Below, piece by piece: positions 1 through 64,000 of a stretch of DNA of 64,000 nt. This stretch comes from Bacteroidales bacterium (GTDB lineage Bacteria; Bacteroidota; Bacteroidia; Bacteroidales; GCA-2748055): contig JAWOHR010000091.1 in the NCBI GenBank assembly GCA_046485075.1, positions 19,668-83,667 on the forward strand. Direction: 5' to 3'. The translations under genes and the position numbers were made by a program. Below the pieces are notes generated by a model. That model was not told the origin of the DNA, did no database searches, and saw only the letters and a program-made list of their open reading frames with translations. Position 1 is the first letter of the stretch. Every line of letters starts with the position of its first letter.

Positions 1-572
1 AACAGGTTCTCCCGGTGCTTATCAACCGTTCGTTTGCTGATGTGGAGGGTGCCGGCTATTTCATGATTGGAATGCCCTTTACAGATCAGGAATAAAACTT
101 CAGCTTCACGGTCTGACAATTTAAATGGATATTCCGGTTCCTTTTTACGGCTGATACTCTTGATAAAGCCCGACAAGATTTCCTGGGAAAAATAATTTTT
201 TCCGGACAGGACATGCTCAATGGCTTCTTCAACCTCCTTGATACCCGAATTCTTCAGGATGAAACCTTTTGCACCGGCATCAATCATTTTGGTATAATAA
301 TCCTCATCGGAATACATGGACAGGGCAATGACATTCAGGTCGGGCTTTATCTTCAATACCTCGATGGTGGCTTCGATACCATTCATTCCGGGCATTTCAA
401 TATCCATAAAGACAATATCTGCCGTGCCACCTTCACGGAAAAATGCGACACAATCCTTGCCATTGCCAACCTCGTAAATTTCATCCACATAGGAAAGATT
501 ATTTAAAATGAGTTTCATCCCCTCCCTGAATAACTGATGGTCGTCCGATATGAGTATGGATATGTTTTCCAT
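1..572 (-). CDS. NarL/LuxR-family response regulator (3' end runs off the window)
   Basis: Translated by hand from ATG at 572: MENISILISDDHQLFREG (receiver domain) ... LSDREAEVLFLICKGHSNHEIAGTLHISKRTVDKHRENL (LuxR HTH). Starts 1 nt after the kinase stop codon. Missing from the ORF track because it is partial. Confidence 0.93.
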   Translation of the reverse strand, partial: MENISILISDDHQLFREGMKLILNNLSYVDEIYEVGNGKDCVAFFREGGTADIVFMDIEMPGMNGIEATIEVLKIKPDLNVIALSMYSDEDYYTKMIDAGAKGFILKNSGIKEVEEAIEHVLSGKNYFSQEILSGFIKSISRKKEPEYPFKLSDREAEVLFLICKGHSNHEIAGTLHISKRTVDKHRENL

Positions 573-573
573 G

Positions 574-1521
574 TCAGTTTATTCTGATTCTTGATACGAT
601 TTGAACCCCTTCACCCGGCCCGGAATGAAAATCAAAAGTGCCATCCAATGAATTGATGCGGGAACGAATATTTGAATATCCCAATCCACTGAGTCCCTCT
701 TTAACCTTTTGTTCATTAAATCCGATTCCGTCATCCATATACTTCAGGGAGATGAAATGCTCATCCTGAAGGATATCAATATAGATGTTTTTTGCACTGG
801 CATGGTTTAACGAATTTGAAATTAACTCACAGACCACCCGGTACAAAACAACTTCTATATTGAAGGAATAGCGCCTGCCTTCAAGATTACAGTTGAAATG
901 TACAGAAGGACCTTCAGAGACCTTGAGCTTCTGGATAAAGGATTTCAGAGCACGGTAAAGGCCAAAATTCGTAAGTACGTGGGGACTCAGTTTATTTGAG
1001 ATCTCTTTAATTGTGTCAATTGATTCGTCGATCAGTTTCTCTGCATTCAACAAAATTACATGATTGATTTCCCTTTCCTGACCCACGGCTGAAATGGCCA
1101 TTTTAACCGAAGATAACAGTGGCCCGAGACCATCATGAAGCTCTTTACTGAAGTGCTGTCTTTCTTTTTCCTCTGTTTTGAGAATCGCTGACAGAACCCT
1201 GCTTTCATTTTGCTTCCTCAGTTCTTCAATCCGCTTTTGAATATTGAAGATCCGTTTGATAAATACCAGGCTCAGAAGCATCATAACCGAAATTAAAACT
1301 CCGGTCCAGCTGCTTAGCAACCCGGATAACAATCTGCTGCCTGAATCGTATACCTGCAAAATTTCAAACACCCGCCTGAAAGCCATTAATAAAAATCCAC
1401 CCGATATTAACCACCAGGCTATATTGGTTCGGGTTCTTTTAACCAATGACAAGGCAATGATCGCAGCAGCAAACTGAAGTATTACTGACAGTATGAGGGC
1501 AATTTTTATAGGCATATGCAA
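574..1521 (-). CDS. Membrane-anchored sensor histidine kinase (HisKA_3 + HATPase)
   Basis: About three N-terminal TM segments, ERQHFSKELHDGLG H-box, ELISNSLNHA N-box, DDGIGF and GLG G-boxes. The start may be 1515. Confidence 0.92.
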   Translation of the reverse strand: MHMPIKIALILSVILQFAAAIIALSLVKRTRTNIAWWLISGGFLLMAFRRVFEILQVYDSGSRLLSGLLSSWTGVLISVMMLLSLVFIKRIFNIQKRIEELRKQNESRVLSAILKTEEKERQHFSKELHDGLGPLLSSVKMAISAVGQEREINHVILLNAEKLIDESIDTIKEISNKLSPHVLTNFGLYRALKSFIQKLKVSEGPSVHFNCNLEGRRYSFNIEVVLYRVVCELISNSLNHASAKNIYIDILQDEHFISLKYMDDGIGFNEQKVKEGLSGLGYSNIRSRINSLDGTFDFHSGPGEGVQIVSRIRIN

Positions 1522-1560
1522 AGGATGAATGATCTGTCTAAATTACCTATTTTTGGAAAT

Positions 1561-3042
1561 ATGAAAAAATGGATAACAATCCTTCTATTCCTGACGGCAG
1601 TACTTATGCACGCACAGGATTACGGAGTCAGGATTGCCTTTATCGGCAATAGTATCACCTACGGGGCCGGGCTCCAGAATCCCACGACACAGAGTTACCC
1701 CGCCCAGGTTGGGGCTCTTTTGAAGGAGGTATTCGGCGATACCTGTGTGATCGGTAATTTTGGTATTTCTTCAAGGACGATGCTTAAAAATGGCGATTTC
1801 CCCTTCTGGATTGAACCGGAATTTGATCAGGCCCTGGCCTTCAGGCCAAATATCGTAGTTATTGCCCTGGGAACGAACGATTCGAAAGATCAGAACTGGG
1901 ACATATTCGGAGGTGAATTCTATGATGATTACCTGTCGATGGTCGACACATTTAAACAAGTAAACCCTTTTGCGGAGATTTTTGTCTGTTACCCGCCTCC
2001 TGCATTCGAGATTGTTTGGAATATCAGGGATTCGGTGATCTTCAACGGGGTGATCCCGGTTGTGGACCAGATAGTGGCTGAAACCGGCGCCGGATTGATT
2101 GATTTTTATAACCCGCTGAAAGACAGCACCCACCTTTTCCCCGACCATATTCACCCGAATTTACAAGGGTCTGCTGCCATGGCCGGGATCGTGTATGATA
2201 AGTTCATGGAGACCGATATCATCCGGCAGGCTGAAAAAGGAGTGACCTTTATCATGAAAATTGAAGGAGACAGGCAGTATATCACTAGCAAAGAGAGTGT
2301 GGGATTGCTGAGCTGGAATACCATCAATGCCAGTTCCGTTTACCTGGACGGAGCGGAAGTTGAATTCAACGGCAGCCGGGAGGTGGATCATCAACAGGGT
2401 ACCACACACATCCTGATTGCCGGGGGTGAAAAATATTCCGATACCGCGATCTATACATTCATGCGGTATACTCCGGTGATCGACAAGATGACACTATTGG
2501 CGACTGCAAAAACGTTTTATACCGAAGACACTGTTTCCATTACAGCCGGATACAAGGATCAATACGGATACCCTATGAATGATACTGTACCGGAACTTCA
2601 GTGGAGCATCAGCCTGGGGAAAGGAAACCTTTTCGGACCGGTGGACAACTCGGTTTTCTTCACAAGTACTGAAGCCGGTTCGACCGTTATTTCAGCAAGC
2701 CATATGGGACTGAAAGGAGGAATCACTTTGAAGATCATGGAAAGGGACCACACTTTTGCAGGGAATATTTCCGTAAATCCAATGGTGGAGGTATTTCCAA
2801 ATCCGTTCGACAATCACATCTCGATCAGGAACAACCCGGTCGGGAAAGTGGACTTGAAAATTATTGATTTACAGGGCCGGACCTGCATTCATCGAAGAAT
2901 TGGAATGGATGAAACCGGGATCTATACCCTGGATACAAACCATCTTCCGGAAGGAATTTACCTCTATGAAATGGTTTCAGGCCAAAGTGTGGTAACCGGG
3001 AAGCTGGTCAAGAGTGTTGTCGCTGCCGGCGTCCTGAAATAA
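1561..3042 (+). CDS. SGNH/GDSL hydrolase (acetylesterase-like) with T9SS C-terminal domain
   Basis: Signal peptide MKKWITILLFLTAVLMHAQ, FIGNSIT, LGTND, DHIHP; C-terminal VFPNPF...DLQGR...GIYLY...KLVK. ATG 1561 preferred over 1516. Confidence 0.88.
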   Translation: MKKWITILLFLTAVLMHAQDYGVRIAFIGNSITYGAGLQNPTTQSYPAQVGALLKEVFGDTCVIGNFGISSRTMLKNGDFPFWIEPEFDQALAFRPNIVVIALGTNDSKDQNWDIFGGEFYDDYLSMVDTFKQVNPFAEIFVCYPPPAFEIVWNIRDSVIFNGVIPVVDQIVAETGAGLIDFYNPLKDSTHLFPDHIHPNLQGSAAMAGIVYDKFMETDIIRQAEKGVTFIMKIEGDRQYITSKESVGLLSWNTINASSVYLDGAEVEFNGSREVDHQQGTTHILIAGGEKYSDTAIYTFMRYTPVIDKMTLLATAKTFYTEDTVSITAGYKDQYGYPMNDTVPELQWSISLGKGNLFGPVDNSVFFTSTEAGSTVISASHMGLKGGITLKIMERDHTFAGNISVNPMVEVFPNPFDNHISIRNNPVGKVDLKIIDLQGRTCIHRRIGMDETGIYTLDTNHLPEGIYLYEMVSGQSVVTGKLVKSVVAAGVLK

Positions 3043-3045
3043 GAA

Positions 3046-4749
3046 CTACCTCTTTTCAGTCCGGGAGATAATCAGTACCATCTCATCTTTCGATCTCAGG
3101 TAAATTTCTTTTATCTTCAGCTGACCCTCTTCCATTGCAATGGTCCCAATATCGTTATAGATAAAAATTTCCGGTATGTAGGTTTTAACTGCATAATCAA
3201 GATTTTGATCTGTTAAATCAACCAGCTCAATATCCGTTTTAACAGCGCAGTTACTGTCATTAAGGAGGTACACGTAATAATTTTCACCGCATTTTACAGC
3301 ATAGGCTTCAACCACATTCGTTCTGACTGACACCGTATCAAAAGTGCCATTCCCGGCAGCAAGCATTTGATCGTTGATATCCCGTACGCCGTTAAAGTAG
3401 GGGGTGATCCCCCTGTCATCAAAAAATTCCCACCACCATGACATCGGCAGGATGGGTGTGGGGGTAAACATTCCATACCACAGTCCGCGTTTGTAATCAT
3501 ATACTTTTTCAATGGCCATGGTTTCAAAATTCAGGTTCCAGTCCCACTCATAACCGAATTCGCCAATTACAAAAGGCCTTTTGTGCTTGTACGCAGCTTC
3601 AATGGTCTCAGGCCGCATGCTTGTGGTACGCTTATAGATGTGTTTCTGGTTCAGATCCATATGTTCCAGATCCCACATCCCCGGAATTTCCCTGTGGGAA
3701 ACGCTTGTGGTCACAAGATGTTTATAAGGATCTATACTTTTCAGGTACGCACTCATCACATCATGCCATTCGGCAACCTTATCGAGAGGAATAAGAACAC
3801 TATCCCGGGGAGAACGCGTAAAAGCTGCATTATCCACCTCGTTGAAAAATTCCCAGAATGCGATGTTTGTTGAATAACCCCATCTGGCAACAAAATACCG
3901 CAATTTGTTTTTATACTTTATCCTGGATTCTTCCAGGGTAAAAAATTCGGTTGGAGTTTTTGCCGGGCCACCATTCCTGGAATTGAATGCCTGCCTGTCC
4001 CAGCTGCTTTCTTCCATATACATGCCATGAACATCCATGGCAAGCATGATGTATATCCCGTTCTCTTTAGCCAGCTCAACAATTTCATCAAATCTGTTTA
4101 CGGATCCCGGTTCGGCCGGAACTGTTTCATTTCTTCTTTCCCTGGGCAGCGTCCATTCCCCCGGAAGACTCCCCTGGTGCATCCAAACCCGCATGAAGTT
4201 TGCCCCGTTCGAGGATATTTTGGGTAGAAGGTAGTCATAGGTGTACTTCGTTTGATCACCTCTCGGATCCCAGCAAATGTTCTCCCCAATTCCACGGAAT
4301 AGTTTTCCGGAATCGAACTTGAAAGTCCAGTAGTTATTCGTCCTCAGAAATCCATCACTGGAAGAATCTTCGCTTATGAAACTTTTCTCCGGCGAATTTT
4401 CCACGACCTTCCCTTGTTTGATGACCCTGAAATGATATGCATATTTTCCAGTCTCAGCCGGGGCAAACCTTGCTTTCCACAAGGAGCCTGAATGTAAATG
4501 GCTTTCAAAATAGCATGGCAAAACAAGTTCCGGCCCGGACGGAGTGATGATGATCATATCGAGTTGAATATCCCTGGAATCAAAAGGGTTTTCAAATTCA
4601 GTATGGATGACCACATCAAATTCAACTTTCTCAAACTTGAGGATGTTCTGCGTTACAATCTGATCTTCCATCCCAGGTTGGGAAAAGATGGTTGCGCACC
4701 AAAACATCACCGTAATGATAACTGCCATCGACTTATACATTTGTTTCAT
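3046..4749 (-). CDS. DUF5060-domain, clan GH-A (GH5-like) glycoside hydrolase
   Basis: Signal peptide, NPFD...WKARFAP N-terminal Ig-like domain, WEFFNE acid/base motif and IGEFG nucleophile-like motif. Confidence 0.75.
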   Translation of the reverse strand: MKQMYKSMAVIITVMFWCATIFSQPGMEDQIVTQNILKFEKVEFDVVIHTEFENPFDSRDIQLDMIIITPSGPELVLPCYFESHLHSGSLWKARFAPAETGKYAYHFRVIKQGKVVENSPEKSFISEDSSSDGFLRTNNYWTFKFDSGKLFRGIGENICWDPRGDQTKYTYDYLLPKISSNGANFMRVWMHQGSLPGEWTLPRERRNETVPAEPGSVNRFDEIVELAKENGIYIMLAMDVHGMYMEESSWDRQAFNSRNGGPAKTPTEFFTLEESRIKYKNKLRYFVARWGYSTNIAFWEFFNEVDNAAFTRSPRDSVLIPLDKVAEWHDVMSAYLKSIDPYKHLVTTSVSHREIPGMWDLEHMDLNQKHIYKRTTSMRPETIEAAYKHKRPFVIGEFGYEWDWNLNFETMAIEKVYDYKRGLWYGMFTPTPILPMSWWWEFFDDRGITPYFNGVRDINDQMLAAGNGTFDTVSVRTNVVEAYAVKCGENYYVYLLNDSNCAVKTDIELVDLTDQNLDYAVKTYIPEIFIYNDIGTIAMEEGQLKIKEIYLRSKDEMVLIISRTEKR

Positions 4750-4826
4750 AAAGCACTCTATTTAAATGAAAGATTCACCCGTAATAATTTTTACTGAACA
4801 ATATCACTGAATCGGAAAGTCCGAAA

Positions 4827-7800
4827 TTACCATAAAAATTTCACCGGTCCTGCGATCCCTGCATCTTTCAGGGGCTTTCCGGGATCCAGGTACTGCCGGA
4901 TGGGTGATGTGGTCCAGAGGGTTTTCAATTCACCTTCCTGGATCATCTCACCTATGATCCTGTTCCTGTAGGAATTTCCAACCTTCACTTCCAGGGTGTT
5001 CGTTCCCGGAACCGCAAGCGCAGTGGCGGTAAACCTGTAACCCGGGAAAACGGCGGATCCCAGGGAATGGCCGTTCAACGTAACTCCGTAGCCATCCGCA
5101 ACACCACCCAGTGAAAGATAGAGCGGATTCATTCCTGCAACGGAATCAGGAAGATCAAATTGCACGCTGAAGGAGGCCTCTCCGGAATAATAGATAATCT
5201 CAGGATCCCCAAACTCCGGGTAGAATTTAAAGGTTGAAATGGTCACCGGGGCCCTCTCCCGGAGATCCTCAAAGGTAATGGTCCCTGAAAATTCCTCTAC
5301 GGTAAAAGCGTTAACAAGTTCCGATCGGACGGGTAGTGACCTGTTTTCCGGAATGCCGAAAAGGACAAACAGTGAACCCTTCGGGGGAAAGGTGAGGCTG
5401 AACCCGGTGATCCCATCCGAGGTACTGAATTCATTCACATTATATCTGTCGCCATATTGCGGGTCCCACACCTGCGGAACGGATCCGTCGGCCAGGAAAC
5501 GGCAGGTTCGGGTAACCTCCTTCTCCTCCTGGTTCACGAGGAACCAGAAGTCGGCACCACCCGATTTCTTATGAATGTAGATCAGTGGCGGATCTGCCTG
5601 TTCGGCAGTGGCAAAATCAGGTTCAAATTTTTCCGATACAATTACCTCTTCCACGGAGTACCCGCCATATACTTTGCCCTCTGCGTATTTGTTCAGGTAT
5701 TTGCCTGAATCGTTGTCCGGACCCCACAGCTGATCCGCCAGTGCCCTGAGCTCCCTGTCGTTCTCACCGGCATTCTTCAGTGAAAGCGTATGAACCGGTT
5801 TTGGTCCGGAAATAATGGCCCCCTGTTTCACAAGCGCTTCAATGATTTGCAGGGTTGAAAGCTCCATTCCCGGATCATCGGGCAGAAGGATCATCCGGTA
5901 ACTCATCCCATTCTCCAATACAACCGAGCCATCCTTCAGACTTGCTCGCCCGAGGACATCTGAATTGCATTTCTGAACCCTGTAACCGGGCGGGAGGTTT
6001 TGTACCCACTGCGAACTCCAGGGATCGTATAACCGGTCGCCCACAAAACAAAGCAGTTCGGCGTTGACGGTGCCCTCCTGCAGCAGGTACTGGATTCTTC
6101 GGTGATAATCAAACCATTGGGAGGCGTAAGGCCACCATGGATTATGACGGTTAAAGGACTGGCCGAAAACACCCAGAGTGATCCCCGGTTTACGTTCACC
6201 AGGCTGATGCACATAACTGTGGAGCACCATCTGGTTCACCCCGCCGCAGAAAGCCCTGTCTCCGAATAGCTTCAGATCCCAGGGTGTTTCCGAGTAATTG
6301 GCAAAACCGGTATAGGCCTCTGCAGGGACGACCTGCTTGCCATAGAGAGCTGCAGCCTGCATGGGCAGGTCAGAGTCTGCCCTTTGGACCGGACCATATT
6401 TGATCAGTCCGCTTTCGCTCTCCAGTCCTGCCCAGAATTCGAACATGGGTACATCGATATACCTGTTGGATCTGAGTACATCCAGGGGGGGATAACCGGC
6501 ACCCCCGTATATCACCTCTGCATGTGACTCCACTCCCATACGGTGACAGAGGGTGTTGTAATGTTCATAGTAGTTATGCTCGATCAGTTCGGCGATGGTC
6601 ATGCGGTAATCGTGCAGGAATCTTTCGGTCTCTCCGGTGTTCCCGACCACCTCCCCTGAAATCACGGGGAGCCATGGGATGATGCTGTAACCCCTCAACC
6701 GGGCAAATTCTTCTGGAAAATTCTGCGTCCAGTTCTGGTATTTGCATTCCCAGCTGTCGATAAACAGGTATTCAAAAGTGTTACCGGTAAATTCCCCAGC
6801 GGTTTCAATTAGTTTTGCAGAAAACCCGGAAAAATGGGCATTCAGTGCTGAAGTATCCATCTTATCACACTCCAGTCCCCGTCCTGCTGCGGTAGCCGGA
6901 CCATTCACCACACCGGTGGTGGTATAACCGATCCTGAGGATGGTCCAGTCACCGGCCGGTGCATCCCATCGAAGGATTCCATCCTCCCCGAACAGAGAGG
7001 TGAGGTCGGTCACCTGTGCCGGATCCACTGACCATTCCCCTGAGTCACCCGTGGCAAACAGGTCACTGACCGGATCAGCCTGGGTGGTGACGGTTTTTTC
7101 AAGATGATTCGGAATTTCTGTAAAATAAGCTGGCAATTCATTCTCCGCCAGAAGTTCCAGCTCCGAAATCCCGAAATCGTAAAAGCGTTCGCTATCCCTG
7201 GTTTTGCCAATCAAAACCCTGAATTTGCCCGCAGTTGTTTCAGGGAAAGGAATCATTACGGTCTGATTGATCCCCTGGCTTTCAAATTCTGTAATGGTCC
7301 TGAACCCGGAGTTGGCATCAGCTTTCTGCAAGGTGATCATGAAGCGAATATCCCGCATGGAGCCCCACTCAAAATCCTTGCGCGGATGGATGGCAAGTGT
7401 TGATACCGTTACCGGTGAAGGGAATGTAATATCGACAGAGGCTGGTCCTGTAAGGGATATCATACTGAAAGGATTCCCGTCAAAAAGAATATCCCCCGAC
7501 GGGACACCATTCACACTGATCCCTGCAGAGGAAGTGGGAACAGGATGATCGCTTTGCCGGGAGGGAAATGCAAGTACAGCAATATCCCTGTAGAAATCAT
7601 GGTTTGACGCAGGTTCAGGCAGCTTTACCGAAACTTTTTCTGGCCCGCTGACCATATGCTTGCTCCACACGCAAATTTTCATTGATTGTTCGGGAGTAAT
7701 CCAGGGACCGCCGCTGGTGCTCCACCCGTCGCAGTTGTGTGCGCCGATGGTTATCCCGAGCCTGTCGGCCTCCTCCAGTGCCCACCTGAACATCCCGTAC

Positions 7801-8102
7801 CATTCGGGTGTGTCAAACAGTACCGGTTCAACACCAAGGTCCCTTTCTTCGTGGAGGCTTACATTCAGTATGGTGGCAGTCGATATCCCCGCAAGTTTCA
7901 TCGCCTCGAGATCGGCCGTGATCCCTTCCCTGGTAATTGCATTATCGAGCCAGTGCCACCAGGTGTGGACACCATGAACGGCAGGAGGATCAAGGAATCC
8001 GTCCGGATCGGGCGATTGCATATTTCCGGGACTGCACCCCGGGATGACCCCAAAAAAGATCATGGTCGTGAAAGCAAAGGGAAGGAGTGAACATTTTCTC
8101 AT
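4827..8102 (-). CDS. GH106-family alpha-L-rhamnosidase-like lipoprotein
   Basis: Lipobox-like IPGC, TWWHW...ITREGITADLEAMK, GWSTSGGPWITPE, GLECDKM, FIDSWE, AEAYT, LHSYVHQP. Confidence 0.88.
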   Translation of the reverse strand: MRKCSLLPFAFTTMIFFGVIPGCSPGNMQSPDPDGFLDPPAVHGVHTWWHWLDNAITREGITADLEAMKLAGISTATILNVSLHEERDLGVEPVLFDTPEWYGMFRWALEEADRLGITIGAHNCDGWSTSGGPWITPEQSMKICVWSKHMVSGPEKVSVKLPEPASNHDFYRDIAVLAFPSRQSDHPVPTSSAGISVNGVPSGDILFDGNPFSMISLTGPASVDITFPSPVTVSTLAIHPRKDFEWGSMRDIRFMITLQKADANSGFRTITEFESQGINQTVMIPFPETTAGKFRVLIGKTRDSERFYDFGISELELLAENELPAYFTEIPNHLEKTVTTQADPVSDLFATGDSGEWSVDPAQVTDLTSLFGEDGILRWDAPAGDWTILRIGYTTTGVVNGPATAAGRGLECDKMDTSALNAHFSGFSAKLIETAGEFTGNTFEYLFIDSWECKYQNWTQNFPEEFARLRGYSIIPWLPVISGEVVGNTGETERFLHDYRMTIAELIEHNYYEHYNTLCHRMGVESHAEVIYGGAGYPPLDVLRSNRYIDVPMFEFWAGLESESGLIKYGPVQRADSDLPMQAAALYGKQVVPAEAYTGFANYSETPWDLKLFGDRAFCGGVNQMVLHSYVHQPGERKPGITLGVFGQSFNRHNPWWPYASQWFDYHRRIQYLLQEGTVNAELLCFVGDRLYDPWSSQWVQNLPPGYRVQKCNSDVLGRASLKDGSVVLENGMSYRMILLPDDPGMELSTLQIIEALVKQGAIISGPKPVHTLSLKNAGENDRELRALADQLWGPDNDSGKYLNKYAEGKVYGGYSVEEVIVSEKFEPDFATAEQADPPLIYIHKKSGGADFWFLVNQEEKEVTRTCRFLADGSVPQVWDPQYGDRYNVNEFSTSDGITGFSLTFPPKGSLFVLFGIPENRSLPVRSELVNAFTVEEFSGTITFEDLRERAPVTISTFKFYPEFGDPEIIYYSGEASFSVQFDLPDSVAGMNPLYLSLGGVADGYGVTLNGHSLGSAVFPGYRFTATALAVPGTNTLEVKVGNSYRNRIIGEMIQEGELKTLWTTSPIRQYLDPGKPLKDAGIAGPVKFLW

Positions 8103-8182
8103 ATTAATCGGTGTATGGATTGGTTTATGAAAGTTCCGAAAATTTTATAACATTTACCCTAACATTGAACTGACCTATAAAA

Positions 8183-8998
8183 ATGAATCCATCTAATTAT
8201 TGCTACTTCAACGGTGACCTGGTCACGTATCAAAATGTGAATCTTCATATTTCAGACCTTTTGTTCCAGAGGGGATTCGGGGTATTTGACTTTTTTCGCT
8301 GCAGGAACGGAAACATTCCCTGGCTGAAGGATTACCAGGAAAGACTCTTTAACTCTCTGGATCTGTCGGGTATAAAGGTCGATCTGGACAGGGGACAATT
8401 CGAATCCATCATCCATGGTTTACTTCAAAAGAACGGTCTGGTCAACGGCGCCTTTAAGGTCATCGTAACCGGGGGGTATTCAGAAAACCTGGAATCGGTA
8501 ACCGGAACTGCAAACGTGGTCATCCTTAACCTCAACTGGAATAAACCTCCGGAAGAGAGTTTTGAAAAGGGCGTACACCTGGTCAGCGACAGATTTGTAA
8601 GGCCCAACCCGGAGGTCAAAACGCTCTATTACTTCAATACACTGAGGTTACAGAAGAAACTCAGGGAGTACGGTGCTGTGGATGTCATGTTTCACACCAA
8701 CATGATCTCCGAAACCTCCCGTGCCAACCTCTTTTTCGTCAAAGGAGGGCATGTTTATACCCCCGCCAGCGATATCCTGAAAGGAATCACCCGCAAGCAG
8801 GTACTCTCCATGTTCGGTGAAATCAGCGTGGAGGATATCGAGGCCGGCCGCCTCTATGATTTCGATGAAATATTCCTTACCTCCACCTCCAGGGATGTGA
8901 CCCCGGTGGTATCCGTGGAAGGCAAAAGGATCGGTAACGGCACCCCCGGGCCTGTGACCCGGGAGATCCTGGCGGCTTTCAGGGCAAATGGGTGGTAG
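8183..8998 (+). CDS. PLP-dependent aminotransferase class IV (branched-chain/D-amino acid aminotransferase-like)
   Basis: RGFGVFDF, EVKT (PLP lysine), SETSRANLF, ILKGITR, DEIFLTST, GPVT. Confidence 0.9.
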   Translation: MNPSNYCYFNGDLVTYQNVNLHISDLLFQRGFGVFDFFRCRNGNIPWLKDYQERLFNSLDLSGIKVDLDRGQFESIIHGLLQKNGLVNGAFKVIVTGGYSENLESVTGTANVVILNLNWNKPPEESFEKGVHLVSDRFVRPNPEVKTLYYFNTLRLQKKLREYGAVDVMFHTNMISETSRANLFFVKGGHVYTPASDILKGITRKQVLSMFGEISVEDIEAGRLYDFDEIFLTSTSRDVTPVVSVEGKRIGNGTPGPVTREILAAFRANGW

Positions 8999-9128
8999 CC
9001 GGGTCGTTACTAAATACGTATATACCGTCTTTATCATATAATGTACCATACCGTGTGACCGGAACCTGTAGTTCCAAACCAACTTTTATAATGCAACGCT
9101 ATTGAAAGGAAACTAAAACTCTGCGAAT

Positions 9129-9452
9129 ATGCTGGCAATAAAAAAGACAGGCGAAGGCTATTACCTGGCCACCCTGACAGGAGAAAAAGAGGAACTGGGA
9201 AGAAATGAGTGTCATTTGATGAAGAAGGAACTCATGACCATTCTGAAAGCCCATCACGAAATCACCGTCAATGTGAAGGGAATTAAATCAATCGCCAGTG
9301 GGGGAATTCATATTTTACATGAATTGAAAAACATAGCCGATGCCCGCCGGTGTAAAATTCGTTTTATCAATGCCGAACCTTCGGTTGCAACTATACTGGC
9401 AGAACTCACTCAAAAAAAGACCCGGCAACATAATATACTCGAGTTTGACTGA
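9129..9452 (+). CDS. STAS-domain protein (anti-sigma antagonist-like)
   Basis: 107 aa; ITVNVKGIKSIASGGIHIL...IRFIN resembles the STAS 'LSGVxxIDSSG' pattern. Confidence 0.65.
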   Translation: MLAIKKTGEGYYLATLTGEKEELGRNECHLMKKELMTILKAHHEITVNVKGIKSIASGGIHILHELKNIADARRCKIRFINAEPSVATILAELTQKKTRQHNILEFD

Positions 9453-9475
9453 TCCATAAATCAGGAAGATCTCTT

Positions 9476-9489
9476 CTTGTACGTACAAG
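9476..9489. promoter_or_regulatory. HutC/GntR-type operator palindrome
   Basis: Perfect 14-bp palindrome CTTGTACGTACAAG (TGTA-N2-TACA) about 30 bp upstream of a GntR-UTRA gene. Confidence 0.75.
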
Positions 9490-9498
9490 TAAAAAAAC

Positions 9499-9506
9499 TA
9501 TATTTG
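9499..9506 (+). promoter_or_regulatory. Bacteroidota sigma70 -7 element for gntR-deoC
   Basis: TATATTTG matches TAnnTTTG; overlapped by the second palindrome TTGTACAA (9504-9511). Confidence 0.7.
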
Positions 9507-9520
9507 TACAACCAGGGAGG

Positions 9521-10228
9521 ATGAAAAAAACACGTTATCAGGAGCTTGAATGGATGCTGAAGGAGAATATTCAGTATGGAGTTTTCCAGGTGGGTGATTA
9601 TCTGCCTTCTGAAAATGAGTTGTGTACCCGCCATTCAATTACCCGAACCACGGTACGTAAAGCCCTGGATAACCTTTTAAAAGAGGGATTTATCGAGAAA
9701 CAACACGGAAAAGGCAGCCGGGTGAGAGAACGCCGCCAATCACTTGGTCTGCTGAATGTGAAAGGATTTTCCGAGGCTGTGGGCCAGAATGTAAATACAA
9801 TCTTCTTACAGGAACCGGCCATCCGCACCTGGAATACAGCGATTGTATTTCAACCGGGGGAAGATGAACTTCAGACCGGTTGCCTGCATTTTGAACGACT
9901 TCGTTGTGTGGGCGATCATCCTGTAATGCTTGAAAACAACTGGTTTGCCGACCGGGCGTTGAAAAATTTCACCGATCAGGAATTTGTTGCCGGTTCGTTC
10001 TTTAAAACATTGAGCCAGGTATACCGGATCGAGATTACAGGATCTGAACAGGAACTCCGGTCCGAACATGCCGGTGAACGAACGGCCGGTCTCCTGAAAA
10101 TTGAAACAGGTTCGCCCATTCTTCACATTTCAATTAAATTTCATACCAGCCATCCCGGTCTGCATATTTACAGCGAACTCTATTGTAATACGATGAAATA
10201 CCCTATCGGAAACAGCTATCATATTTAA
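9521..10228 (+). CDS. GntR-family (HutC/UTRA) transcriptional regulator
   Basis: LPSENEL...SITRTTVRKAL...GKGS winged HTH; C-terminal UTRA-like domain. Confidence 0.92.
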   Translation: MKKTRYQELEWMLKENIQYGVFQVGDYLPSENELCTRHSITRTTVRKALDNLLKEGFIEKQHGKGSRVRERRQSLGLLNVKGFSEAVGQNVNTIFLQEPAIRTWNTAIVFQPGEDELQTGCLHFERLRCVGDHPVMLENNWFADRALKNFTDQEFVAGSFFKTLSQVYRIEITGSEQELRSEHAGERTAGLLKIETGSPILHISIKFHTSHPGLHIYSELYCNTMKYPIGNSYHI

Positions 10229-10247
10229 AAACCAAAAACATAATTCC

Positions 10248-10964
10248 ATGAATGAAACCGTTTACAAACTGGCAAAGATGATCGATCATTCGATTCTGCA
10301 CCCTACGCTTACCGATGAAGACCTGAAAAGAGAATGCGAAGTGGCAAAAAAATATGATGTGGCTTCGGTATGTGTAAAACCCTATATGGTCAGACCGGCC
10401 ATTGAATATTTGAAAGGTACCGATGTTCTGACCGGCTGTGTCATTGGCTTTCCCGCTGGAAATTCTGCCATTTCCGTCAAAGTTTTTGAAGCCGAAAATG
10501 CCTGCAGGGAAGGGGCGGTTGAAATCGATATGGTCATCAACATTGGCAAAGCATTACAGGGCGACTGGGATTACATTTCCAGGGAGATAAAAGCAGTGAC
10601 CGATACTTGCCATGCGCACGGAGCCATTGTGAAGGTGATTTTCGAAACCGACTTTATTACCCGGGAGGCGGACATTGTTAAACTTTGCGAGATTTGTACC
10701 GGGATGGGAGCCGATTTTGTAAAAACCTCTTCAGGATTCGGTTTCGTAAAACAGGCCAACGGTGACTACAACTATACCGGGGCAACGATCCCGGTATTGA
10801 AACTCATGAAAAAAAGTGTAGGCCCGAATGTGAAGGTAAAAGCTGCAGGAGGTGTCCGCACACTCGATCAGCTGATTGCCGTTCAGGCAGCCGGATGCAC
10901 CCGGAGCGGGGCAACTGCAACCGCTGTAATGTTGGAAGAGGCCATCAAACGGTTCGGGAAATAA
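10248..10964 (+). CDS. deoC: Deoxyribose-phosphate aldolase
   Basis: IDHSIL, VIGFPAG, EIDMVIN, KVIFET, DFVKTSSGF, KAAGGVR. Confidence 0.93.
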   Translation: MNETVYKLAKMIDHSILHPTLTDEDLKRECEVAKKYDVASVCVKPYMVRPAIEYLKGTDVLTGCVIGFPAGNSAISVKVFEAENACREGAVEIDMVINIGKALQGDWDYISREIKAVTDTCHAHGAIVKVIFETDFITREADIVKLCEICTGMGADFVKTSSGFGFVKQANGDYNYTGATIPVLKLMKKSVGPNVKVKAAGGVRTLDQLIAVQAAGCTRSGATATAVMLEEAIKRFGK

Positions 10965-10993
10965 GAACGCTTATAACGTGTTCATCACAGGAG

Positions 10994-12622
10994 CTACCTT
11001 ACGACCAGGGTGGTGCGTAAAACAGCCGGGATTTCCCCGATATAGGGTCCGCCCCAATCCGTTTCATCCCCGTTGAGTATTCGAAGAAGCTTAAAGGCAC
11101 CGTTTTCATACTTGCCTTCTTCAACTTTCAGGTACTGCCAGGCCCTACCGGCATTGTCACCAAGAGGCCGGAACGTAAAACGGCAGTGCGTGCCCACAAG
11201 GAGAAACTCGTTCTCCCCCAGTTGAACCACCATCGCTTTACCGATCGGCTGGGCATTCGCCTGTTCCGTACGTCCACCCGTGGCACTGAATTTAATAATG
11301 GCCTGCCAGCCACCCAGATCGATCGTTTGCTCCGCATGATCTTCACGTTCCACCACTGCTTTTATTCTTCCTTCAAAACCCCACCTGGCCAGCTCCCTCA
11401 TCATGGGAGCGGCCATGGTGTATTCCCCTGAAAGCGTCCCAAGGCGTGCAGCAGTTTCCTCCATGGTCTCGTCACGTCCATTGTCATCGATTCCAAAGGG
11501 CGAATATCCAATTCCACCGCGGGCGATTAATGCATACAGGTATTTCGCATTTTCCGCGCTGGGGTGGATCTCGGGGACAAACAGCGCGTTGTCGGAGCGA
11601 TCATATAACTCTAACACCTTTAAGCAACGCTCACTTCCTGACAGGTATATATCCGGAGCCAACAAGTCGATTGAGGGTGCTGCCACCTTCCAGATAGGGA
11701 TCACATTGTCTGTGGGGCCCCCGCTTTCATAAGTCGATGCACTCGGATTTGAAAGAGGATCGCGCAAAGCTGCATTGACATACAAGGGGAGTGAATTTAC
11801 TGACTTACCTGCCGCAGCAACATATTCAATATAACTGGCCACCGACCAGGCGTGGAAATACTCATCCGCATCATCCCCAAAAACCTCCTGCCATGTCCCC
11901 CTCTTGACCAAAGGTTTGTTTAAGGCAAGCAGTACCCCGGGTTCGAGAAGCCCGGCAGGAACCTGCCCCTCAAACAGTTTTTGGGCAACCGGTGAATAAT
12001 CCCGCACACTTCCCCAGGACCCGGGTTCGTTTTGCACCTGAACCATCAGTACGGTATGTTGAGGATCGGTCTCCCTCAAATACTTCATTACCGCTTTGAA
12101 AGCCCTTGCATCGGCTTCCATCGCTGCCTTTGTATGTGGCGAAGGCGAATCGACCGGCTGATCGTCTTTTCCTGTCAGGTTAGGATACTTTACGGCATCA
12201 TTTTTCATCCATCCGGGCATATAATGGTTACTGCCATTTTTCCAGGTGGCAAACCACAGCAACACAAGATATTTGTCCCGCTCCCTGGCCTGATTGAGTA
12301 ACGTATCGATCAGGGAAAAATCATACTTCCCCGGCTGCGGTTCAATTTGCTCCCAGTAAAGCGGGACTTCGAGGGTGTTGGCGTTCAGTGTCTCGATGGC
12401 AGACCACACCCGGGGCAACATACCGGGCCAGGCGCTGGAGTTGTGGGCCTGACCGCCCAGGATTAAAAATGGCTCTCCATCCACCAGCAGGGCGTGACGA
12501 CCATCCTTTTCAACAATCTCTGGCATGGTGCTTTTAGAGGTTTGGCTCCAGGCAACTCCCGATGTAAAAAAAGCCATTACAAAAAATGCACTCAGAAAAA
12601 CAGGTTTGTTCAATTGCATCAT
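10994..12622 (-). CDS. GH35-type beta-galactosidase with DUF5597 C-terminal domain
   Basis: LLVDGEPFLILGGQAHNSS, WEQIEP, WFATWKNG, VQVQNE, APDIY, LFVPE, RILNGDE. Confidence 0.85.
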   Translation of the reverse strand: MMQLNKPVFLSAFFVMAFFTSGVAWSQTSKSTMPEIVEKDGRHALLVDGEPFLILGGQAHNSSAWPGMLPRVWSAIETLNANTLEVPLYWEQIEPQPGKYDFSLIDTLLNQARERDKYLVLLWFATWKNGSNHYMPGWMKNDAVKYPNLTGKDDQPVDSPSPHTKAAMEADARAFKAVMKYLRETDPQHTVLMVQVQNEPGSWGSVRDYSPVAQKLFEGQVPAGLLEPGVLLALNKPLVKRGTWQEVFGDDADEYFHAWSVASYIEYVAAAGKSVNSLPLYVNAALRDPLSNPSASTYESGGPTDNVIPIWKVAAPSIDLLAPDIYLSGSERCLKVLELYDRSDNALFVPEIHPSAENAKYLYALIARGGIGYSPFGIDDNGRDETMEETAARLGTLSGEYTMAAPMMRELARWGFEGRIKAVVEREDHAEQTIDLGGWQAIIKFSATGGRTEQANAQPIGKAMVVQLGENEFLLVGTHCRFTFRPLGDNAGRAWQYLKVEEGKYENGAFKLLRILNGDETDWGGPYIGEIPAVLRTTLVVR

Positions 12623-12655
12623 TCCGGATTTTTATTGATCATATTTATGTCTTCT

Positions 12656-13699
12656 CTATTCAGGTATCTGCTGGCTCAAACAGTGCAAAGTTCCAAAACC
12701 CCAGATCAGGTCAATGGCACTTATGCCCGTTACCTCCCTGCCGGGGAAGCAACTGGCCAGGATATTTAAGGCAATCCTGTCGTTGGGATCATTGAAAGTC
12801 GGAACCAGCACAACGTGGTTTAAAATCAAAAAATTGGCGTAACTGGCAGGAATCCGGATTCCCTCGAAAAGGAGTTTTTCGGGCATGGGGATCTCCACTA
12901 CATCTGGTGATTTCCCATTTTCCAGGGATGCTTTTTTTAACCTTGAAAGGTTGTCCTGCAATGGTCTGTAATTTTCGTCCCTGTGGTCGGGTTCAACGAC
13001 CGAGAGAATAGTGTTTTCATTCACGAACCTGCACAGATCATCGATGTGTCCGTGCGTATCGTCTCCCCTGATTCCCTCCGCGATCCAGATGGTATGGGTT
13101 ATACCCAGGTATTCGGCAAAAACTGCCTCATAATCCGTTTTAGTGAACCCCGGATTTCTGACCTGGATTTCCGGATCCAACAGGCACTCTTCGGAGGTGA
13201 TCAGGGTGCCTTTGCCATTGGTATCAATGGCTCCGCCTTCAAGAACCACAGGTTTCCCCTGATACACAGCATTTGTCAGAGGAACATTCAAATAAGAGGC
13301 TACTTTCCGGGGGACAGTCCGGTCCAGGTAAAAGTTTTTATATTTCGCCCACCCGTTAAAGTGGAAATTCAGTGCTTCCCGTGATTCCGCACCATTTTTA
13401 ACTATGATGGGGCCCGAATCCCTCATCCAGCTCCGGTTGGTTTTGTGTATGATAAAATCAACGTTCGGAAGATGGACATGGGCCCGCATGAGCATTTCGG
13501 TTACCCTCCATTGAAGCGTTTCATCTGCCACCAGGATGATCACCTGTTCGATGGCTGCAATTTTCTTTATGAAATCAACAAGTGCCCATTGGATCGCCTG
13601 GTATTTACCTGGCCAATCCTTTCCATCATGGGGAAAACAGAGCAGAATGCCCTGTTGCTTTTCCCATTCAGCCGGAAACCTTCTGTTTTTTGCGCTCAT
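12656..13699 (-). CDS. aguA: Agmatine deiminase (peptidyl-arginine deiminase family)
   Basis: PAEWE, WMRDSGP, EGGAID, DDTHGHID, ASYANF, GTLHCLSQQ. Confidence 0.92.
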   Translation of the reverse strand: MSAKNRRFPAEWEKQQGILLCFPHDGKDWPGKYQAIQWALVDFIKKIAAIEQVIILVADETLQWRVTEMLMRAHVHLPNVDFIIHKTNRSWMRDSGPIIVKNGAESREALNFHFNGWAKYKNFYLDRTVPRKVASYLNVPLTNAVYQGKPVVLEGGAIDTNGKGTLITSEECLLDPEIQVRNPGFTKTDYEAVFAEYLGITHTIWIAEGIRGDDTHGHIDDLCRFVNENTILSVVEPDHRDENYRPLQDNLSRLKKASLENGKSPDVVEIPMPEKLLFEGIRIPASYANFLILNHVVLVPTFNDPNDRIALNILASCFPGREVTGISAIDLIWGFGTLHCLSQQIPE

Positions 13700-14586
13700 C
13701 GGTTATCAATGGCTCTTTGGGTTATTTCTCCATAGGCATCAATTCTCCGGTCTCTGAAGAAAGGCCAGTTCTGCCGAACATTCTCCAGCAAATCAAGATC
13801 CACCTCTGCAATCAAAATTTCCTCCTGATCATTTGAGGCCTGCGCCAGTATTTCGCCCTGCGGACCGGCAATAAAGGAAGCCCCCCAGAAAATAATACCA
13901 TCCGTACCGGGTACATATTTTTCCAGCCCGATCCGGTTGGCAGCGGCCACATATATGCCATTGGCCACGGCATGTCCCTTCATTACATTCATCCATGCAC
14001 CCAGTTGCCTTTCACCGAATTCCTCTACCTCCTTCGGAGCCCAGCCAATGGCCGTAGGGTAAAACAGGATTTCAGCCCCCTTTAGTGCTGTGATCCTTGC
14101 AGCTTCAGGATACCACTGGTCCCAGCATATCAATGTGCCCACTTTGCCTTTTTGAGTAGATATGGTTTTGAATCCCAGATCACCCGGGGTGAAGTAAAAC
14201 TTTTCATAAAAATGCGGATCATCCGGAATGTGCATTTTCCTGTACAATCCAGCTTCCGATCCGTCGCTATCGATGATATACGCACTGTTGTGGTAAATTC
14301 CCGACATCCTTTTTTCAAAGAAGGGAACAATGATCACCACACCCAGTTCCTTTGCCAGGGCACTGAATGCATGGAAGGATGTACTGTAGAGTGGTTCCGC
14401 AAGATTAAAATTATTAACCTCTTCACTCTGGCAGAAATAATGGCTGCTGTAAAGTTCCGGCAACGAAATCACCTCCGCACCCTTTTTAGCAGCCTCTCTC
14501 ACTCGGCTCAAACATTTTTTAAGGTTGTTTTCGGGAGTGTTATTCAGGTTTAGTTGTAGGACCGAGACCCTGTATTTTCGATTCAT
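13696..14586 (-). CDS. aguB: N-carbamoylputrescine amidohydrolase (carbon-nitrogen hydrolase)
   Basis: LPELY, YRKMHIP, EKFYF, ICWDQWYPE (E-K-C triad), FFRDRR; overlaps the agmatine deiminase start. Confidence 0.9.
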   Translation of the reverse strand: MNRKYRVSVLQLNLNNTPENNLKKCLSRVREAAKKGAEVISLPELYSSHYFCQSEEVNNFNLAEPLYSTSFHAFSALAKELGVVIIVPFFEKRMSGIYHNSAYIIDSDGSEAGLYRKMHIPDDPHFYEKFYFTPGDLGFKTISTQKGKVGTLICWDQWYPEAARITALKGAEILFYPTAIGWAPKEVEEFGERQLGAWMNVMKGHAVANGIYVAAANRIGLEKYVPGTDGIIFWGASFIAGPQGEILAQASNDQEEILIAEVDLDLLENVRQNWPFFRDRRIDAYGEITQRAIDNR

Positions 14587-14778
14587 CGTCTACAATGGTT
14601 TGATATCAATATTGTCTGAATTAGCTTTCAAAATTACGTAATATAAAACTACTACTTTTCCGGTTTTGCAAAATGCTCATAAAAATAAGGGTTTAATACA
14701 AAAAATTCCTTAAACTAGCGTACGCAATGGGGTGAACTCCTCATTGAATAAGTTACTTACCCACAAAAAATATCTGCC

Positions 14779-16128
14779 ATGGCATCAAACTCAAGAAGGA
14801 ACTTCATAAAAAAAACAACCGTAGCTTCAGCAGCGCTCTCCTTTGGAGGAATTCTTCCAGCTTTCAGCGCAAAAAGCTATGGCCGCATCATGGGTTCCAA
14901 TGAAAGGATCATGGTATCCGTGATGGGTGTAAATTCAAGAGGAAAAGCGCTGGCCTCAAATTTTGCAAGGCAGACCGATTGTGATGTAGTCCACATATGC
15001 GACGTGGATAGTAATGCGTTGTCAGCCTGTCAAAAAGAATTGGAAACATCACAGGAGATTAAAACCAGGGGATTCCGTGATTTCAGGGAATCGTTGCAGG
15101 ATAAAGAAATCGATGCAATGGTCATTGCCACTCCCGATCACTGGCATGCTCCTGCAGCACTGTTAGCTATGCAGGCCGGTAAACATGTCTATCTTGAGAA
15201 ACCCAGCAGTCATAATCCCCACGAAGGAGAAATGCTTATTAAGGCTGCCGCAATGTATGGTAAGGCTGTTCAACTGGGCAACCAACGCAGGTCGTTCCCA
15301 ATGATCATTCAAGGTATCCAGGAATTGAAGGATGGAGTAATTGGCCGCCCCTATTTTGGAAAAGGCTGGTACGCAAATAACCGCGGGCCCATTGGAACCG
15401 GAAAAGAAACCGCTGTACCCGAATGGCTCGATTGGGATCTCTGGCAGGGTCCTGCTCCCCGAAAGGCATACAAAGACAACGTGGTTCATTATAACTGGCA
15501 TTGGTTCTGGCATTGGGGGACAGGCGAAGCACTGAATAACGGGACGCATATGATTGATATGTTACGATGGGGATTAAACGTGGATTATCCGGTCAGGGTG
15601 AGTTCAAACGGGGGAAGGTACCGTTACCAGGATGATTGGGAGACACCCGACACCCAGGTAATCAACCTGGATTTTAAAGAGGGCGTTACCATGACCTGGG
15701 AAGGAAGAAGTTGCAACGGAAAGCTCATTGAAGGCAGTGGTGCCGGTGTGATCTTTTATGGAGAAGAAGGTAGTATGGTATTCCCCGGAGGCAACAATTA
15801 TACGATCTTTGATCTTGATGATCATGTTGTGAAAGAAGCAAAAATGGAACCAAACAGGGGAACCGGAGACCTGGTTAGTCCCTATGACAATCTGGATGCC
15901 CTTCATATTCAAAATTTCTTTGACGGAATACGTAACGGCAGCAGCAAGCTCAGGGCCGATATAGAATCCGGACATAAAAGCACCCTGCTCGTACAGCTGG
16001 GCAACATTGCTCAGCAGGTGGGTCATTCTCTTGAAATTGATCCTGAAAACGGCCATATTTTAAATGATAAAAAAGCACTGAAGTACTGGTCGCGCAGCTA
16101 TGAAAACGGATGGGAAATGAAACTTTAA
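14779..16128 (+). CDS. Tat-exported Gfo/Idh/MocA oxidoreductase
   Basis: SRRNFIK twin-arginine signal, GVNSRG, ATPDHWH, YLEKP, WDLWQGPAP, HMIDM. Confidence 0.9.
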   Translation: MASNSRRNFIKKTTVASAALSFGGILPAFSAKSYGRIMGSNERIMVSVMGVNSRGKALASNFARQTDCDVVHICDVDSNALSACQKELETSQEIKTRGFRDFRESLQDKEIDAMVIATPDHWHAPAALLAMQAGKHVYLEKPSSHNPHEGEMLIKAAAMYGKAVQLGNQRRSFPMIIQGIQELKDGVIGRPYFGKGWYANNRGPIGTGKETAVPEWLDWDLWQGPAPRKAYKDNVVHYNWHWFWHWGTGEALNNGTHMIDMLRWGLNVDYPVRVSSNGGRYRYQDDWETPDTQVINLDFKEGVTMTWEGRSCNGKLIEGSGAGVIFYGEEGSMVFPGGNNYTIFDLDDHVVKEAKMEPNRGTGDLVSPYDNLDALHIQNFFDGIRNGSSKLRADIESGHKSTLLVQLGNIAQQVGHSLEIDPENGHILNDKKALKYWSRSYENGWEMKL

Positions 16129-16152
16129 TCTAACCGCAAAAGATCTCACTTT

Positions 16153-17142
16153 ATGAAATCCAGAAGATCATTTATTAAAACCGTGGGTAAAGGGGCAGCC
16201 CTGTCCACAATAGCTTTCCCTTCAGGCAATGCCCTGGCATCCCAGTTGTTGACCGGGCCTGACCAGGATTTAAAAAATTTGCGGATCGGAATCATCGGCG
16301 CTGAAAATTCACATACGATTGGATTTGGTAAAATGTTCAACGTAGAGAAAAAATTTCCCGGAGTGGAAGTGAAATATGTCTGGGGTGAAACCGACGCGTT
16401 TGCAAGGAAAGCTGCGGCAGAAGGGAATATCCCAAATATTGTAAAGGATCCCGGAGAGATGCTGGGCGAAATTGATGCGCTGATCGTTGATCACCGCCAT
16501 CCGAAATATCACCTCGAGGCTGCAATCCCCTTTATTAAAGAGGGTGTTCCGACATTTATCGACAAGCCATTCTGCTACAGGGCTGCAGAGGGGAAAGCGT
16601 TTCTGGAGCTTGCCCGTAAGCATCGAGCACCGGTAACCTCCTACAGCTCCGTCGCCCAAAGCAATTCTACCTTTGATATAAAAGAGCAGGTCGAATCGAT
16701 GGGAATGATCAACCAGGTAGTCAGATACGGACCTGTGGATATGGATTCGCAATATGGCGGAGTGTTTTTTTATGGGGTACACATCCTACAGCCCCTGATG
16801 TTTATGTTTGGTGAAGATATCAGCAGGGTGAGGGTAACAAGAAACGGGCAAAATGGCATCGCAACCCTGGTATATAAAAATGGTCTGTTTGCTACCCTGA
16901 TTTTCAAGAATATTGCCTCTGACTGGGAAACCTTTGTGGAGACAAAAGAGGGATTAACTGAACTCAAATCCCGGGTGGCAGAGAGTGACCCGGCAAAAAA
17001 TTATATGGATATGGTGGAAATGTTCCGGACAGGTAAGGAACCCCGCTCCCACCAAAGCATATTGAATTGTGTCTCCGTACTTGAAGCCCTGGAGAAATCC
17101 GTTGCCAGTCAGAACTGGGAAGAGGTACTGATGCTTTCCTAG
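16153..17142 (+). CDS. Tat-exported Gfo/Idh/MocA-like oxidoreductase
   Basis: SRRSFIK, RIGIIGAENSH, FIDKP, YGVH. Confidence 0.82.
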   Translation: MKSRRSFIKTVGKGAALSTIAFPSGNALASQLLTGPDQDLKNLRIGIIGAENSHTIGFGKMFNVEKKFPGVEVKYVWGETDAFARKAAAEGNIPNIVKDPGEMLGEIDALIVDHRHPKYHLEAAIPFIKEGVPTFIDKPFCYRAAEGKAFLELARKHRAPVTSYSSVAQSNSTFDIKEQVESMGMINQVVRYGPVDMDSQYGGVFFYGVHILQPLMFMFGEDISRVRVTRNGQNGIATLVYKNGLFATLIFKNIASDWETFVETKEGLTELKSRVAESDPAKNYMDMVEMFRTGKEPRSHQSILNCVSVLEALEKSVASQNWEEVLMLS

Positions 17143-17150
17143 GATCGGAC

Positions 17151-19673
17151 TTACTTCATAAGCAGCATCTGTTTCTGGTAGATATGCTCACCTGATTCCA
17201 GGCGATAAATGTAAACCCCGGGGGACAATTCTTCTGCATCGAAGGGTATCTGGTGGAAGCCGGCATTCTGCTCCCGGTCGACCAGATTTTTAACCTGCTT
17301 GCCCATAAGGTCAAATATATTCAGTTTCACTTCACAGTTTTCTGATAACTGGTAACTGAAGGTTGTTGAAAGAGTGAATGGATTTGGATAGTTCTGGTGA
17401 AGTTTAAATACCCCGGAACCATCTGCCTGCTCATCATCAATACCAACAACAGACTCGGTAAATCTGATCCAGTTGACATTCTGATAGCCCTTCACACAAT
17501 GCATGGTTAAAATGTGTTCCCCTTCGGTCAGGGATTTTCCTTTCAGAAAAATCGATACAAAGCTGTCCCAGTTATTGGTATTGGGAGTGGGTACCGTTCC
17601 GGTAAAAGGGTCGCCGTCAACCGACAACGAAAGACTCGATCCGTTCATGGCTGTTCCATACCTGAATTCAATATCATACAGACCGGTTGCAGCAACATTT
17701 ACAGTATAATTTACCCATTCACCATCCTGGAAATCACCAATATTAAATCCGCCGCCCTCATCACCACACGGTCCGACATCCACCGGATCATCACCATGAT
17801 AGGTTACAAGGAATTTATTTCCCGGTGTTAATTCGTGAAAGGAAACTCCCTCGCCGCCAAAATCATAATCCTCACATTCAATTTTTCCCGGAATGGCGTA
17901 CGGAGTGCCAAGGAATGGACCCTGTGGTTTGCGGACGGAGATTTTTACGGTATCTGTTACAAAACCAAGACCATCATTATCGGTAACCACAGCCGCAATG
18001 GAATACTGGCCGACAGGAACTTTTTCCCAGATAAATTCAAATGGTTCAGAAGTAACTTCCCCTAATTTGGCCGACCCGTTAAAAAACTCCACCAAAGTGA
18101 TTTCGCCATCCGGATCACCCGCTTCCACTGAAATGGTTACATCAGAGGAATCTACATACACGGCGTTATCCTCCGGAGCAGTGATGGTTGCATGGGGAGA
18201 TTTGTTCCCCATGATGAATTTCATATAATCAATACTGAACCCGTCCGTATCCATCCACAGGCGAAGTGTTTCAGGCCCGCTTGTCAGGAGATCAATAGGA
18301 ATACGCAGGGTATCCCACACTTGCATCCCACCTGTATTAGGAACATCAACCGAACCGGTGATATTGGTTCCGTTCATTTCAATATGGAATTTTTTATCAT
18401 CCATATCCGAAGCAACGGCCACCTCGAGCGTATAGGTACCTGTGGTATCAATATGAACCGGATATTCAGTCCATTCTCCACCTACGACATCAGAAATACA
18501 ATACCCCCCCGCATTCGTCGTATCAATATCAACCCCGGTATCCTTCCTGTAATAGCCCGGTACATTCAATGTGTCAGAATCTGAGTAAGAGATACCCTCG
18601 CCGCAAATACCAAAATGCTCAGCCTCAATCCTGCCCGGTACCGAAGAAACCATTCCGTCATAAGCACAAAACGACTGCCAGCCGGGCATTTCATCAAGGG
18701 TGATCACTTTGGGATTATTATATGTATCCATTATTTGTTGAACCGTATTTGTCGTTCCGCCACTTTCATTTTCATAAAGACCATAGGCCCAGATCATAAA
18801 GAATGACATTTTCGGCTGGTTATTGATGACTGTTGCAGTGGGGACTTTAAAACACTCTCCAATGCCCAGCGGTTTTCCGCCTGCCTGTGCTACCAATGCA
18901 TTATAGTAGCTTAAATCGGTAAATCCGCCACTGTATATATCAAGAGCAGCCATGTCAAAATATTCATCACCCGGATTATACTGCTGGTAACTCGAATGGA
19001 TGTCCTGAACATTCCAGGTCCAGATGAGGTTGGTCAGCCCCAGTTCATTCATCATATAGTCGTAGGTTAACTTCCATAGCGCTTTGGTATTTTCTGCACC
19101 ACCGGAATTCCACCAGAATACCGTTTGATTCTGCTCGTGGAAGGGCCTCCACAATACTTCAACCCTTTTATCTTCAAGATATTGAAGATATGGAGCTGCA
19201 ATTAAATCAATCCTGTTTTTCCATACAATATTTAAAGCTCCCCCATCGGTAAGCAGGTCGGTCCACTGGGAGGCGGTTAATGAACTTTTTACACCTCCGT
19301 CCCAGTTACAGGGTTCCGATTGTGTCGGAGGGCATGCGTGCCACATAAAATTCACCACGGCTCCCTTGTTCCATTGCTTTTCGGCTTCGTATGTGACAGC
19401 CCAACGTAGTGAAGCCTCCCCATGAAACCCAAAATCAACGCCAAACAGAGCCGGGTATTTTCCTGTCACCTTATAAACTTCATCTGTCCAGTAACTTGGT
19501 CCGGTCGGATTTCCATGAAAGGCTTTTAAGTCGTTATGCTGACCGGAAAGGATCTTTGTTCCTGAAATACCATACAGGTAGTTCAGTGTTTTAAACCGGG
19601 TTTGTGCCATCACCAGGGTTGAGAGAGATAGCACCAGGATTAATGTTAACGTTGATTTTGTATATTTTTTCAT
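17151..19673 (-). CDS. GH26 beta-mannanase-like enzyme with two CBM6-like modules, an Ig-like domain and a T9SS CTD
   Basis: ILSGQH, WRPFHE, YNPGDEYFD, DIY, IGEC; two 'PG.IE.E.F..GGEG.S..D' CBM modules; LHQNYPNPF...GVYIYRL. Confidence 0.87.
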   Translation of the reverse strand: MKKYTKSTLTLILVLSLSTLVMAQTRFKTLNYLYGISGTKILSGQHNDLKAFHGNPTGPSYWTDEVYKVTGKYPALFGVDFGFHGEASLRWAVTYEAEKQWNKGAVVNFMWHACPPTQSEPCNWDGGVKSSLTASQWTDLLTDGGALNIVWKNRIDLIAAPYLQYLEDKRVEVLWRPFHEQNQTVFWWNSGGAENTKALWKLTYDYMMNELGLTNLIWTWNVQDIHSSYQQYNPGDEYFDMAALDIYSGGFTDLSYYNALVAQAGGKPLGIGECFKVPTATVINNQPKMSFFMIWAYGLYENESGGTTNTVQQIMDTYNNPKVITLDEMPGWQSFCAYDGMVSSVPGRIEAEHFGICGEGISYSDSDTLNVPGYYRKDTGVDIDTTNAGGYCISDVVGGEWTEYPVHIDTTGTYTLEVAVASDMDDKKFHIEMNGTNITGSVDVPNTGGMQVWDTLRIPIDLLTSGPETLRLWMDTDGFSIDYMKFIMGNKSPHATITAPEDNAVYVDSSDVTISVEAGDPDGEITLVEFFNGSAKLGEVTSEPFEFIWEKVPVGQYSIAAVVTDNDGLGFVTDTVKISVRKPQGPFLGTPYAIPGKIECEDYDFGGEGVSFHELTPGNKFLVTYHGDDPVDVGPCGDEGGGFNIGDFQDGEWVNYTVNVAATGLYDIEFRYGTAMNGSSLSLSVDGDPFTGTVPTPNTNNWDSFVSIFLKGKSLTEGEHILTMHCVKGYQNVNWIRFTESVVGIDDEQADGSGVFKLHQNYPNPFTLSTTFSYQLSENCEVKLNIFDLMGKQVKNLVDREQNAGFHQIPFDAEELSPGVYIYRLESGEHIYQKQMLLMK

Positions 19674-19846
19674 AGGGTATATTTTTTACGGGTTTTCAAT
19701 GCTGATGAAGATACCAAATTTAATTAAAATACGCTTTGAAGGGCACCAGATGTTAACCCTGAGTTAAAAGGATTGTTTGCAATACAATATCGCCAACCAT
19801 ACCAATCCGATAACTGTTTTACAGGATAACAATCTACCCGGGATCG

Positions 19847-20635
19847 ATGCTTTTTCTCTCCGTTTTATTCGTTACTGTCTTTCATACTTCAAATATTGAG
19901 GAGCCCGGTTCAAGGATCGTCTGGCACTGGGAGGATGAATTCAATGCCGGGGAGCAACTGAAAGTAAAGGAGTGGTTAACCCGTGTGACCCTTGCTGCCG
20001 AGGCAACCATCGGCGTCTATCCTTTCGATCTGCATTTCCATATTCACCGGCGTAACAGCTCCCCGGAGCCGGTTCCCTGGGCCAGTACCCGCCGCCATCC
20101 TTTACAGGGAGTTGATTTTCATATTGATCCCTCCTATCCGCTGAAATCATTCATGGATGACTGGACCGCTCCCCACGAAATCAGCCACCTGTCCATCCCA
20201 TTCCTTGGAAGCGAATATGCGTGGTTTGCAGAAGGATATGCGAGCTATATGCAATACCAGATCATGCAAACGCTGGGTATCTGTTCGCCGGACGAGGTAA
20301 CGGCAATTTATGCGCAAAAGATTGAGAGGGTGAAACCCTCCTATGACCGGGAAGAGGATTTTGTTACCGTGGCCGGCGAACTTAAAAGCAGAAACCGGTA
20401 CGCCGATATGTACTGGGGAGGTGCAAGCTATTTCATGCAAATAGACAACCAACTTAATAATGAGTACGGACAGGAAATAACCGGGTTCATTAAAGAATAC
20501 ATGCAATGCTGCCGGCTGGAGGATGAGCCTTTTGCGGAGCTTATCGAATCGTGGGATCATCTTTTGGGCGATCCCATCTTCAGTGATTTGCTGCACATCT
20601 ATCAGACCGCTCCCGCCTCCGGGATACTGAAATAG
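19847..20635 (+). CDS. Putative gluzincin-type zinc metallopeptidase (M61-like)
   Basis: HEISH motif with downstream WFAEG; N-terminal hydrophobic segment. Confidence 0.6.
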   Translation: MLFLSVLFVTVFHTSNIEEPGSRIVWHWEDEFNAGEQLKVKEWLTRVTLAAEATIGVYPFDLHFHIHRRNSSPEPVPWASTRRHPLQGVDFHIDPSYPLKSFMDDWTAPHEISHLSIPFLGSEYAWFAEGYASYMQYQIMQTLGICSPDEVTAIYAQKIERVKPSYDREEDFVTVAGELKSRNRYADMYWGGASYFMQIDNQLNNEYGQEITGFIKEYMQCCRLEDEPFAELIESWDHLLGDPIFSDLLHIYQTAPASGILK

Positions 20636-20706
20636 GATATTTATATTTCCCAGCAACCGGCAGACTTTGTTTGATATTCAGAATGACGCGCTCAGACCCA
20701 ATAATA

Positions 20707-21123
20707 TCAGTGAACTGAACTTCCTGTTCCCAGTATGATGCAAATGTACTCCTCTTCTCCAATCAATCCTTTTCCTGCCAGAATAAGTTGACCATCAACA
20801 AAATCATATCTCCCTGAAAATGAGTTATCCTTTTCTGGCATTTCCCAGAACAGGCTATTCTCTTCTTCACCTATTGCCCAGCTGCCTATGGAAAAGAAGG
20901 CTCCTGGTTCCTCTATTTTTACGGTATCATTTGAGTTGAAACTGAAGATAAATATTCTGTCACCCAACAGATTCACATCGTGGACATACCATTCAACAGC
21001 TTGCCAAGCACCAATTATTTTGGAGGAAAACTCGCTACTACTATACTCCCTTATTTCAACATTACACTGTGAATATGAGTGAACCGAAAACGCGAATAAA
21101 ATAATGCAGGCTGTCAGTTTCAT
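20707..21123 (-). CDS. Secreted hypothetical protein (lipocalin-like)
   Basis: Signal peptide ending YSQ; IIGAW motif typical of lipocalin-like folds. Confidence 0.55.
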   Translation of the reverse strand: MKLTACIILFAFSVHSYSQCNVEIREYSSSEFSSKIIGAWQAVEWYVHDVNLLGDRIFIFSFNSNDTVKIEEPGAFFSIGSWAIGEEENSLFWEMPEKDNSFSGRYDFVDGQLILAGKGLIGEEEYICIILGTGSSVH

Positions 21124-21240
21124 GATTTAAAATTTTAAGTTTAAATATTATTTCCATTTCAGAAGAGGGTTAATGGTGGTATCAGCTGAGCTATGAATAA
21201 GACGTATAAGCCAGTAATTTTGTTGACTTTAGAAAGTTTT

Positions 21241-21269
21241 AAAAAAAAACTCCTGGCAATCACCAGGAG
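21241..21269 (-). terminator. Intrinsic terminator-like hairpin
   Basis: Minus strand reads CTCCTGG-TGATTG-CCAGGAG followed by T9. Confidence 0.65.
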
Positions 21270-21277
21270 CCTGAACT

Positions 21278-22708
21278 GTGAAGCTTGATATTTTTGTTAT
21301 TTTGAAAAAACATCAGAAGACGGATTCTTCCTTTTCAATCTTAAGTGATAAGTACAATCATTATCTGCGGATAAAACAAAAAGCTCCAAACCCAAATCAA
21401 TTTAAAAATACTGATGTCGCAAAGCAGCAGCTTATTATGGTTTTTGCTGAAGAAATAGACAAGGACGAATATCGGTATGACAGTAAAGGGAACCTGCTGG
21501 AGGATCTATATTATGAATGGAATACCGACCATTGGGAAAACTCAATGAAATATGAATTCACCTATGATACTGATGGAAACAAAACATTGAATGTCAGTTA
21601 TCTGTGGAATGGGAGCGGGTGGGAAAACACCGCCGAAAAAGATGAATACACCTATGATAATCATGGAGATCAAATCCAGCACATTAACTCCTTGTGGGTC
21701 GGCAACCAGTACGAGAGTTTCATAAAGAATATGTTCACCTATGATATCAACAGAAATAATACGCAGGTTGTACAGTATCTTTGGGACGGCAGCGAGTGGG
21801 CAAACTGGTCGAAGGATGAATTCATTTATGATAACAAAAATATGCTGACCATGAGTGTAATTTATGATTGGGATGGAAGCCAGTGGATAAACACCAATAA
21901 ATACGATTTTATTTATGATTCCAATGATCAGATGACTGAAATCATTTCCGCGGAATGGGATGGCGACAATTGGATGAAAACAGGAAAATACACGGACATT
22001 TATGATTCCAACGGAAAGATTACAGAATCCTATTTTTCGAAGTGGGAAGCTGAACAGTGGGTCATATTTGGAATTATAAACTATACTTATGATTCCAGCG
22101 GAAACCTGGTATTATATGTTGTTAATTTAGAGGACTCCATCATATATCGGGAAGAATCGGTTTACGATGAATTAGGAAACAGAACGGAGAATGCAATTTT
22201 TGAATTGAATATGGATTCCGGTCTGCTGGAAAAAGCCTTGAAAAATGAATATACCTATGACAATAGTTTTTCGTATGAGGATCTGATTTTACCAATCGCC
22301 TTCATTGAGGTAGAAGGTGGGTTTGACGAGGAACTGATATTTAAGCACAAGCTGATGCACTTGATCAATTACGAGGGTGATGGTGAAAGCTGGGTTTTCG
22401 ATAGTGATTATTTCTTAGAGTATTCTGAACAGGAAATAACCGGCATTAGGGAATCAAAGTCCGAAAACCAGTTAAGCCTCTATCCGAACCCTGCTAACGG
22501 CCAGGTAACATTCACCCTTGATTCAGCCGTTGACCGGTTTAGGGTAGAGATATTCGATATCCAGGGAAAAATGGTAATCAGTCAGACCGTTGAAAACAAC
22601 AAACCTGTTTCAATTGAGTCTCTCCATGAGGAAATTTATTTCTACCGCCTGAATGCGCAGGGTCAACCCTATTCCGGGAAATTAATGGTGAAGAAACACC
22701 AAAAATAA
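21278..22708 (+). CDS. T9SS-secreted repeat protein (about 29-aa 'K.EYTYD..GN......W....W' repeats, DUF3836-like); N-terminus possibly truncated
   Basis: About 8-9 tandem repeats; C-terminal LYPNPA...DIQGK...YFYRL...GKLMVK; no signal peptide after the GTG start. Confidence 0.75.
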   Translation: MKLDIFVILKKHQKTDSSFSILSDKYNHYLRIKQKAPNPNQFKNTDVAKQQLIMVFAEEIDKDEYRYDSKGNLLEDLYYEWNTDHWENSMKYEFTYDTDGNKTLNVSYLWNGSGWENTAEKDEYTYDNHGDQIQHINSLWVGNQYESFIKNMFTYDINRNNTQVVQYLWDGSEWANWSKDEFIYDNKNMLTMSVIYDWDGSQWINTNKYDFIYDSNDQMTEIISAEWDGDNWMKTGKYTDIYDSNGKITESYFSKWEAEQWVIFGIINYTYDSSGNLVLYVVNLEDSIIYREESVYDELGNRTENAIFELNMDSGLLEKALKNEYTYDNSFSYEDLILPIAFIEVEGGFDEELIFKHKLMHLINYEGDGESWVFDSDYFLEYSEQEITGIRESKSENQLSLYPNPANGQVTFTLDSAVDRFRVEIFDIQGKMVISQTVENNKPVSIESLHEEIYFYRLNAQGQPYSGKLMVKKHQK

Positions 22709-22823
22709 ATCGACAGCCGATTGGCACTTCAAACCGAGGCTGGAAAACTAAATTTTTTGACTCCTATTTGCACTGGATAACTAAATCTAATTCTGTATAT
22801 TTGGATTGGAATACTAAACAATT

Positions 22824-24134
22824 ATGGATAGATATATTTATTCTGACCTGAAAAACTGGAAAAGTCAGGAAAGGAGAAAGCCATTGTTATTAAGAGGTGC
22901 CAGACAAGTCGGCAAAACCTGGCTGGTGGAGAAACTGGGGAAGGAGGCGTTTGAATTCTTCCTGAAAATCGACTTTGAAGAAGATCCCGGATGGGTTTCT
23001 TTATTTGAAGGAGATTTGAATCCCCAAAAAATATGCTCGGAGCTTGAATTGAGAACGGGCATCGATATGATTGCCGGAAAGACTCTGCTTTTTATTGATG
23101 AAATTCAAATATGTCCGAGAGCAATCATGGCACTCAGGTATTTTTATGAGAAGATGCCTGACCTTCATGTAATAGCAGCTGGCTCACTTTTGGAATTTAT
23201 ATTGGGCGACATTTCGTTTCCAGTGGGACGTATTCAATCTATGGAACTTCATCCAATGAATTTTTCAGAATTTCTTTTGGCTTCCAATTTTAAGAAAGCA
23301 GCAGAAATTTGTAACGGACCAATTTCTGAAGTTTCTTTAGCTACCCATGAATTCCTGATCGAACAGCTTCGGATTTATTGGTTAGTCGGGGGAATGCCCG
23401 AATGCATAAAAGAATATGTAAAAACAAAATCAATTAAAAAAGCAACAGGTGTTCAGGATGAGATTAGGGACACCTACCTGATGGATTTTGGAAAATACAA
23501 ACCAAGAACGGATGTAAATTGCTTAACAACAGTTTTTTCAGGGATTGCCGCCAGTGTGGGAAAACAGATCAAATATACCGGCCTTTCGAAAGATGCTTCC
23601 ATTCCCACAATAAAAAAGGCATATGAAAGCCTGATAATGGCCCGAATAGCCAGGAAGGTAAAATCGGTAAGTTCACCCGGAATTCCATTGGAGGTAAATG
23701 CTTCTGACAGAAAATTCAAAAATGTATTTCTTGATATCGGATTGATGAATCGGATTATGGGAATCGATTATAATGAAACTTTAGATCATCATAACTTGCT
23801 GGTTATCTATCGTGGTCAGCTGGCAGAGCAATTTGTCGGACAGGAATTTGTTGTTGCATTAAATAACCAGCTTTATTATTGGTCGAGGGATGCAAAGAAT
23901 AGCAGTGCTGAAGTTGATTTCTTAATTCAAAAGGAAGGTAGCTTTATTCCTGTGGAGGTGAAAGATGGTCCATCAGGTAAGTTAAGAAGCCTGCATCTTT
24001 ACAGGAATGCCTATATTCCACCTTACTCCGTTGTGTTTCATTCCGGACCAACCGGTAATCTGCCTGAGGAAAACATCATCTTCTTACCCCTCTATTTTGC
24101 CGGTTCTTTTGCCCGTCACGGGTTTAATAATTGA
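22824..24134 (+). CDS. AAA_14 ATPase with DUF4143 domain
   Basis: GARQVGKT Walker A, LFIDEIQ Walker B, AAGS, VGGMP, LDIGL, EVDF..., PVEVK; TATATTTG at 22796-22803. Confidence 0.9.
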   Translation: MDRYIYSDLKNWKSQERRKPLLLRGARQVGKTWLVEKLGKEAFEFFLKIDFEEDPGWVSLFEGDLNPQKICSELELRTGIDMIAGKTLLFIDEIQICPRAIMALRYFYEKMPDLHVIAAGSLLEFILGDISFPVGRIQSMELHPMNFSEFLLASNFKKAAEICNGPISEVSLATHEFLIEQLRIYWLVGGMPECIKEYVKTKSIKKATGVQDEIRDTYLMDFGKYKPRTDVNCLTTVFSGIAASVGKQIKYTGLSKDASIPTIKKAYESLIMARIARKVKSVSSPGIPLEVNASDRKFKNVFLDIGLMNRIMGIDYNETLDHHNLLVIYRGQLAEQFVGQEFVVALNNQLYYWSRDAKNSSAEVDFLIQKEGSFIPVEVKDGPSGKLRSLHLYRNAYIPPYSVVFHSGPTGNLPEENIIFLPLYFAGSFARHGFNN

Positions 24135-24155
24135 TCTGGAGCTAATTCCATCTGC

Positions 24156-25403
24156 CTAATTCACGATTAATTTATGAGTTATGGGCCTTTGGTCTTGGCT
24201 CAGGATGGTGATAAGGTATAGTCCGCTTTTAAAATCACCCACATCCATACACAATTCATGATGGTTTCTGATGACCGGTCCGGTCCGGATGATCTGTCCT
24301 GAAGTACTGGTGATGATTACCTCCGGTTGTCCGGAATAATCATGCCTGATATGAAGGAAATCTGAGGCAGGATTCGGATATAAGTTTGCTTGATCGCGGA
24401 TACCGGATTCGGAGATGGCTAATGAAACATCATTGCCGCACAAACCGGTTGTGAAAATATTCAGATCCGTATATTTGCCATGAATGGTTTTGAGGAGGGA
24501 ATAATCATCAAAGGAGTCCTGACCGATTTCCCAGATCATGATTCCGCCCACTTCATTACCGGCGAGTTCTACCTTCGCTTCGATGGTAGGTCGCCCGTTA
24601 TAATATGCAGTTCCCACCTGGTCCAACTCCGCATAACTCACGTCCAGGGCAACCATGCTGGCATAGGTCACAGCATTCACGGTGGATGGGTCGATGAAAT
24701 CATATCCATAAAAGGGAACGCCAAGATTAAGTTTATCTCCGGGGATACCGACATTATTTTTCCAAAAGTTAATTCCCTTGGTGGAATAGTTGTATGAACT
24801 ATGCTGACCTGGAGATGCAGGGCTCCATGGTCCGGTGGCATCATAGGACATGATATTGATAAAGTCAAATGCTTCCAATGCGGTTTTGGAAACATTGCCG
24901 AACAATGTTTGATTCGGAAATGCTGCTGAAAGTATTTTGTCATGAGGGTCTAAAGCGGTTGCCAATTCTGTGACAAAACCACTGTAGCCCGATGTAACAA
25001 GGTCCCATTCCAGGTCTATATCCACGCCATCCAGATGATTAGCAAGCACATAGTCTACAATTTTAGCTATGAATGCAGGCCTGTTGGCGGGGATGTCGAT
25101 TAATTCGGACCAATCACTTACCTGTTGTGCGGTTAGTCCGGCCCCGGCAAATGAGATGCAGATCATGATATTTGGATTATCACTCAATGCATCTGCCATC
25201 ACTGCATCAATGGCTGGCATCACAATGTTTCCGGCACTGTCGGGATTTGCAAAGCACAGGTTTAAATGAGTCAGTTTGCAATATTCGATCTGACTGCCTG
25301 AAGAGAACCGGTATGCCGGCAGGTATCCGACCACCCGGGCAGTCTGACCAAACGATATGACTCCGGTCATACAAAGGGCAACTGCAATCAGGAATTTTCT
25401 CAT
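24156..25403 (-). CDS. GH18 chitinase-like hydrolase with T9SS CTD
   Basis: RVVGY, DGVDIDLE (intact DxDxE), MSYD, GVPFYG, GIMIWE; LYPNPA...GLYLI. ATG 25403 precedes a signal peptide. Confidence 0.88.
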   Translation of the reverse strand: MRKFLIAVALCMTGVISFGQTARVVGYLPAYRFSSGSQIEYCKLTHLNLCFANPDSAGNIVMPAIDAVMADALSDNPNIMICISFAGAGLTAQQVSDWSELIDIPANRPAFIAKIVDYVLANHLDGVDIDLEWDLVTSGYSGFVTELATALDPHDKILSAAFPNQTLFGNVSKTALEAFDFINIMSYDATGPWSPASPGQHSSYNYSTKGINFWKNNVGIPGDKLNLGVPFYGYDFIDPSTVNAVTYASMVALDVSYAELDQVGTAYYNGRPTIEAKVELAGNEVGGIMIWEIGQDSFDDYSLLKTIHGKYTDLNIFTTGLCGNDVSLAISESGIRDQANLYPNPASDFLHIRHDYSGQPEVIITSTSGQIIRTGPVIRNHHELCMDVGDFKSGLYLITILSQDQRPITHKLIVN

Positions 25404-25443
25404 AGGCAAAATTGGTTCAATCAAAGAAAATCATTTGATCTCG

Positions 25444-27561
25444 TTAATCCACCATAAACTCTCTGGTGCTTCTGATCTTTTCTCCCCGATATTCAATGGA
25501 GGCCTCAAGAATGTTCAGGCCTGCCTGTGCGGGAATTACCAGATCGGCCTGGAACACTTTCCTTTGAAGTGCTTCCAGTTTGTAATCGTATGTGGAAACC
25601 AGGGTGGTGTTTCCCTCATGGGTCAGGGTCAGCTCGACCTGGCCCTCCACCGGTTCATAGGTATCGTTGAGTACATGAATGGGGAATGAGATCCCTTCTT
25701 TGGCTTTCAGTTTCAGATCCCACAGTTCAAGGGTTACCCCTACCGGGCTGAATGACTGCCTGGTGTACTTTTCAAAATAGGGAGCGAAAGTGAGGTTTTC
25801 CACATCTATGAAATTGTCGCTTGTGAATCCCAGTGGTCCCTCCGTACGGGAGTAACCAAGTCCGCAGAAGTGAAGTACTCCCGCACAAGTACCATTGGCC
25901 CGCCAGAATTCAGTCTGCTTGGCCAGCTCTTTGGCGTAAACCTCATACCGCTTGTCGGGAGTATCGGCTCCCGGAAAGAGATCTGCATACAGCCTCTGGG
26001 TCAGACGGGTGGGAGATCCGTCCCTGTTTAGCCACAACCAGCAATATTCATTGATAATGGTTGCATTTCCATACTTCTTCCCCTCTGGCAGCGGATCACG
26101 TTCATTGGGACCATTCCCTGAAAGCATTCCGGGCTTCAGGGTATCTCTGAGAAGCCCCCGCTCGGAGGGGTATCCCGTCCAGGCGTAGTCCACATAGAGA
26201 TAAGGGTGTGTTTCGATCACATCGGTGACCCGCACGGGAGCGGCCCATCCGTTATCCCACGGACGGTTCGACAGATCCATCTTCCGCACCATCTCCAGGG
26301 CTTTCCCGGTGGTGTCATTGACCGATTCGTTGTTGGAATCCCAGATCACAACACAGGGATGATTCCACCTTTCGCGCATCCATGCTATATATTCACCGGC
26401 AAGGCGGGAGGAGGTGACCCCTTTCAGCTGCATTTCATACCCTCCTTCGGTCCCGGTCCATATGGGATACTCATCCTGGATCAGGAAACCGAGACTGTCC
26501 GCAATCTCGTACCACCGCTCGGGCGGGAACCCAATGCAATACCTGATGCTGTTCCAGTTCATCTGCTTGAACTTGTTGTGGAGGGCAGTAGACCAGGTCT
26601 CATTCCAGGGCAAACCGTTTCGCTCGGGGTCTTCAAAAAACCGGAAGATGCACACGTTGGTCCCCCGCATGTAATAAGGCTGGCCATTGAGAATTACCAG
26701 TCCACGCTCCGGGTCCGTGGCGAATGATCTCATACCAAAACGGGTCCCGGCATTGTCCCCTGCCGTGGAGAGATCCACCCGGTATAAAAAAGGATCCTCA
26801 GGCGACCAGAGCCGGGCATCGGGAATGTCAGCTTTAAAATCGATCTTCACCATTCCACCCTGCTTCTTCTTTACCTTTCCCCTTGCCACCAGCTTTCCTG
26901 AAGCCAGCTCGGTGATGGCATAGGACATTCCCTTCCACCGGGTATCCACACCGGTCAACACTTCGGCAACCACCCGCAGCTCGCCGCTTTCAATCAGAGG
27001 GACAGCCTGGATGTTGGAGATAAAGGGATTACCCGTGAGGATCAGCGATACGTCATCGTAAATCCCGGGGATATACTTGATCTTTTCAAAATCCTCTCCA
27101 TGGGTCACCGTATCGGGAAGGTTGTTTTTGCATCCTACGGCGATAATCAGTTCATTCTCTTCACCCCCGAATTTCAGGAACGGTTTCACCTCCAGCCAGG
27201 AGGGAGTAAAATTGCAGGTATTCTCTCCCACAAAGTTCCCATTCAGGTAGACCCGGGTATGGTACCTGGCCTTGTTGATTTTGATCAGTGCCACCGGTGT
27301 GGCCTTCTGGTTCACAGAAAAGGTTCTCCTGTACCAGTAAACAGAATTTTCATAGGTGGTATCCTGTTCATCCAGGACTGGCATTGACATATCCACCAGT
27401 CCTGGCACCTGCACCCTGCCCGGGAACTCCGACGGTATTTCCATAGAAACACCGCTTTTTGCCAGCTCCCAGGAGCCGTTAAGAGTGATTACCTGACGTT
27501 TGTCCTCCCGGCCGGTACAACCCAAAAGGAACAGGAAAAGCAGTAAGGGGGTTAGTTTCAT
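25444..27561 (-). CDS. GH2-family glycoside hydrolase lipoprotein
   Basis: LLGC lipobox, ITLNGSW, WYRRTF, LWSPEDPFLY, FGMR, WDSNNE, INEY. Confidence 0.85.
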   Translation of the reverse strand: MKLTPLLLFLFLLGCTGREDKRQVITLNGSWELAKSGVSMEIPSEFPGRVQVPGLVDMSMPVLDEQDTTYENSVYWYRRTFSVNQKATPVALIKINKARYHTRVYLNGNFVGENTCNFTPSWLEVKPFLKFGGEENELIIAVGCKNNLPDTVTHGEDFEKIKYIPGIYDDVSLILTGNPFISNIQAVPLIESGELRVVAEVLTGVDTRWKGMSYAITELASGKLVARGKVKKKQGGMVKIDFKADIPDARLWSPEDPFLYRVDLSTAGDNAGTRFGMRSFATDPERGLVILNGQPYYMRGTNVCIFRFFEDPERNGLPWNETWSTALHNKFKQMNWNSIRYCIGFPPERWYEIADSLGFLIQDEYPIWTGTEGGYEMQLKGVTSSRLAGEYIAWMRERWNHPCVVIWDSNNESVNDTTGKALEMVRKMDLSNRPWDNGWAAPVRVTDVIETHPYLYVDYAWTGYPSERGLLRDTLKPGMLSGNGPNERDPLPEGKKYGNATIINEYCWLWLNRDGSPTRLTQRLYADLFPGADTPDKRYEVYAKELAKQTEFWRANGTCAGVLHFCGLGYSRTEGPLGFTSDNFIDVENLTFAPYFEKYTRQSFSPVGVTLELWDLKLKAKEGISFPIHVLNDTYEPVEGQVELTLTHEGNTTLVSTYDYKLEALQRKVFQADLVIPAQAGLNILEASIEYRGEKIRSTREFMVD

Positions 27562-27720
27562 CTTTTATATCTTTGAATCATCCGTTGAACCTGATGCGAT
27601 GCAAAGCAGGGACCTGGCTCACCAAGATAACAAATGTCTGGTAATTGCCATTTATTGACTTTACAGCTTGAAGGTTGTAAATTTATCCTGGAATACCAGC
27701 ATAACCAGTATTTCCGGAAT

Positions 27721-28452
27721 ATGAAGTCGCTTTATACACTGATTCTTACTTTCATTTTTATCTCAGGGGCTGGACAGCATCCGGCTTTTGAGGAGCGGAC
27801 GGATGAACGGCTTCTCATGGTTAGAAAATATATTGAGAAAGACCCCCACATGCCCATGGAAAATGGAGCTGTACTGGAGGCATTGCGCCGGGTTCCCAGG
27901 CATGTTTTTGTTCCCGAGGAACTCCGGGAGTTTGCATATGAGAACCGTCCGCTTCCCATCGGTTATAATCAAACGATTTCCCAACCCGCTATTGTTGCAC
28001 ACATGACCGAATTGCTGGAGATTGAGGCGGCACATAAGGTACTGGAGATTGGAACCGGCAGCGGATACCAGACAGCCGTGCTCGCCGAACTAAGCAACTC
28101 GGTATACACCATTGAGATCATCCCCGCGCTGGGTGAAAGGGCAGCAATGGTGCTCAGGGAACTGGGATATGATCAAATCCGGATCCGGATCGGGAACGGT
28201 TATGAGGGATGGCCGGAGCAGGCTCCTTTCGACCGCATGATCGTAACCTGTGCTCCCGATGATGTTCCTGAAACCCTTTTAGAGCAGCTGGCTCCTGAAG
28301 GGCGTATTGTCATCCCCGTTGGAAATCCCTACGAGACCCAGTACCTGGTTGTTGTTAAAAAAAACAGTAAGGGCAGGATTATCACCGAGAAGCTGTATCC
28401 GGTCAGGTTCGTTCCCATGCTTGGGAAGACTTTGCAACCAGGAGAGCATTAA
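27721..28452 (+). CDS. pcm: Protein-L-isoaspartate O-methyltransferase
   Basis: VPRHVFV, LPIGYNQTISQP, VLEIGTGSGYQ, APFDR, VRFVPM. ATG 27721 preferred. Confidence 0.92.
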   Translation: MKSLYTLILTFIFISGAGQHPAFEERTDERLLMVRKYIEKDPHMPMENGAVLEALRRVPRHVFVPEELREFAYENRPLPIGYNQTISQPAIVAHMTELLEIEAAHKVLEIGTGSGYQTAVLAELSNSVYTIEIIPALGERAAMVLRELGYDQIRIRIGNGYEGWPEQAPFDRMIVTCAPDDVPETLLEQLAPEGRIVIPVGNPYETQYLVVVKKNSKGRIITEKLYPVRFVPMLGKTLQPGEH

Positions 28453-28521
28453 GATAGGAGATAATTCAAAGCCGATGGCTTGACTTTCTTGCCGGATTGA
28501 CTTAATTTTCATAGATCATAA

Positions 28522-29109
28522 ATGCCTACGATGCAAACAAAGTTCATCCTGGCTTCCTTACTATTGATTTGCCTGGTTCCCGGGTTGAGCGGATCTGGCA
28601 ACCCCGATACAGTCAAAAATCTCAATTTTGGGTCCGTAGGTGTGGGTTACGGCACCGGGTTCTTCTGCTCAGGCGGGTTCACCCATATGGTTCACGTGGT
28701 CGGAATGAGCATCTCCATGAGTGCGCTCTGGGACCGGGCAAATGAGCTTCCCGAAGATTACACCGGTTTTTTCAGGCATGACAACGTGTATACGATCTCC
28801 TTCAGGGGAGCCTTCGGGGGAAACCCTGATGAAAACGGGAATACATGGGTGGGCATTGAAATTGGCCCTTCCTATGTAAATTTCAGAAAGGAGGTGGAGA
28901 CCCCGAATCCCGATTATGGATGGTTATATTTGGATAAATATCTCAGGGACAATCTCGTCTTTCATACGATCGGACTCTCGGGACGGTTGAAAGCTGATTT
29001 CATGTTTTCCCGAAATTTAGGGATGGAGATTGCCATCGGATTTAACCTGAACAAGTATAAATCCACGGTTGGAATCGAAAGCAGTTTTCTCTTCGGCAAG
29101 TTAAAATAG
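28522..29109 (+). CDS. Secreted hypothetical protein, possibly an outer-membrane beta-barrel
   Basis: Signal peptide and alternating beta-strand-like patterns toward the C-terminus. Confidence 0.5.
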   Translation: MPTMQTKFILASLLLICLVPGLSGSGNPDTVKNLNFGSVGVGYGTGFFCSGGFTHMVHVVGMSISMSALWDRANELPEDYTGFFRHDNVYTISFRGAFGGNPDENGNTWVGIEIGPSYVNFRKEVETPNPDYGWLYLDKYLRDNLVFHTIGLSGRLKADFMFSRNLGMEIAIGFNLNKYKSTVGIESSFLFGKLK

Positions 29110-29291
29110 TCCCGGGGCAGGCCTTCAGGCGCGGCTTCATGAGGCCCAACAAATCCATCGGAATGACTCCTTAGGGTTTGGTTTCAGGAATATTAACCCG
29201 GCTTTAAAACCCTTACGGGGCAGATCATTGCATTTTAAGACGATCTTCACTACGTTTACCAGGTACGGCAATGAAACAATAACAAGAAATC

Positions 29292-33366
<4,075 letters not shown>

Positions 33367-33375
33367 ATCACTCAT

Positions 33376-34962
33376 ATGAAATCACCCTTACTCCTTTTAA
33401 TGGGCCTGTCCGGTTTCAGCATGTCTGCCCAGGTTCACGACAATCCCTTTGCTGTCAATCCGGATCCTGATGAACGGGTGACTTACAGAAATCCGGTCCT
33501 GACCGGTTTTTACAGCGATCCAAGCGTCTGCAGGGTTGGAGAAGATTATTACCTTGTCACAAGTACATTCGAGTATTTTCCGGGGGTTCCGGTATTTCAC
33601 AGCAAAGACCTGGTCAACTGGGAACAAATCGGTCACTGTATAGATCGTGAAGATCAGCTACCGGAGGGCATGAATATTTTCGCATCTACAATCAGGTACC
33701 ATGAGGGAACCTTTTATATGATCACAACCAATGTGGGCCGGGGAGGGAATTTTTACATGACGGCCACTGATCCTGCAGGTCCCTGGTCCGACCCGGTTTG
33801 GATCGATGTTCCGGGCATAGATCCGGATCTTTTCTTTGATGATAACGGAAAAACATATGTGATATCGTCACCTTTTATGCTGTATGAAATTGATCTCAGG
33901 AGCGGAGAACTGCTTACCCAGGGGAAGAAAGTATGGTTTGGAACCGGAGGACGATATGCCGAGGGACCTCATATCTATAAGAAAGACGGGTACTATTACC
34001 TGATGGCTGCAGAAGGGGGCACGGAGGAAGCCCATTCTGAAACCATCGCAAGAAGCAATACCATCTGGGGGCCCTATTCTGAAAATCCGGCCAACCCGAT
34101 CCTGGCGCATGCCAATGCAGCCGGGCAGAACAGCCCGATCCAGGGAGTGGGACACGCAGATATTATACAGGCTCATGATGGTTCGTGGTGGATGGTATTT
34201 CATGGCTATCGAAAATCCACACCATACCCGGTTCATCATATACTGGGAAGGGAAACCTGCCTGGCACCGGTTTCCTGGCCCCGGAACGGATGGCCCGTTG
34301 TGAATGGAAATGGCACCGCCACGATAGATATGACCTGCCAGACCCTGCCCCTGTTGCCTTCTCCGAAGAAACCGGAAAAGGACGAATTCGAAAGTACAGA
34401 TCCGGGATTTGAGTGGAATTACCTCCAGGTACCGGAAAACAAAGAGCTGTTTTATAAGTTTAAGGAGGGTGCGCTGGGTTTATTGGGATCGGCAAAACGA
34501 ATCGGGGAGGAAGGATCCCCCACCTTTATGGGCAGAAGGCTTCAGAATTTGGATTTTGAGGCCAGCACACGTGTTGAATTTGATCCACAGGGCGAAAATG
34601 AAGAAGCGGGAATCATCCTGCTCAACAACCTTCAGCATTTTGATATCCTGGTCAGCCGCAAAGGTGAGCAGAGGGTGGTATATGTGAAACTGCAGTTTGG
34701 CAACATCATCCATACTTCCAAAGAAATTTCACTTAAGGACGGTCCTGTAAACCTGAGGATCAAAGGCCAGGGATCTTCATTTATCTTCTCCTGTTCCCAG
34801 GGTGGTGCCTATGTGGATCTTGAAACCGTCGATTCGAGGTTCCTGAGCACGGAAACAGTCGGCTGGTTTACCGGAGTATATGTAGGGATGTATGCAACGG
34901 GAAATGGAAAACAGTGTGCAGAACCTGCATTCTTTGACTATTTTGAATATGAAGGCTTTTAA
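33376..34962 (+). CDS. GH43 beta-xylosidase/arabinofuranosidase with C-terminal beta-sandwich
   Basis: NPVLTGFYSDPS, IDPDLF, AEGPHIY, GHAD, LGRET, GWFTG. Confidence 0.9.
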   Translation: MKSPLLLLMGLSGFSMSAQVHDNPFAVNPDPDERVTYRNPVLTGFYSDPSVCRVGEDYYLVTSTFEYFPGVPVFHSKDLVNWEQIGHCIDREDQLPEGMNIFASTIRYHEGTFYMITTNVGRGGNFYMTATDPAGPWSDPVWIDVPGIDPDLFFDDNGKTYVISSPFMLYEIDLRSGELLTQGKKVWFGTGGRYAEGPHIYKKDGYYYLMAAEGGTEEAHSETIARSNTIWGPYSENPANPILAHANAAGQNSPIQGVGHADIIQAHDGSWWMVFHGYRKSTPYPVHHILGRETCLAPVSWPRNGWPVVNGNGTATIDMTCQTLPLLPSPKKPEKDEFESTDPGFEWNYLQVPENKELFYKFKEGALGLLGSAKRIGEEGSPTFMGRRLQNLDFEASTRVEFDPQGENEEAGIILLNNLQHFDILVSRKGEQRVVYVKLQFGNIIHTSKEISLKDGPVNLRIKGQGSSFIFSCSQGGAYVDLETVDSRFLSTETVGWFTGVYVGMYATGNGKQCAEPAFFDYFEYEGF

Positions 34963-34985
34963 TCACCAAATCATGCTTTCTCACT

Positions 34986-36926
34986 ATGAAACAGTTCCTG
35001 GTCCTTACCGCAATCACTGCCCTTTTATCCCTTACAATTTCCGCCTGCAGTTCCAAAGAAATGGATCAGGTGTCCATTGATATCGCAGATACAGGCCCTC
35101 CCATTGAGAAGTATATCTACGGTCAATTCATTGAACACCTGGGGAAATGCATATATGGGGGTATCTGGGCAGAAATGGTTGAGGACCGTAAGTTTTATTA
35201 TCCCGTAACAGCGCATTTTAACCCGTATGATACCGCTTCAGACAAGTTCTGGGGGACCGGTCCTTACGAGTTCCTGAATGCATCTCCATGGGAGATCATA
35301 GGAAAGGGGGAGAATGTGCGCATGGAAACACGAAAGCCCTATACAGGGGAATATGCTGTAAGCGTTCAGGTTCCCGGTGATGGCAGCGCTGCGGGGATAC
35401 GTCAGTATGGACTGGGATTGGTAGAGGGCCAGACCTATACGGGAAGGATTATCCTTTCCGGGGAGCCTTCGTCCCTGCCCCTTGTGATCCGTCTCAGGGC
35501 GGAAGAAAATAGAATCGATGTAACCGTGAAGGATATTCATCCTGACCTTCAAACCTCGACATTTGAATTCAACTCCCCCTTTTCTTCTGACAGTGCAATA
35601 CTTGAAATTTTCAGTCAGGGCGAGGGTTCTTTCACCATTGGTACCCTCTCGGTTATGCCGGCCGATAATATCAGGGGCTGGAGAAAAGATGTGATCGCAT
35701 TGATGAAAGAACTTGATAGCCCGGTTTACAGGTGGCCGGGAGGAAATTTTGTGAGCGGATACAACTGGCTGGACGGCATTGGAGAACGTGATCAGAGACC
35801 TCCCAGGAAAAATCCTGCCTGGAAAGGGGTTGAATCCAATGATGTGGGCATCCATGAGTATATGGAACTCATGGAAATACTTGATGCGGAGGCTTTCATC
35901 GCGGTGAATACGGGCCTCGGCACCCTTGAAGAAGTCGTCCAGGAAATCGAATATGTAAATGGCACTGCAGATACAAAGTGGGGTAAGGTCCGCGGAGAAA
36001 ACGGGCATCCTGAACCCTATGGGGTGAAATGGTGGGCAGTTGGGAATGAGATGTTCGGTTCCTGGCAGCTGGGACATATGCCGCTGAGCGATTACGTCAA
36101 AAAGCATAACAGCATTGCAGAAGCCATTTGGGAGGTGGATCCTGAAGCCCGGCTCATTGGTGTGGGGGCTGCCGGAGAATGGAGCCGGACCATGCTTACC
36201 GAATCGGCCGATAAAATGAACCTGATCAGCGAGCATATTTATTGCCGTGAACTGGATTCTGTCAGTGCACATATTGACCAGATCGCAAATTCCGTGAAAC
36301 AAGTGGCCGATGCACACAGAAAGTATCGTTCCGAGATCGAAGGACTGGCGGAAAAGGATATCCGGATTGCCATGGATGAATGGAATTACTGGTATGGGGA
36401 TTATATCTATGGTGAATTGGGAGTCAGGTACCATCACAAAGACGCGCTTGGCATCGCAAAGGGATTACATGAGTACTTCAGGAATTCAGATCTTTTTTTC
36501 ATGGCAAATTATGCCCAGACTGTAAATGTAATCGGGTGTATTAAAACCACGGCAACCTCTGCAGGATTTGCCACAACTGCCATGCCCCTGATCCTGTATC
36601 GCAAGCATTTTGAATCCATTCCTGTTCAGGTAAACCATTCCATTCCAATGCTGGATGTGGCAGCCGCCATTTCCGAAGACAAACATACGCTCACCGTTTC
36701 CATGGTAAATTCGGATGATCAGCCGAAGGTCTTTAAGCTGGATACAGGTGGAGATAACATGCCTGGTAAGGTTCAGGCCTGGACCATCCATCATGAAGAC
36801 CCGGAAGCTTACAATATACCCGGGGAAGATCCTGAAGTAAGCATCAGGGAATCCGCCTACACGATGAAAAAGAACACCATTGAGGTGCCTTCTTATTCCA
36901 TCATGTTACTCAAATTTGATTTCTGA
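34986..36926 (+). CDS. GH51 alpha-L-arabinofuranosidase lipoprotein
   Basis: ISAC lipobox, YGQFIEHLG, RWPGGNF, VGNEMFG, MDEWNYW, AQTVNV. Confidence 0.9.
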   Translation: MKQFLVLTAITALLSLTISACSSKEMDQVSIDIADTGPPIEKYIYGQFIEHLGKCIYGGIWAEMVEDRKFYYPVTAHFNPYDTASDKFWGTGPYEFLNASPWEIIGKGENVRMETRKPYTGEYAVSVQVPGDGSAAGIRQYGLGLVEGQTYTGRIILSGEPSSLPLVIRLRAEENRIDVTVKDIHPDLQTSTFEFNSPFSSDSAILEIFSQGEGSFTIGTLSVMPADNIRGWRKDVIALMKELDSPVYRWPGGNFVSGYNWLDGIGERDQRPPRKNPAWKGVESNDVGIHEYMELMEILDAEAFIAVNTGLGTLEEVVQEIEYVNGTADTKWGKVRGENGHPEPYGVKWWAVGNEMFGSWQLGHMPLSDYVKKHNSIAEAIWEVDPEARLIGVGAAGEWSRTMLTESADKMNLISEHIYCRELDSVSAHIDQIANSVKQVADAHRKYRSEIEGLAEKDIRIAMDEWNYWYGDYIYGELGVRYHHKDALGIAKGLHEYFRNSDLFFMANYAQTVNVIGCIKTTATSAGFATTAMPLILYRKHFESIPVQVNHSIPMLDVAAAISEDKHTLTVSMVNSDDQPKVFKLDTGGDNMPGKVQAWTIHHEDPEAYNIPGEDPEVSIRESAYTMKKNTIEVPSYSIMLLKFDF

Positions 36927-36946
36927 ATCCATAAATATCATTTGCA

Positions 36947-38716
36947 ATGAAAAAAGCGAACTCCATATTCATACTTCGAAAGAGCAAATCCAAGGTATTC
37001 CTGACTGTTTTGATCCTGCAGTTTACATGGGCCGGACTCAGCGGCCAGGAAAGGAAGGTTACGAATTCACCGGTCTTTTCCAATTTTGTTTACCAGGGCG
37101 ATGACCAGGTATATAAGGATCATCCCCTGGAACCAGGTGAATTTTATAATCCCATCCTTCAGGGCTGCTATCCCGACCCCAGCATTACCAGGAAGGGCGA
37201 CGATTATTACCTGGTGTGTTCCTCCTTTGCAATGTTCCCCGGGGTTCCCATTTTTCATTCAAAAGACCTGGTAAACTGGACACAGATTGGTCATGTGCTG
37301 GACCGGACTTCCCAGTTGAAAGTGCACGATACCGGCATTAGTGCGGGTGTATATGCACCTCAGATCATCTATAACCCTAATAACAATACCTTCTACATGA
37401 TCACCACGGAATTTGCCGGGGGGTTTGGTAATATCGTCGTGAAAACGAAAGATCCGCTGGAAGGCTGGAGCGACCCTGTTAAGCTTGAGTTTAACGGGAT
37501 TGACCCTTCTCTTTTCTTTGACGATGATGGAAAAGCTTATGTGGTACACAACGATGCACCCGAAAGAGGGAAAGAGCTTTATAGCGGACACCGTGTGATC
37601 AAAATATGGGAATATGATATGACCAACGACAAAATTATCCCGGGAACCGATCTGGTCATTGTGGATGGCGGTGTTGACCTGTCGAAAAAACCAATCTGGA
37701 TTGAGGCTCCCCATATCTACAAAAAGGACAATCGCTATTTTTTAATGTGTGCCGAGGGAGGTACGGGAGGATGGCACAGCGAAGTTATTTTTGTGAGCGA
37801 CAACCCCAAAGGACCCTACAGGCCGGCACCAGGCAATCCCATACTTACCCAAAGATATTTTTCAAAGGAAAGGACCAATAAAGTTGACTGGGCCGGTCAT
37901 GCCGATCTGGTCAGGGGACCCGGTGAAAAATATTACGGGGTGTTCCTTGCAGTGCGTCCAAACGAAAAAGACAGGGTAAATACCGGGCGTGAAACTTTTA
38001 TTCTGCCCGTAGATTGGTCAGGTGAATTCCCGGTCTTTGAAAACGGACTCATCCCTTTGGAGCCTAAACTGAAGATGCCTGGCGGGGTAAAAGAAAATAA
38101 AACCGGAAAGGAGGGTTTTTTACCTAACGGCAACTTCACCTTCACCGATGATTTTTCTTCAGCAACGCCTGATTATCGCTGGATTGGTTTAAGAGGCCCC
38201 CGCGAAGATTTTATTTCTGTCACGAAAGAGGGTTTGCAGATTCATCCTTTCGGGACGAACATCAAGGAGATTAAGCCAACCTCCACCCTATTCTACCGTC
38301 AACAGCACAATAGTTTTTCGTTTACGGCGACCATGGACTACAAACCCGGATCAGAAAAAGACCTGGCAGGAATTGTGGCCCTGCAAAGCGAAAATTCCAA
38401 TTATGTATTCGGGATTACAAAGAAAGGGGATGCGTATTACCTTTTGTTGCAAAGAAATCAGAAAACCAGAAGAATGGAGGGTATGGATTCCAAAATTATT
38501 GCAAATACTAAAATAGATATTACAGGAGCTGTCCGGCTTCAGGTGAAAGCAAAAGGGGATGACTACGAATTCAGTTATTCGACGGGGGGCACCGACTTTG
38601 TGAACCTGGGCGGAACGGTTTCCGGTGATATACTTTCAACGGATGTGGCAGGAGGATTCACAGGTTGTTTACTGGGATTATACGCAACTTTAGCAAACGA
38701 TGCCCAACCCGAATAA
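36947..38716 (+). CDS. GH43 glycoside hydrolase
   Basis: NPILQGCYPDPS, GIDPSLF, IEAPHIY, GHADL, GRETF, AGGFTG. Confidence 0.9.
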   Translation: MKKANSIFILRKSKSKVFLTVLILQFTWAGLSGQERKVTNSPVFSNFVYQGDDQVYKDHPLEPGEFYNPILQGCYPDPSITRKGDDYYLVCSSFAMFPGVPIFHSKDLVNWTQIGHVLDRTSQLKVHDTGISAGVYAPQIIYNPNNNTFYMITTEFAGGFGNIVVKTKDPLEGWSDPVKLEFNGIDPSLFFDDDGKAYVVHNDAPERGKELYSGHRVIKIWEYDMTNDKIIPGTDLVIVDGGVDLSKKPIWIEAPHIYKKDNRYFLMCAEGGTGGWHSEVIFVSDNPKGPYRPAPGNPILTQRYFSKERTNKVDWAGHADLVRGPGEKYYGVFLAVRPNEKDRVNTGRETFILPVDWSGEFPVFENGLIPLEPKLKMPGGVKENKTGKEGFLPNGNFTFTDDFSSATPDYRWIGLRGPREDFISVTKEGLQIHPFGTNIKEIKPTSTLFYRQQHNSFSFTATMDYKPGSEKDLAGIVALQSENSNYVFGITKKGDAYYLLLQRNQKTRRMEGMDSKIIANTKIDITGAVRLQVKAKGDDYEFSYSTGGTDFVNLGGTVSGDILSTDVAGGFTGCLLGLYATLANDAQPE

Positions 38717-38720
38717 GCCT

Positions 38721-40319
38721 ATGTATAACCTTCCCCACAGCTTTATTACCCGCCCGCGAAAAGGAGCCATCTTTCTTTTTATGATCCTGTTTTGCAATGT
38801 GGCGTTTTCACAGGGAAATGGTGCCGTGAATCCTGTAATCTTTGCCGATGTTCCCGACATGTCGATGGTTCGTGCAGGCGATGCCTACTATATGAGCAGC
38901 ACCACCATGCACATGAGTCCCGGTGTACCCATTATGAAATCTGTTGATCTTGTAAACTGGCAGATCGTAAATTATGCTTACGATATTTCTGAAGATGTGG
39001 ATGAATTGAATCTTAATAACGGGAAGAGTGCCTATGGGAAAGGTTCCTGGGCCAGCAGTCTGCGTTACCACAAGGGAATCTGGTATGTTTCCACCTTTGC
39101 CTCAACAACGGGGAAGAGCTATATTTTTTCAACTAAGGATATAGAAAAAGGGCCCTGGAAAATGTCGGCTTTCACACCTGCCTATCATGACAATACCTTG
39201 TTTTTTGACGATGACGGACCTGTTTACATGATTTATGGCGCCGGAAAACTAAGGATCGTTGAACTTAAAGAAGACCTCTCCGGTATAAAGGAAGGAAGCG
39301 ACCAGGTACTCATCGAAAATGCAAGTGAACCTGCCGGGGCCCGTGCCGGTCTCCCTTCCGAAGGCTCTCAGCTCTTCAAAATCAATGGTAAATATTATCT
39401 CTTCAATATTACCTGGCCCAGAGGTGGGATGCGTACCGTGATCATTCACAGGGCCGATCACATTACCGGTCCTTACGAAGGACGTGTTGCCCTGATGGAT
39501 AAAGGCGTTGCGCAGGGCGGGTTGATCGATACCCCTGATGGCCGCTGGTATGCTTATCTGTTCCGCGATTTTGGATCGGTGGGCCGCATCCCCTACCTGG
39601 TTCCTGTAAAATGGGAGGATGGCTGGCCTGTACTGGGTGTCGGCGGCAAAGTACCCGATTCCCTGGACCTGCCGGCCAGCACAGGTTTAATCCCCGGTAT
39701 TGTGGCCTGTGATGAATTCAGCCGTCAAAAAAATGAACCTGAACTGCCTTTGGTTTGGCAGTGGAATCATCATCCTGACCATACGCTTTGGTCGGTTACC
39801 CGGCGGGAAGGTTATCTTCGTCTTGCTACAGGCCGGATTGATACCTCCTTCGTGATGGCAAAAAACACATTGACACAGCGCACATTCGGGCCTGTATGTT
39901 CCGGGTCAACCTGTCTGGATGTATCAAATATGAAGGAGGGTGATTTTGCCGGACTTGCCCTTTTGCAGAGAAAATTCGGACAGGTCGGGGTCAAAGTTGA
40001 AAACGGGATCAGCTCGGTTGTTATGGTCAGCGGTGAATCAACCGAACCTGTTGAAATTGAAAGCGTTACCTTAACCCATAAGAGGGTCTATCTGAAGGCT
40101 GAATGCGATTTCAGGGACCGCGCCGACATTGCCTATTTCTTCTACAGCATCGATGGGACCACATGGTCTCCGATTGGGAAACAGATCAGGATGGAGTATA
40201 CCCTGCCCCATTTTATGGGTTATCGCTTCGGTTTGTTCAATTATGCAACCAAAAATCCAGGCGGGTTCGCCGATTTTGATTTTTTCCGGATCAGCGAACA
40301 GGTTTCCTTTAGAAATTAA
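38721..40319 (+). CDS. GH43 glycoside hydrolase (xylosidase-like)
   Basis: NPVIFADVPD, STTMHMSPG, YHD, SEGSQ, AQGGL, GRIPYL, HFMGYRFGLF. Confidence 0.9.
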   Translation: MYNLPHSFITRPRKGAIFLFMILFCNVAFSQGNGAVNPVIFADVPDMSMVRAGDAYYMSSTTMHMSPGVPIMKSVDLVNWQIVNYAYDISEDVDELNLNNGKSAYGKGSWASSLRYHKGIWYVSTFASTTGKSYIFSTKDIEKGPWKMSAFTPAYHDNTLFFDDDGPVYMIYGAGKLRIVELKEDLSGIKEGSDQVLIENASEPAGARAGLPSEGSQLFKINGKYYLFNITWPRGGMRTVIIHRADHITGPYEGRVALMDKGVAQGGLIDTPDGRWYAYLFRDFGSVGRIPYLVPVKWEDGWPVLGVGGKVPDSLDLPASTGLIPGIVACDEFSRQKNEPELPLVWQWNHHPDHTLWSVTRREGYLRLATGRIDTSFVMAKNTLTQRTFGPVCSGSTCLDVSNMKEGDFAGLALLQRKFGQVGVKVENGISSVVMVSGESTEPVEIESVTLTHKRVYLKAECDFRDRADIAYFFYSIDGTTWSPIGKQIRMEYTLPHFMGYRFGLFNYATKNPGGFADFDFFRISEQVSFRN

Positions 40320-40351
40320 AACAACTATTTAATCATTTAAAAAGAGGTTCA

Positions 40352-42883
40352 ATGAACAGGATATTATCGCTTGCCGTTCTCCTTTCAATCGTAAGTTTCA
40401 TCCCCATAACCGGGGAGGCTTTTGGTCAGAAGTTACAGTTGAATGACCTTGAGTATTTTGAGACTCCCGGTGCTAATGTATTGGTTTTCAGCAGTCAGTA
40501 CAATGGTATGTTTTTCGACGAGAAAACAGCCGGTATTGAAATCATACAACATGGAGTCAGAACCTCCACAGGCGGTGCAGTCAGATTACAAAACACCCCC
40601 GAACAATGGGATCAGATCCCGGTTCTGGCTGACCGGAAGGTTACCAGGGAGACCCATCGCATCGAAGTGCTGTTACGTTACAAGGAGTTTGATTTTGATT
40701 CGAGGGTAACTGTGATTGCCAAGGATAAGGGCGTTGAAATAAGCGTTTATCTTGATCAGCCGCTTCCTGAAAAACTTGAAGGGCGGGCAGGTTTTAATCT
40801 GGAATTCATTCCTTCAGCCTATATCGAAAGAACGTATCTGATGGACGGAAAACCGGGCATTTTTCCCCTCTACCCCTCAGGCAACACAACCATTGAACCC
40901 ATATCGACGAAGATCCCTCAATTTGAAGGCTATACCACTTTCGATGACCGGGGAAAAGGCGAATATATCAATCCGGAACCTCTGGCCTCAGGAAAAACAA
41001 TTGCCATGGCTCCCGAGGATCCTCAGCATTTTGTAACCATCCGGTCGGAAGATGGGGAGATCATGCTGTTTGACGGGCGCAACCTGGCACAAAACGGATG
41101 GTTTATCGTGCGCGGCCTGCTTCCTGCCAAAAAGACCGGACAAGTATTAACCTGGTACCTGGAGCCAAATGCCATTCCGGATTGGGAAAGGTTGCCCGTG
41201 ATCGGGTTTTCACAGGTTGGTTACCAGCCCGGCCAGGAAAAAGTTTCCGTGATTGAACTGGATAAAAATGATACTCCCTTAAAAACAGCCTCCCTGTTCC
41301 AGGTAACCCCGGAGGGAAAATATGTGGAAAAGCTGAAAGGCGACCTCAGCCCCTGGGGAACCTATATGCGTTATAATTATGTGAAGTTCGATTTCAGCGC
41401 TGTAAACGAGCCCGGATTGTACTTCATTCAATACGGTGATCAAAAAACAGAGGCGTTTCCCATTTCACCGGATGTGTACAGGGATATATGGCATCCGACC
41501 CTGGATGTATGGTTTCCGGTGCAGATGGATCACATGGAGGTAAATGAAGCCTACCGCCTATGGCATGGGGTACCCTTTTTGGATGACGCCCTGCAGGCGC
41601 CCCTCAATTTTCAACACTTTGACGGCTACAACATGGGTGACACGACAGACACAAAATATAAACCATTGGAAAAAATTCCCGGTTTGACTGTTGGAGGTTG
41701 GTTTGATGCCGGCGACTTTGATATTCAAACCGGATCGCATTGCAATGCCATTCTCAGTCTTGTGGATACATGGGAAAATTTCAGGATTGATCGCGATGTA
41801 ACTTTTGTGGATCAGGCCACCCGTTATGTGGACATTCACCGTCCCGATGGCCAGCCCGATATCCTGCAGCAAATAGAGCATGGTGTCCTGAACGTAGTTG
41901 CACAGGTAAAAAACATCGGACATCCGGTCAGGGGCATCGTGGTTTCAAATCTTCACCAATACCATCACCTTGGCGACGCTTCCACGGAAACAGATAATCT
42001 TCCCTATAATCCGGATCTGAAACCCTATCAATCGGATGGAAAATCAAGCGGGACCCTGGATGACAGGTGGGCTTTTACCACCCGGAGTGCTTTCCTGGAT
42101 CATCACACCTCCGCAGCGCTGGCAGCAGCCCACCGGGCATTAAAAGGGTATAATGATACCCTGGCGGACCAGTGCTTATTTTACGCCCGGCAACTGTGGG
42201 ATGAAAATGATCGTCCCATGGAAAATGATACCTCCCGGTTCGCCTCCGCTTTCAGAAGGAGCATGACGTTGTCCTCAGCACTGCAGTTATACATCACGAC
42301 CAAAGAGGAAAAGTATGCCCGTCGGTTCACGGAGGCAATCTGGCCCACACTTGACCGGTCAGCAATGCACGGTATGAAAACGGCGCTACAGGCCTATCCG
42401 TATATGGATCAGGAATACCAGGAAAAAATGAAAGATTATGTGGTCAGATACAAAAAGTCCCTGGATGATGTAGCCGGACAGAACCCTTATGGTGTACCGA
42501 TCGCTGCAGGCGGCTGGGGAGGAAGTGGCGGTGTTGTAAACTGGGCGATTACGAACTATTATGCCCATCAGTACTACCCCGAAATGGTTGGTCCCGAATA
42601 TGTTTATAAAGGGCTGAACTACATTTTTGGCTGCCATCCTTATTCAAATATCTCATTCGTTTCATCTGTGGGAACACGCTCGAAAAAAATTACCTATGGC
42701 AATAACAGGGCCGATTTTAGCTTTATTGCCGGTGGCATTGTTCCCGGGATTTTACTGATAAAACCAGACTTTCCTGAAAACAAGGAGGACTGGCCTTTCC
42801 TGTGGGGCGAAAATGAAGTTACGGTAGGGGGTTGTGCCGACTACATCATGCTTTCAACTGCAGTAAATCAATTATCAAAATGA
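40352..42883 (+). CDS. GH9 glycoside hydrolase with long N-terminal domain
   Basis: SQVGYQP Ig-like domain, GGWFDAGDF catalytic motif, GCHP, WGENE. Confidence 0.85.
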   Translation: MNRILSLAVLLSIVSFIPITGEAFGQKLQLNDLEYFETPGANVLVFSSQYNGMFFDEKTAGIEIIQHGVRTSTGGAVRLQNTPEQWDQIPVLADRKVTRETHRIEVLLRYKEFDFDSRVTVIAKDKGVEISVYLDQPLPEKLEGRAGFNLEFIPSAYIERTYLMDGKPGIFPLYPSGNTTIEPISTKIPQFEGYTTFDDRGKGEYINPEPLASGKTIAMAPEDPQHFVTIRSEDGEIMLFDGRNLAQNGWFIVRGLLPAKKTGQVLTWYLEPNAIPDWERLPVIGFSQVGYQPGQEKVSVIELDKNDTPLKTASLFQVTPEGKYVEKLKGDLSPWGTYMRYNYVKFDFSAVNEPGLYFIQYGDQKTEAFPISPDVYRDIWHPTLDVWFPVQMDHMEVNEAYRLWHGVPFLDDALQAPLNFQHFDGYNMGDTTDTKYKPLEKIPGLTVGGWFDAGDFDIQTGSHCNAILSLVDTWENFRIDRDVTFVDQATRYVDIHRPDGQPDILQQIEHGVLNVVAQVKNIGHPVRGIVVSNLHQYHHLGDASTETDNLPYNPDLKPYQSDGKSSGTLDDRWAFTTRSAFLDHHTSAALAAAHRALKGYNDTLADQCLFYARQLWDENDRPMENDTSRFASAFRRSMTLSSALQLYITTKEEKYARRFTEAIWPTLDRSAMHGMKTALQAYPYMDQEYQEKMKDYVVRYKKSLDDVAGQNPYGVPIAAGGWGGSGGVVNWAITNYYAHQYYPEMVGPEYVYKGLNYIFGCHPYSNISFVSSVGTRSKKITYGNNRADFSFIAGGIVPGILLIKPDFPENKEDWPFLWGENEVTVGGCADYIMLSTAVNQLSK

Positions 42884-43440
42884 ATAAAAGAGAGTTGTCA
42901 CCAGAACAACAGGAAGAGGTGATCAGAGTAGTAAAAGCCCGTTTTGAGAAGAACATGAACCGGCATAAAACACTTGAATGGGATCAGGTTCAGGCAAAAC
43001 TGGAGGCTTATCCTGAAAAAATGTGGTCGCTCCATGAAATGGAAAGAACCGGTGGTGAACCGGATGTTGTGGGTCTTGATCAGAAGACAGGCGAATACAT
43101 TTTTTATGATTGTTCAGCAGAGAGTCCCAAAGGCCGAAGAAGTGTTTGTTACGACCGTGAGGGACAGGAATCTAGGAAAGAATTCAAACTGGAAAACAAC
43201 GCGGTTGATATGGCTGCTGACATAGGCATTGAACTTTTAACCAAAGCGCAATACCGGGCGTTGCAGGAACTTGGGAATTTCGATTCGAAAACATCGAGCT
43301 GGGTGAAAACACCTTCCGAGATAAGAAAACTTGGTGGGGCCCTCTTTGCCGATTTCCGCTACGGCCATGTCTTCGTGTATCACAACGGTGCACCCTCTTA
43401 CTATGCTGCAAGGGCATTCCGTGGCTCGCTAAGGGTTTAA
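42880..43440 (+). CDS. DUF4256 family protein
   Basis: RFEKNMNRH, MERTGGEPDV, DCSAESPKGRRS.CYD, KTSSW, YHNGA.SYYA.R.FRG; ATGA overlap with the GH9 stop. Confidence 0.85.
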   Translation: MNKRELSPEQQEEVIRVVKARFEKNMNRHKTLEWDQVQAKLEAYPEKMWSLHEMERTGGEPDVVGLDQKTGEYIFYDCSAESPKGRRSVCYDREGQESRKEFKLENNAVDMAADIGIELLTKAQYRALQELGNFDSKTSSWVKTPSEIRKLGGALFADFRYGHVFVYHNGAPSYYAARAFRGSLRV

Positions 43441-43466
43441 ATATTCCACATTCAGAAAGGAAAAAG

Positions 43467-45425
43467 ATGACGAAATATATGGTATGGCTGGTTTTTCTTT
43501 TTTGTGCCGGTGTGCATTCAGCGGCTCAAACTGATCATTATCTGCAGGAGTTGCAAAACCTTGCCGACATTTCGAGACTGCCCTTATACCCTTCCGGTGA
43601 AATAGAACAGATTTCAAGTTATGACAGAACCGGTGGGAATGATGATGGATTTTCCGGTAAATATTCATTCATAAGAGAGGAAGCAGGAGGATTGGTTATT
43701 GCCGAACTGAAGGGACCGGGTGTGATCAATCGCATCTGGACGCCTACTCCGTCAGCGGACCACATCGAATTCTATTTCGATGGTGAAAAAACTCCGAGGA
43801 TCAGCATTCCGTTCATAGACCTGTTCACAGGGAATAGCCATCCGTTTGTTTCTCCCCTGTGCGGCAATGAGGTCGGAGGGTATTATTGTTACCTTCCCCT
43901 GCCCTACGAAAAGTCATTGAAAATTGTGTTTAAGGGTAAAACCATCCGGTTTTTTCAAATCCAGTACCGAAGCCTTTCAGACACGGAGAAACTGAGATCA
44001 TTCTCCCTCACCATGCCCGACAACTACAAGGAGATATTCAAAAAAATCGGGGATCTCTGGAATAAACAAATCTCCCCGCTCGATTCATACGGAACCGTTC
44101 TGAAAGCAAAAAAGATCAACCTCAAATTACAAACCGGGATCGAAACACCCATTTTTGAACTTAAAAATGGCGGGCGCATCGTTGGAATTGAGATGGGTGC
44201 CGGTAGCGACCTTTTGCAGGCATATCGGAAAGTAATGCTTTCTGCCCGATGGGATGATGAGGCTGAAAATGCCCTGGATCTTCCGCTGCATGACTTTTTT
44301 GGTTTTGCCTTTGGAAAACCTGCCATGCAATCGCTGATGCTGGGGTCCAACCAGACAAAACTCTATTCATATCTGCCTATGCCCTTTGATCGCTCAGCTG
44401 AAGTACAATTGAAATACGACAGGCTGAGTACAAATGACCCTGACGAATTATTGATTTCGGGAACAATATATTATACGGAAAACCCACGGGATAAAAATAC
44501 CGAAGGCAAATTATATGCCCAGTCCCAAAGGGTCTATAACGGAGAAAATGGTATTCCGCATCCCATTGCCGATGTAACCGGGAAAGGCCATTTTATAGGT
44601 ACAATTCTGACCGCTCAGGGACTGGAAGATGGCCATACCCGCTTTTTTGAAGGTGATGATATCGCTACCATTGACGGGGAGATGAAATTGCATGGTACCG
44701 GTTCGGAAGACTATTTCAACGGAGGTTACTATGCAGTACTCGATAAATGGGACGCAGGATTTAGTTTGCCAATACACGGGTCGCTTCTATACGATCAAAT
44801 GACCTCCCGCACAGGAGGATATCGATTTTACCTTTCGGATAAACTGAATTTTGATAAATCGTTCAAACTGACCATTGAGCATCAGCCCGAAGAGGCAGAG
44901 AAGGTGAAAACAGACTATACATCCATTGGATTGTTTTATGCGGAAAAACCACAATTTGAAAATACAGAAATACGGATTGATGACAGGGTAACCAAAATTT
45001 CTCACCTGGACAAATTAACCCCGCAGGGAATGTCATTTACACTCTACTGGAAGGCAACTGCCGAATACCAGGACCCTGCAATCGTTTTTGGCCTGAACAA
45101 ATCGGATGAATGGTATGCAGCCGTTGACATGGAAGCTATTCCCATCGTGCAGGTCTCACTCACAGGATTGGACCATGGCCGGTACAAGCTATATATTGAA
45201 TACGGCGAAACCGACCATGGCAAACCTTTTAGCATATGGCAGCGTTCGAAACAAATATCAGAATGGATCCCCACAAAAGCAGAAATACCCTCCAATGCAA
45301 GTACAACCATATATGCAGGCGAAATTGAAATTACCGAAGAACTGAAAACGATTACCCTGCGCAAAAAACTGGAAGACGATGCATCACTGCGTATCTATAA
45401 ATTCCTTTTTGAAAAAACAGAGTAA
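43467..45425 (+). CDS. DUF2961 (GH172-like) glycoside hydrolase
   Basis: SSYDRTGGNDDG, GPGVINRIW, FFEGDD, GTGSEDYFNGG, IEH. Confidence 0.82.
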   Translation: MTKYMVWLVFLFCAGVHSAAQTDHYLQELQNLADISRLPLYPSGEIEQISSYDRTGGNDDGFSGKYSFIREEAGGLVIAELKGPGVINRIWTPTPSADHIEFYFDGEKTPRISIPFIDLFTGNSHPFVSPLCGNEVGGYYCYLPLPYEKSLKIVFKGKTIRFFQIQYRSLSDTEKLRSFSLTMPDNYKEIFKKIGDLWNKQISPLDSYGTVLKAKKINLKLQTGIETPIFELKNGGRIVGIEMGAGSDLLQAYRKVMLSARWDDEAENALDLPLHDFFGFAFGKPAMQSLMLGSNQTKLYSYLPMPFDRSAEVQLKYDRLSTNDPDELLISGTIYYTENPRDKNTEGKLYAQSQRVYNGENGIPHPIADVTGKGHFIGTILTAQGLEDGHTRFFEGDDIATIDGEMKLHGTGSEDYFNGGYYAVLDKWDAGFSLPIHGSLLYDQMTSRTGGYRFYLSDKLNFDKSFKLTIEHQPEEAEKVKTDYTSIGLFYAEKPQFENTEIRIDDRVTKISHLDKLTPQGMSFTLYWKATAEYQDPAIVFGLNKSDEWYAAVDMEAIPIVQVSLTGLDHGRYKLYIEYGETDHGKPFSIWQRSKQISEWIPTKAEIPSNASTTIYAGEIEITEELKTITLRKKLEDDASLRIYKFLFEKTE

Positions 45426-45437
45426 TTCTTTTGTGAA

Positions 45438-46184
45438 ATGCCCAACACCTGGTTTCAATTCAAACAGTTCACGATACAGCAGGAGAAAACCGCCATGAAA
45501 GTGGGGACCGATGGTGTTCTCCTGGGCGCATGGGCATCGGTTCCCGGACCCGGAAGCAGGGTCCTGGATGTCGGAACCGGTACCGGACTGATCGCTCTTA
45601 TGATTGCCCAACGAACAAGGGAAGTAATGGTGGATGCCTTAGAAATAGAGCCTTCATCTGCCAGGCAGGCAAAAGAAAATTTTCAGAATTCGCCGTGGAA
45701 AGAAAGACTAAACGCCATTCATTCTTCTTTCCAGGATTATTCTTCCCGCTGCCAATACCGGTATGACCTGATTATCTGCAATCCGCCTTTTTTCTCAGGA
45801 TCTCAGAAAACACCCTCGAAAGAGAAAAATCTCGCCAGGCACGACGACAGCCTGAGCCTAGGGGATTTTTTAAAAAGCTCCGTTTCAATTATGAAAGAAA
45901 CGGCTGTAATCAGCCTGATCCTGCCGGTTCAAAAAGAGACACAATTGCTTGATCTGATCCTGGAACATCAGATGTACTGTAACCGTAAAACCCTGGTTGT
46001 CCCGTCACCTGGTAAGCCGGCGAACAGGGTATTACTTGAATTTTCCTTCCATCCGGGGAAAAACCAGGAAGATGATCTGACCATCGAAACCGGAGGGAGA
46101 CATATCTATTCCGATCGATATAAAAATCTGACGGATGAGTTTTATTTATTTAATCATCCTTTACCGACTAAATTCACAACCTGA
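45438..46184 (+). CDS. yfiC: tRNA1(Val) adenine-37 N6-methyltransferase (YfiC/TrmN6)
   Basis: FQFKQF, MKVGTDGVLLGAW, LDVGTGTG, ICNPPFF, ARH. Confidence 0.9.
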   Translation: MPNTWFQFKQFTIQQEKTAMKVGTDGVLLGAWASVPGPGSRVLDVGTGTGLIALMIAQRTREVMVDALEIEPSSARQAKENFQNSPWKERLNAIHSSFQDYSSRCQYRYDLIICNPPFFSGSQKTPSKEKNLARHDDSLSLGDFLKSSVSIMKETAVISLILPVQKETQLLDLILEHQMYCNRKTLVVPSPGKPANRVLLEFSFHPGKNQEDDLTIETGGRHIYSDRYKNLTDEFYLFNHPLPTKFTT

Positions 46185-46250
46185 TAAATACTCGATAGGT
46201 AGTGGAAAATGAAAGCTTAAAAGAAACACAATCGTATATTTAAAGAAAAA

Positions 46251-47315
46251 ATGATAACACTAGTTTTATATTTATTCCTTGCTTTATTTGTTTCATTCCT
46301 TTGTTCTATAATGGAATCTGTACTTCTTTCAACTCCACTGACTTTTTTGATTGTAAAGAAAAATAAAGGACACCACTGGGCAAAGTCTTTTATCGATTTG
46401 AAATTACATATAGATAAACCTTTATCGGCAATATTATCTTTAAACACTGTTGCTCATACCATTGGAGCCGCTGGTGTTGGAGCGCAAGCTGTAAAGGTAT
46501 TTGGCGAAGCATATTTCGGGATCGTATCTGCCATTCTAACCATTCTAATTTTAATATTTACAGAAATTATTCCAAAAACGATTGGGGCCAGATATTGGAA
46601 GGATTTAACAAGGGTTGCGTATTATACAATTAAATCAATGATTTTTATTACATATCCTTTAGTTTTATTGTCATCTGTAATAACCAAAGTTTTTTCAAAA
46701 CAAAATAATGAACAAACTACCAGTAGAGAGGAAATTGCAGCTTTGGCGAGCATAGGTATGGATGAAGGTTTGTTTTCGGACAAGGAGAATAAAATAATTC
46801 AAAATATACTTAAACTGAAAAATGTTAAAGTAACCGAGATTATGACTCCAAGAGTTGTGGTGGCCGTAGCTGATGAGAATTTGACTTTAAATGACTTTCT
46901 AAAAAACAAGGATTTCTTGAAATTTTCAAGAATTCCAATTTACTCGGGGAACGATGAAAACATTACCGGGTATGTGTTCAGACAGAAAATATTCGAAAAT
47001 TTAGCTGAAAACAACAATCATCTGAAACTAAAAGAAATAAAACGGGAGATTGTAATTGTTCCGGACACAATGGTGTTGTTCTCGTTATGGGAAAAACTAT
47101 TAGAAAAAAAGGAGCATATAGCACTGATAGTTGACGAATATGGTGGATTAGACGGGATTGTAACAATGGAAGATATCATTGAGACTCTTCTTGGATTGGA
47201 AATAGTTGACGAGAAAGATACAATAACCGATATGCAGAAATTTGCCCGAGAAAGATGGGAGACACGACAGGTAAAATATAATCTGATTGATAAATTGGAT
47301 ATGAATGACAAATAA
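46251..47315 (+). CDS. CNNM (DUF21) + CBS-pair membrane protein
   Basis: SFLCSIMES, AILSLNTVAHT.GA, EIIPK, IMTPR, FSRIP, VDEYGG..GIVTMEDIIE. Confidence 0.92.
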   Translation: MITLVLYLFLALFVSFLCSIMESVLLSTPLTFLIVKKNKGHHWAKSFIDLKLHIDKPLSAILSLNTVAHTIGAAGVGAQAVKVFGEAYFGIVSAILTILILIFTEIIPKTIGARYWKDLTRVAYYTIKSMIFITYPLVLLSSVITKVFSKQNNEQTTSREEIAALASIGMDEGLFSDKENKIIQNILKLKNVKVTEIMTPRVVVAVADENLTLNDFLKNKDFLKFSRIPIYSGNDENITGYVFRQKIFENLAENNNHLKLKEIKREIVIVPDTMVLFSLWEKLLEKKEHIALIVDEYGGLDGIVTMEDIIETLLGLEIVDEKDTITDMQKFARERWETRQVKYNLIDKLDMNDK

Positions 47316-47411
47316 TTGTCGCTAAATTATTTTGGATTCTGAAATACTATTTTCTTCGGAGACGGAATTTACACCACCCCCAGGCGATCAGTTTTCATTT
47401 CACTGGCAAAT

Positions 47412-47443
47412 CGGAATTTCTGAGCAAACGTCAGGCTAATATG
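47412..47443 (+). repeat. Degenerate right end of the attC-like repeat plus cassette left boundary
   Basis: CGGAATTTCTGAGCAAACG resembles CGGAACTTCGTTTAGCAAGGC (56266-56286). GTCAGGCTAATATG (47430-47443) is near-complementary to 48043-48057. Confidence 0.55.
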
Positions 47444-47472
47444 AAAAGAAGAAGATTTCTACCAAGAAGATG

Positions 47473-47503
47473 ATTAGTACTAATAAAGTACGTATATTTG
47501 TAC
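47473..47503 (+). promoter_or_regulatory. yefM-yoeB promoter/operator
   Basis: Perfect palindrome ATTAGTACTAAT (47473-47484); GTAC cores at 47477, 47488 and 47500 (11-12 bp apart); TATATTTG -7 element at 47493-47500. Confidence 0.75.
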
Positions 47504-47524
47504 TTAATAAAATACTTAAATATT

Positions 47525-47782
47525 ATGATTGCTGCGAATTATACCGAATTTAGGATAAAGCTAAAAAAGTATCTTGATAACGTTGAGGAGAATAATGAGA
47601 CCTTGATTATCAAAAGGGGTAAAGGAAAAGGGACAGTTTTGATTTCTTTGGATGAATATAATTCTATCATGGAAACAGTTCATCTGTTAAGCTCTAAAGC
47701 GAATGCAGATAGGCTTTATGAATCAATCAAGCAAATGAAAGAAGGAAAAGTATTTCAGAAGGATCTTATAGAGGAGAAATGA
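47525..47782 (+). CDS. yefM: Phd/YefM antitoxin
   Basis: MIAANYTEFR..LKKYLD.V......LIIKR...VLISLDEYNS..ET.HLL. ATG 47525 lies downstream of the promoter. Confidence 0.92.
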   Translation: MIAANYTEFRIKLKKYLDNVEENNETLIIKRGKGKGTVLISLDEYNSIMETVHLLSSKANADRLYESIKQMKEGKVFQKDLIEEK

Positions 47783-48039
47783 GAATAATATTTTCAAAAA
47801 ACTCATGGGAGGATTATACGTCATGGCTTGCGGAAGATAAGAGCATGTTGAAAAAAATAAATGAGCTGATCAAAGATATTCAAAGAACCCCATTTGAAGG
47901 AAAAGGTAAACCTGAGCCGTTAAAATATGATTTGGCAGGGTTTTGGTCACGGAGAATTAATAGAGAACATAGATTGGTTTATCAGGTTATAGATAACGAA
48001 ATCTTAATCTATAGCTGCAAATACCATTATGATAAGTAA
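47779..48039 (+). CDS. yoeB: Txe/YoeB toxin
   Basis: WEDY..W, GKGKPEPLK, WSRRINREHRLVY, YHY; ATGA overlap with the antitoxin. Confidence 0.95.
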   Translation: MRIIFSKNSWEDYTSWLAEDKSMLKKINELIKDIQRTPFEGKGKPEPLKYDLAGFWSRRINREHRLVYQVIDNEILIYSCKYHYDK

Positions 48040-48042
48040 GAA

Positions 48043-48155
48043 CATACTAAGCCTGACAGCTAGACCAAATTGCTTAACTTACAGCTAAAAGTAATTTTTG
48101 GTCCCACCCTTACGGGCTTCACAGTCTGCTCGGGCAAGCACGGCAGTCTCCGCTC
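48043..48155 (+). repeat. attC-like intergenic repeat, copy A (left and middle parts; right end missing)
   Basis: ...GCCTGAC AGCTAGACCAAATTGCTTAACTTACA...GTAATTTTTGGTCCCACCCTTACGGGCTTCACAGTCTGCTCGGGCAAGCACGGCAGTCTCCGC aligns with copies at 56113 and 57250. Confidence 0.8.
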
Positions 48156-48181
48156 ACTTCTCATGCCCTTCTTTCCACTAA

Positions 48182-50272
48182 CTACCAGCTTGCGTTTTGA
48201 AGTACATTCCCTGAACTCAGGTCTTCAAACTCATTCACTGACTCGAAATCGCTATTAATGCTCCCCAGGTTTGCACCAATGGCTATGCCGTAACCTGCAC
48301 CATGCGCTATTCTTGAGCGGGTGACATTGAGTTTCGATACGACGTTTTCACCTACATATAAGTTTGCAGTCGGAACGCATGACTGGTCAATTTTTCCCGC
48401 ATATTCAATGACGGTATTATCAAGGATATTATGATCGCTGTTGGACTGAAAATGAATTCCATTCCAGTAACCTTTTGTTTCGGAAAGTCCCGTAAAAACA
48501 ATTTTCAACTCATCTGTTCCCTGGGCATTCAGATAGCCGTTACCGTTGATTTTGATTCCTTTCCCGTCGGCAAATTTCAATACCGCCCCTGGCAACAGCT
48601 TTAATCCGGATTGTATGCCCAGGTTTTCACTTACCAGGTATGTTGCCCCAAAATTCAATTTAGGCCAGACCGATTCCTCGTGGTTGGTTCGTAATAAAAC
48701 CGAAGCAATTATTTCAATTCCATTGTGCCCGTTGCCAATGAATTCCATGGCAACCATATCGTTGGCTTTCCATACTTCATTAGCAGGTAATGCCATTGCC
48801 GCTTTGGTATTGTAACCAAACTTATTGAACGAACAGGCTGTTAAACCGGCCTTATTTTCAACATATAGCCCATATCCTCCGCTCCTTCCGATCTTTGAAT
48901 TGTTAATGCTGAGTTTTGCCTTACGCTCACCATCCAGTATGATCGCAGCATTTTGTTCAAAGCCATCTATGGGTTGACTACCGGCACCATATATCTCAAC
49001 ATACTTCAATTCATTATTTTCATTAGCGGACTGAATGCTAATACCTTTCCAGTATCCGGTTTCATTTGGTTCAGCTCCGTGGAACTTTATGGGATCAGCT
49101 CCGGTACCCTGGGCGATGATATAACCATTGTACCCGACAACAAATTCTGCTCCGGCATCAAATAAAAAATGAGTCCCGTGCAGAATCCTCAACCCACTTG
49201 ATACATGCACTTTGCCCATAATACGGTACGGCACTGTTTGAGCGGGAGTGTGATTGTCAATGGCCCGCGACCAAAATATTTCTTCCAGCCCGTATACATT
49301 GTCCCCCAGTACATCAATCATATTTACTTCATTATCGAAAATGTAGCCATTCATGGTATTGATTTGTGATGCGGGAATCAGGGCCGGACGGTGGTTGTTT
49401 ATCAGGAAAACATCAGAGGTACTAACATTTAAACTGGTGGCTGATTCAACTACAAGACCATAAGCCTTACTATACTGAAGGGTTGATGTCGAAAGCGTCA
49501 GCTTTGCATGTGATTCACTATCGAGCGCAAGATTGGCTGCGTAATCGATTCCGATAGCAGTATTACTTCCCCCGTATTCGATGATCACATATTTAAGGAG
49601 ATTCAGTTCGCTGGGCGAATTAATGATCAACCCCTTCCAGTACCCGGGTGTTTTTTCCTTACCGGTGAAAATCACTTCCTGTTCAACCCAACCTTCGGCA
49701 CGAATGATTCCCTGAGATTCAAGATACATGGCTTTATCGGCTTCAAAGGCGATGGTCACCGAGGGTCCTATCGTAAGTAATCCTGTCACATGGACATCTT
49801 CAGTGATCATATAATCAGGAATTGTGGGATCATCAATCAGGTTTGTAAGGATCCTGTCTTCCTGAATATCCTGGCTGATAATGACCGTTTCATTATCCGG
49901 AGCATTCGTTTCCCCGTTTACCTTAATGTTGATATCATCGGTATCAGAAAAAAAATTGTTTTGTATTTTCAACTCAACTACATAAATTCCTGCTCTATCT
50001 GCAGTGAACGTTGGCGAAACAGTGGTTGCATCTGTCAAAGTAGCAGTACTGTTCTCTGGTTTACTTTTGATGTTCCAGAGATACTGTAATGCCTTATCAT
50101 TCTCATCTTTGGAGTTGGACCCATCGAGAACAAGCACTTGATTTATTATTACTTGCTGGTCATTTCCTGCGTTGGCTTCCAATGTGTTAATTGGAGGATT
50201 TTCTATTACTTCCTCTTCACATGAAGTGAATAGTAATGAAACTGCGAACAATACGATTAATGCTTTTTTCAT
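48182..50272 (-). CDS. Lipoprotein with PKD/Ig-like domain and three long beta-helix-like repeats
   Basis: MKKALIVLFAVSLLFTSC lipobox; ANAGNDQ..LDGSNS..W PKD-like domain; repeats centred on GYWKG/GYWKG/GYWNG. Confidence 0.8.
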   Translation of the reverse strand: MKKALIVLFAVSLLFTSCEEEVIENPPINTLEANAGNDQQVIINQVLVLDGSNSKDENDKALQYLWNIKSKPENSTATLTDATTVSPTFTADRAGIYVVELKIQNNFFSDTDDINIKVNGETNAPDNETVIISQDIQEDRILTNLIDDPTIPDYMITEDVHVTGLLTIGPSVTIAFEADKAMYLESQGIIRAEGWVEQEVIFTGKEKTPGYWKGLIINSPSELNLLKYVIIEYGGSNTAIGIDYAANLALDSESHAKLTLSTSTLQYSKAYGLVVESATSLNVSTSDVFLINNHRPALIPASQINTMNGYIFDNEVNMIDVLGDNVYGLEEIFWSRAIDNHTPAQTVPYRIMGKVHVSSGLRILHGTHFLFDAGAEFVVGYNGYIIAQGTGADPIKFHGAEPNETGYWKGISIQSANENNELKYVEIYGAGSQPIDGFEQNAAIILDGERKAKLSINNSKIGRSGGYGLYVENKAGLTACSFNKFGYNTKAAMALPANEVWKANDMVAMEFIGNGHNGIEIIASVLLRTNHEESVWPKLNFGATYLVSENLGIQSGLKLLPGAVLKFADGKGIKINGNGYLNAQGTDELKIVFTGLSETKGYWNGIHFQSNSDHNILDNTVIEYAGKIDQSCVPTANLYVGENVVSKLNVTRSRIAHGAGYGIAIGANLGSINSDFESVNEFEDLSSGNVLQNASW

Positions 50273-50385
50273 GTCTTTTGTATGATTATATTTTATGATA
50301 CAAAATTGACACGAATCAGTAGGATGTGAAATACCTGATCGACAGGAATTCAACTACCAAGTAGACGGTATTTTTTGACTGGAAA

Positions 50386-51039
50386 CTAATTAATCAGTTT
50401 ATGCTTTAGTGCAAACTTGTAGATACCAAGTGAATTTCTCACGCCTATTTTCTTCATTAAATTTTTACGGTGGGTTTCTACCGTTTTAATACTAATGAAT
50501 AATTTTTCGGCAATTTCAACATTTGAATTTTCTAAAGCGACCATCTTTAAAATTTCAGTTTCTCTTTCTGTGAGGATATCCAATTCGCTTATTTCTTCTT
50601 TGACTTTCTTTTTCTTTAGAAATAGACTTTGTGCCAACTGGGTGCTTATTGACTGGCTCAAATAATTCTCTCCCTTCATTACCTGAAGTATGGCTAATTC
50701 GAGTTCTGCTTTACCGGTATTTTTCAGGATATAACCGGAAGCTCCTGCCTCCAGCATCGCCTGAATCGACTCCAATTCATTGTCCATGGTCAGTCCAAGT
50801 ACTTTTACCGAAGGATAAAGTTCCCGGATCATTCTGGTGGCTTCCAGTCCATCTATATCGGGCATGTGAAGATCTACAATCACAAGATCTCCTTTTATTG
50901 TTTTCAGTTTTTCCAATAGCTGCGCTCCATTATTCACGGAAGCAACTATTTCTACATAAGCGATCTGCGAAAGCAAAGCGTGCAATCCGTCCAAAAACAT
51001 CTGGTGATCATCGGCCAATAAGATTTTAATTTTGTCCAT
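50386..51039 (-). CDS. NarL/LuxR-family response regulator
   Basis: LADDH, VDLHMP, GASGYILK, LTERE...IAEKLFIS.KTVETHRKN. Confidence 0.95.
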   Translation of the reverse strand: MDKIKILLADDHQMFLDGLHALLSQIAYVEIVASVNNGAQLLEKLKTIKGDLVIVDLHMPDIDGLEATRMIRELYPSVKVLGLTMDNELESIQAMLEAGASGYILKNTGKAELELAILQVMKGENYLSQSISTQLAQSLFLKKKKVKEEISELDILTERETEILKMVALENSNVEIAEKLFISIKTVETHRKNLMKKIGVRNSLGIYKFALKHKLIN

Positions 51040-51042
51040 CCG

Positions 51043-54000
51043 TCAGGCATTTAAAGGAATAGTAACGTTATAAATGGTTCCCCGGTTCAAAGATGAATCA
51101 ACATCAAAATAACCATTTAGAAGTTTCACCCTTGAGTGGATATTTTTTAATCCCAAACCCGAATTTACCACGCTTGTATTAAATCCGACTCCATCATCTT
51201 CAACCATTAAGTTAATACCATCGTCGGTTTGGGTAATACTCATGTCAATTTGTTTTGCTGAAGCATGTTTGATGATATTATGAATGATTTCCTGAATAAT
51301 ACGGTACAATGTAAATTTAATGGCTTCTGATAAATTGTCAGCTAAGCCATAAGTCTGAAAATGATACTTTAATCCGTTTCTCTTTAACAAATTTTCAGCA
51401 ATTTCAGTTAGACTTTTGCTTTTAAGATCCGGAGGCATAAGGTTGTGTGAAATTGTCCTGATTTCATCAATACTTTCATCAAGCAACTGTAAAGGTTTTT
51501 GTATGAGTTGATCAGTTGACTCAATCCCAGATAAATTTAATTTGACTAAAGCCAGCATTTGCCCCACACTGTCATGCAATTCCTCGGCAATCCGTTTCCT
51601 TTCTTTCTCCTGAGATTCGATTACCGCCTCCATTTTTTTCTGTTCCTGAATTTGTAATTCCTGATTCAGCCGGTTCAAATTTTCATTATAAATGGCATTT
51701 GCCAAAGCAATGGAAGTGTACTCGATCAATAATGAAAACAAATCATTTTTTTCAGTATTCTCTGAATTCATGTCTTCAAGATAAATCAGACCTACTGTTT
51801 CCAAACCAGATAAAATGGGGTAACAAAATACATTGGCAGGATTGGATTGAATAAAATATGGATCATCGGCAAAATGGACTATCTTTCTCACATCTTCCAG
51901 CATGACCTTCTCGGCCTTATTGATTGCGAAATTTAAAACTTTGCAGGGCAGTTGGGTTTCAATCTCACTTAGGGGTATATTCTCCAAACCAGACCATTCA
52001 GGCCTGTTCGTTAAAAGCACTTGCCAGATGTTGTTCTGCTGGATCAATATAACACCAACCCGGGCTTTGCTTTGTTCCACCAGGTTTGATAATAAAAATT
52101 CGCCAAGTTTTGCCAAATTCATTTTCTGACTTAGGGCTGTTTTATTAATGATGCTTCTAACCCATTGATAATCTGGATATAATGATGGTCTGACAGAAAG
52201 ACTACTTATAATTATAAATGGATATTTTTGTTTCATCCACTCAACCTTGGCATCGGCTCCCCATTTTGAATACGATTTGAAGGCATCTTTCAGATAAATG
52301 CCGGCCAAATGATGCCTGCTTTTGCTGAGATAATATTCTCCGGCCAATTCGGCGGCGATGGCAGCGTGGTGAATAAATTTCTGTGCCTTCGCTTCCTGAA
52401 TAGCCTGATCGAATAACATTGTGGCGATTTCAAATTCGCCTTTGCATTTGGCTATTTCAGCTTCAATTAATAATGCTTTGTGAAAATAGTTGCCCGATCC
52501 AAAGTCCGAGAGCCTCCGGAATTCTTCCAGCTTTGGAGTAACCTTGTCCAAAACCTCTTTCAATAACAGAGGGTTCCTGTAAGCCGATTGTAACAGGCTT
52601 AAGCTAAAAAATAAATAGTGCTCAAGTTTAATCTGGAAACCACGATAAACGTTTTCAAGGTTCTCGCAGGCATACCCGGCATCCAAAGCCCTGGAATAAT
52701 TACCTGATAAGTAATTAAGCTTTTGTAAGGCAAGTTTTAAATGATACCTGCCACTGAGGTTATACTCTGCCTCTTTGATTAAATCTTCTGAGAAATCAAA
52801 TTTGCTTTCCTGAAAACCCGGTTTAATCCCGGCAAGGTAAGCGCTCAGGTCGGAATCACTGCTGCTGATAAAGAAAATATGTTGATTTTGGCTTTCTAAC
52901 CTTTTGGAATATGAAATATGCTCCTTGAGATTTTTCCCTCGGTAAATATTTAATAACCTGATATTTGTGGCGCAAAATGAGGCGTAATGATGATCTCCTG
53001 CTTCTCTCGCCAACTGAACCGATTCCTTCAACTTTTTCACACATACTTTATAGTGGTTTTCCCAGGCAAAAAAGTTTAGAGTTGCAATATAATAGACGAT
53101 ATGTGCATAACTGTTAAATGGAGGTTGCCCGATCATCCGGAGTGAAATTTTCCCCAATAGAAATGCCATTGATACATATGATCTGCTAACAGATGCAGAT
53201 AAGAAACTAACTGAAAATAAAACCGGAGTCATGGGTGTGAGTCCATTTGTAAAACTCATCAATAAAAATTTAATTCCCATGAAAAGATTTTTCCTTACAT
53301 CCATGTAATAGACAAAAGTCATGGAATTCATTACCAGCTTCATCAAATCCTGATATTCCTGGTCGGGATTTATCAAAAGATTAAAATTGGTATCTTCAGT
53401 TATACCGGCAGTAAACTGGTTGATTTCGTATGAATCGGCTGCGGCTTGCCGCAATATCTCATCCGGCCGATCAGGAAAGACAATACCAAAATCATTCAAC
53501 ACCGATTCCAGGCTATTGAGCCCATCCACTAAGATTTCCTGTACATCATTTTTGTAAATCAATGCTGAACAAACTCTTATCTTGATCAGGGTTGCTAAAA
53601 TTTTCTGATGCCTGTTTATTTTTAATTTCAAAACTTCGTTCGAGTAAAATAATGCCTGATCGAATTTTTGCATCAGGAACATGGTTTCGGCATATCCAAA
53701 CTGAATGAAAAATTCCAGATCATCATTGCTTATTTCCCTATTTTCAAACAAATCCATCAGTTTTTGATCGCTGACAACTATTCCAGCAGGCGGATGGTAT
53801 TTTACCAATTGATCAGCAAACGAATAATACTTCCAGGCCCTTTCAAATGCAGATTTTTTAATGGCTAACCGTGCTGCCTGAATATTTAAAAGAATATGTT
53901 TGGGAGCAAATCCACATTTTGTTTTTTCCGTTTCCCAGCCGGCATTGAGATGATTGATAGCCTGAAAAAAACCATTTTGATCGTAATTATCCAACCCTGA

Positions 54001-55233
54001 CAAGATGATACGACCGATTTTCTGATGAAGAACGAATTTCTGATGATCGGTTATTAATTCATTGGCAGCTGTAAATATATTGTCGTGTGCAAAAATATAA
54101 TTGGAGTCTTCTTTTATCAGTAACCCATCATTTGTCATTTTCAAAAGAATCAGGTCAATTTCTTCTGAAGACAACCTAATGATTTGTTTTAACAAATCTG
54201 CTTCAAAATAGAACCCAATACAGGAAGCCGCAGAAAATAGATGCATTTGATGAGGAGGCAACATTTTAAGTTGTTGCTGGACGAAATTGACCGAACTTTT
54301 TGCCCGATTGAACCTTGGAAGTTTTTCCCAGAAGAAGGAATCGTGGTTGGTTTCATTTTTAATTAAGTGCTCATTTTCAATAACTTTAATTATTTCTTTG
54401 ACTTTAAACGGATTGCCTTCACTTTCATATTCCATATATTTATTAAATGCATCTGACTCTTGTTGGTTGAACTTCCATTGGGTAGGAATAAGTAATTTAA
54501 TATATTGTGGTTCCAGTGGATTTAGGGAATAGGTAAGCGTTCTACCCGGGTTTTGTTTTTTTAAATTGTCGATTTTTAATTGTAAATCGGGTTTGTCTTC
54601 AAGAGGACGGTAAGCACCGATAATGATTAAATCAGTTACTGCATTACGGTTTATAAGTTCCTCAATTAAAGTCCATGAAGCATTGTCTGCCCATTGCAAA
54701 TCATCCAGAAAAAGTATGATTTGATATCCGGTGCGGGTGATTGATTTTAGAAATTTATTTAAAAAATAGTAGAATTTTGACTTAATCTGATGTGCCTCTG
54801 TTTTATCAGGTGGCTGAATATTGAACTGATTTCTGCCAAAGAAAGGTTGCAGTTCTTCAAAAACAGAAGTTACGGTACCAATATTATTTTGCAGAGTTGA
54901 GACAGCATTTTCTTTTAGTTTGTTAAGTTCTTCTTCCGATAAAACAAGAATCTGATTCATCCATCCCTTCATCGCCTCTTTCATCGCCTGGTATGGAATC
55001 TTCCCAGGCTGATTGCTGTATTTCCCATATATTTTGAAGCACTTCAGCTTTTTATAATCGAATAAAACCTTCTGGATTAAGGTTGTTTTACCAATACCTG
55101 CTTGTCCCTCAATAAGTAGCAAAGAGGTATCTGAATTTTTAAATTCAGCCATCGAATTTAAAAGAAACACCAATTCCTCTTCACGTCCAATGAAATAATG
55201 ATCCATAAAGGGCTTTTCCGTAAGAGTTGTCAT
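51043..55233 (-). CDS. Soluble AAA/STAND ATPase - helical repeat - GAF-like - HisKA_3/HATPase histidine kinase
   Basis: FIGREEE, GQAGIGKT, LFLDDLQWAD, GNPF, FAHD; ERKRIAEELHDSVGQ, EIIHNIIKHA, EDDGVGF, GLGLKN. Confidence 0.87.
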   Translation of the reverse strand: MTTLTEKPFMDHYFIGREEELVFLLNSMAEFKNSDTSLLLIEGQAGIGKTTLIQKVLFDYKKLKCFKIYGKYSNQPGKIPYQAMKEAMKGWMNQILVLSEEELNKLKENAVSTLQNNIGTVTSVFEELQPFFGRNQFNIQPPDKTEAHQIKSKFYYFLNKFLKSITRTGYQIILFLDDLQWADNASWTLIEELINRNAVTDLIIIGAYRPLEDKPDLQLKIDNLKKQNPGRTLTYSLNPLEPQYIKLLIPTQWKFNQQESDAFNKYMEYESEGNPFKVKEIIKVIENEHLIKNETNHDSFFWEKLPRFNRAKSSVNFVQQQLKMLPPHQMHLFSAASCIGFYFEADLLKQIIRLSSEEIDLILLKMTNDGLLIKEDSNYIFAHDNIFTAANELITDHQKFVLHQKIGRIILSGLDNYDQNGFFQAINHLNAGWETEKTKCGFAPKHILLNIQAARLAIKKSAFERAWKYYSFADQLVKYHPPAGIVVSDQKLMDLFENREISNDDLEFFIQFGYAETMFLMQKFDQALFYSNEVLKLKINRHQKILATLIKIRVCSALIYKNDVQEILVDGLNSLESVLNDFGIVFPDRPDEILRQAAADSYEINQFTAGITEDTNFNLLINPDQEYQDLMKLVMNSMTFVYYMDVRKNLFMGIKFLLMSFTNGLTPMTPVLFSVSFLSASVSRSYVSMAFLLGKISLRMIGQPPFNSYAHIVYYIATLNFFAWENHYKVCVKKLKESVQLAREAGDHHYASFCATNIRLLNIYRGKNLKEHISYSKRLESQNQHIFFISSSDSDLSAYLAGIKPGFQESKFDFSEDLIKEAEYNLSGRYHLKLALQKLNYLSGNYSRALDAGYACENLENVYRGFQIKLEHYLFFSLSLLQSAYRNPLLLKEVLDKVTPKLEEFRRLSDFGSGNYFHKALLIEAEIAKCKGEFEIATMLFDQAIQEAKAQKFIHHAAIAAELAGEYYLSKSRHHLAGIYLKDAFKSYSKWGADAKVEWMKQKYPFIIISSLSVRPSLYPDYQWVRSIINKTALSQKMNLAKLGEFLLSNLVEQSKARVGVILIQQNNIWQVLLTNRPEWSGLENIPLSEIETQLPCKVLNFAINKAEKVMLEDVRKIVHFADDPYFIQSNPANVFCYPILSGLETVGLIYLEDMNSENTEKNDLFSLLIEYTSIALANAIYNENLNRLNQELQIQEQKKMEAVIESQEKERKRIAEELHDSVGQMLALVKLNLSGIESTDQLIQKPLQLLDESIDEIRTISHNLMPPDLKSKSLTEIAENLLKRNGLKYHFQTYGLADNLSEAIKFTLYRIIQEIIHNIIKHASAKQIDMSITQTDDGINLMVEDDGVGFNTSVVNSGLGLKNIHSRVKLLNGYFDVDSSLNRGTIYNVTIPLNA

Positions 55234-55325
55234 TCTCTTGTTAAAGAATTGAAGATAACTAAGATAACGCTATATATTTTCCTTTGTTCAATAATATTTT
55301 CTTTCCCTGAAATGAAAGACAAGAG

Positions 55326-55392
55326 TAATTAACACCAGATATACAATTATTGATCAACCTGGTATAATTTCGTTTAGCGAGGCATTGGCTAC
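55326..55392 (+). repeat. Compact or degenerate attC-like copy and left boundary of the second TA cassette
   Basis: Clear right end AATTTCGTTTAGCGAGGC ATTGGCTAC (55366-55392); weaker left end TAATTAAC-ACCA-GATATAC-AATT. Confidence 0.7.
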
Positions 55393-55450
55393 AATACCAG
55401 AAGGAAATTATGCAATTAGATAATAATTGCGTAATGGAAAGGAAAAATCG

Positions 55451-55458
55451 TAAATTTG
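55451..55458 (+). promoter_or_regulatory. -7 promoter element of the TA pair
   Basis: TAAATTTG (TAnnTTTG) 16 nt before the antitoxin ATG. Confidence 0.6.
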
Positions 55459-55474
55459 GAAAAATGAAGAAAAT

Positions 55475-55657
55475 ATGTTAACCAAGGATAAGATAAAGAA
55501 GTCGATAGATTCTTTGCCTGATAATTTAACTGTTGATCAGGTTATAGATAGAATTATCATGCTGGATAAGATTGAACAGGGGCTAAAGGATGTAGAGTCT
55601 GGCAATGTATTTACTACTGAAGAAGCTAAAGCCAAGTTAATTAAATGGTTAAAGTAA
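55475..55657 (+). CDS. Putative type II antitoxin
   Basis: 60 aa (IDSLPD...KIEQGLKDVESG...EEAK) overlapping the start of a RelE/ParE gene. Confidence 0.8.
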   Translation: MLTKDKIKKSIDSLPDNLTVDQVIDRIIMLDKIEQGLKDVESGNVFTTEEAKAKLIKWLK

Positions 55658-55953
55658 TTTGGACAGCCAGATCTTTAAAAGACCTTGAAGAAATTGGAGA
55701 ATATATCTCAAAGGATTCTCCAAAATATGCAAAACTTACCCTTGAGAAGCTTATTGAAAATACAAAGTTAATAGAGCATAATCTGTTAATTGGTCGAATT
55801 GTCCCAGAGGTAAAGCAAAGAGATTTTCGTGAGATTTTAACTGGAAATTATAGAATCATTTATCAGACAATGAAAGGGGAGTATGCCTACATATTAACCA
55901 TTCATCATACTTCAAGATTGCTATCGAACAATCCAACTTTTAAGAGAAAATAG
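55645..55953 (+). CDS. RelE/ParE-family toxin
   Basis: VIWTARSLKDLEEIGEYISKDSP..A, GRIVPE, REI..GNYRIIY, I.H..R. Confidence 0.9.
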   Translation: MVKVIWTARSLKDLEEIGEYISKDSPKYAKLTLEKLIENTKLIEHNLLIGRIVPEVKQRDFREILTGNYRIIYQTMKGEYAYILTIHHTSRLLSNNPTFKRK

Positions 55954-56112
55954 AGCAACAGTAGTCAACATCGTTTGTAAGCCATTGCTGGTATCGGTTT
56001 ACGGTAGCTATCACTCTTGGTTACCTTGTGGAAGCTTAACCACCCATTCAGTCGACTAAAATCTCTTCGTGCTCCGCATTCCCGGTATTTTAGGAATGTG
56101 ACTGAATGACTC

Positions 56113-56299
56113 GCTAAACAAAATTGTGTAACTTACATATCGTACCCCGACTGATGGTCGGCATTGAGCAAAACGCAACTGAACAAAATGCTAAACGTAA
56201 TTTGGTCGCGCCCTTGCGGGCTTTACAGTCTGCCCGAGCAAGCTCAGCAGCCTCCGCCCTAAGTACGGAACTTCGTTTAGCAAGGCATTATTTTCAATT
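56113..56299 (+). repeat. attC-like intergenic repeat, copy B (longest, about 175 bp)
   Basis: GCTAAACAAAATT ... AACTTCGTTTAGC (inverted ends) AAGGC ATTATTTTCAATT; internal hairpins CCGACTGATGGTCGG and CTGCCCGAGCAAGCTCAGCAG. Confidence 0.85.
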
Positions 56300-56325
56300 G
56301 TAAAAGAAATCAGACACACCTAAAC

Positions 56326-56703
56326 ATGAATAAAAAAAGACAGGAAAGTGAACCCCCATTGGCGACATCAGAATGGGGCTGGAGATATCATCATCTAGGA
56401 ATACCCACAGATAAGGCTATTGATGGAGAGAAATATATTCCACAATTTAAGTTTTATGTTTCCGGTTTTAATACAAGTCCATACGGAATTGAATGGATGC
56501 GGTTTGACAAGGATAGTCCCATTCATGATCTTATTAAAATGGTTCCTCATATAGCCTTTGAAGTCGATGATCTGGATTTGGAACTTGCCAGATTTAACTT
56601 CAATATTCTAACTCCACCTAATTCTCCTGGCGAGGGGATAATGGTTGCAATGATTGAGCATAACGGAGCCCCGATTGAATTAATTGAATTTGAGAAAAAT
56701 TGA
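56326..56703 (+). CDS. VOC/glyoxalase-superfamily protein
   Basis: YHHLGIPT, PHIAFEVDDL, GAPIELIEF. Confidence 0.82.
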   Translation: MNKKRQESEPPLATSEWGWRYHHLGIPTDKAIDGEKYIPQFKFYVSGFNTSPYGIEWMRFDKDSPIHDLIKMVPHIAFEVDDLDLELARFNFNILTPPNSPGEGIMVAMIEHNGAPIELIEFEKN

Positions 56704-56788
56704 AATAACAACTGAACACAGCAGCTAAACTAAATTGCTTAACTTACATATCGTAACCCGACCGATGGTCGGCATTGAGCATAACGCA
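56698..56788 (+). repeat. attC-like repeat, copy C (left half)
   Basis: AATTGAAATAAC ... AGCAGCTAAACTAAATTGCTTAACTTACATATCGTAACCCGACCGATGGTCGGCATTGAGCATAACGCA; nearly identical to 56113-56177. Confidence 0.85.
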
Positions 56789-56800
56789 TTAAAACCAAAA

Positions 56801-57238
56801 ATGAAACCATTATTACCTATACTACCTATAATTCTCTTCTTCATTGGATGCGGCCATTCAAAAAGCAAGGAAGAAATTAAGAATGAAATATTCCAGACTG
56901 AGAAGGCTTTTGAGAAGATGACATTAGAAAAGGGCATCACAGAAGCCTTTTACTATTTTGCAGATGAAAATGCAGTCATAAAAAGGGAGAATGATACACT
57001 TATTTCAGGTAAAGAGAATATCAGAATCTATTATGAGAAAAAAGACATAATAGATGCAACAGTTAATTGGACACCAGACTTTATCGATGTTTCTAAATCT
57101 GGTGATCTTGGATATACTTATGGTAAATATATTTGGAAGATCAAAGGTATTGATGGTATTATCGTGGAATATAAGGGTGTCTTTCACACTGTGTGGAAAA
57201 GGCAGGAGGATAATGGTTGGAAGTATGTTTGGGATTAA
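56801..57238 (+). CDS. NTF2-like/DUF4440 lipoprotein
   Basis: LFFIGC lipobox; TEKAF, AFYYFADENA, WTPDFIDVS.SGDLGYTYG, TVWKRQ.DG.WK. ATG 56801. Confidence 0.82.
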   Translation: MKPLLPILPIILFFIGCGHSKSKEEIKNEIFQTEKAFEKMTLEKGITEAFYYFADENAVIKRENDTLISGKENIRIYYEKKDIIDATVNWTPDFIDVSKSGDLGYTYGKYIWKIKGIDGIIVEYKGVFHTVWKRQEDNGWKYVWD

Positions 57239-57249
57239 TAACTATTTAT

Positions 57250-57361
57250 CTGCCGTTAACAAACTAAATTGCTTAACATTCAGGCTTTAAGTCTGCCTGA
57301 GCAAGCTCGGCAGCCTCCGCCCTCAGTCCAGAACTTCGCTTAGCGAGGCATTAGAGGTAAG
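57250..57361 (+). repeat. attC-like repeat, copy D (internally shortened, both ends present)
   Basis: CTGCCGTTAAC AAACTAAATTGCTTAAC...GTCTGCCTGAGCAAGCTCGGCAGCCTCCGCCCTCAGTCCAGAACTTCGCTTAGCGAGGC ATTAGAGGTAAG. Confidence 0.85.
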
Positions 57362-57378
57362 CAAAAAAATCAATAACA

Positions 57379-58167
57379 ATGAAAACTTTTAAATTCAGAC
57401 TACTATTTGTCAGCATTTTATTTTCCTCAAAAATATTATACAGTCAAACTGATAATAAATTATTTTTGGGAGAAAAGAACTTGATCCATTCCGAAATACT
57501 TGTTCTGCATATATGCATACTTAAATCGTAGTGAACTGTTTAAAGGATTTATTTCTATGGATCCTGCATTAAACTGGGATAATTATATATGCGAACAAAT
57601 GCTAAGATCATTACCCATTAATGCACAGAATTTTAACAACAGGTTGTATATTTCATCGGCTCACAACGCACCTGAGGGGAAACGCGATAAAGGACTACTT
57701 AGAATGTCCCAACTGTCATTTACAAAAGAACTAAAAAAGAAAGGTGTAAATAACAACAAATTTGAGCTGTTTGAAAAAGAAATACACTTGACTGTTGCTT
57801 ATCAAAGTTTACATTCTGGATTAATGTTTATTTTTCCCGATTATTATATTTTTAAAAATCCTCAGTTTACGCCAGAAATTCCATTTATCGAAGAGTTTTA
57901 TAGAAATGTTTCGGATTCGTATGGAATGAATTTTGCTCCACCTGAATATTTAATTGAGATGATAGGAAAGTACTATCTTTTTGAGAATTATTTAAGTTAA
58001 ATACTGTCAATTATCCTAATTCATACAAAGCTTTTGAATTTTTGGCTAAAGCCTACATAGCATCTGGTGATCTTGATAATGCAATTTTGAATTATCAAGA
58101 ATCTTTGAATTTAAATTCAAGTAATAATAATATTAAAAAAGTTTTATCTGAACTTGAATTAAAATAA
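57379..58167 (+). pseudogene. Fragmented secreted alpha/beta-hydrolase (esterase) with TPR tail
   Basis: Three pieces in different frames: MKTFKFRLLFVSILFSSKILYSQ...IHSEIL; FCIYAYL...ISMDPALNW...EIHLTV (ORF 57500-58000); FKLNTVNYPNSYKAFEFLAKAY...NYQESLNLN (stop 58167). No G-x-S-x-G remains. Confidence 0.78.
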
Positions 58168-58386
58168 TCCTTTGAATGAGAGTACCAGAATGCCCTTAAA
58201 GTGTTCCTCATGCACCTTTTGTTGCAGGGAGCTTAGCTGATTCATGGCAAGTTTTCAAATTCTGACTGTATTCTTGATGTTGATTCAGCTTATGTAAATG
58301 CTCAAACCAGTTCGCCACACATATGGCATGCCAGTGAGTTTTTTTGTATTTATTGGAAATGAAAAAATAACTACGCACGTGAACAC

Positions 58387-59151
58387 TTAATCCTTTTTCT
58401 GGTTTTCGATGGCTTTGCGAAGTGCAATTACTTCTGATTTCAGTTCTTCAATTTCCTTGGAGCCGGCAATCGGGGCGTCTTTATCTTCGGCGTCACGACC
58501 GATGAAATAAGTGGCAAAAGTCGCAGTGACGTAGCCGAAAATGCTATATCCGAAAACAGCAATTAGAAAACCTAACACGCGACCTTCAGGTGTCATCGGA
58601 TTAAATTCGTTACTTGCCGTGATCACCCGCATTGCTGTCCACCAAAGCGCAAGCCCGTAACTGGTAAAGCCGGGGTTCGGGTTTTCCAGAGCATACATTC
58701 CGGCAGCTCCTGCAAAGGTTACAATCAGAGTAATGCCCATCACATAGCCAAAGGCACGGCGCTGCATGGTTTTGCCTAAGCTTCGCATGCCTCTGTTGAG
58801 TGATGATATAATCCGCACAAGCCTGATACTCCGAAGGCCGCGTAAAAGCCTAACAAACCGGAAAACCTGAAATATACGTAATGCTGGAATAAACAATGAA
58901 ATGGCGGTAAGCCAATTTTTTTTCAGGAAAGGCAGTTTTTCTGGGGCGAGTGCAAACTTGATCAGGAAATCAATAATAAATATTCCCCAAATTCCAATGG
59001 TAACAAATTCGAGGGTCTTGTTGATTCCCCAGATTAGCTCAGCTACGAGCAGGACAAGCCATACGAATCCCAGGAAGATCATAGGTCCTTCAAGAATTTG
59101 CTCTACCTTTCTGAGCAGCCTTTTTCGTTCACTTTTAATGTCGCGTTTCAT
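58387..59151 (-). CDS. Ion transporter / voltage-gated channel-like membrane protein
   Basis: Multiple TM helices, Arg-rich S4-like RIFQVFRFVRLLRGLRSIRLVR, pore helix ALWW, PMTPEGR. ATG 59151 preferred. Confidence 0.85.
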   Translation of the reverse strand: MKRDIKSERKRLLRKVEQILEGPMIFLGFVWLVLLVAELIWGINKTLEFVTIGIWGIFIIDFLIKFALAPEKLPFLKKNWLTAISLFIPALRIFQVFRFVRLLRGLRSIRLVRIISSLNRGMRSLGKTMQRRAFGYVMGITLIVTFAGAAGMYALENPNPGFTSYGLALWWTAMRVITASNEFNPMTPEGRVLGFLIAVFGYSIFGYVTATFATYFIGRDAEDKDAPIAGSKEIEELKSEVIALRKAIENQKKD

Positions 59152-59289
59152 ACTTTGGGATCTCCGAATATAAGAAAAACTCCTGCAAATTTTGAACACC
59201 GGCAATTGATTTCAAATGAATGTCCAAGCAAAGTAATCTGCTGTTCCAGCTTACGGACAACACCTAAAAAAAGCCGGTGTAAACTGATA

Positions 59290-59321
59290 GGAACTTCATT
59301 TAGCGAGGTATTAGCGGCAAG
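59290..59321 (+). repeat. attC-like repeat, copy E (right end only)
   Basis: GGAACTTCATTTAGCGAGGT ATTAGCGGCAAG. Confidence 0.75.
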
Positions 59322-59411
59322 CACATTCAAACCTACAAAAGGATTTTCATACTGAATTCCAAGCTTTTATCGTAAATTAACGCTATTAAATATACTTTAA
59401 ATGCATCAAGT

Positions 59412-60152
59412 ATGAAAGTACTTATCATCTACGCGCATCCAAATCCTATGTCATTTACAAAAGCTGTCCTTGACAATTTTGTAAAAGGTCTTCAGGAAGT
59501 GGGACATCAATATGAAGTAGTCGATTTGTATAAAATTAAGTTCAACCCTGTATTGCAGGATAAGGATTCTGCTTTTTTTGTGGATAAAGATATGCCTGAA
59601 TGGCTTTTCAAGCAAATGGACATGAGGAAGATGATAATCGAGCTTGCGGGTGGGCCTGTAAGAAGGTTGATTGCAAAATTGTACATTAAGAACAAGAGTG
59701 ATGATGATCTGCGTGAGCTTATTAGTTCTCAGAAGCCCAGGGATGTGTTAACACAGCAAAAGAAAGTAGCAGAAGCGGATGTGCTCGTATTCATAACACA
59801 GGTGATCTGGATGCACTTTCCCGCGATAATGAAGGGGTGGATAGAACGAGTTTTTTCTTATGGATTTGCATACAGATTGAATGAAAGCGGATGGAATGGT
59901 GATCCGGATGGCAGAATTCCTTTATTGAAAATTAAGAAAGCTATAATAATGCATCCTACTTTCTTCAACGAAATAGTTTACAGGGAAAAGGGATTCAGAG
60001 AGTCCATGGAAAAAATTATTGATAACTGGAGCCTGAAATACCCCGGAATTCAAACTGTCGACCATATCTACTTCCATTCTATATTGGCAGTGGATAATGA
60101 CACACGTAAAAAGTATCTTGAAATAGCATATTTAAAAGGTAAAAACTTATAA
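59412..60152 (+). CDS. NAD(P)H-dependent oxidoreductase (flavodoxin-2 / quinone reductase-like)
   Basis: IIYAHP..SF, DLY..FNPVL, AD.LVF..W..FPAIMKGWIERVF..GFAY. Confidence 0.9.
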   Translation: MKVLIIYAHPNPMSFTKAVLDNFVKGLQEVGHQYEVVDLYKIKFNPVLQDKDSAFFVDKDMPEWLFKQMDMRKMIIELAGGPVRRLIAKLYIKNKSDDDLRELISSQKPRDVLTQQKKVAEADVLVFITQVIWMHFPAIMKGWIERVFSYGFAYRLNESGWNGDPDGRIPLLKIKKAIIMHPTFFNEIVYREKGFRESMEKIIDNWSLKYPGIQTVDHIYFHSILAVDNDTRKKYLEIAYLKGKNL

Positions 60153-60156
60153 GATT

Positions 60157-60408
60157 ATGAATACTCTTAATTTTACAGACATTAACTTTTATGCAGTATT
60201 TGTTGCATGGATAATTCACATTGTTATAGGATTGTTATGGTTTCGGCCTAAGCTGTTTGGAAATGAATGGTCAAAGCTGACAGCAAAAGAACTTAACCCC
60301 GAAAAAAAATGGATTATTCCAGGTTTTGCAGGTCATCTGCCAATGTTTCCCCTCCTAGCCTTTGAATACGATTTAGGAGAGCTGATGTTAAAAGTATTAA
60401 AGATGTAA
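60157..60408 (+). pseudogene. Truncated DUF1761-like membrane protein
   Basis: INFYAVFVAW...IGLLWF.PKLFG..W matches the DUF1761 N-terminus, but the ORF is only 83 aa and appears to lose similarity after about residue 60. Confidence 0.55.
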
Positions 60409-60462
60409 GCGTAATTATTGTAGCATAAAAATGAATATCATGATGCACCATTATTGGGAATT

Positions 60463-60498
60463 GCTAATCAAAATTGCTTAACTTACCTATCGAGTCGG
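60463..60498 (+). repeat. attC-like repeat, copy F (left end only)
   Basis: GCTAATCAAAATTGCTTAACTTACCTATCG..GTCGG. Confidence 0.75.
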
Positions 60499-60516
60499 TT
60501 CTTTAAAAGGGAAATC

Positions 60517-61710
60517 ATGAAAAATTTAAAACTTATCCCAATTGTAGTTATCAGTCTAATGATTTTCTCCTGTGAGAAAGAAAAGGACAATGAACCTGAC
60601 TTGAATTTTGAAAAAGTCAATGGCTTTGTACAAAAAGGACCTTACCTGAATGGAACTGAGATAACAATTTCTGAGTTGACCAGTGATTTAGTTCCAACCG
60701 GAAAGAATTTCACGTCGCAGATTCTTGATAACAAAGGAACTTTTGAGATAGCGAATGTAGAATTGACATCTCAGTATGTCGAATTAAAAGCCGATGGATT
60801 TTATTTTAATGAAGTGAAAAACTCAAATTCATCTGCCCAACTGACATTATTTGCATTATCAGATTTATCAAATAAAAGCAACTTAAATGTTAATATACTT
60901 TCAAATTTGGAGAGAAATCGTGTTAAAACTCTCATTTCTCAAGGTGAAAGTTTTTCTGATGCAAAAAAAATGGCACAGAGGGAAATTTTATCAATTTTTG
61001 AGATTGAAAGAGAAGAAATTTCAGAATCAGAGCAATTGGATATTACAAAATCAGGAGATGATAACGCCATATTGCTGGCAGTTTCAGTAATACTTCAAGG
61101 TTACCTTTCTGTTTCGGATTTATCAGAATTGTCAGCGAATATCAGTACTGATATACGAGAAGATGGACAATTAAACAGTCAATCATTAGGCTCGACTTTG
61201 ATAAACAATGCTAAAACAATTAAATTAGAAACAATTAGGAATAACCTCGAAAGCAGATATGAGGAGCTTGGATTAAATATTACTATTCCTGATTTTGAAA
61301 AATTTGTAATTCAATTTATTAACAGTACAGATTTTGAATTTACAGGTTTTATTGAATATCCTGAAACAGGTAAACATGGAACAAATATACTTGATAAAGA
61401 AAAAACGATTTACACTGCGGGAACATATTCAATGAAAGCCATACTACCCGAAGGGACAAGCCTAAAAGTTAAGATAAGTGGACAAAATTGGTTTTATCCA
61501 GCATTCCAGGATAATACAGGTTGGGAGCATTCGGATTGGAATGATAAGGACAATTCCCGGATATTTACAGCCACAAGGACTGGTGAAATAGATTTTGAGA
61601 TATTCTTTGAAAGCTATCAAGACAGCACTATGTCAAACAAAACCAATCTCTTTGTTTACGAAAATGATGATATAGAACCAACATGGACAAAGGAGATTAC
61701 GGTGAATTAA
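60517..61710 (+). CDS. Hypothetical lipoprotein ('G.VQKGP...G' N-terminal domain family)
   Basis: LMIFSC lipobox; NGFVQKGPYLNG, GFYFNEV, NVNILS.LE, NAILLAVS.ILQ. ATG 60517. Confidence 0.75.
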   Translation: MKNLKLIPIVVISLMIFSCEKEKDNEPDLNFEKVNGFVQKGPYLNGTEITISELTSDLVPTGKNFTSQILDNKGTFEIANVELTSQYVELKADGFYFNEVKNSNSSAQLTLFALSDLSNKSNLNVNILSNLERNRVKTLISQGESFSDAKKMAQREILSIFEIEREEISESEQLDITKSGDDNAILLAVSVILQGYLSVSDLSELSANISTDIREDGQLNSQSLGSTLINNAKTIKLETIRNNLESRYEELGLNITIPDFEKFVIQFINSTDFEFTGFIEYPETGKHGTNILDKEKTIYTAGTYSMKAILPEGTSLKVKISGQNWFYPAFQDNTGWEHSDWNDKDNSRIFTATRTGEIDFEIFFESYQDSTMSNKTNLFVYENDDIEPTWTKEITVN

Positions 61711-61728
61711 AAATACGAAAGTAGCAGA

Positions 61729-62418
61729 GTGGAAAATGAAAATCATTTTGTAAAAAGAAGCGGATGGCTGAGAGCTTCCGTACTAGGAGCCAATGATGGT
61801 ATTCTTTCTACCACCAGCCTGGCCATTGGTGTTGCAGCCGCAAGTGTGGCACGAGAACCAATTATAATGGCAACATTGGCAGGAGTGGTTGCGGGAGCAT
61901 TGTCCATGGCTGCAGGTGAATATGTTTCAGTAAGTTCGCAGTTAGACGTTGAAACCGCCGATTTGAAAAGGGAATATAATGAACTTGCCAGTACACCGGA
62001 TATTGAATTAAATGAACTTTCTAAAATATACGAAAATAGAGGGCTTACAAGCGAATTGGCAATAGAAGTTGCAAAACAACTCACTGCTCACAATGCCTTG
62101 GAAGCACACGCAAGAGATGAACTGGGTATTACTGAAATTTCCCAGGCAAAACCCTTACAAGCTGCTGTTGCATCTGCAGCTTCGTTTATAGCTGGCGGAA
62201 TATTTCCACTATTATTAGCTGTTTTTGCACCCTTAAAGCAGATGATATTCTTCCAATATGGGTTCTCCATACTTTTTCTTGCTTTATCAGGAACCCTTGC
62301 AGCAAAAGTCGGAGGATCTAAAATCGGCAAATCTGTATTGAGAATATGTATCTGGGGTACGATTGCGATGGTAATGTCAGCGTTAATAGGGTATTTATTT
62401 GGAGTGAGCATGCAATAG
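61729..62418 (+). CDS. VIT1/CCC1 family iron/manganese transporter
   Basis: LRASVLGANDGILS, AGALSMAAGEYVSVSSQ, AHARDELGI, PLQAA.ASA; GTG start. Confidence 0.93.
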   Translation: MENENHFVKRSGWLRASVLGANDGILSTTSLAIGVAAASVAREPIIMATLAGVVAGALSMAAGEYVSVSSQLDVETADLKREYNELASTPDIELNELSKIYENRGLTSELAIEVAKQLTAHNALEAHARDELGITEISQAKPLQAAVASAASFIAGGIFPLLLAVFAPLKQMIFFQYGFSILFLALSGTLAAKVGGSKIGKSVLRICIWGTIAMVMSALIGYLFGVSMQ

Positions 62419-62436
62419 GTTTTAATATATAAGACA

Positions 62437-63324
62437 ATGGCTTTCATCGATTATTACAAAATATTAGGAGTAGAAAAAAAGGCTACCGCAGGCAACATAA
62501 AGAGTGCCTACCGAAAACTAGCCAGAAAATATCACCCTGATTTGAATCCTAACGATGCAGAGGCGAATAAGAACTTTCAGCAAATCAATGAAGCGAATGA
62601 AGTACTTAGTGACCCTGAAAAACGAAAAAAATACGATAAATACGGGAAAGACTGGCAACATGCTGAACAGTTTGATAATGCAAACCAATCTCAGAAACAA
62701 TCATCAGATTTTCGTAGGCAAAAGTACTCCCGGGCACAATCCGACGGGGACTTTTCGGATTTCTTCGAAACCATGTTTGGTGGTTCAGCAAATGCCGGCA
62801 GAAGCAGGCAGTCAAAATTTAGAGGCGAGGATTATAACGCACAATTACAACTTGACCTTACAGATGCTTATATAACCCACAAACAAACGCTTACTGTAAA
62901 TGGAAGGAATATAAGAATTACCATTCCTGCCGGAATTGAAAACGGACAAACCATTAAAATAGCAGGACATGGGGGGCCGGGAATAAATGGCGGACCGAAC
63001 GGTGATTTGTACATTTCATTTTCAATAGCTAATCATCCTAAAATCAAAAGACTGGGTAATGATTTATATATGCAGGTTGAATTAGAATTATACACAGCAG
63101 TATTGGGAGGTGAAATTACCATCGATACCCTGAGTGGAAAAGTGAAGCTTAAAGTAAAGCCCGAAACGCAAAATGGAAGTAAGGTAAAACTCAAGGGGAA
63201 AGGATTTCCTGTTTATAAAAGCGATGGGCAGTTCGGAGACCTATACATAACTTATACAGTTAAGATCCCATCCAATTTAACCGAAAGGCAAAAAAGCTTA
63301 TTTACTGAATTATCAAAATCATAA
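62437..63324 (+). CDS. cbpA: DnaJ-class chaperone CbpA
   Basis: [31 protein letters not shown]-terminal DnaJ_C domain; no zinc finger. Confidence 0.9.
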
Positions 63325-63335
63325 TATTTAGTATT

Positions 63336-63650
63336 ATGGAAACAAAGAGAATAGATGATTTAATAGCCGTAAATGAATTCTGTGTCAATCACAATATTGA
63401 GATTTCATTTGTAAACCTGTTGCAACAAACTGGATTAATTGAAATCAGCACCATAGAGTCAAAGTATTTTGTTAAAAAAGAGCAGCTTCCTCAACTTGAA
63501 AAATTTGTCCGTTTCTATTATGATCTGGATATTAACCTGGAAGGGATTGAGACTATATCCTATTTGTTGCAACGAATTGAAAATCTGCAGAATGAGATTA
63601 TTAAACTCAAAAACAAGCTTCGCTTTTATGATGCACAAGGATATGACTAA
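63336..63650 (+). CDS. cbpM: Chaperone modulator CbpM (MerR-like)
   Basis: FC..HNIEISFV..L...GLI, RFYYDLDINLEGI..I..LL; directly follows cbpA. Confidence 0.88.
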   Translation: METKRIDDLIAVNEFCVNHNIEISFVNLLQQTGLIEISTIESKYFVKKEQLPQLEKFVRFYYDLDINLEGIETISYLLQRIENLQNEIIKLKNKLRFYDAQGYD

Positions 63651-63675
63651 AAAAAGACATTCATTTTGTTAAAAC

Positions 63676-63732
63676 AAACAGCTCTTTTACAAATCCCACG
63701 AACTGCAATTCATGGTTGCAAAAGAGCTGTTT
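63676..63732. terminator. Long hairpin between convergent genes (bidirectional terminator-like)
   Basis: AAACAGCTCTTTT ... AAAAGAGCTGTTT 13-bp arms with inner CCAcGAA/TTCaTGG pairing. Confidence 0.65.
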
Positions 63733-63777
63733 TTACCCCATACACAAACACTGTGACACTACACTGCACCCTATTGA

Positions 63778-64000
63778 TTATTCCCAAAAATTCTCAGTTG
63801 TTAAAACAATCACTTCGCCTGGCACCTGTGTGCTTTCATTCTCTTCGGCAGTAATAAAGATTTTAATTGGTTGAAATGAAGATACTGCCTCAAAAGAGAC
63901 CTTTAAACTATTTGAACTACTTATTCGCCCTATATTAATAGTTGTTTCTCTGTCTGTAACCATCCACACGACATAGGTTTTCATAGCCGGATTCAATCTT
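63778..64000 (-). CDS. Hypothetical protein, C-terminal part (start lies beyond the window)
   Basis: Open frame to the window edge: RLNPAMKTYVVWM...NIGRI...SFEAVSSFQPIKIFITAEE. Confidence 0.6.
   Translation of the reverse strand, partial: RLNPAMKTYVVWMVTDRETTINIGRISSSNSLKVSFEAVSSFQPIKIFITAEENESTQVPGEVIVLTTENFWE

What the first reader, a model, noticed from the sequence alone, without database searches (positions are those of the whole stretch)
47412..60498. Integrase-less array of gene cassettes separated by a conserved attC-like hairpin repeat
Seen: at least 7 full or partial copies of one intergenic repeat (48058, 55366, 56113, 56721, 57261, 59290, 60463, plus a degenerate one at 47412). 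All are on the + strand and all lie between short unrelated genes. The repeat ends are inverted (GCTAAACnAAATT ... AACTTCGTTTAGC). The left end is usually preceded by an ...AAC/...GAC box just after a stop codon; the right end is followed by GAGGC|ATT. Established: integron attC sites are imperfect hairpins ordered R''(RYYYAAC)-L''...L'-R'(GTTRRRY), and arrays are AT-rich and carry TA pairs, VOC proteins and lipoproteins. Inference: this is a CALIN-like or novel Bacteroidota cassette array, served by a tyrosine recombinase encoded elsewhere and now decaying.
Basis: partly seen in the sequence, partly recalled or inferred. Interest (0 to 1): 0.85.

Follow-up and report, generated by a model that had tools for sequence, protein, structure and literature searches.

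The report
Decaying integron-like cassette array, unusual integrase
The repeat marks the recombination sites of a decaying gene-cassette array, and it belongs to an integron-like system, widespread in Bacteroidota, whose integrase lacks the domain thought essential for integrons.

Summary
The repeat is real. Seven of the eight listed copies are confirmed, all on the + strand; the one at 47412 is not. It is restricted to one genus and is clustered, not dispersed.

It behaves as an attC-type site. A 15-bp outer stem shows compensatory changes. The full 241-nt copy (56047-56287) is a complete cassette without an ORF.

The window array (47474 to about 61710) has no integrase and is eroded by deletions. 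A sister species has the same flanks but 34 kb of largely different content.

On contig C70 of the same genome, a frameshifted tyrosine recombinase sits just upstream of a full copy. Two canonical cassettes follow it.

Intact relatives of that recombinase lack the IntI extra domain. They are co-oriented with their cassettes and are followed by an attI-like ...G|TT junction. In 41 of 69 loci across Bacteroidota, the first bases of a cassette are complementary to the R'' box of that cassette's own attC, with chains of up to 8 cassettes. Five chromosome-level genomes with such arrays have no true IntI.

The integrase family looks undescribed in the 7 literature searches I ran.

The parts
47474..48153 (+). 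yefM-yoeB toxin-antitoxin cassette. Start TTAGTA at 47474; yefM 47525-47782; yoeB 47779-48039. Repeat-type attC at 48044-48153, cut off on its right side.
   Evidence: Pfam PhdYeFM_antitox 8e-19 and YoeB_toxin 9e-40. Repeat left part and middle. The first 6 nt, TTAGTA, are complementary to TACTAA at 48045-48050, the R'' position of the cassette's own attC (sequence). This is only a 6-nt match.
48182..55348 (-). Non-cassette block on the opposite strand: PKD-domain protein (48182-50353), LuxR-type response regulator (50386-51039) and a 1396-aa AAA_16/TPR/HisKA_3 kinase (51043-55233).
   Evidence: Pfam. The block is shared with G029 at 94.5% identity over 7168 nt, inside that genome's array too. 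It truncates the attC of the yoeB cassette.
55366..55384 (+). Right-end stub of the repeat, ending ...GTTTAGCGAGGCA| at the inferred crossover.
55385..56046 (+). ParD-like/ParE toxin-antitoxin cassette (genes 55475-55657 and 55645-55953), starting TTGGCTAC.
   Evidence: Pfam ParE_toxin 1.4e-16. The boundaries are inferred from the crossovers of the flanking repeat copies. No exact own-R'' match was found.
56047..56287 (+). The only full copy: an ORF-less cassette. The 5' part (56047-56112) starts TTCAGTC, complementary to its own R'' region (GACTGAA, within ...GACTGAAT). The body (56113-56287) carries the 15-bp outer stem. The crossover follows A56287.
   Evidence: Alignment with the C70 copy and with 10 further copies. 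Covariation of the outer stem. Fold of the bottom strand, z = -1.65.
56288..56799 (+).
   Evidence: The same gene block is present in G029 at 95.6% identity in a different context. There the repeat in front of it has lost its right half through a deletion between short similar stretches.
56801..57350 (+). DUF4440-like lipoprotein gene (56801-57238) with a short, internally deleted attC (57258-57350).
   Evidence: Pfam DUF4440, 1.7e-4, below the curated cut-off. Repeat families D3 and D5. Right arm.
57351..59310 (+). Eroded segment: broken + strand reading frames (57379-58000), an ion-channel gene on the - strand (58387-59205) and a right-end stub of the repeat (59292-59310).
   Evidence: ORF list. 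Pfam Ion_trans 4e-9. Right arm.
59311..60492 (+). Flavodoxin-like NAD(P)H oxidoreductase (59412-60152), a truncated DUF1761 gene (60157-60408) and a left-end stub of the repeat (60463-60492).
   Evidence: Pfam Flavodoxin_2 7e-36; DUF1761 9e-6, below cut-off. Left arm.
60517..61710 (+). 397-aa protein with no family, directly behind the left-end stub. It is the last variable gene before VIT1 (61729-62418), the DnaJ-like gene (62437-63324) and MerR_2 (63336-63650).
   Evidence: Homology with G029 resumes at 61161. The DnaJ-like/MerR_2 pair also lies at the distal end of the classical integron array in G018, and of a classical-attC array in G013, where no IntI was found.

Best explanation
The repeat is a family of long (about 95-210 nt) attC-type recombination hairpins. 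In its full form it is a complete ORF-less cassette. Window 47474 to about 61710 is an integrase-less, decaying cassette array (a CALIN). It lies where the classical IntI array of one relative, and a classical-attC array of another, end beside a cbpA-like dnaJ gene.

Inferred mechanism, by analogy with integrons. The single-stranded site folds through its 15-bp outer stem. A tyrosine recombinase cuts at ...GAGGCA|TT. Cassettes are excised as circles and reinserted at an attI site.

The recombinase that goes with this attC family is a Xer/IntI-like enzyme that lacks the IntI extra (I2) domain. It is encoded upstream of its attI site and cassettes, and co-oriented with them. In this genome its only copy, on contig C70, is frameshifted, so the arrays now only erode.

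Shown:
- the repeat, its orientation and its clustering
- stem covariation
- the position of the crossover
- the canonical cassette signature next to the recombinase, here on C70 and in relatives
- absence of the extra domain

Inferred:
- that this recombinase catalyses the reaction
- that the site acts as folded single-stranded DNA
For: 1. Distribution. blastn finds about 13 places genome-wide, 8 of them in this window, all running in the same direction as the adjacent downstream genes. The repeat occurs in 15 of 36 other genomes of the genus and in 0 of 24 genomes from other families of the order.

2. Structure. In the 15-bp outer stem, 97.6% of cells are paired. 3 pairs carry changes on both sides (10 cells). 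0 of 500 shuffles reach the observed covariation score. Slid controls pair at <=37%.

3. Crossover. In 11 aligned copies, conservation stops after ...CATT (...CGTT in the G007 copy). What follows is different TTRRRY-like sequence.

4. Same genome, contig C70. The order is: broken recombinase, full repeat, a PIN-like gene with a small ORF, a 174-aa lipoprotein-like gene. The two cassette starts TTAGCGGC and TTAGCTGT are each complementary to the R'' of that cassette's own attC, GCCGCTAA(C) and ACAGCTAA(C).

5. One chromosomal locus in three relatives. G036 and G034 have ...ACCGGTG|TTCAG directly followed by the repeat. G017 has a DUF433/DUF5615 cassette inserted exactly at G|TT. Its start TTAGGCCAC is complementary to its own R'' GTGGCCTAA(C).

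6. Extra domain. The recombinases lack a 47-residue block that holds the ALER motif in the genus's true IntIs, and share 31-33% identity with them. TIGR02249 scores 205 against a cut-off of 265, in two stretches that skip model positions 180-239.

7. attI-like junction. All 19 genus loci whose downstream DNA could be read show a conserved site ending G|TT, followed by different sequence.

8. Objective scan. Among GTT sites 20-450 nt after the recombinase stop codon, 53 of 457 have the reverse complement of the 9-mer starting at that G lying 120-5000 nt downstream. For GTT sites inside the recombinase gene the figure is 5 of 292 (Fisher p = 1.6e-7). 41 of 69 loci score at least one hit.

9. Chains. 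Consecutive cassettes obey the same rule: 8 (Chryseolinea), 7 (Pontibacter), 6 (Ekhidna; G019 of this genus), 5 (Draconibacterium).

10. No true IntI nearby. 0 of 5 chromosome-level genomes with such arrays have a match over the IntI cut-off.

11. Turnover. G029 shares both flanks at 93-96% identity, but only the 7-kb opposite-strand block and the 125-aa protein cassette in between.
Against: 1. No experiment. The link between recombinase and cassettes rests on position.
2. In the window itself the cassette rule is weak. The matches are 6 nt for yefM-yoeB and 7 nt (TTCAGTC/GACTGAA) for the ORF-less copy. No other cassette start has an 8- or 9-nt own-R'' match.
3. The window copy folds no better than shuffles (z = -1.65; z about -2).
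4. The crossover triplet is ATT/AAT, not the canonical GTT/AAC, and the site is longer than most known attCs.
5. The array's distal end lies beside the same dnaJ-like/MerR_2 pair that flanks the distal end of the classical integron array in G018, and of a classical-attC array in G013 where no IntI was found. 13 of 41 genus genomes have a true IntI. This genome also holds a classical-attC array on C67. A lost classical IntI could therefore have served the window array.
6. No attI remnant was found at the proximal border.
7. G029 has 12 repeat hits but neither kind of recombinase.
8. Some relatives of the recombinase in gut Bacteroides sit next to IS91-type transposases instead of cassettes.
9. 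IntegronFinder's attC model could not be run.
Confidence: 0.75

Rival explanations
1. The window array is the remnant of the genus's classical integron, whose extra-domain IntI has been lost. The repeat is just one cassette or attC family handled by that IntI. Its neighbourhood to the domain-less recombinase is incidental, for example because a secondary GTT site is used in trans.
For: True IntI is present in 13 of 41 genus genomes. The dnaJ-like/MerR_2 pair that borders the window array also borders the distal end of the classical array in G018 and of a classical-attC array in G013. G000 has a classical-type attC array on C67 without IntI. The published view is that the extra domain is needed for attC recombination (passages read in PMC4889954; abstract starts of PMC4792948 and PMC7790495).
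Against: No repeat hit fell on the contigs that carry a true IntI in G007, G018, G019 and G034. The classical arrays read in G018 and G019 use a different, homogeneous attC (GTAGAAC...GTTCTAC) and have a divergent intI. The repeat is the first cassette behind the domain-less recombinase in G036, G034, G018 (C4), G062 and G000 (C70). 0 of 5 chromosome-level genomes with arrays behind this recombinase have a true IntI. The attI-like junction sits at a conserved place in 41 of 69 loci.
Confidence: 0.13
2. The repeat is a non-autonomous transposable element (MITE/REP-like) or a structured RNA or terminator element that spreads or is kept between genes. It is not a site-specific recombination site.
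For: It has terminal inverted repeats of 15 bp. Fragments occur at four other chromosomal places, directly in front of or behind ordinary genes. Left halves often sit immediately upstream of a start codon. Covariation cannot distinguish selection on DNA from selection on RNA.
Against: Rfam gave no match at E <= 1. There are only about 13 copies, all in one orientation relative to the downstream genes and clustered. No target-site duplications were seen by eye. The boundaries coincide with canonical cassette junctions. One left-half copy is explained by a plain deletion.
Confidence: 0.06
3. The recombinase plus the adjacent site is the end of an integrative mobile element. The 'variable first cassette' is simply a different insertion target in each genome.
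For: The sequence after G|TT differs between loci. Many contigs end just after the recombinase. IS91-linked relatives exist.
Against: G017, G034 and G036 share the upstream neighbourhood (a TPR gene and further genes), while the downstream side differs by whole cassettes. Downstream DNA forms chains of up to 8 units, each of whose first 8 nt is complementary to its own attC R''. Random target DNA would not do this.
Confidence: 0.04

Closest known systems
Integron cassette arrays without integrase (CALIN, as defined for IntegronFinder; passages read in PMC4889954 and PMC9024848)
   Same: Co-oriented short genes of unrelated function, including toxin-antitoxin pairs, separated by imperfect hairpin sites. 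No integrase within the array. Signs of decay. Low G+C. Content varies between close relatives.
   Different: The site family is 95-210 nt long, is highly conserved in sequence, and crosses over at A|TT rather than G|TT. Several sites are truncated. A 7-kb opposite-strand block sits inside the array.
Sedentary chromosomal integrons with species-specific homogeneous attC repeats (Vibrio-type; recalled, and abstract start of PMC13638679 seen in the listing)
   Same: A fixed chromosomal locus. One dominant attC sequence family restricted to a narrow taxon. TA cassettes. ORF-less cassettes.
   Different: Here the array is small and has no integrase, and the associated recombinase lacks the IntI extra domain.
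'Inverted integrase' integrons, with intI co-oriented with the cassettes (mentioned in PMC4889954, passage; Treponema paper PMC3607928 seen in listing only)
   Same: The integrase gene points the same way as the cassettes, with attI downstream of it.
   Different: Those integrases are IntIs identified by the extra-domain profile. The recombinases here lack that block.
Xer-type 'simple' tyrosine recombinases (XerA/XerC/XerD) and the 'integron-like' subgroup of Smyshlyaev et al. (PMC8138268, passages)
   Same: Two-domain architecture (PF13495 + PF00589). The nearest solved structures are XerA 5hxy (130 bits) and 4a8e (126), then IntI4 2a3v (116). That paper notes that the insertion is 'not fully conserved' in its integron-like subgroup.
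   Different: Not a housekeeping gene: it is broken in G000, and no match was found in G029. It is followed by an attI-like site and cassette chains rather than acting at dif. I found no statement that insertion-less members head cassette arrays.
Tyrosine recombinases next to IS91-type transposases in gut Bacteroides, Parabacteroides and Alistipes (seen here)
   Same: Same protein family; they nest inside it in the tree.
   Different: They are followed by a zinc-finger IS91-type transposase gene, not by cassettes.

Membership tests
Integron (complete, sensu IntegronFinder) | An IntI: a tyrosine recombinase (PF00589) that carries the IntI-specific extra domain near patch III | tested here: not met
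   G000 has no TIGR02249 match over the cut-off (best piece 90 bits against 265). The associated recombinase family lacks the 47-residue block present in the genus's true IntIs and matches TIGR02249 in two stretches that skip positions 180-239. The intI_Cterm profile itself was not available.
Integron (complete, sensu IntegronFinder) | An attI site next to the integrase where different first cassettes join at G|TT | tested here: met
   Met for the domain-less recombinase in relatives and on C70: 19 of 19 readable genus loci, and 41 of 69 loci with an own-R'' match. Not met inside the window: no attI remnant at 47316-47530.
attC site | Inverted R''/R' boxes (RYYYAAC ... GTTRRRY) with the crossover between G and TT | tested here: inconclusive
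   The repeat has inverted ends and a defined crossover, but the triplets are AAT/ATT (ACTGAAT ... A|TTRRRY). The other attCs of the system are canonical (GCCTAAC ... G|TTAGGC).
attC site | A folded imperfect hairpin with L''/L' pairing, extrahelical bases and a variable central part | tested here: met
   Outer stem with 3 covarying pairs. An inner stem with one bulged base on the left arm, read by eye. The central part varies in length (95-210 nt). Fold z-scores: G034 copy -5.4, canonical G021 attC -6.9, window copy only -1.65.
attC site | Recognition by the IntegronFinder attC covariance model | not testable with these tools
   The model is not in Rfam (no hit) and the program is not installed.
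Integron gene cassette | The first bases after the crossover are complementary to the R'' of the cassette's own attC, the signature of a circular intermediate | tested here: met
   Met on C70 (2 cassettes, 8 nt each), in G017, G034, G021, G018 and G019, and in chains of up to 8 cassettes. In the window the support is weak: 6 nt for yefM-yoeB and 7 nt for the ORF-less copy, with no other 8- or 9-nt match.
CALIN | At least 2 attC sites close together with no integrase nearby | tested here: met
   One full copy, one short copy with both arms, and 5 truncated copies within 13 kb. The whole-genome search placed no recombinase match on the window's contig, C27. This holds only if the repeat is accepted as an attC.
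REP/MITE | Many dispersed copies in both orientations; target-site duplications | tested here: not met
   About 13 places, 8 of them in one 13-kb stretch, all co-oriented with the downstream genes. No duplications were seen by eye.
Known RNA families (Rfam 15) | A match to a curated covariance model | tested here: not met
   0 matches at E <= 1 over 46000-62000.

The most novel reading that the evidence does not exclude
A large and so far unrecognised family of integron integrases works without the I2/extra domain. Enzymes of about 280-400 aa, co-oriented with their cassettes and with attI downstream of the gene, head canonical attC cassette arrays across Bacteroidota and in some Ignavibacteriota, Chlorobiota and other MAGs. 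Surveys that require the IntI extra domain would score these arrays as integrase-less. The window's repeat is one genus-specific attC/ORF-less-cassette family of this system, and it crosses over at A|TT.
Probability: 0.55. Interest if true: 0.9.

Novelty: new variant of a known kind. Interest (0 to 1): 0.8.

Why it matters
Integron surveys define the integrase by its extra domain (passages read in PMC4889954, PMC2426708 and the bioRxiv paper on archaeal integrons). The abstract starts I saw for PMC4792948 and PMC7790495 present acquisition of the I2 helix as the step that made single-stranded attC recombination possible.

If the domain-less recombinases found here do run the cassette arrays behind them, three things follow:
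1. The I2 helix is not required for an integron-type system, or another solution exists.
2. Bacteroidota, reported as almost free of integrons (PMC9024848), would hold many.
3. Part of the 'integrase-less' arrays in databases would have an overlooked integrase next door.

It is directly testable with cultured strains such as Pontibacter, Ekhidna relatives, Marinilabilia and Pedobacter.

For this window alone, the result is a tidy example of how an array erodes once its integrase is broken.

Tried and rejected
1. Heterologous junctions in G034, G018 and C70 place it 13 nt further right.
2. My first automatic 'walker' over the window picked chance 7-mers far away. A generic hairpin finder was noisy inside genes and useful only when read by eye.
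3. A whole-genome scan for AACA...CCGTT plus arm pairing was useless: 250 hits against 371 in the reversed genome.
4. A strict own-R'' search in the window at 8-9 nt found only matches between the repeat's own stem arms, plus two AT-rich 8-mers that I take to be chance.
5. A search for an attI remnant at 47316-47530, against the spacers of 24 recombinase loci (C70 among them) and 2 classical attI regions, gave only noise.
6. Rfam gave nothing.
7. Single-sequence folds of the window copy are not better than shuffles. The structural argument therefore rests on covariation.
8. Comparing the hotspot across the genus by DNA failed. Only G029 is close enough: 5 of 41 and 7 of 41 genomes matched the two flanks, most at about 67% identity.
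9. My regular expression for IS91 transposases found 1 locus, although at least 3 are visible by eye. I give no count for these.
11. Not run: IntegronFinder, structure prediction, read mapping and complex prediction.
12. Literature: 7 searches found no description of cassette arrays headed by an extra-domain-less recombinase in Bacteroidota. Subscription journals and supplementary files were not seen. The supplementary trees of PMC4889954 and the datasets of PMC8138268 may bear on this.


Full report
**What is in the window**

The repeat is real. Left-arm and right-arm patterns each give 4 matches on the + strand at <=3 mismatches, against 0 expected in 100 shuffles. The repeat finder and a whole-genome blastn give the same places. 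A fifth right-arm match on the - strand is the complement of the left arm.

Only one copy is complete. Aligned with the copy on contig C70, it runs from 56047 to 56287. The others are partial:
- 48044-48153: left part and middle
- 56722-56799: left half
- 57258-57350: short, internally deleted
- 55366-55384 and 59292-59310: right-end stubs
- 60463-60492: left-end stub

Rfam has no match.

The genes between copies are:
- yefM/yoeB
- a ParD-like/ParE pair
- a DUF4440-like lipoprotein
- broken reading frames and an ion-channel gene on the other strand
- a flavodoxin-like oxidoreductase with a truncated DUF1761 gene
- a 397-aa protein with no family

A 7.2-kb block on the minus strand interrupts the array and cuts the attC behind yoeB. 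It holds a PKD protein, a LuxR-type regulator and a 1396-aa AAA_16-histidine kinase. The array is lower in G+C than the upstream flank (0.33-0.41 against 0.45-0.48).

**Distribution**

In the whole 4.9-Mb assembly (230 contigs) blastn finds about 13 places. Eight are in this window. One full copy is on C70. Left-half fragments lie on C135, C144, C85 and C166. All run in the same direction as the adjacent downstream genes; at C144 the upstream neighbour is divergent.

The repeat occurs in 15 of 36 other genomes of the genus and in 0 of 24 genomes of other families of the order. This is not REP/MITE behaviour.

**Turnover**

G029 is the only close relative among those searched (flanks 93-96% identical). 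It has the same left flank (DUF2961, methyltransferase, CNNM) and the same right flank (DnaJ-like, MerR_2). Between them lie 34 kb instead of 15 kb. Only the minus-strand block and the 125-aa protein cassette are shared. G029 has 7 repeat copies there, all on the + strand.

One G029 left-half copy arose by a deletion between short similar stretches. The corresponding window copy is complete. This shows how the stubs form.

**Structure and crossover**

Eleven copies from eight genomes align well. A 15-bp outer stem (AATGnnnCGCTAAAC / GTTTAGCGnnnCATT) is paired in 97.6% of cells. Three pairs have changed on both sides (10 cells). 0 of 500 shuffles reach the covariation score, and slid partners pair at 37% or less.

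Conservation ends after ...CATT (...CGTT in the G007 copy). What follows differs in all 11 copies and mostly reads TT(A/G)G...

Heterologous junctions fix the crossover at ...GCA|TT:
- In G034 a two-gene cassette starts TTAGGCT, immediately after the repeat's GCA. It ends in an attC whose R'' is AGCCTAA(C).
- On C70 of this genome, the cassette after the repeat starts TTAGCGGC and its attC begins GCCGCTAA(C). The next cassette starts TTAGCTGT and its attC begins ACAGCTAA(C).

The '5-prime extension' of full copies starts TTCAGTCGCATTC and pairs with GAATGCGACTGAA in front of the body. It shows two compensatory changes in the G034/G018 variant. That is what a cassette's own start and R'' should do, so the full element is an ORF-less cassette.

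**The recombinase**

G000 has no protein over the curated integron-integrase cut-off. The best partial match is on C70, in three frames with a stop. It lies 165 nt upstream of the full repeat, on the same strand.

Intact 282-aa relatives lie in the same arrangement in G036, G034 and G018 (C4). In G017, at the same chromosomal locus as G036 and G034, a DUF433/DUF5615 cassette is inserted exactly at ...ACGGTG|TT, in front of the repeat. Its start TTAGGCCAC is complementary to its own R'' GTGGCCTAA(C).

These proteins carry PF13495 and PF00589. They score 206 on NF040815 (cut-off 220) and 205 on TIGR02249 (cut-off 265). They lack a 47-residue block that carries the ALER motif in the genus's true IntIs, and share 31-33% identity with them. 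The nearest solved structures are XerA (130 bits), a XerC-like protein (126) and IntI4 (116, in two stretches). Public names are generic: 'tyrosine-type recombinase/integrase', 'XerD'.

**Is that recombinase the head of a platform?**

All 19 genus loci whose downstream DNA could be read show a conserved site ending G|TT, 65-270 nt after the stop codon, followed by different sequence. A scan of one genome per species found at least 574 relatives; the best 80 were fetched.

I then tested GTT sites 20-450 nt after the stop codon. The question was whether the reverse complement of the 9-mer starting at that G occurs 120-5000 nt downstream. It does for 53 of 457 sites. For GTT sites inside the recombinase gene it does for 5 of 292 (p = 1.6e-7). 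41 of 69 loci with at least 400 nt of downstream DNA score (9 of 15 in the genus). 20 of the 89 loci were too short to test.

Walking on from these junctions gives chains in which every cassette start matches its own attC:
- 8 cassettes in a Chryseolinea MAG
- 7 in Pontibacter
- 6 in Ekhidna and in G019
- 5 in Draconibacterium
- 4 in G013

The attCs in these chains are 53-236 nt long. A canonical attC from G021 folds with z = -6.9. Five chromosome-level genomes with such arrays have no match over the IntI cut-off (0 of 5).

In a FastTree of 108 recombinases, the 14 true IntIs form one clade (support 100). It is separate from the 90-row family. A gut-Bacteroides clade next to IS91-type transposases nests inside that family. 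The root is arbitrary.

**Complications**

- True IntIs exist in 13 of 41 genus genomes. In G018 and G019 the intI is divergent from the cassettes, and the attC is a different, homogeneous type.
- The DnaJ-like/MerR_2 pair that closes the window array also lies at the far end of the classical array in G018, and of a classical-attC array in G013 where no IntI was found.
- G000 has a classical-type array of 4-5 sites on C67.
- A lost classical IntI may therefore have contributed to the window locus.
- Within the window the cassette rule is only weakly met, and the full copy's fold is unremarkable. This fits erosion but is not proof.

**Literature**

In the passages I read, integron surveys require the extra domain. 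[quoted passage not shown] They report almost no integrons in Bacteroidetes (PMC9024848). A classification paper notes that the insertion is 'not fully conserved' in its integron-like subgroup (PMC8138268).

Seven searches found no account of arrays headed by such enzymes. Supplements were not seen.

**Verdict**

The finding is a genuine, decaying integron-type cassette array with an unusual attC family. Its most interesting aspect lies outside the window: the recombinase family that goes with it.

Noticed in passing
G000 contig C67:15970-20344 (outside the window): A second integrase-less array in the same genome. It has 4-5 attC sites of the genus's classical type (GTAGAAC...GTTCTAC family), all on the + strand, between small genes that include a toxin-antitoxin-like pair. 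Weaker hits lie on C199 and C125.
   Followed up: partly
window 48182-55348: A three-gene block on the minus strand inside the array: a PKD-domain protein, a LuxR-type response regulator and a 1396-aa AAA_16/TPR/HisKA_3 kinase. It is conserved at 94.5% identity in G029. In G029 an extra transposase-like gene of 417 aa lies just beyond it.
   Followed up: partly
L093, L129, L150 (gut Bacteroides, Alistipes, Rhodonellum records); L030/L031 (G029 array): Relatives of the recombinase in gut Bacteroidales are followed by an IS91-type transposase with a zinc-finger N-terminus instead of cassettes. Near-identical copies occur in different genera. The G029 array contains IS91-like gene fragments.
   Followed up: partly
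L053-L069: Many contigs that carry the recombinase end within about 100-1500 nt after it. This suggests that repeated attC or cassette DNA breaks short-read assemblies and hides these arrays.
   Followed up: no
L130, L133 (Ekhidna MAG chromosomes): Arrays whose attC sites are uniformly about 231-236 nt long. This is as long as or longer than the repeat studied here, so very long attCs are not unique to this genus.
   Followed up: no
L077, L084, L091, L053 and G000 C70:2562-3116: Long forms of the recombinase (about 370-400 aa) carry an N-terminal extension of about 100 residues with no Pfam family. The broken C70 copy is of this form.
   Followed up: partly
G000 C135:43296-44084 and C85:44056-44697: Two paralogous genes, each followed by a left-half copy of the repeat at otherwise ordinary chromosomal places. 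I took them for Bro-N/DinD-like from the sequence alone and did not test this. They may be single inserted cassettes.
   Followed up: no
window 57379-58165: Overlapping + strand reading frames (50 aa and 166 aa) and trailing sequence without a clean ORF. It looks like a frameshifted gene remnant inside the array.
   Followed up: no

Follow-up and report, generated by a model that had tools for sequence, protein, structure and literature searches.

The window analysed here, a 64,000-nucleotide stretch of a Bacteroidales contig, contains between positions 47430 and 60500 what we consider, with a probability of about 85%, to be a decaying CALIN, a run of integron-type gene cassettes without an integrase, in a Bacteroidota-like chromosome (Table 1). 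In the excerpted text of PMC9024848, the IntegronFinder definition of a CALIN is at least two attC sites clustered without an integron integrase. Full attC sites lie at 55963-56052, 56178-56293 and 57254-57356, truncated ones at 48058-48165, 55366-55384, 56723-56788, 59292-59310 and 60463-60492, and repeats, ORFs and Pfam matches revealed no recombinase ORF among the attC sites of the window. The matching ends of the gene units in this cluster are scars left by the cassettes' own hairpin recombination site, which is of the integron type. The principle behind such self-complementary ends is already known, and indeed textbook; the host system is unusual.

Table 1. Coordinates of the features making up the cassette cluster (positions in the window).
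Feature	Position	Strand	Details
yefM-yoeB left arm	47430..47443	+	Crossover G|TC between 47430 and 47431
yefM (47498/47525-47782) and yoeB (47779-48039), toxin-antitoxin pair	47498..48039	+	Pfam
Right arm of pair 1	48043..48057	+	R'' box GCCTGAC 48051-48057; aligns with R'' of the G031:C12 and G017:C52 copies
yoeB attC body	48058..48165	+	X module plus an M-type site represented by its left and central parts, no right end; repeat families D2 and D3, genome blastn
7.2-kb block between two parts of an M-type attC	48166..55365	-	ORFs, Pfam
M-type attC right-end stub	55366..55384	+	L' GTTTAGC 55372-55378, spacer GAGGC, crossover base A 55384; repeat family D1, 26-copy alignment
relBE-type cassette	55385..56046	+	Antitoxin-like ORF 55475-55657; ParE/RelE-family toxin 55645-55953
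relBE attC	55963-56046	+	R'' AGTCAAC 55963-55969; 78-81% identical to G031 array sites
Non-coding cassette	56047..56287	+	Ends in M-type attC 56178-56287: R'' ACTGAAC 56178-56184, L'' 56190-56196, crossover base A 56287
VOC-like cassette	56288..56788	+	Gene 56326-56703; R'' ACACAGC 56716-56722 by homology
DUF4440-like lipoprotein cassette	56789..57350	+	Gene 56801-57238; hybrid X+M attC 57254-57350, R'' CGTTAAC
Eroded stretch	57351..59310	.	Broken plus-strand ORFs, minus-strand ion-channel gene 58387-59205, second M-type right-end stub 59292-59310
Flavodoxin-like gene (59412-60152) and small ORF	59311..60500	+	Followed by the last X module 60463-60492 (family D2); cluster end

The cargo includes two toxin-antitoxin cassettes, in which adjacent small antitoxin and toxin genes with family-profile matches form type II pairs (YefM-YoeB; ParE/RelE family). 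The former matches PhdYeFM_antitox (PF02604, 1.2e-18) and YoeB_toxin (PF06769, 9.4e-40), while the relBE toxin matches ParE_toxin (PF05016, 1.4e-16), its 60-aa partner ORF having no Pfam match. Toxin-antitoxin pairs, which are also carried as cassettes by the Vibrio cholerae superintegron, are known to hold cassette arrays in place, a role that the two pairs of the window would fit by analogy. The name "VOC" rests on the automatic Atlas names of the nearest clusters ("VOC family protein"), the protein having no Pfam match at E≤0.5 and no solved relative at E≤1, and the DUF4440 assignment is a weak Pfam match (2.6e-4). The flavodoxin-like gene matches Flavodoxin_2 (7.4e-36), and in sediment contigs the likeness of its unit ends at 59390 and 60215-60224, away from the crossover. 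Within the 7.2-kb block, three genes encode a PKD-domain protein, a LuxR-type response regulator and an AAA/TPR/HisKA_3 kinase, and its DNA finds only short matches in 41 relatives.

The attC sites were called with a home-made finder based on AAC/GTT anchors, an L-box run and fold energy. In the excerpted text of PMC5027507, attC is an imperfect palindrome of 57-141 bp bounded by the inverse core sites RYYYAAC and GTTRRRY, and the M-type geometry, R''-5 nt-L''...L'-5 nt-R', matches the features given there. Both the relE attC (AGTCAAC...ATTCAGT, 55963-56052, 90 nt) and the M-type attC (ACTGAAC...ATTATTT, 56178-56293, 116 nt) are imperfect palindromes within this definition, and the M-type sites display an L box, an unpaired central spacer (5 nt, in both arms; 5-6 nt is usual for attC) and a variable terminal structure. 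In an alignment of 26 M-type copies, drawn from 14 genomes, conservation runs through ...GCA; TT comes next in 25 of 26, and the bases beyond vary. The crossover base is A in 24 copies, and the consensus fold has a 9-bp L stem in 26 copies, with 8 inner pairs compensated. Four copies in G059 likewise stop being conserved before TT, and the sites of the G031 type have spacers of 3 and 6 nt. At 6 of the 7 crossovers placed in the window the crossover base is A, not G, and the yefM-yoeB cassette starts with TC, an exception to the conserved TT. In attC sites, extrahelical bases in one arm mark the bottom strand as the one that recombines; the stems here, inspected by eye only, contain mismatches and no clear bulged G/T pattern.

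In the proposed mechanism, a cassette would consist of a gene and an imperfect-palindrome attC that folds as a single strand, and a tyrosine recombinase would cut this attC within the R' box, after its first base [G/A] and before TT. A circle opened there and inserted would bring the six final bases of that R' box to the front of the gene, or, with the extended stem seen here, up to about 14 bases, and the partner R'' would stay behind the gene, leaving unit-specific complementary ends. The sites, the crossover position, the recurrence of these cassettes in further contexts and the covarying ends are established at the level of sequence; we infer movement through circles and the identity of the moving enzyme.

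The initial annotation had singled out three gene units with mutually complementary ends, and these arm pairs are present in the sequence as described: the yefM-yoeB arms (47430-47443 and 48043-48057) are near reverse complements with 13 matches, one mismatch and one gap, the relBE arms (55384-55392 and 55961-55969) agree at 7 of 9 positions, and the VOC arms (56288-56299 and 56698-56709) have 11 matches and one gap, the TGA stop codon (56701-56703) lying inside the right arm. The pairs are also unit-specific, each left arm fitting its own end better over 14 nt than the ends of the other two units (8 vs 3-6, 9 vs 5-6 and 10 vs 5-7 matches). The left arms of the second and third pairs begin exactly at the end of a conserved attC. 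In relBE the right arm is the R'' box, belonging to an attC with homologues in the G031 arrays. The VOC right arm is a real sequence but not the R'' box that it had been taken for: the true R'', located by comparison with two homologous copies of the cassette, one of which misses 11 nt inside the earlier right arm, shows that arm to be off by 13 nt. The R'' was put directly upstream of the X module on the strength of homology with G031, and in the VOC cassette an X+hairpin module (56723-56788) stands where its own attC would be. The conserved boxes GCTAAAC and GCTTAAC inside the X/hairpin modules, considered as the true R'', were dropped because cassette starts do not complement them.

The start of a cassette fits its own R'' at 7 of 8 nt in the yefM-yoeB, relBE and non-coding cassettes, a value equalled by 10 of 90 foreign pairs, and at 5 of 8 nt in two others, including the DUF4440 cassette. 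For the cassettes starting at 57351 and 59311, no own R'' was found downstream, the best matches (9/14 nt) lying at scattered places. The start of the non-coding cassette, TTCAGT, pairs with its R'' at all six positions; that of the VOC cassette matches the true R'' at 3 of 6 nt and, with the flank, at 10 of 14, a value that this start also reaches with the displaced earlier arm.

How unusual such ends are depends on whether the arms are left free. When the 120 nt preceding a gene were searched for their best local inverted match in the 72 nt around its stop codon, 574 of 2958 ordinary ORFs of the genome (19%) scored at least 10 and 1086 (37%) at least 9, and the earlier arms scored 10 (yefM-yoeB), at most 9 (relBE) and 9 (VOC); with both arms free, complementary ends are not unusual. 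These figures speak for a reading of the ends as chance matches in AT-rich spacers, the genes being separated by ordinary REP-like intergenic repeats, which we nevertheless disfavour as very improbable. Once the left arm is fixed, a 14-mer from the crossover base being compared with 60 nt spanning the stop codon in each of 4396 other ORFs, the complementarity of yefM-yoeB becomes rare, its score of 10 being reached by none of them; the relBE score of 7 is reached by 196 (4.5%) and the VOC score of 9 by 79 (1.8%), and each of these two pairs is weak taken singly. Also against chance, the repeat modules are confined to six loci in the genome, namely the window cluster, one beside a broken IntI-like recombinase gene on contig C70 and four others, and copies of the cassettes in other surroundings begin and end where predicted.

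The yefM-yoeB cassette is 95% identical over 527 nt to a copy in a genome of another family (G031:C61), which starts at the position of 47430 and is preceded there by an attC end, and homology with G018:C4 begins exactly at G 47430, the DNA upstream of that G being unrelated. In different arrays of G031, G018 and G017 this cassette has the same limits, and yefM-yoeB units with other, again complementary ends were found in G028, G031:C8 and G018 (14/15, 12/13 and a 10-nt core). The VOC cassette is 91% identical over 433 nt in G031:C40, with its R'' at the homologous place, and recurs in sediment contig X1 with the same limits (56293 and 56725) and a G031-type attC. The G031 arrays holding yefM-yoeB and VOC have 9 and at least 3 homogeneous attC sites, respectively. 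Copies of the non-coding cassette, 85-92% identical, are present in 22 of 49 genomes of the genus, the window genome counted, and stand in different surroundings in G017, G007, G058, G054 and on C70. The relBE cassette was found elsewhere only in near-identical metagenome contigs, which are not independent. Distant VOC homologues at five loci (60-63% amino-acid identity) have neither attC nor flanking complementarity (best scores 7-10).

In G031, all ten cassettes (10/10) start with the complement of their own R'' context, matching it at a mean of 11.5 of 14 nt as against 6.8 for foreign pairs, a sum that none of 20,000 permutations reached, and a site joined to its own start has the lowest fold energy in 7 of 8 cases. 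When the junctions of the window were folded in silico, the relBE start ranked first of seven at its own site; the DUF4440 start was not the best at its own. Attachment-site ends, homologues and covariation together support the original proposal, in which the units are cassettes of the integron type and open with what is left of their own R' box; homologous units have their boundaries where this proposal places them, and the ends of yefM-yoeB differ between copies yet are again self-complementary.

We give hardly any credence to the possibility that each unit is a small non-autonomous transposon with terminal inverted repeats, which the 14-15-nt inverted ends of yefM-yoeB resemble, since the arms vary between units and homologues yet stay complementary, the left arms abut attC ends, duplicated target bases were not seen on reading the flanks of the arms, and Pfam found no transposase gene in the cluster.

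The cluster shares with sedentary chromosomal integrons and CALINs, as IntegronFinder defines them (PMC9024848), co-oriented small genes each followed by an imperfect palindrome that contains R and L boxes plus a spacer left unpaired, a crossover before TT, cassettes whose first bases complement their own R'', toxin-antitoxin cassettes and decay of the array after integrase loss. It differs from them in a crossover base that is mostly A, not G, in stems that continue for about 8 nt past the R box and are repeatedly mismatched at positions 9-10, in a reiterated non-coding cassette of 240-285 nt, and in having no IntI linked to the arrays. Gene modules bounded by Xer-family recombinase sites are also a feature of the Xer/dif modules of Acinetobacter plasmids; the dif-like sites there are short and double-stranded, alternate in orientation and do not form long folded palindromes whose stems are specific to a cassette. 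Recombination of that Xer type, at double-stranded sites and not at folded single strands, is an improbable explanation here. The linked recombinase does score like XerA, XerC and XerD (NF040815, 207 bits; TIGR02224, 183 bits) and lacks the IntI-specific insert, but the sites are long imperfect palindromes of 84-135 nt whose structure is kept despite sequence change (8 compensated pairs), with stems that are specific to each cassette and extend to 14 nt at most; all cassettes share one orientation, and the crossover [G/A]|TT is that of attC, strandedness being judged from the sequence only.

No IntI above the TIGR02249 cut-off was found in the window genome, in which the best IntI-like match lies on C70 in three pieces (90, 58 and 37 bits), one with a stop codon, and the cluster has no adjacent intI with an IntI-specific domain, as a complete integron would. 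The array-linked recombinase lacks a 30-aa segment holding the ALER motif and a further 12-aa segment, as do 11 of 11 further array-linked homologues. As in the classical integron platform (intI with IntI-specific domain, attI and Pc promoter), a tyrosine recombinase gene heads the array in relatives, with new cassettes directly behind it; unlike in that platform, the enzyme is without these two segments and its gene points towards the array, an orientation reminiscent of the "inverted integrase" integrons known from Treponema and Chlorobi. The short recombinase gene lies 5' of, and co-oriented with, the attC array in relatives, an arrangement absent from the window. The non-coding cassette follows the gene by about 80-225 nt in G000:C70 (where the gene is broken), G018:C4, G046:C174, G054:C9 and G059:C25; cassettes sit between the two in G017:C6 and G057:C5, and none does on C70. 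Records of Winogradskyella ursingii, Flavobacteriaceae S0862 and Aquiflexum provide named isolates in which an array follows this gene. Among other Bacteroidota, 17 oriented attC-like sites lie downstream of the short recombinase gene in 38 loci, as against 1, 1 and 3 in the three control positions, a count that replaced a loose, orientation-blind one at recombinase homologues with a weak excess (16 vs 11 sites in 121 vs 170 kb).

We tentatively suggest, at somewhat less than even odds, that the array belongs, in worn form, to an integron-like gene-capture system spread across the Bacteroidota, whose platform would be a short IntI/Xer-like recombinase without the IntI-specific domain, pointing into the array and followed, in this genus, by the reiterated 240-285-nt non-coding cassette, the classical IntI genes of the genus standing alone. 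We found no description of such a short-recombinase capture system in the literature. It is rather unlikely that the same kind of array is instead served in trans by a classical IntI, the short recombinase being a mere neighbour. An IntI above the TIGR02249 cut-off (406-427 bits) is present in 6 of 11 genomes examined (G011, G018, G007, G057, G046 and G059), PMC9668308 describes the IntI-specific domain as a requirement of integron recombination, and G058 has 13 matches of the non-coding cassette and neither recombinase at E≤1e-25. Nevertheless, inspection of three IntI loci (G018:C1, G011:C150 and G007:C101) showed no array, arrays or cassettes are present in G000, G017 and G031 without any IntI that passes the cut-off, and the oriented sites concentrate behind the short recombinase gene.

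In the window genome the array looks frozen, and its cassettes are probably no longer mobile: a single linked recombinase gene exists, and it is broken; yoeB and VOC carry mutated R boxes (GAC/GTC and AGC, respectively) and attC sites that are truncated or replaced; and one attC is split by the 7.2-kb block. Contigs of four metagenome runs contained no excision joint or circle at any crossover; the 20 runs listed each have a share of at most 0.15 of the stretch, the uncovered parts being uninformative. Upstream of 47430 no attC or attI was recognised, and a candidate attI relic in 47316-47445 was rejected, as shuffles reached an equal score in 190-259 of 300 cases against the spacers behind the recombinase gene on C70 and in G017, G059 and G054.

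Complete integrons are reported to be rare in the phylum Bacteroidota in the excerpted text of PMC9024848, and the present cluster adds to that phylum a set of cassettes with toxin-antitoxin genes, a modest gain. Raw sequence is enough to reveal the classical footprint of cassette mobility, which one anchored test and a few homologues can verify, and the identity of 91-95% between copies indicates that the cassettes belong to a pool common to different families. The recombinase heading these arrays lacks the domain that defines integron integrases, which makes it testable whether that domain is needed for recombination of folded attC sites. If the short enzyme moves the cassettes, folded hairpin sites would recombine without the IntI-specific domain, and many arrays filed as integrase-less would have an overlooked integrase.

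In the window, small accessory genes with repeat modules between them form a cluster of 13 kb, and we read positions 47430-60500 as a CALIN, described in PMC9024848 as a cluster of attC sites without an integrase. According to the same source, only lone integrases had earlier been reported from Bacteroidetes, and later a few complete integrons. The rest of the genome has these modules only beside a broken IntI-like gene on another contig (C70) and in four further places, so they do not represent a dispersed repeat family. Solitary copies of one of them, the X+hairpin module, lie at C135:43145-43246, C85:43951-44033 and C144:7519-7587 of the same genome; one follows a Fic-like gene and one lies between an apparent tRNA gene and a nucleotidyltransferase-like ORF (both by eye only), while one follows a gene of no assigned identity. 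These copies may be remnants of further cassettes.

The best-preserved module of the cluster, the M-type site, has the anatomy that PMC5027507, the source of the attC features applied here, sets out for attC. We found 31 distinct copies and aligned 26 from 14 genomes, excluding four whose left half differs (window 57243-57357, L062, L049 and L066) and one from genome G059 that had been extracted out of register. Across the aligned copies the 9-bp L stem is retained, with compensatory changes at eight inner pairs. Conservation runs up to ...GCA, TT comes next in 25 of the 26, and everything beyond differs, a switch that marks the crossover. So placed, the crossover falls directly before the left arms that the initial annotation had proposed for two of its three units, the relBE-type and the VOC-like one. 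The M-type site is also part of a non-coding cassette of 240-285 nt, made up of a small hairpin, the X+hairpin module and an M-type attC, which is present in 22 of 49 genomes of the genus, this one included, genomes of one genus not being independent of each other. In G059 it is repeated after each gene cassette (four copies in 8 kb; L068, G059:C25). It may serve as a promoter or docking site.

Features of the cassette cluster, its borders and related loci (a slash marks the crossover)
Feature	Position	Details
CNNM/CBS gene	46251-47315	borders the cluster on one side
Lipoprotein/VIT1/DnaJ group		borders the cluster on the other side
R'' of yefM-yoeB	48051-48057	GCCTGAC
7.2-kb block	48166-55365	three minus-strand genes (PKD-domain protein, LuxR-type regulator, 1396-aa AAA/TPR/HisKA_3 kinase); between attC parts 48058-48165 and 55366-55384
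Non-coding cassette, window copy	56047-56287	18-nt deletion near its start
M-type R''	56178-56184	ACTGAAC; then 5-nt spacer, L'' GCTAAAC, structured middle, L' GTTTAGC, 5-nt spacer, R'
M-type R' start	56287/56288	A/TT
R'' of VOC cassette	56716-56722	ACACAGC; placed by homology
Second M-type right-end stub	59292-59310	directly behind the upstream region of the minus-strand ion channel gene 58387-59205
Non-coding cassette in a relative genome	L069 (G058:C20)	

That an integrated cassette starts with the remainder of its own R' box, which pairs with the R'' box after its gene, is established integron biology, correctly stated in the initial annotation, which had recognized such mutually complementary ends around yefM-yoeB (pair 1), a relBE-type unit (pair 2) and a VOC-like gene (pair 3). 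All six short arm sequences are where it placed them, and on alignment they give 13 matches with one mismatch and one gap for pair 1, 7/9 for pair 2, and 11 matches with one gap for pair 3. Two tests against chance give different answers. With arms allowed anywhere in the 120 nt before the gene and the 72 nt around the stop, 574 of 2958 ordinary ORFs of the same genome (19%) reached a score of 10 and 1086 (37%) a score of 9; under this test the finding would be refuted by the yardstick that the annotation itself had set, equal frequency of such complementarity around core genes. When the left arm was anchored as the 14-mer from the crossover base and scored against the 60 nt surrounding the stop codon in each of 4396 other ORFs, none of them reached the score of yefM-yoeB itself, 196 reached that of relBE and 79 that of VOC. 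The pairs are unit-specific, as claimed: each start fits its own end more closely than it fits either of the other two.

G031, a genome of another family in the same order, carries copies of two of the units, yefM-yoeB (527 nt at 95% identity) and VOC (433 nt at 91%), both in arrays resembling textbook integron arrays; one contig has nine homogeneous sites of 127-130 nt within 8 kb, another at least three. For all G031 cassettes between two sites of that family, chosen by site geometry as the sole criterion (n=10), the first 14 nt matched the complement of the own R'' context at a mean of 11.5/14, against 6.8 for foreign combinations (n=90), and 0 of 20000 permutations gave an own-end sum as high. 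The stems continue for about 8 nt beyond the six bases that remain of R', positions 9-10 being recurrently mismatched, which explains the 12-14-nt arms initially annotated. When sites were folded in silico with joined starts, the own start gave the lowest energy in 7 of 8 G031 cassettes. In the window it ranked first of seven for relBE (-11.1 kcal/mol, the others -6.9 to -8.8) and, by a narrow margin of 0.2, first of seven for the non-coding cassette; the expectation failed for the DUF4440 cassette, whose own start was not the lowest among the joined starts. Cassette stems of up to about 14 nt with positions 9-10 mismatched were seen at L023, L021 (G031), L075 and L082, and NCAA at positions 7-10 is common to cassette starts, including those of the named isolates Flavobacteriaceae S0862 and Winogradskyella ursingii.

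Alignment with the copies in G031:C12 and G017:C52 places the R'' box of yefM-yoeB within the right arm of pair 1. Its left arm starts where homology to the G018 copy starts, the DNA upstream there being unrelated, and corresponds to the junction of the G031:C61 copy with the attC end preceding it. The boxes read GAC/GTC where AAC/GTT is usual, the two departures being complementary, and the proposed covariation holds among homologues, which have other, again complementary ends (G028, 14/15; G031:C8, 12/13; G018, a 10-nt core). A palindromic AAGTAC...GTAC upstream of yefM (window 47470-47500) is kept in all homologues shown (L013, L014, L016, L019, L020); it is probably the antitoxin operator, in which case the cassette would bring its own promoter.

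The left arm of pair 2 lies directly behind the first M-type stub, and its right arm is the R'' box of an attC that is shortened and shares 78-81% identity with sites of G031; taken singly, the fit of 7/8 nt is weak, being equalled by 10 of 90 foreign pairs. For pair 3 the left arm was correct, whereas the right arm is not the R'' box. In G031 and in a sediment-run contig (metagenome evidence here being assembled contigs), the VOC cassette starts G/TTGTGT and its R'' is homologous to the box listed in the table; likeness to the window spans 56293 to 56725 in both, and the sediment copy lacks 11 nt within the right arm first proposed. The R box of the window copy is degraded (start TTATTT), the flanks still pair at 7/8 nt, and the start scores 10/14 in both registers, with the proposed arm and with the homology-placed R''.

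On contig C70 of this genome, and likewise in six further members of the genus, the non-coding cassette or the first few cassettes are preceded by a recombinase gene directed at them. Where intact, this short recombinase has 284 aa and falls below both cut-offs (integron-integrase model, 205 bits; XerA model, 207 bits); two segments of the genus's own IntI are missing from it, one of 30 aa bearing the ALER motif and one of 12 aa. At C70:1-3100 (L001, L060) the gene is broken, matching in three pieces, one with a TAA stop. Behind it come the non-coding cassette and two cassettes that look intact; these two start with TTAGCGGC and TTAGCTGT, each perfectly complementary to the R'' box of its own cassette. 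PMC9668308 presents the IntI-specific domain as a defining feature and cites a paper whose title calls it necessary for activity; this segment is missing from 11/11 aligned array-linked homologues. In a full-text literature search, judged mainly by titles and abstract openings, no account came up of attC arrays that have a recombinase lacking this domain at their head.

Among 80 homologue loci returned, the 38 from other Bacteroidota were counted with a crude, purpose-written attC finder: oriented attC-like sites downstream of the short recombinase numbered 17 on the same strand (149 kb) and one on the other, and upstream one on the same strand (214 kb) and three on the other. At least one site lay downstream on the same strand at 10 of the 38 loci, vs 1, 1 and 2 in the other positions. 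At 18 of the 38 the contig ends less than about 2 kb downstream of the gene, with long DNA upstream, a pattern that assembly breaks in repeated attC arrays would give. Gene context and site counts do not tell which enzyme acts, and a serious rival is that a classical IntI moves the cassettes in trans. Classical IntI genes occur in 6 of 11 genomes examined, scoring 415-427 bits at the three loci inspected (L037, G018:C1; L039, G011:C150; L038, G007:C101), where no cassette array lies beside them and one adjoins tRNA genes; G058 has cassettes, and neither the short recombinase nor IntI was found in it.

In the window itself, the yoeB attC lacks its right end, which follows as a 19-nt stub only after the 7.2-kb block; about 11 nt of the split M-type site are missing, and no transposase gene was found in the block, which may have arisen by insertion, inversion or capture. 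A stub behind a minus-strand gene thus occurs twice, which suggests a specific process. The VOC cassette continues for 3 nt past its R'', where a piece of the non-coding cassette replaces its own site. No R'' is recognizable for the cassettes starting at 57351 and 59311, nor any attC or attI upstream of 47430. In one freshwater-sediment run, the contigs covering the flavodoxin-like gene (59412-60215) add up to a depth of as much as about 430; the gene's likeness ends at 59390 and 60215-60224, away from the attC crossover, and it may not be a separate cassette. The genome yielded no IntI above the family cut-off. Taken with the truncated or replaced sites and the missing R'' boxes, this points to cassettes that were once mobile and are probably now fixed here.
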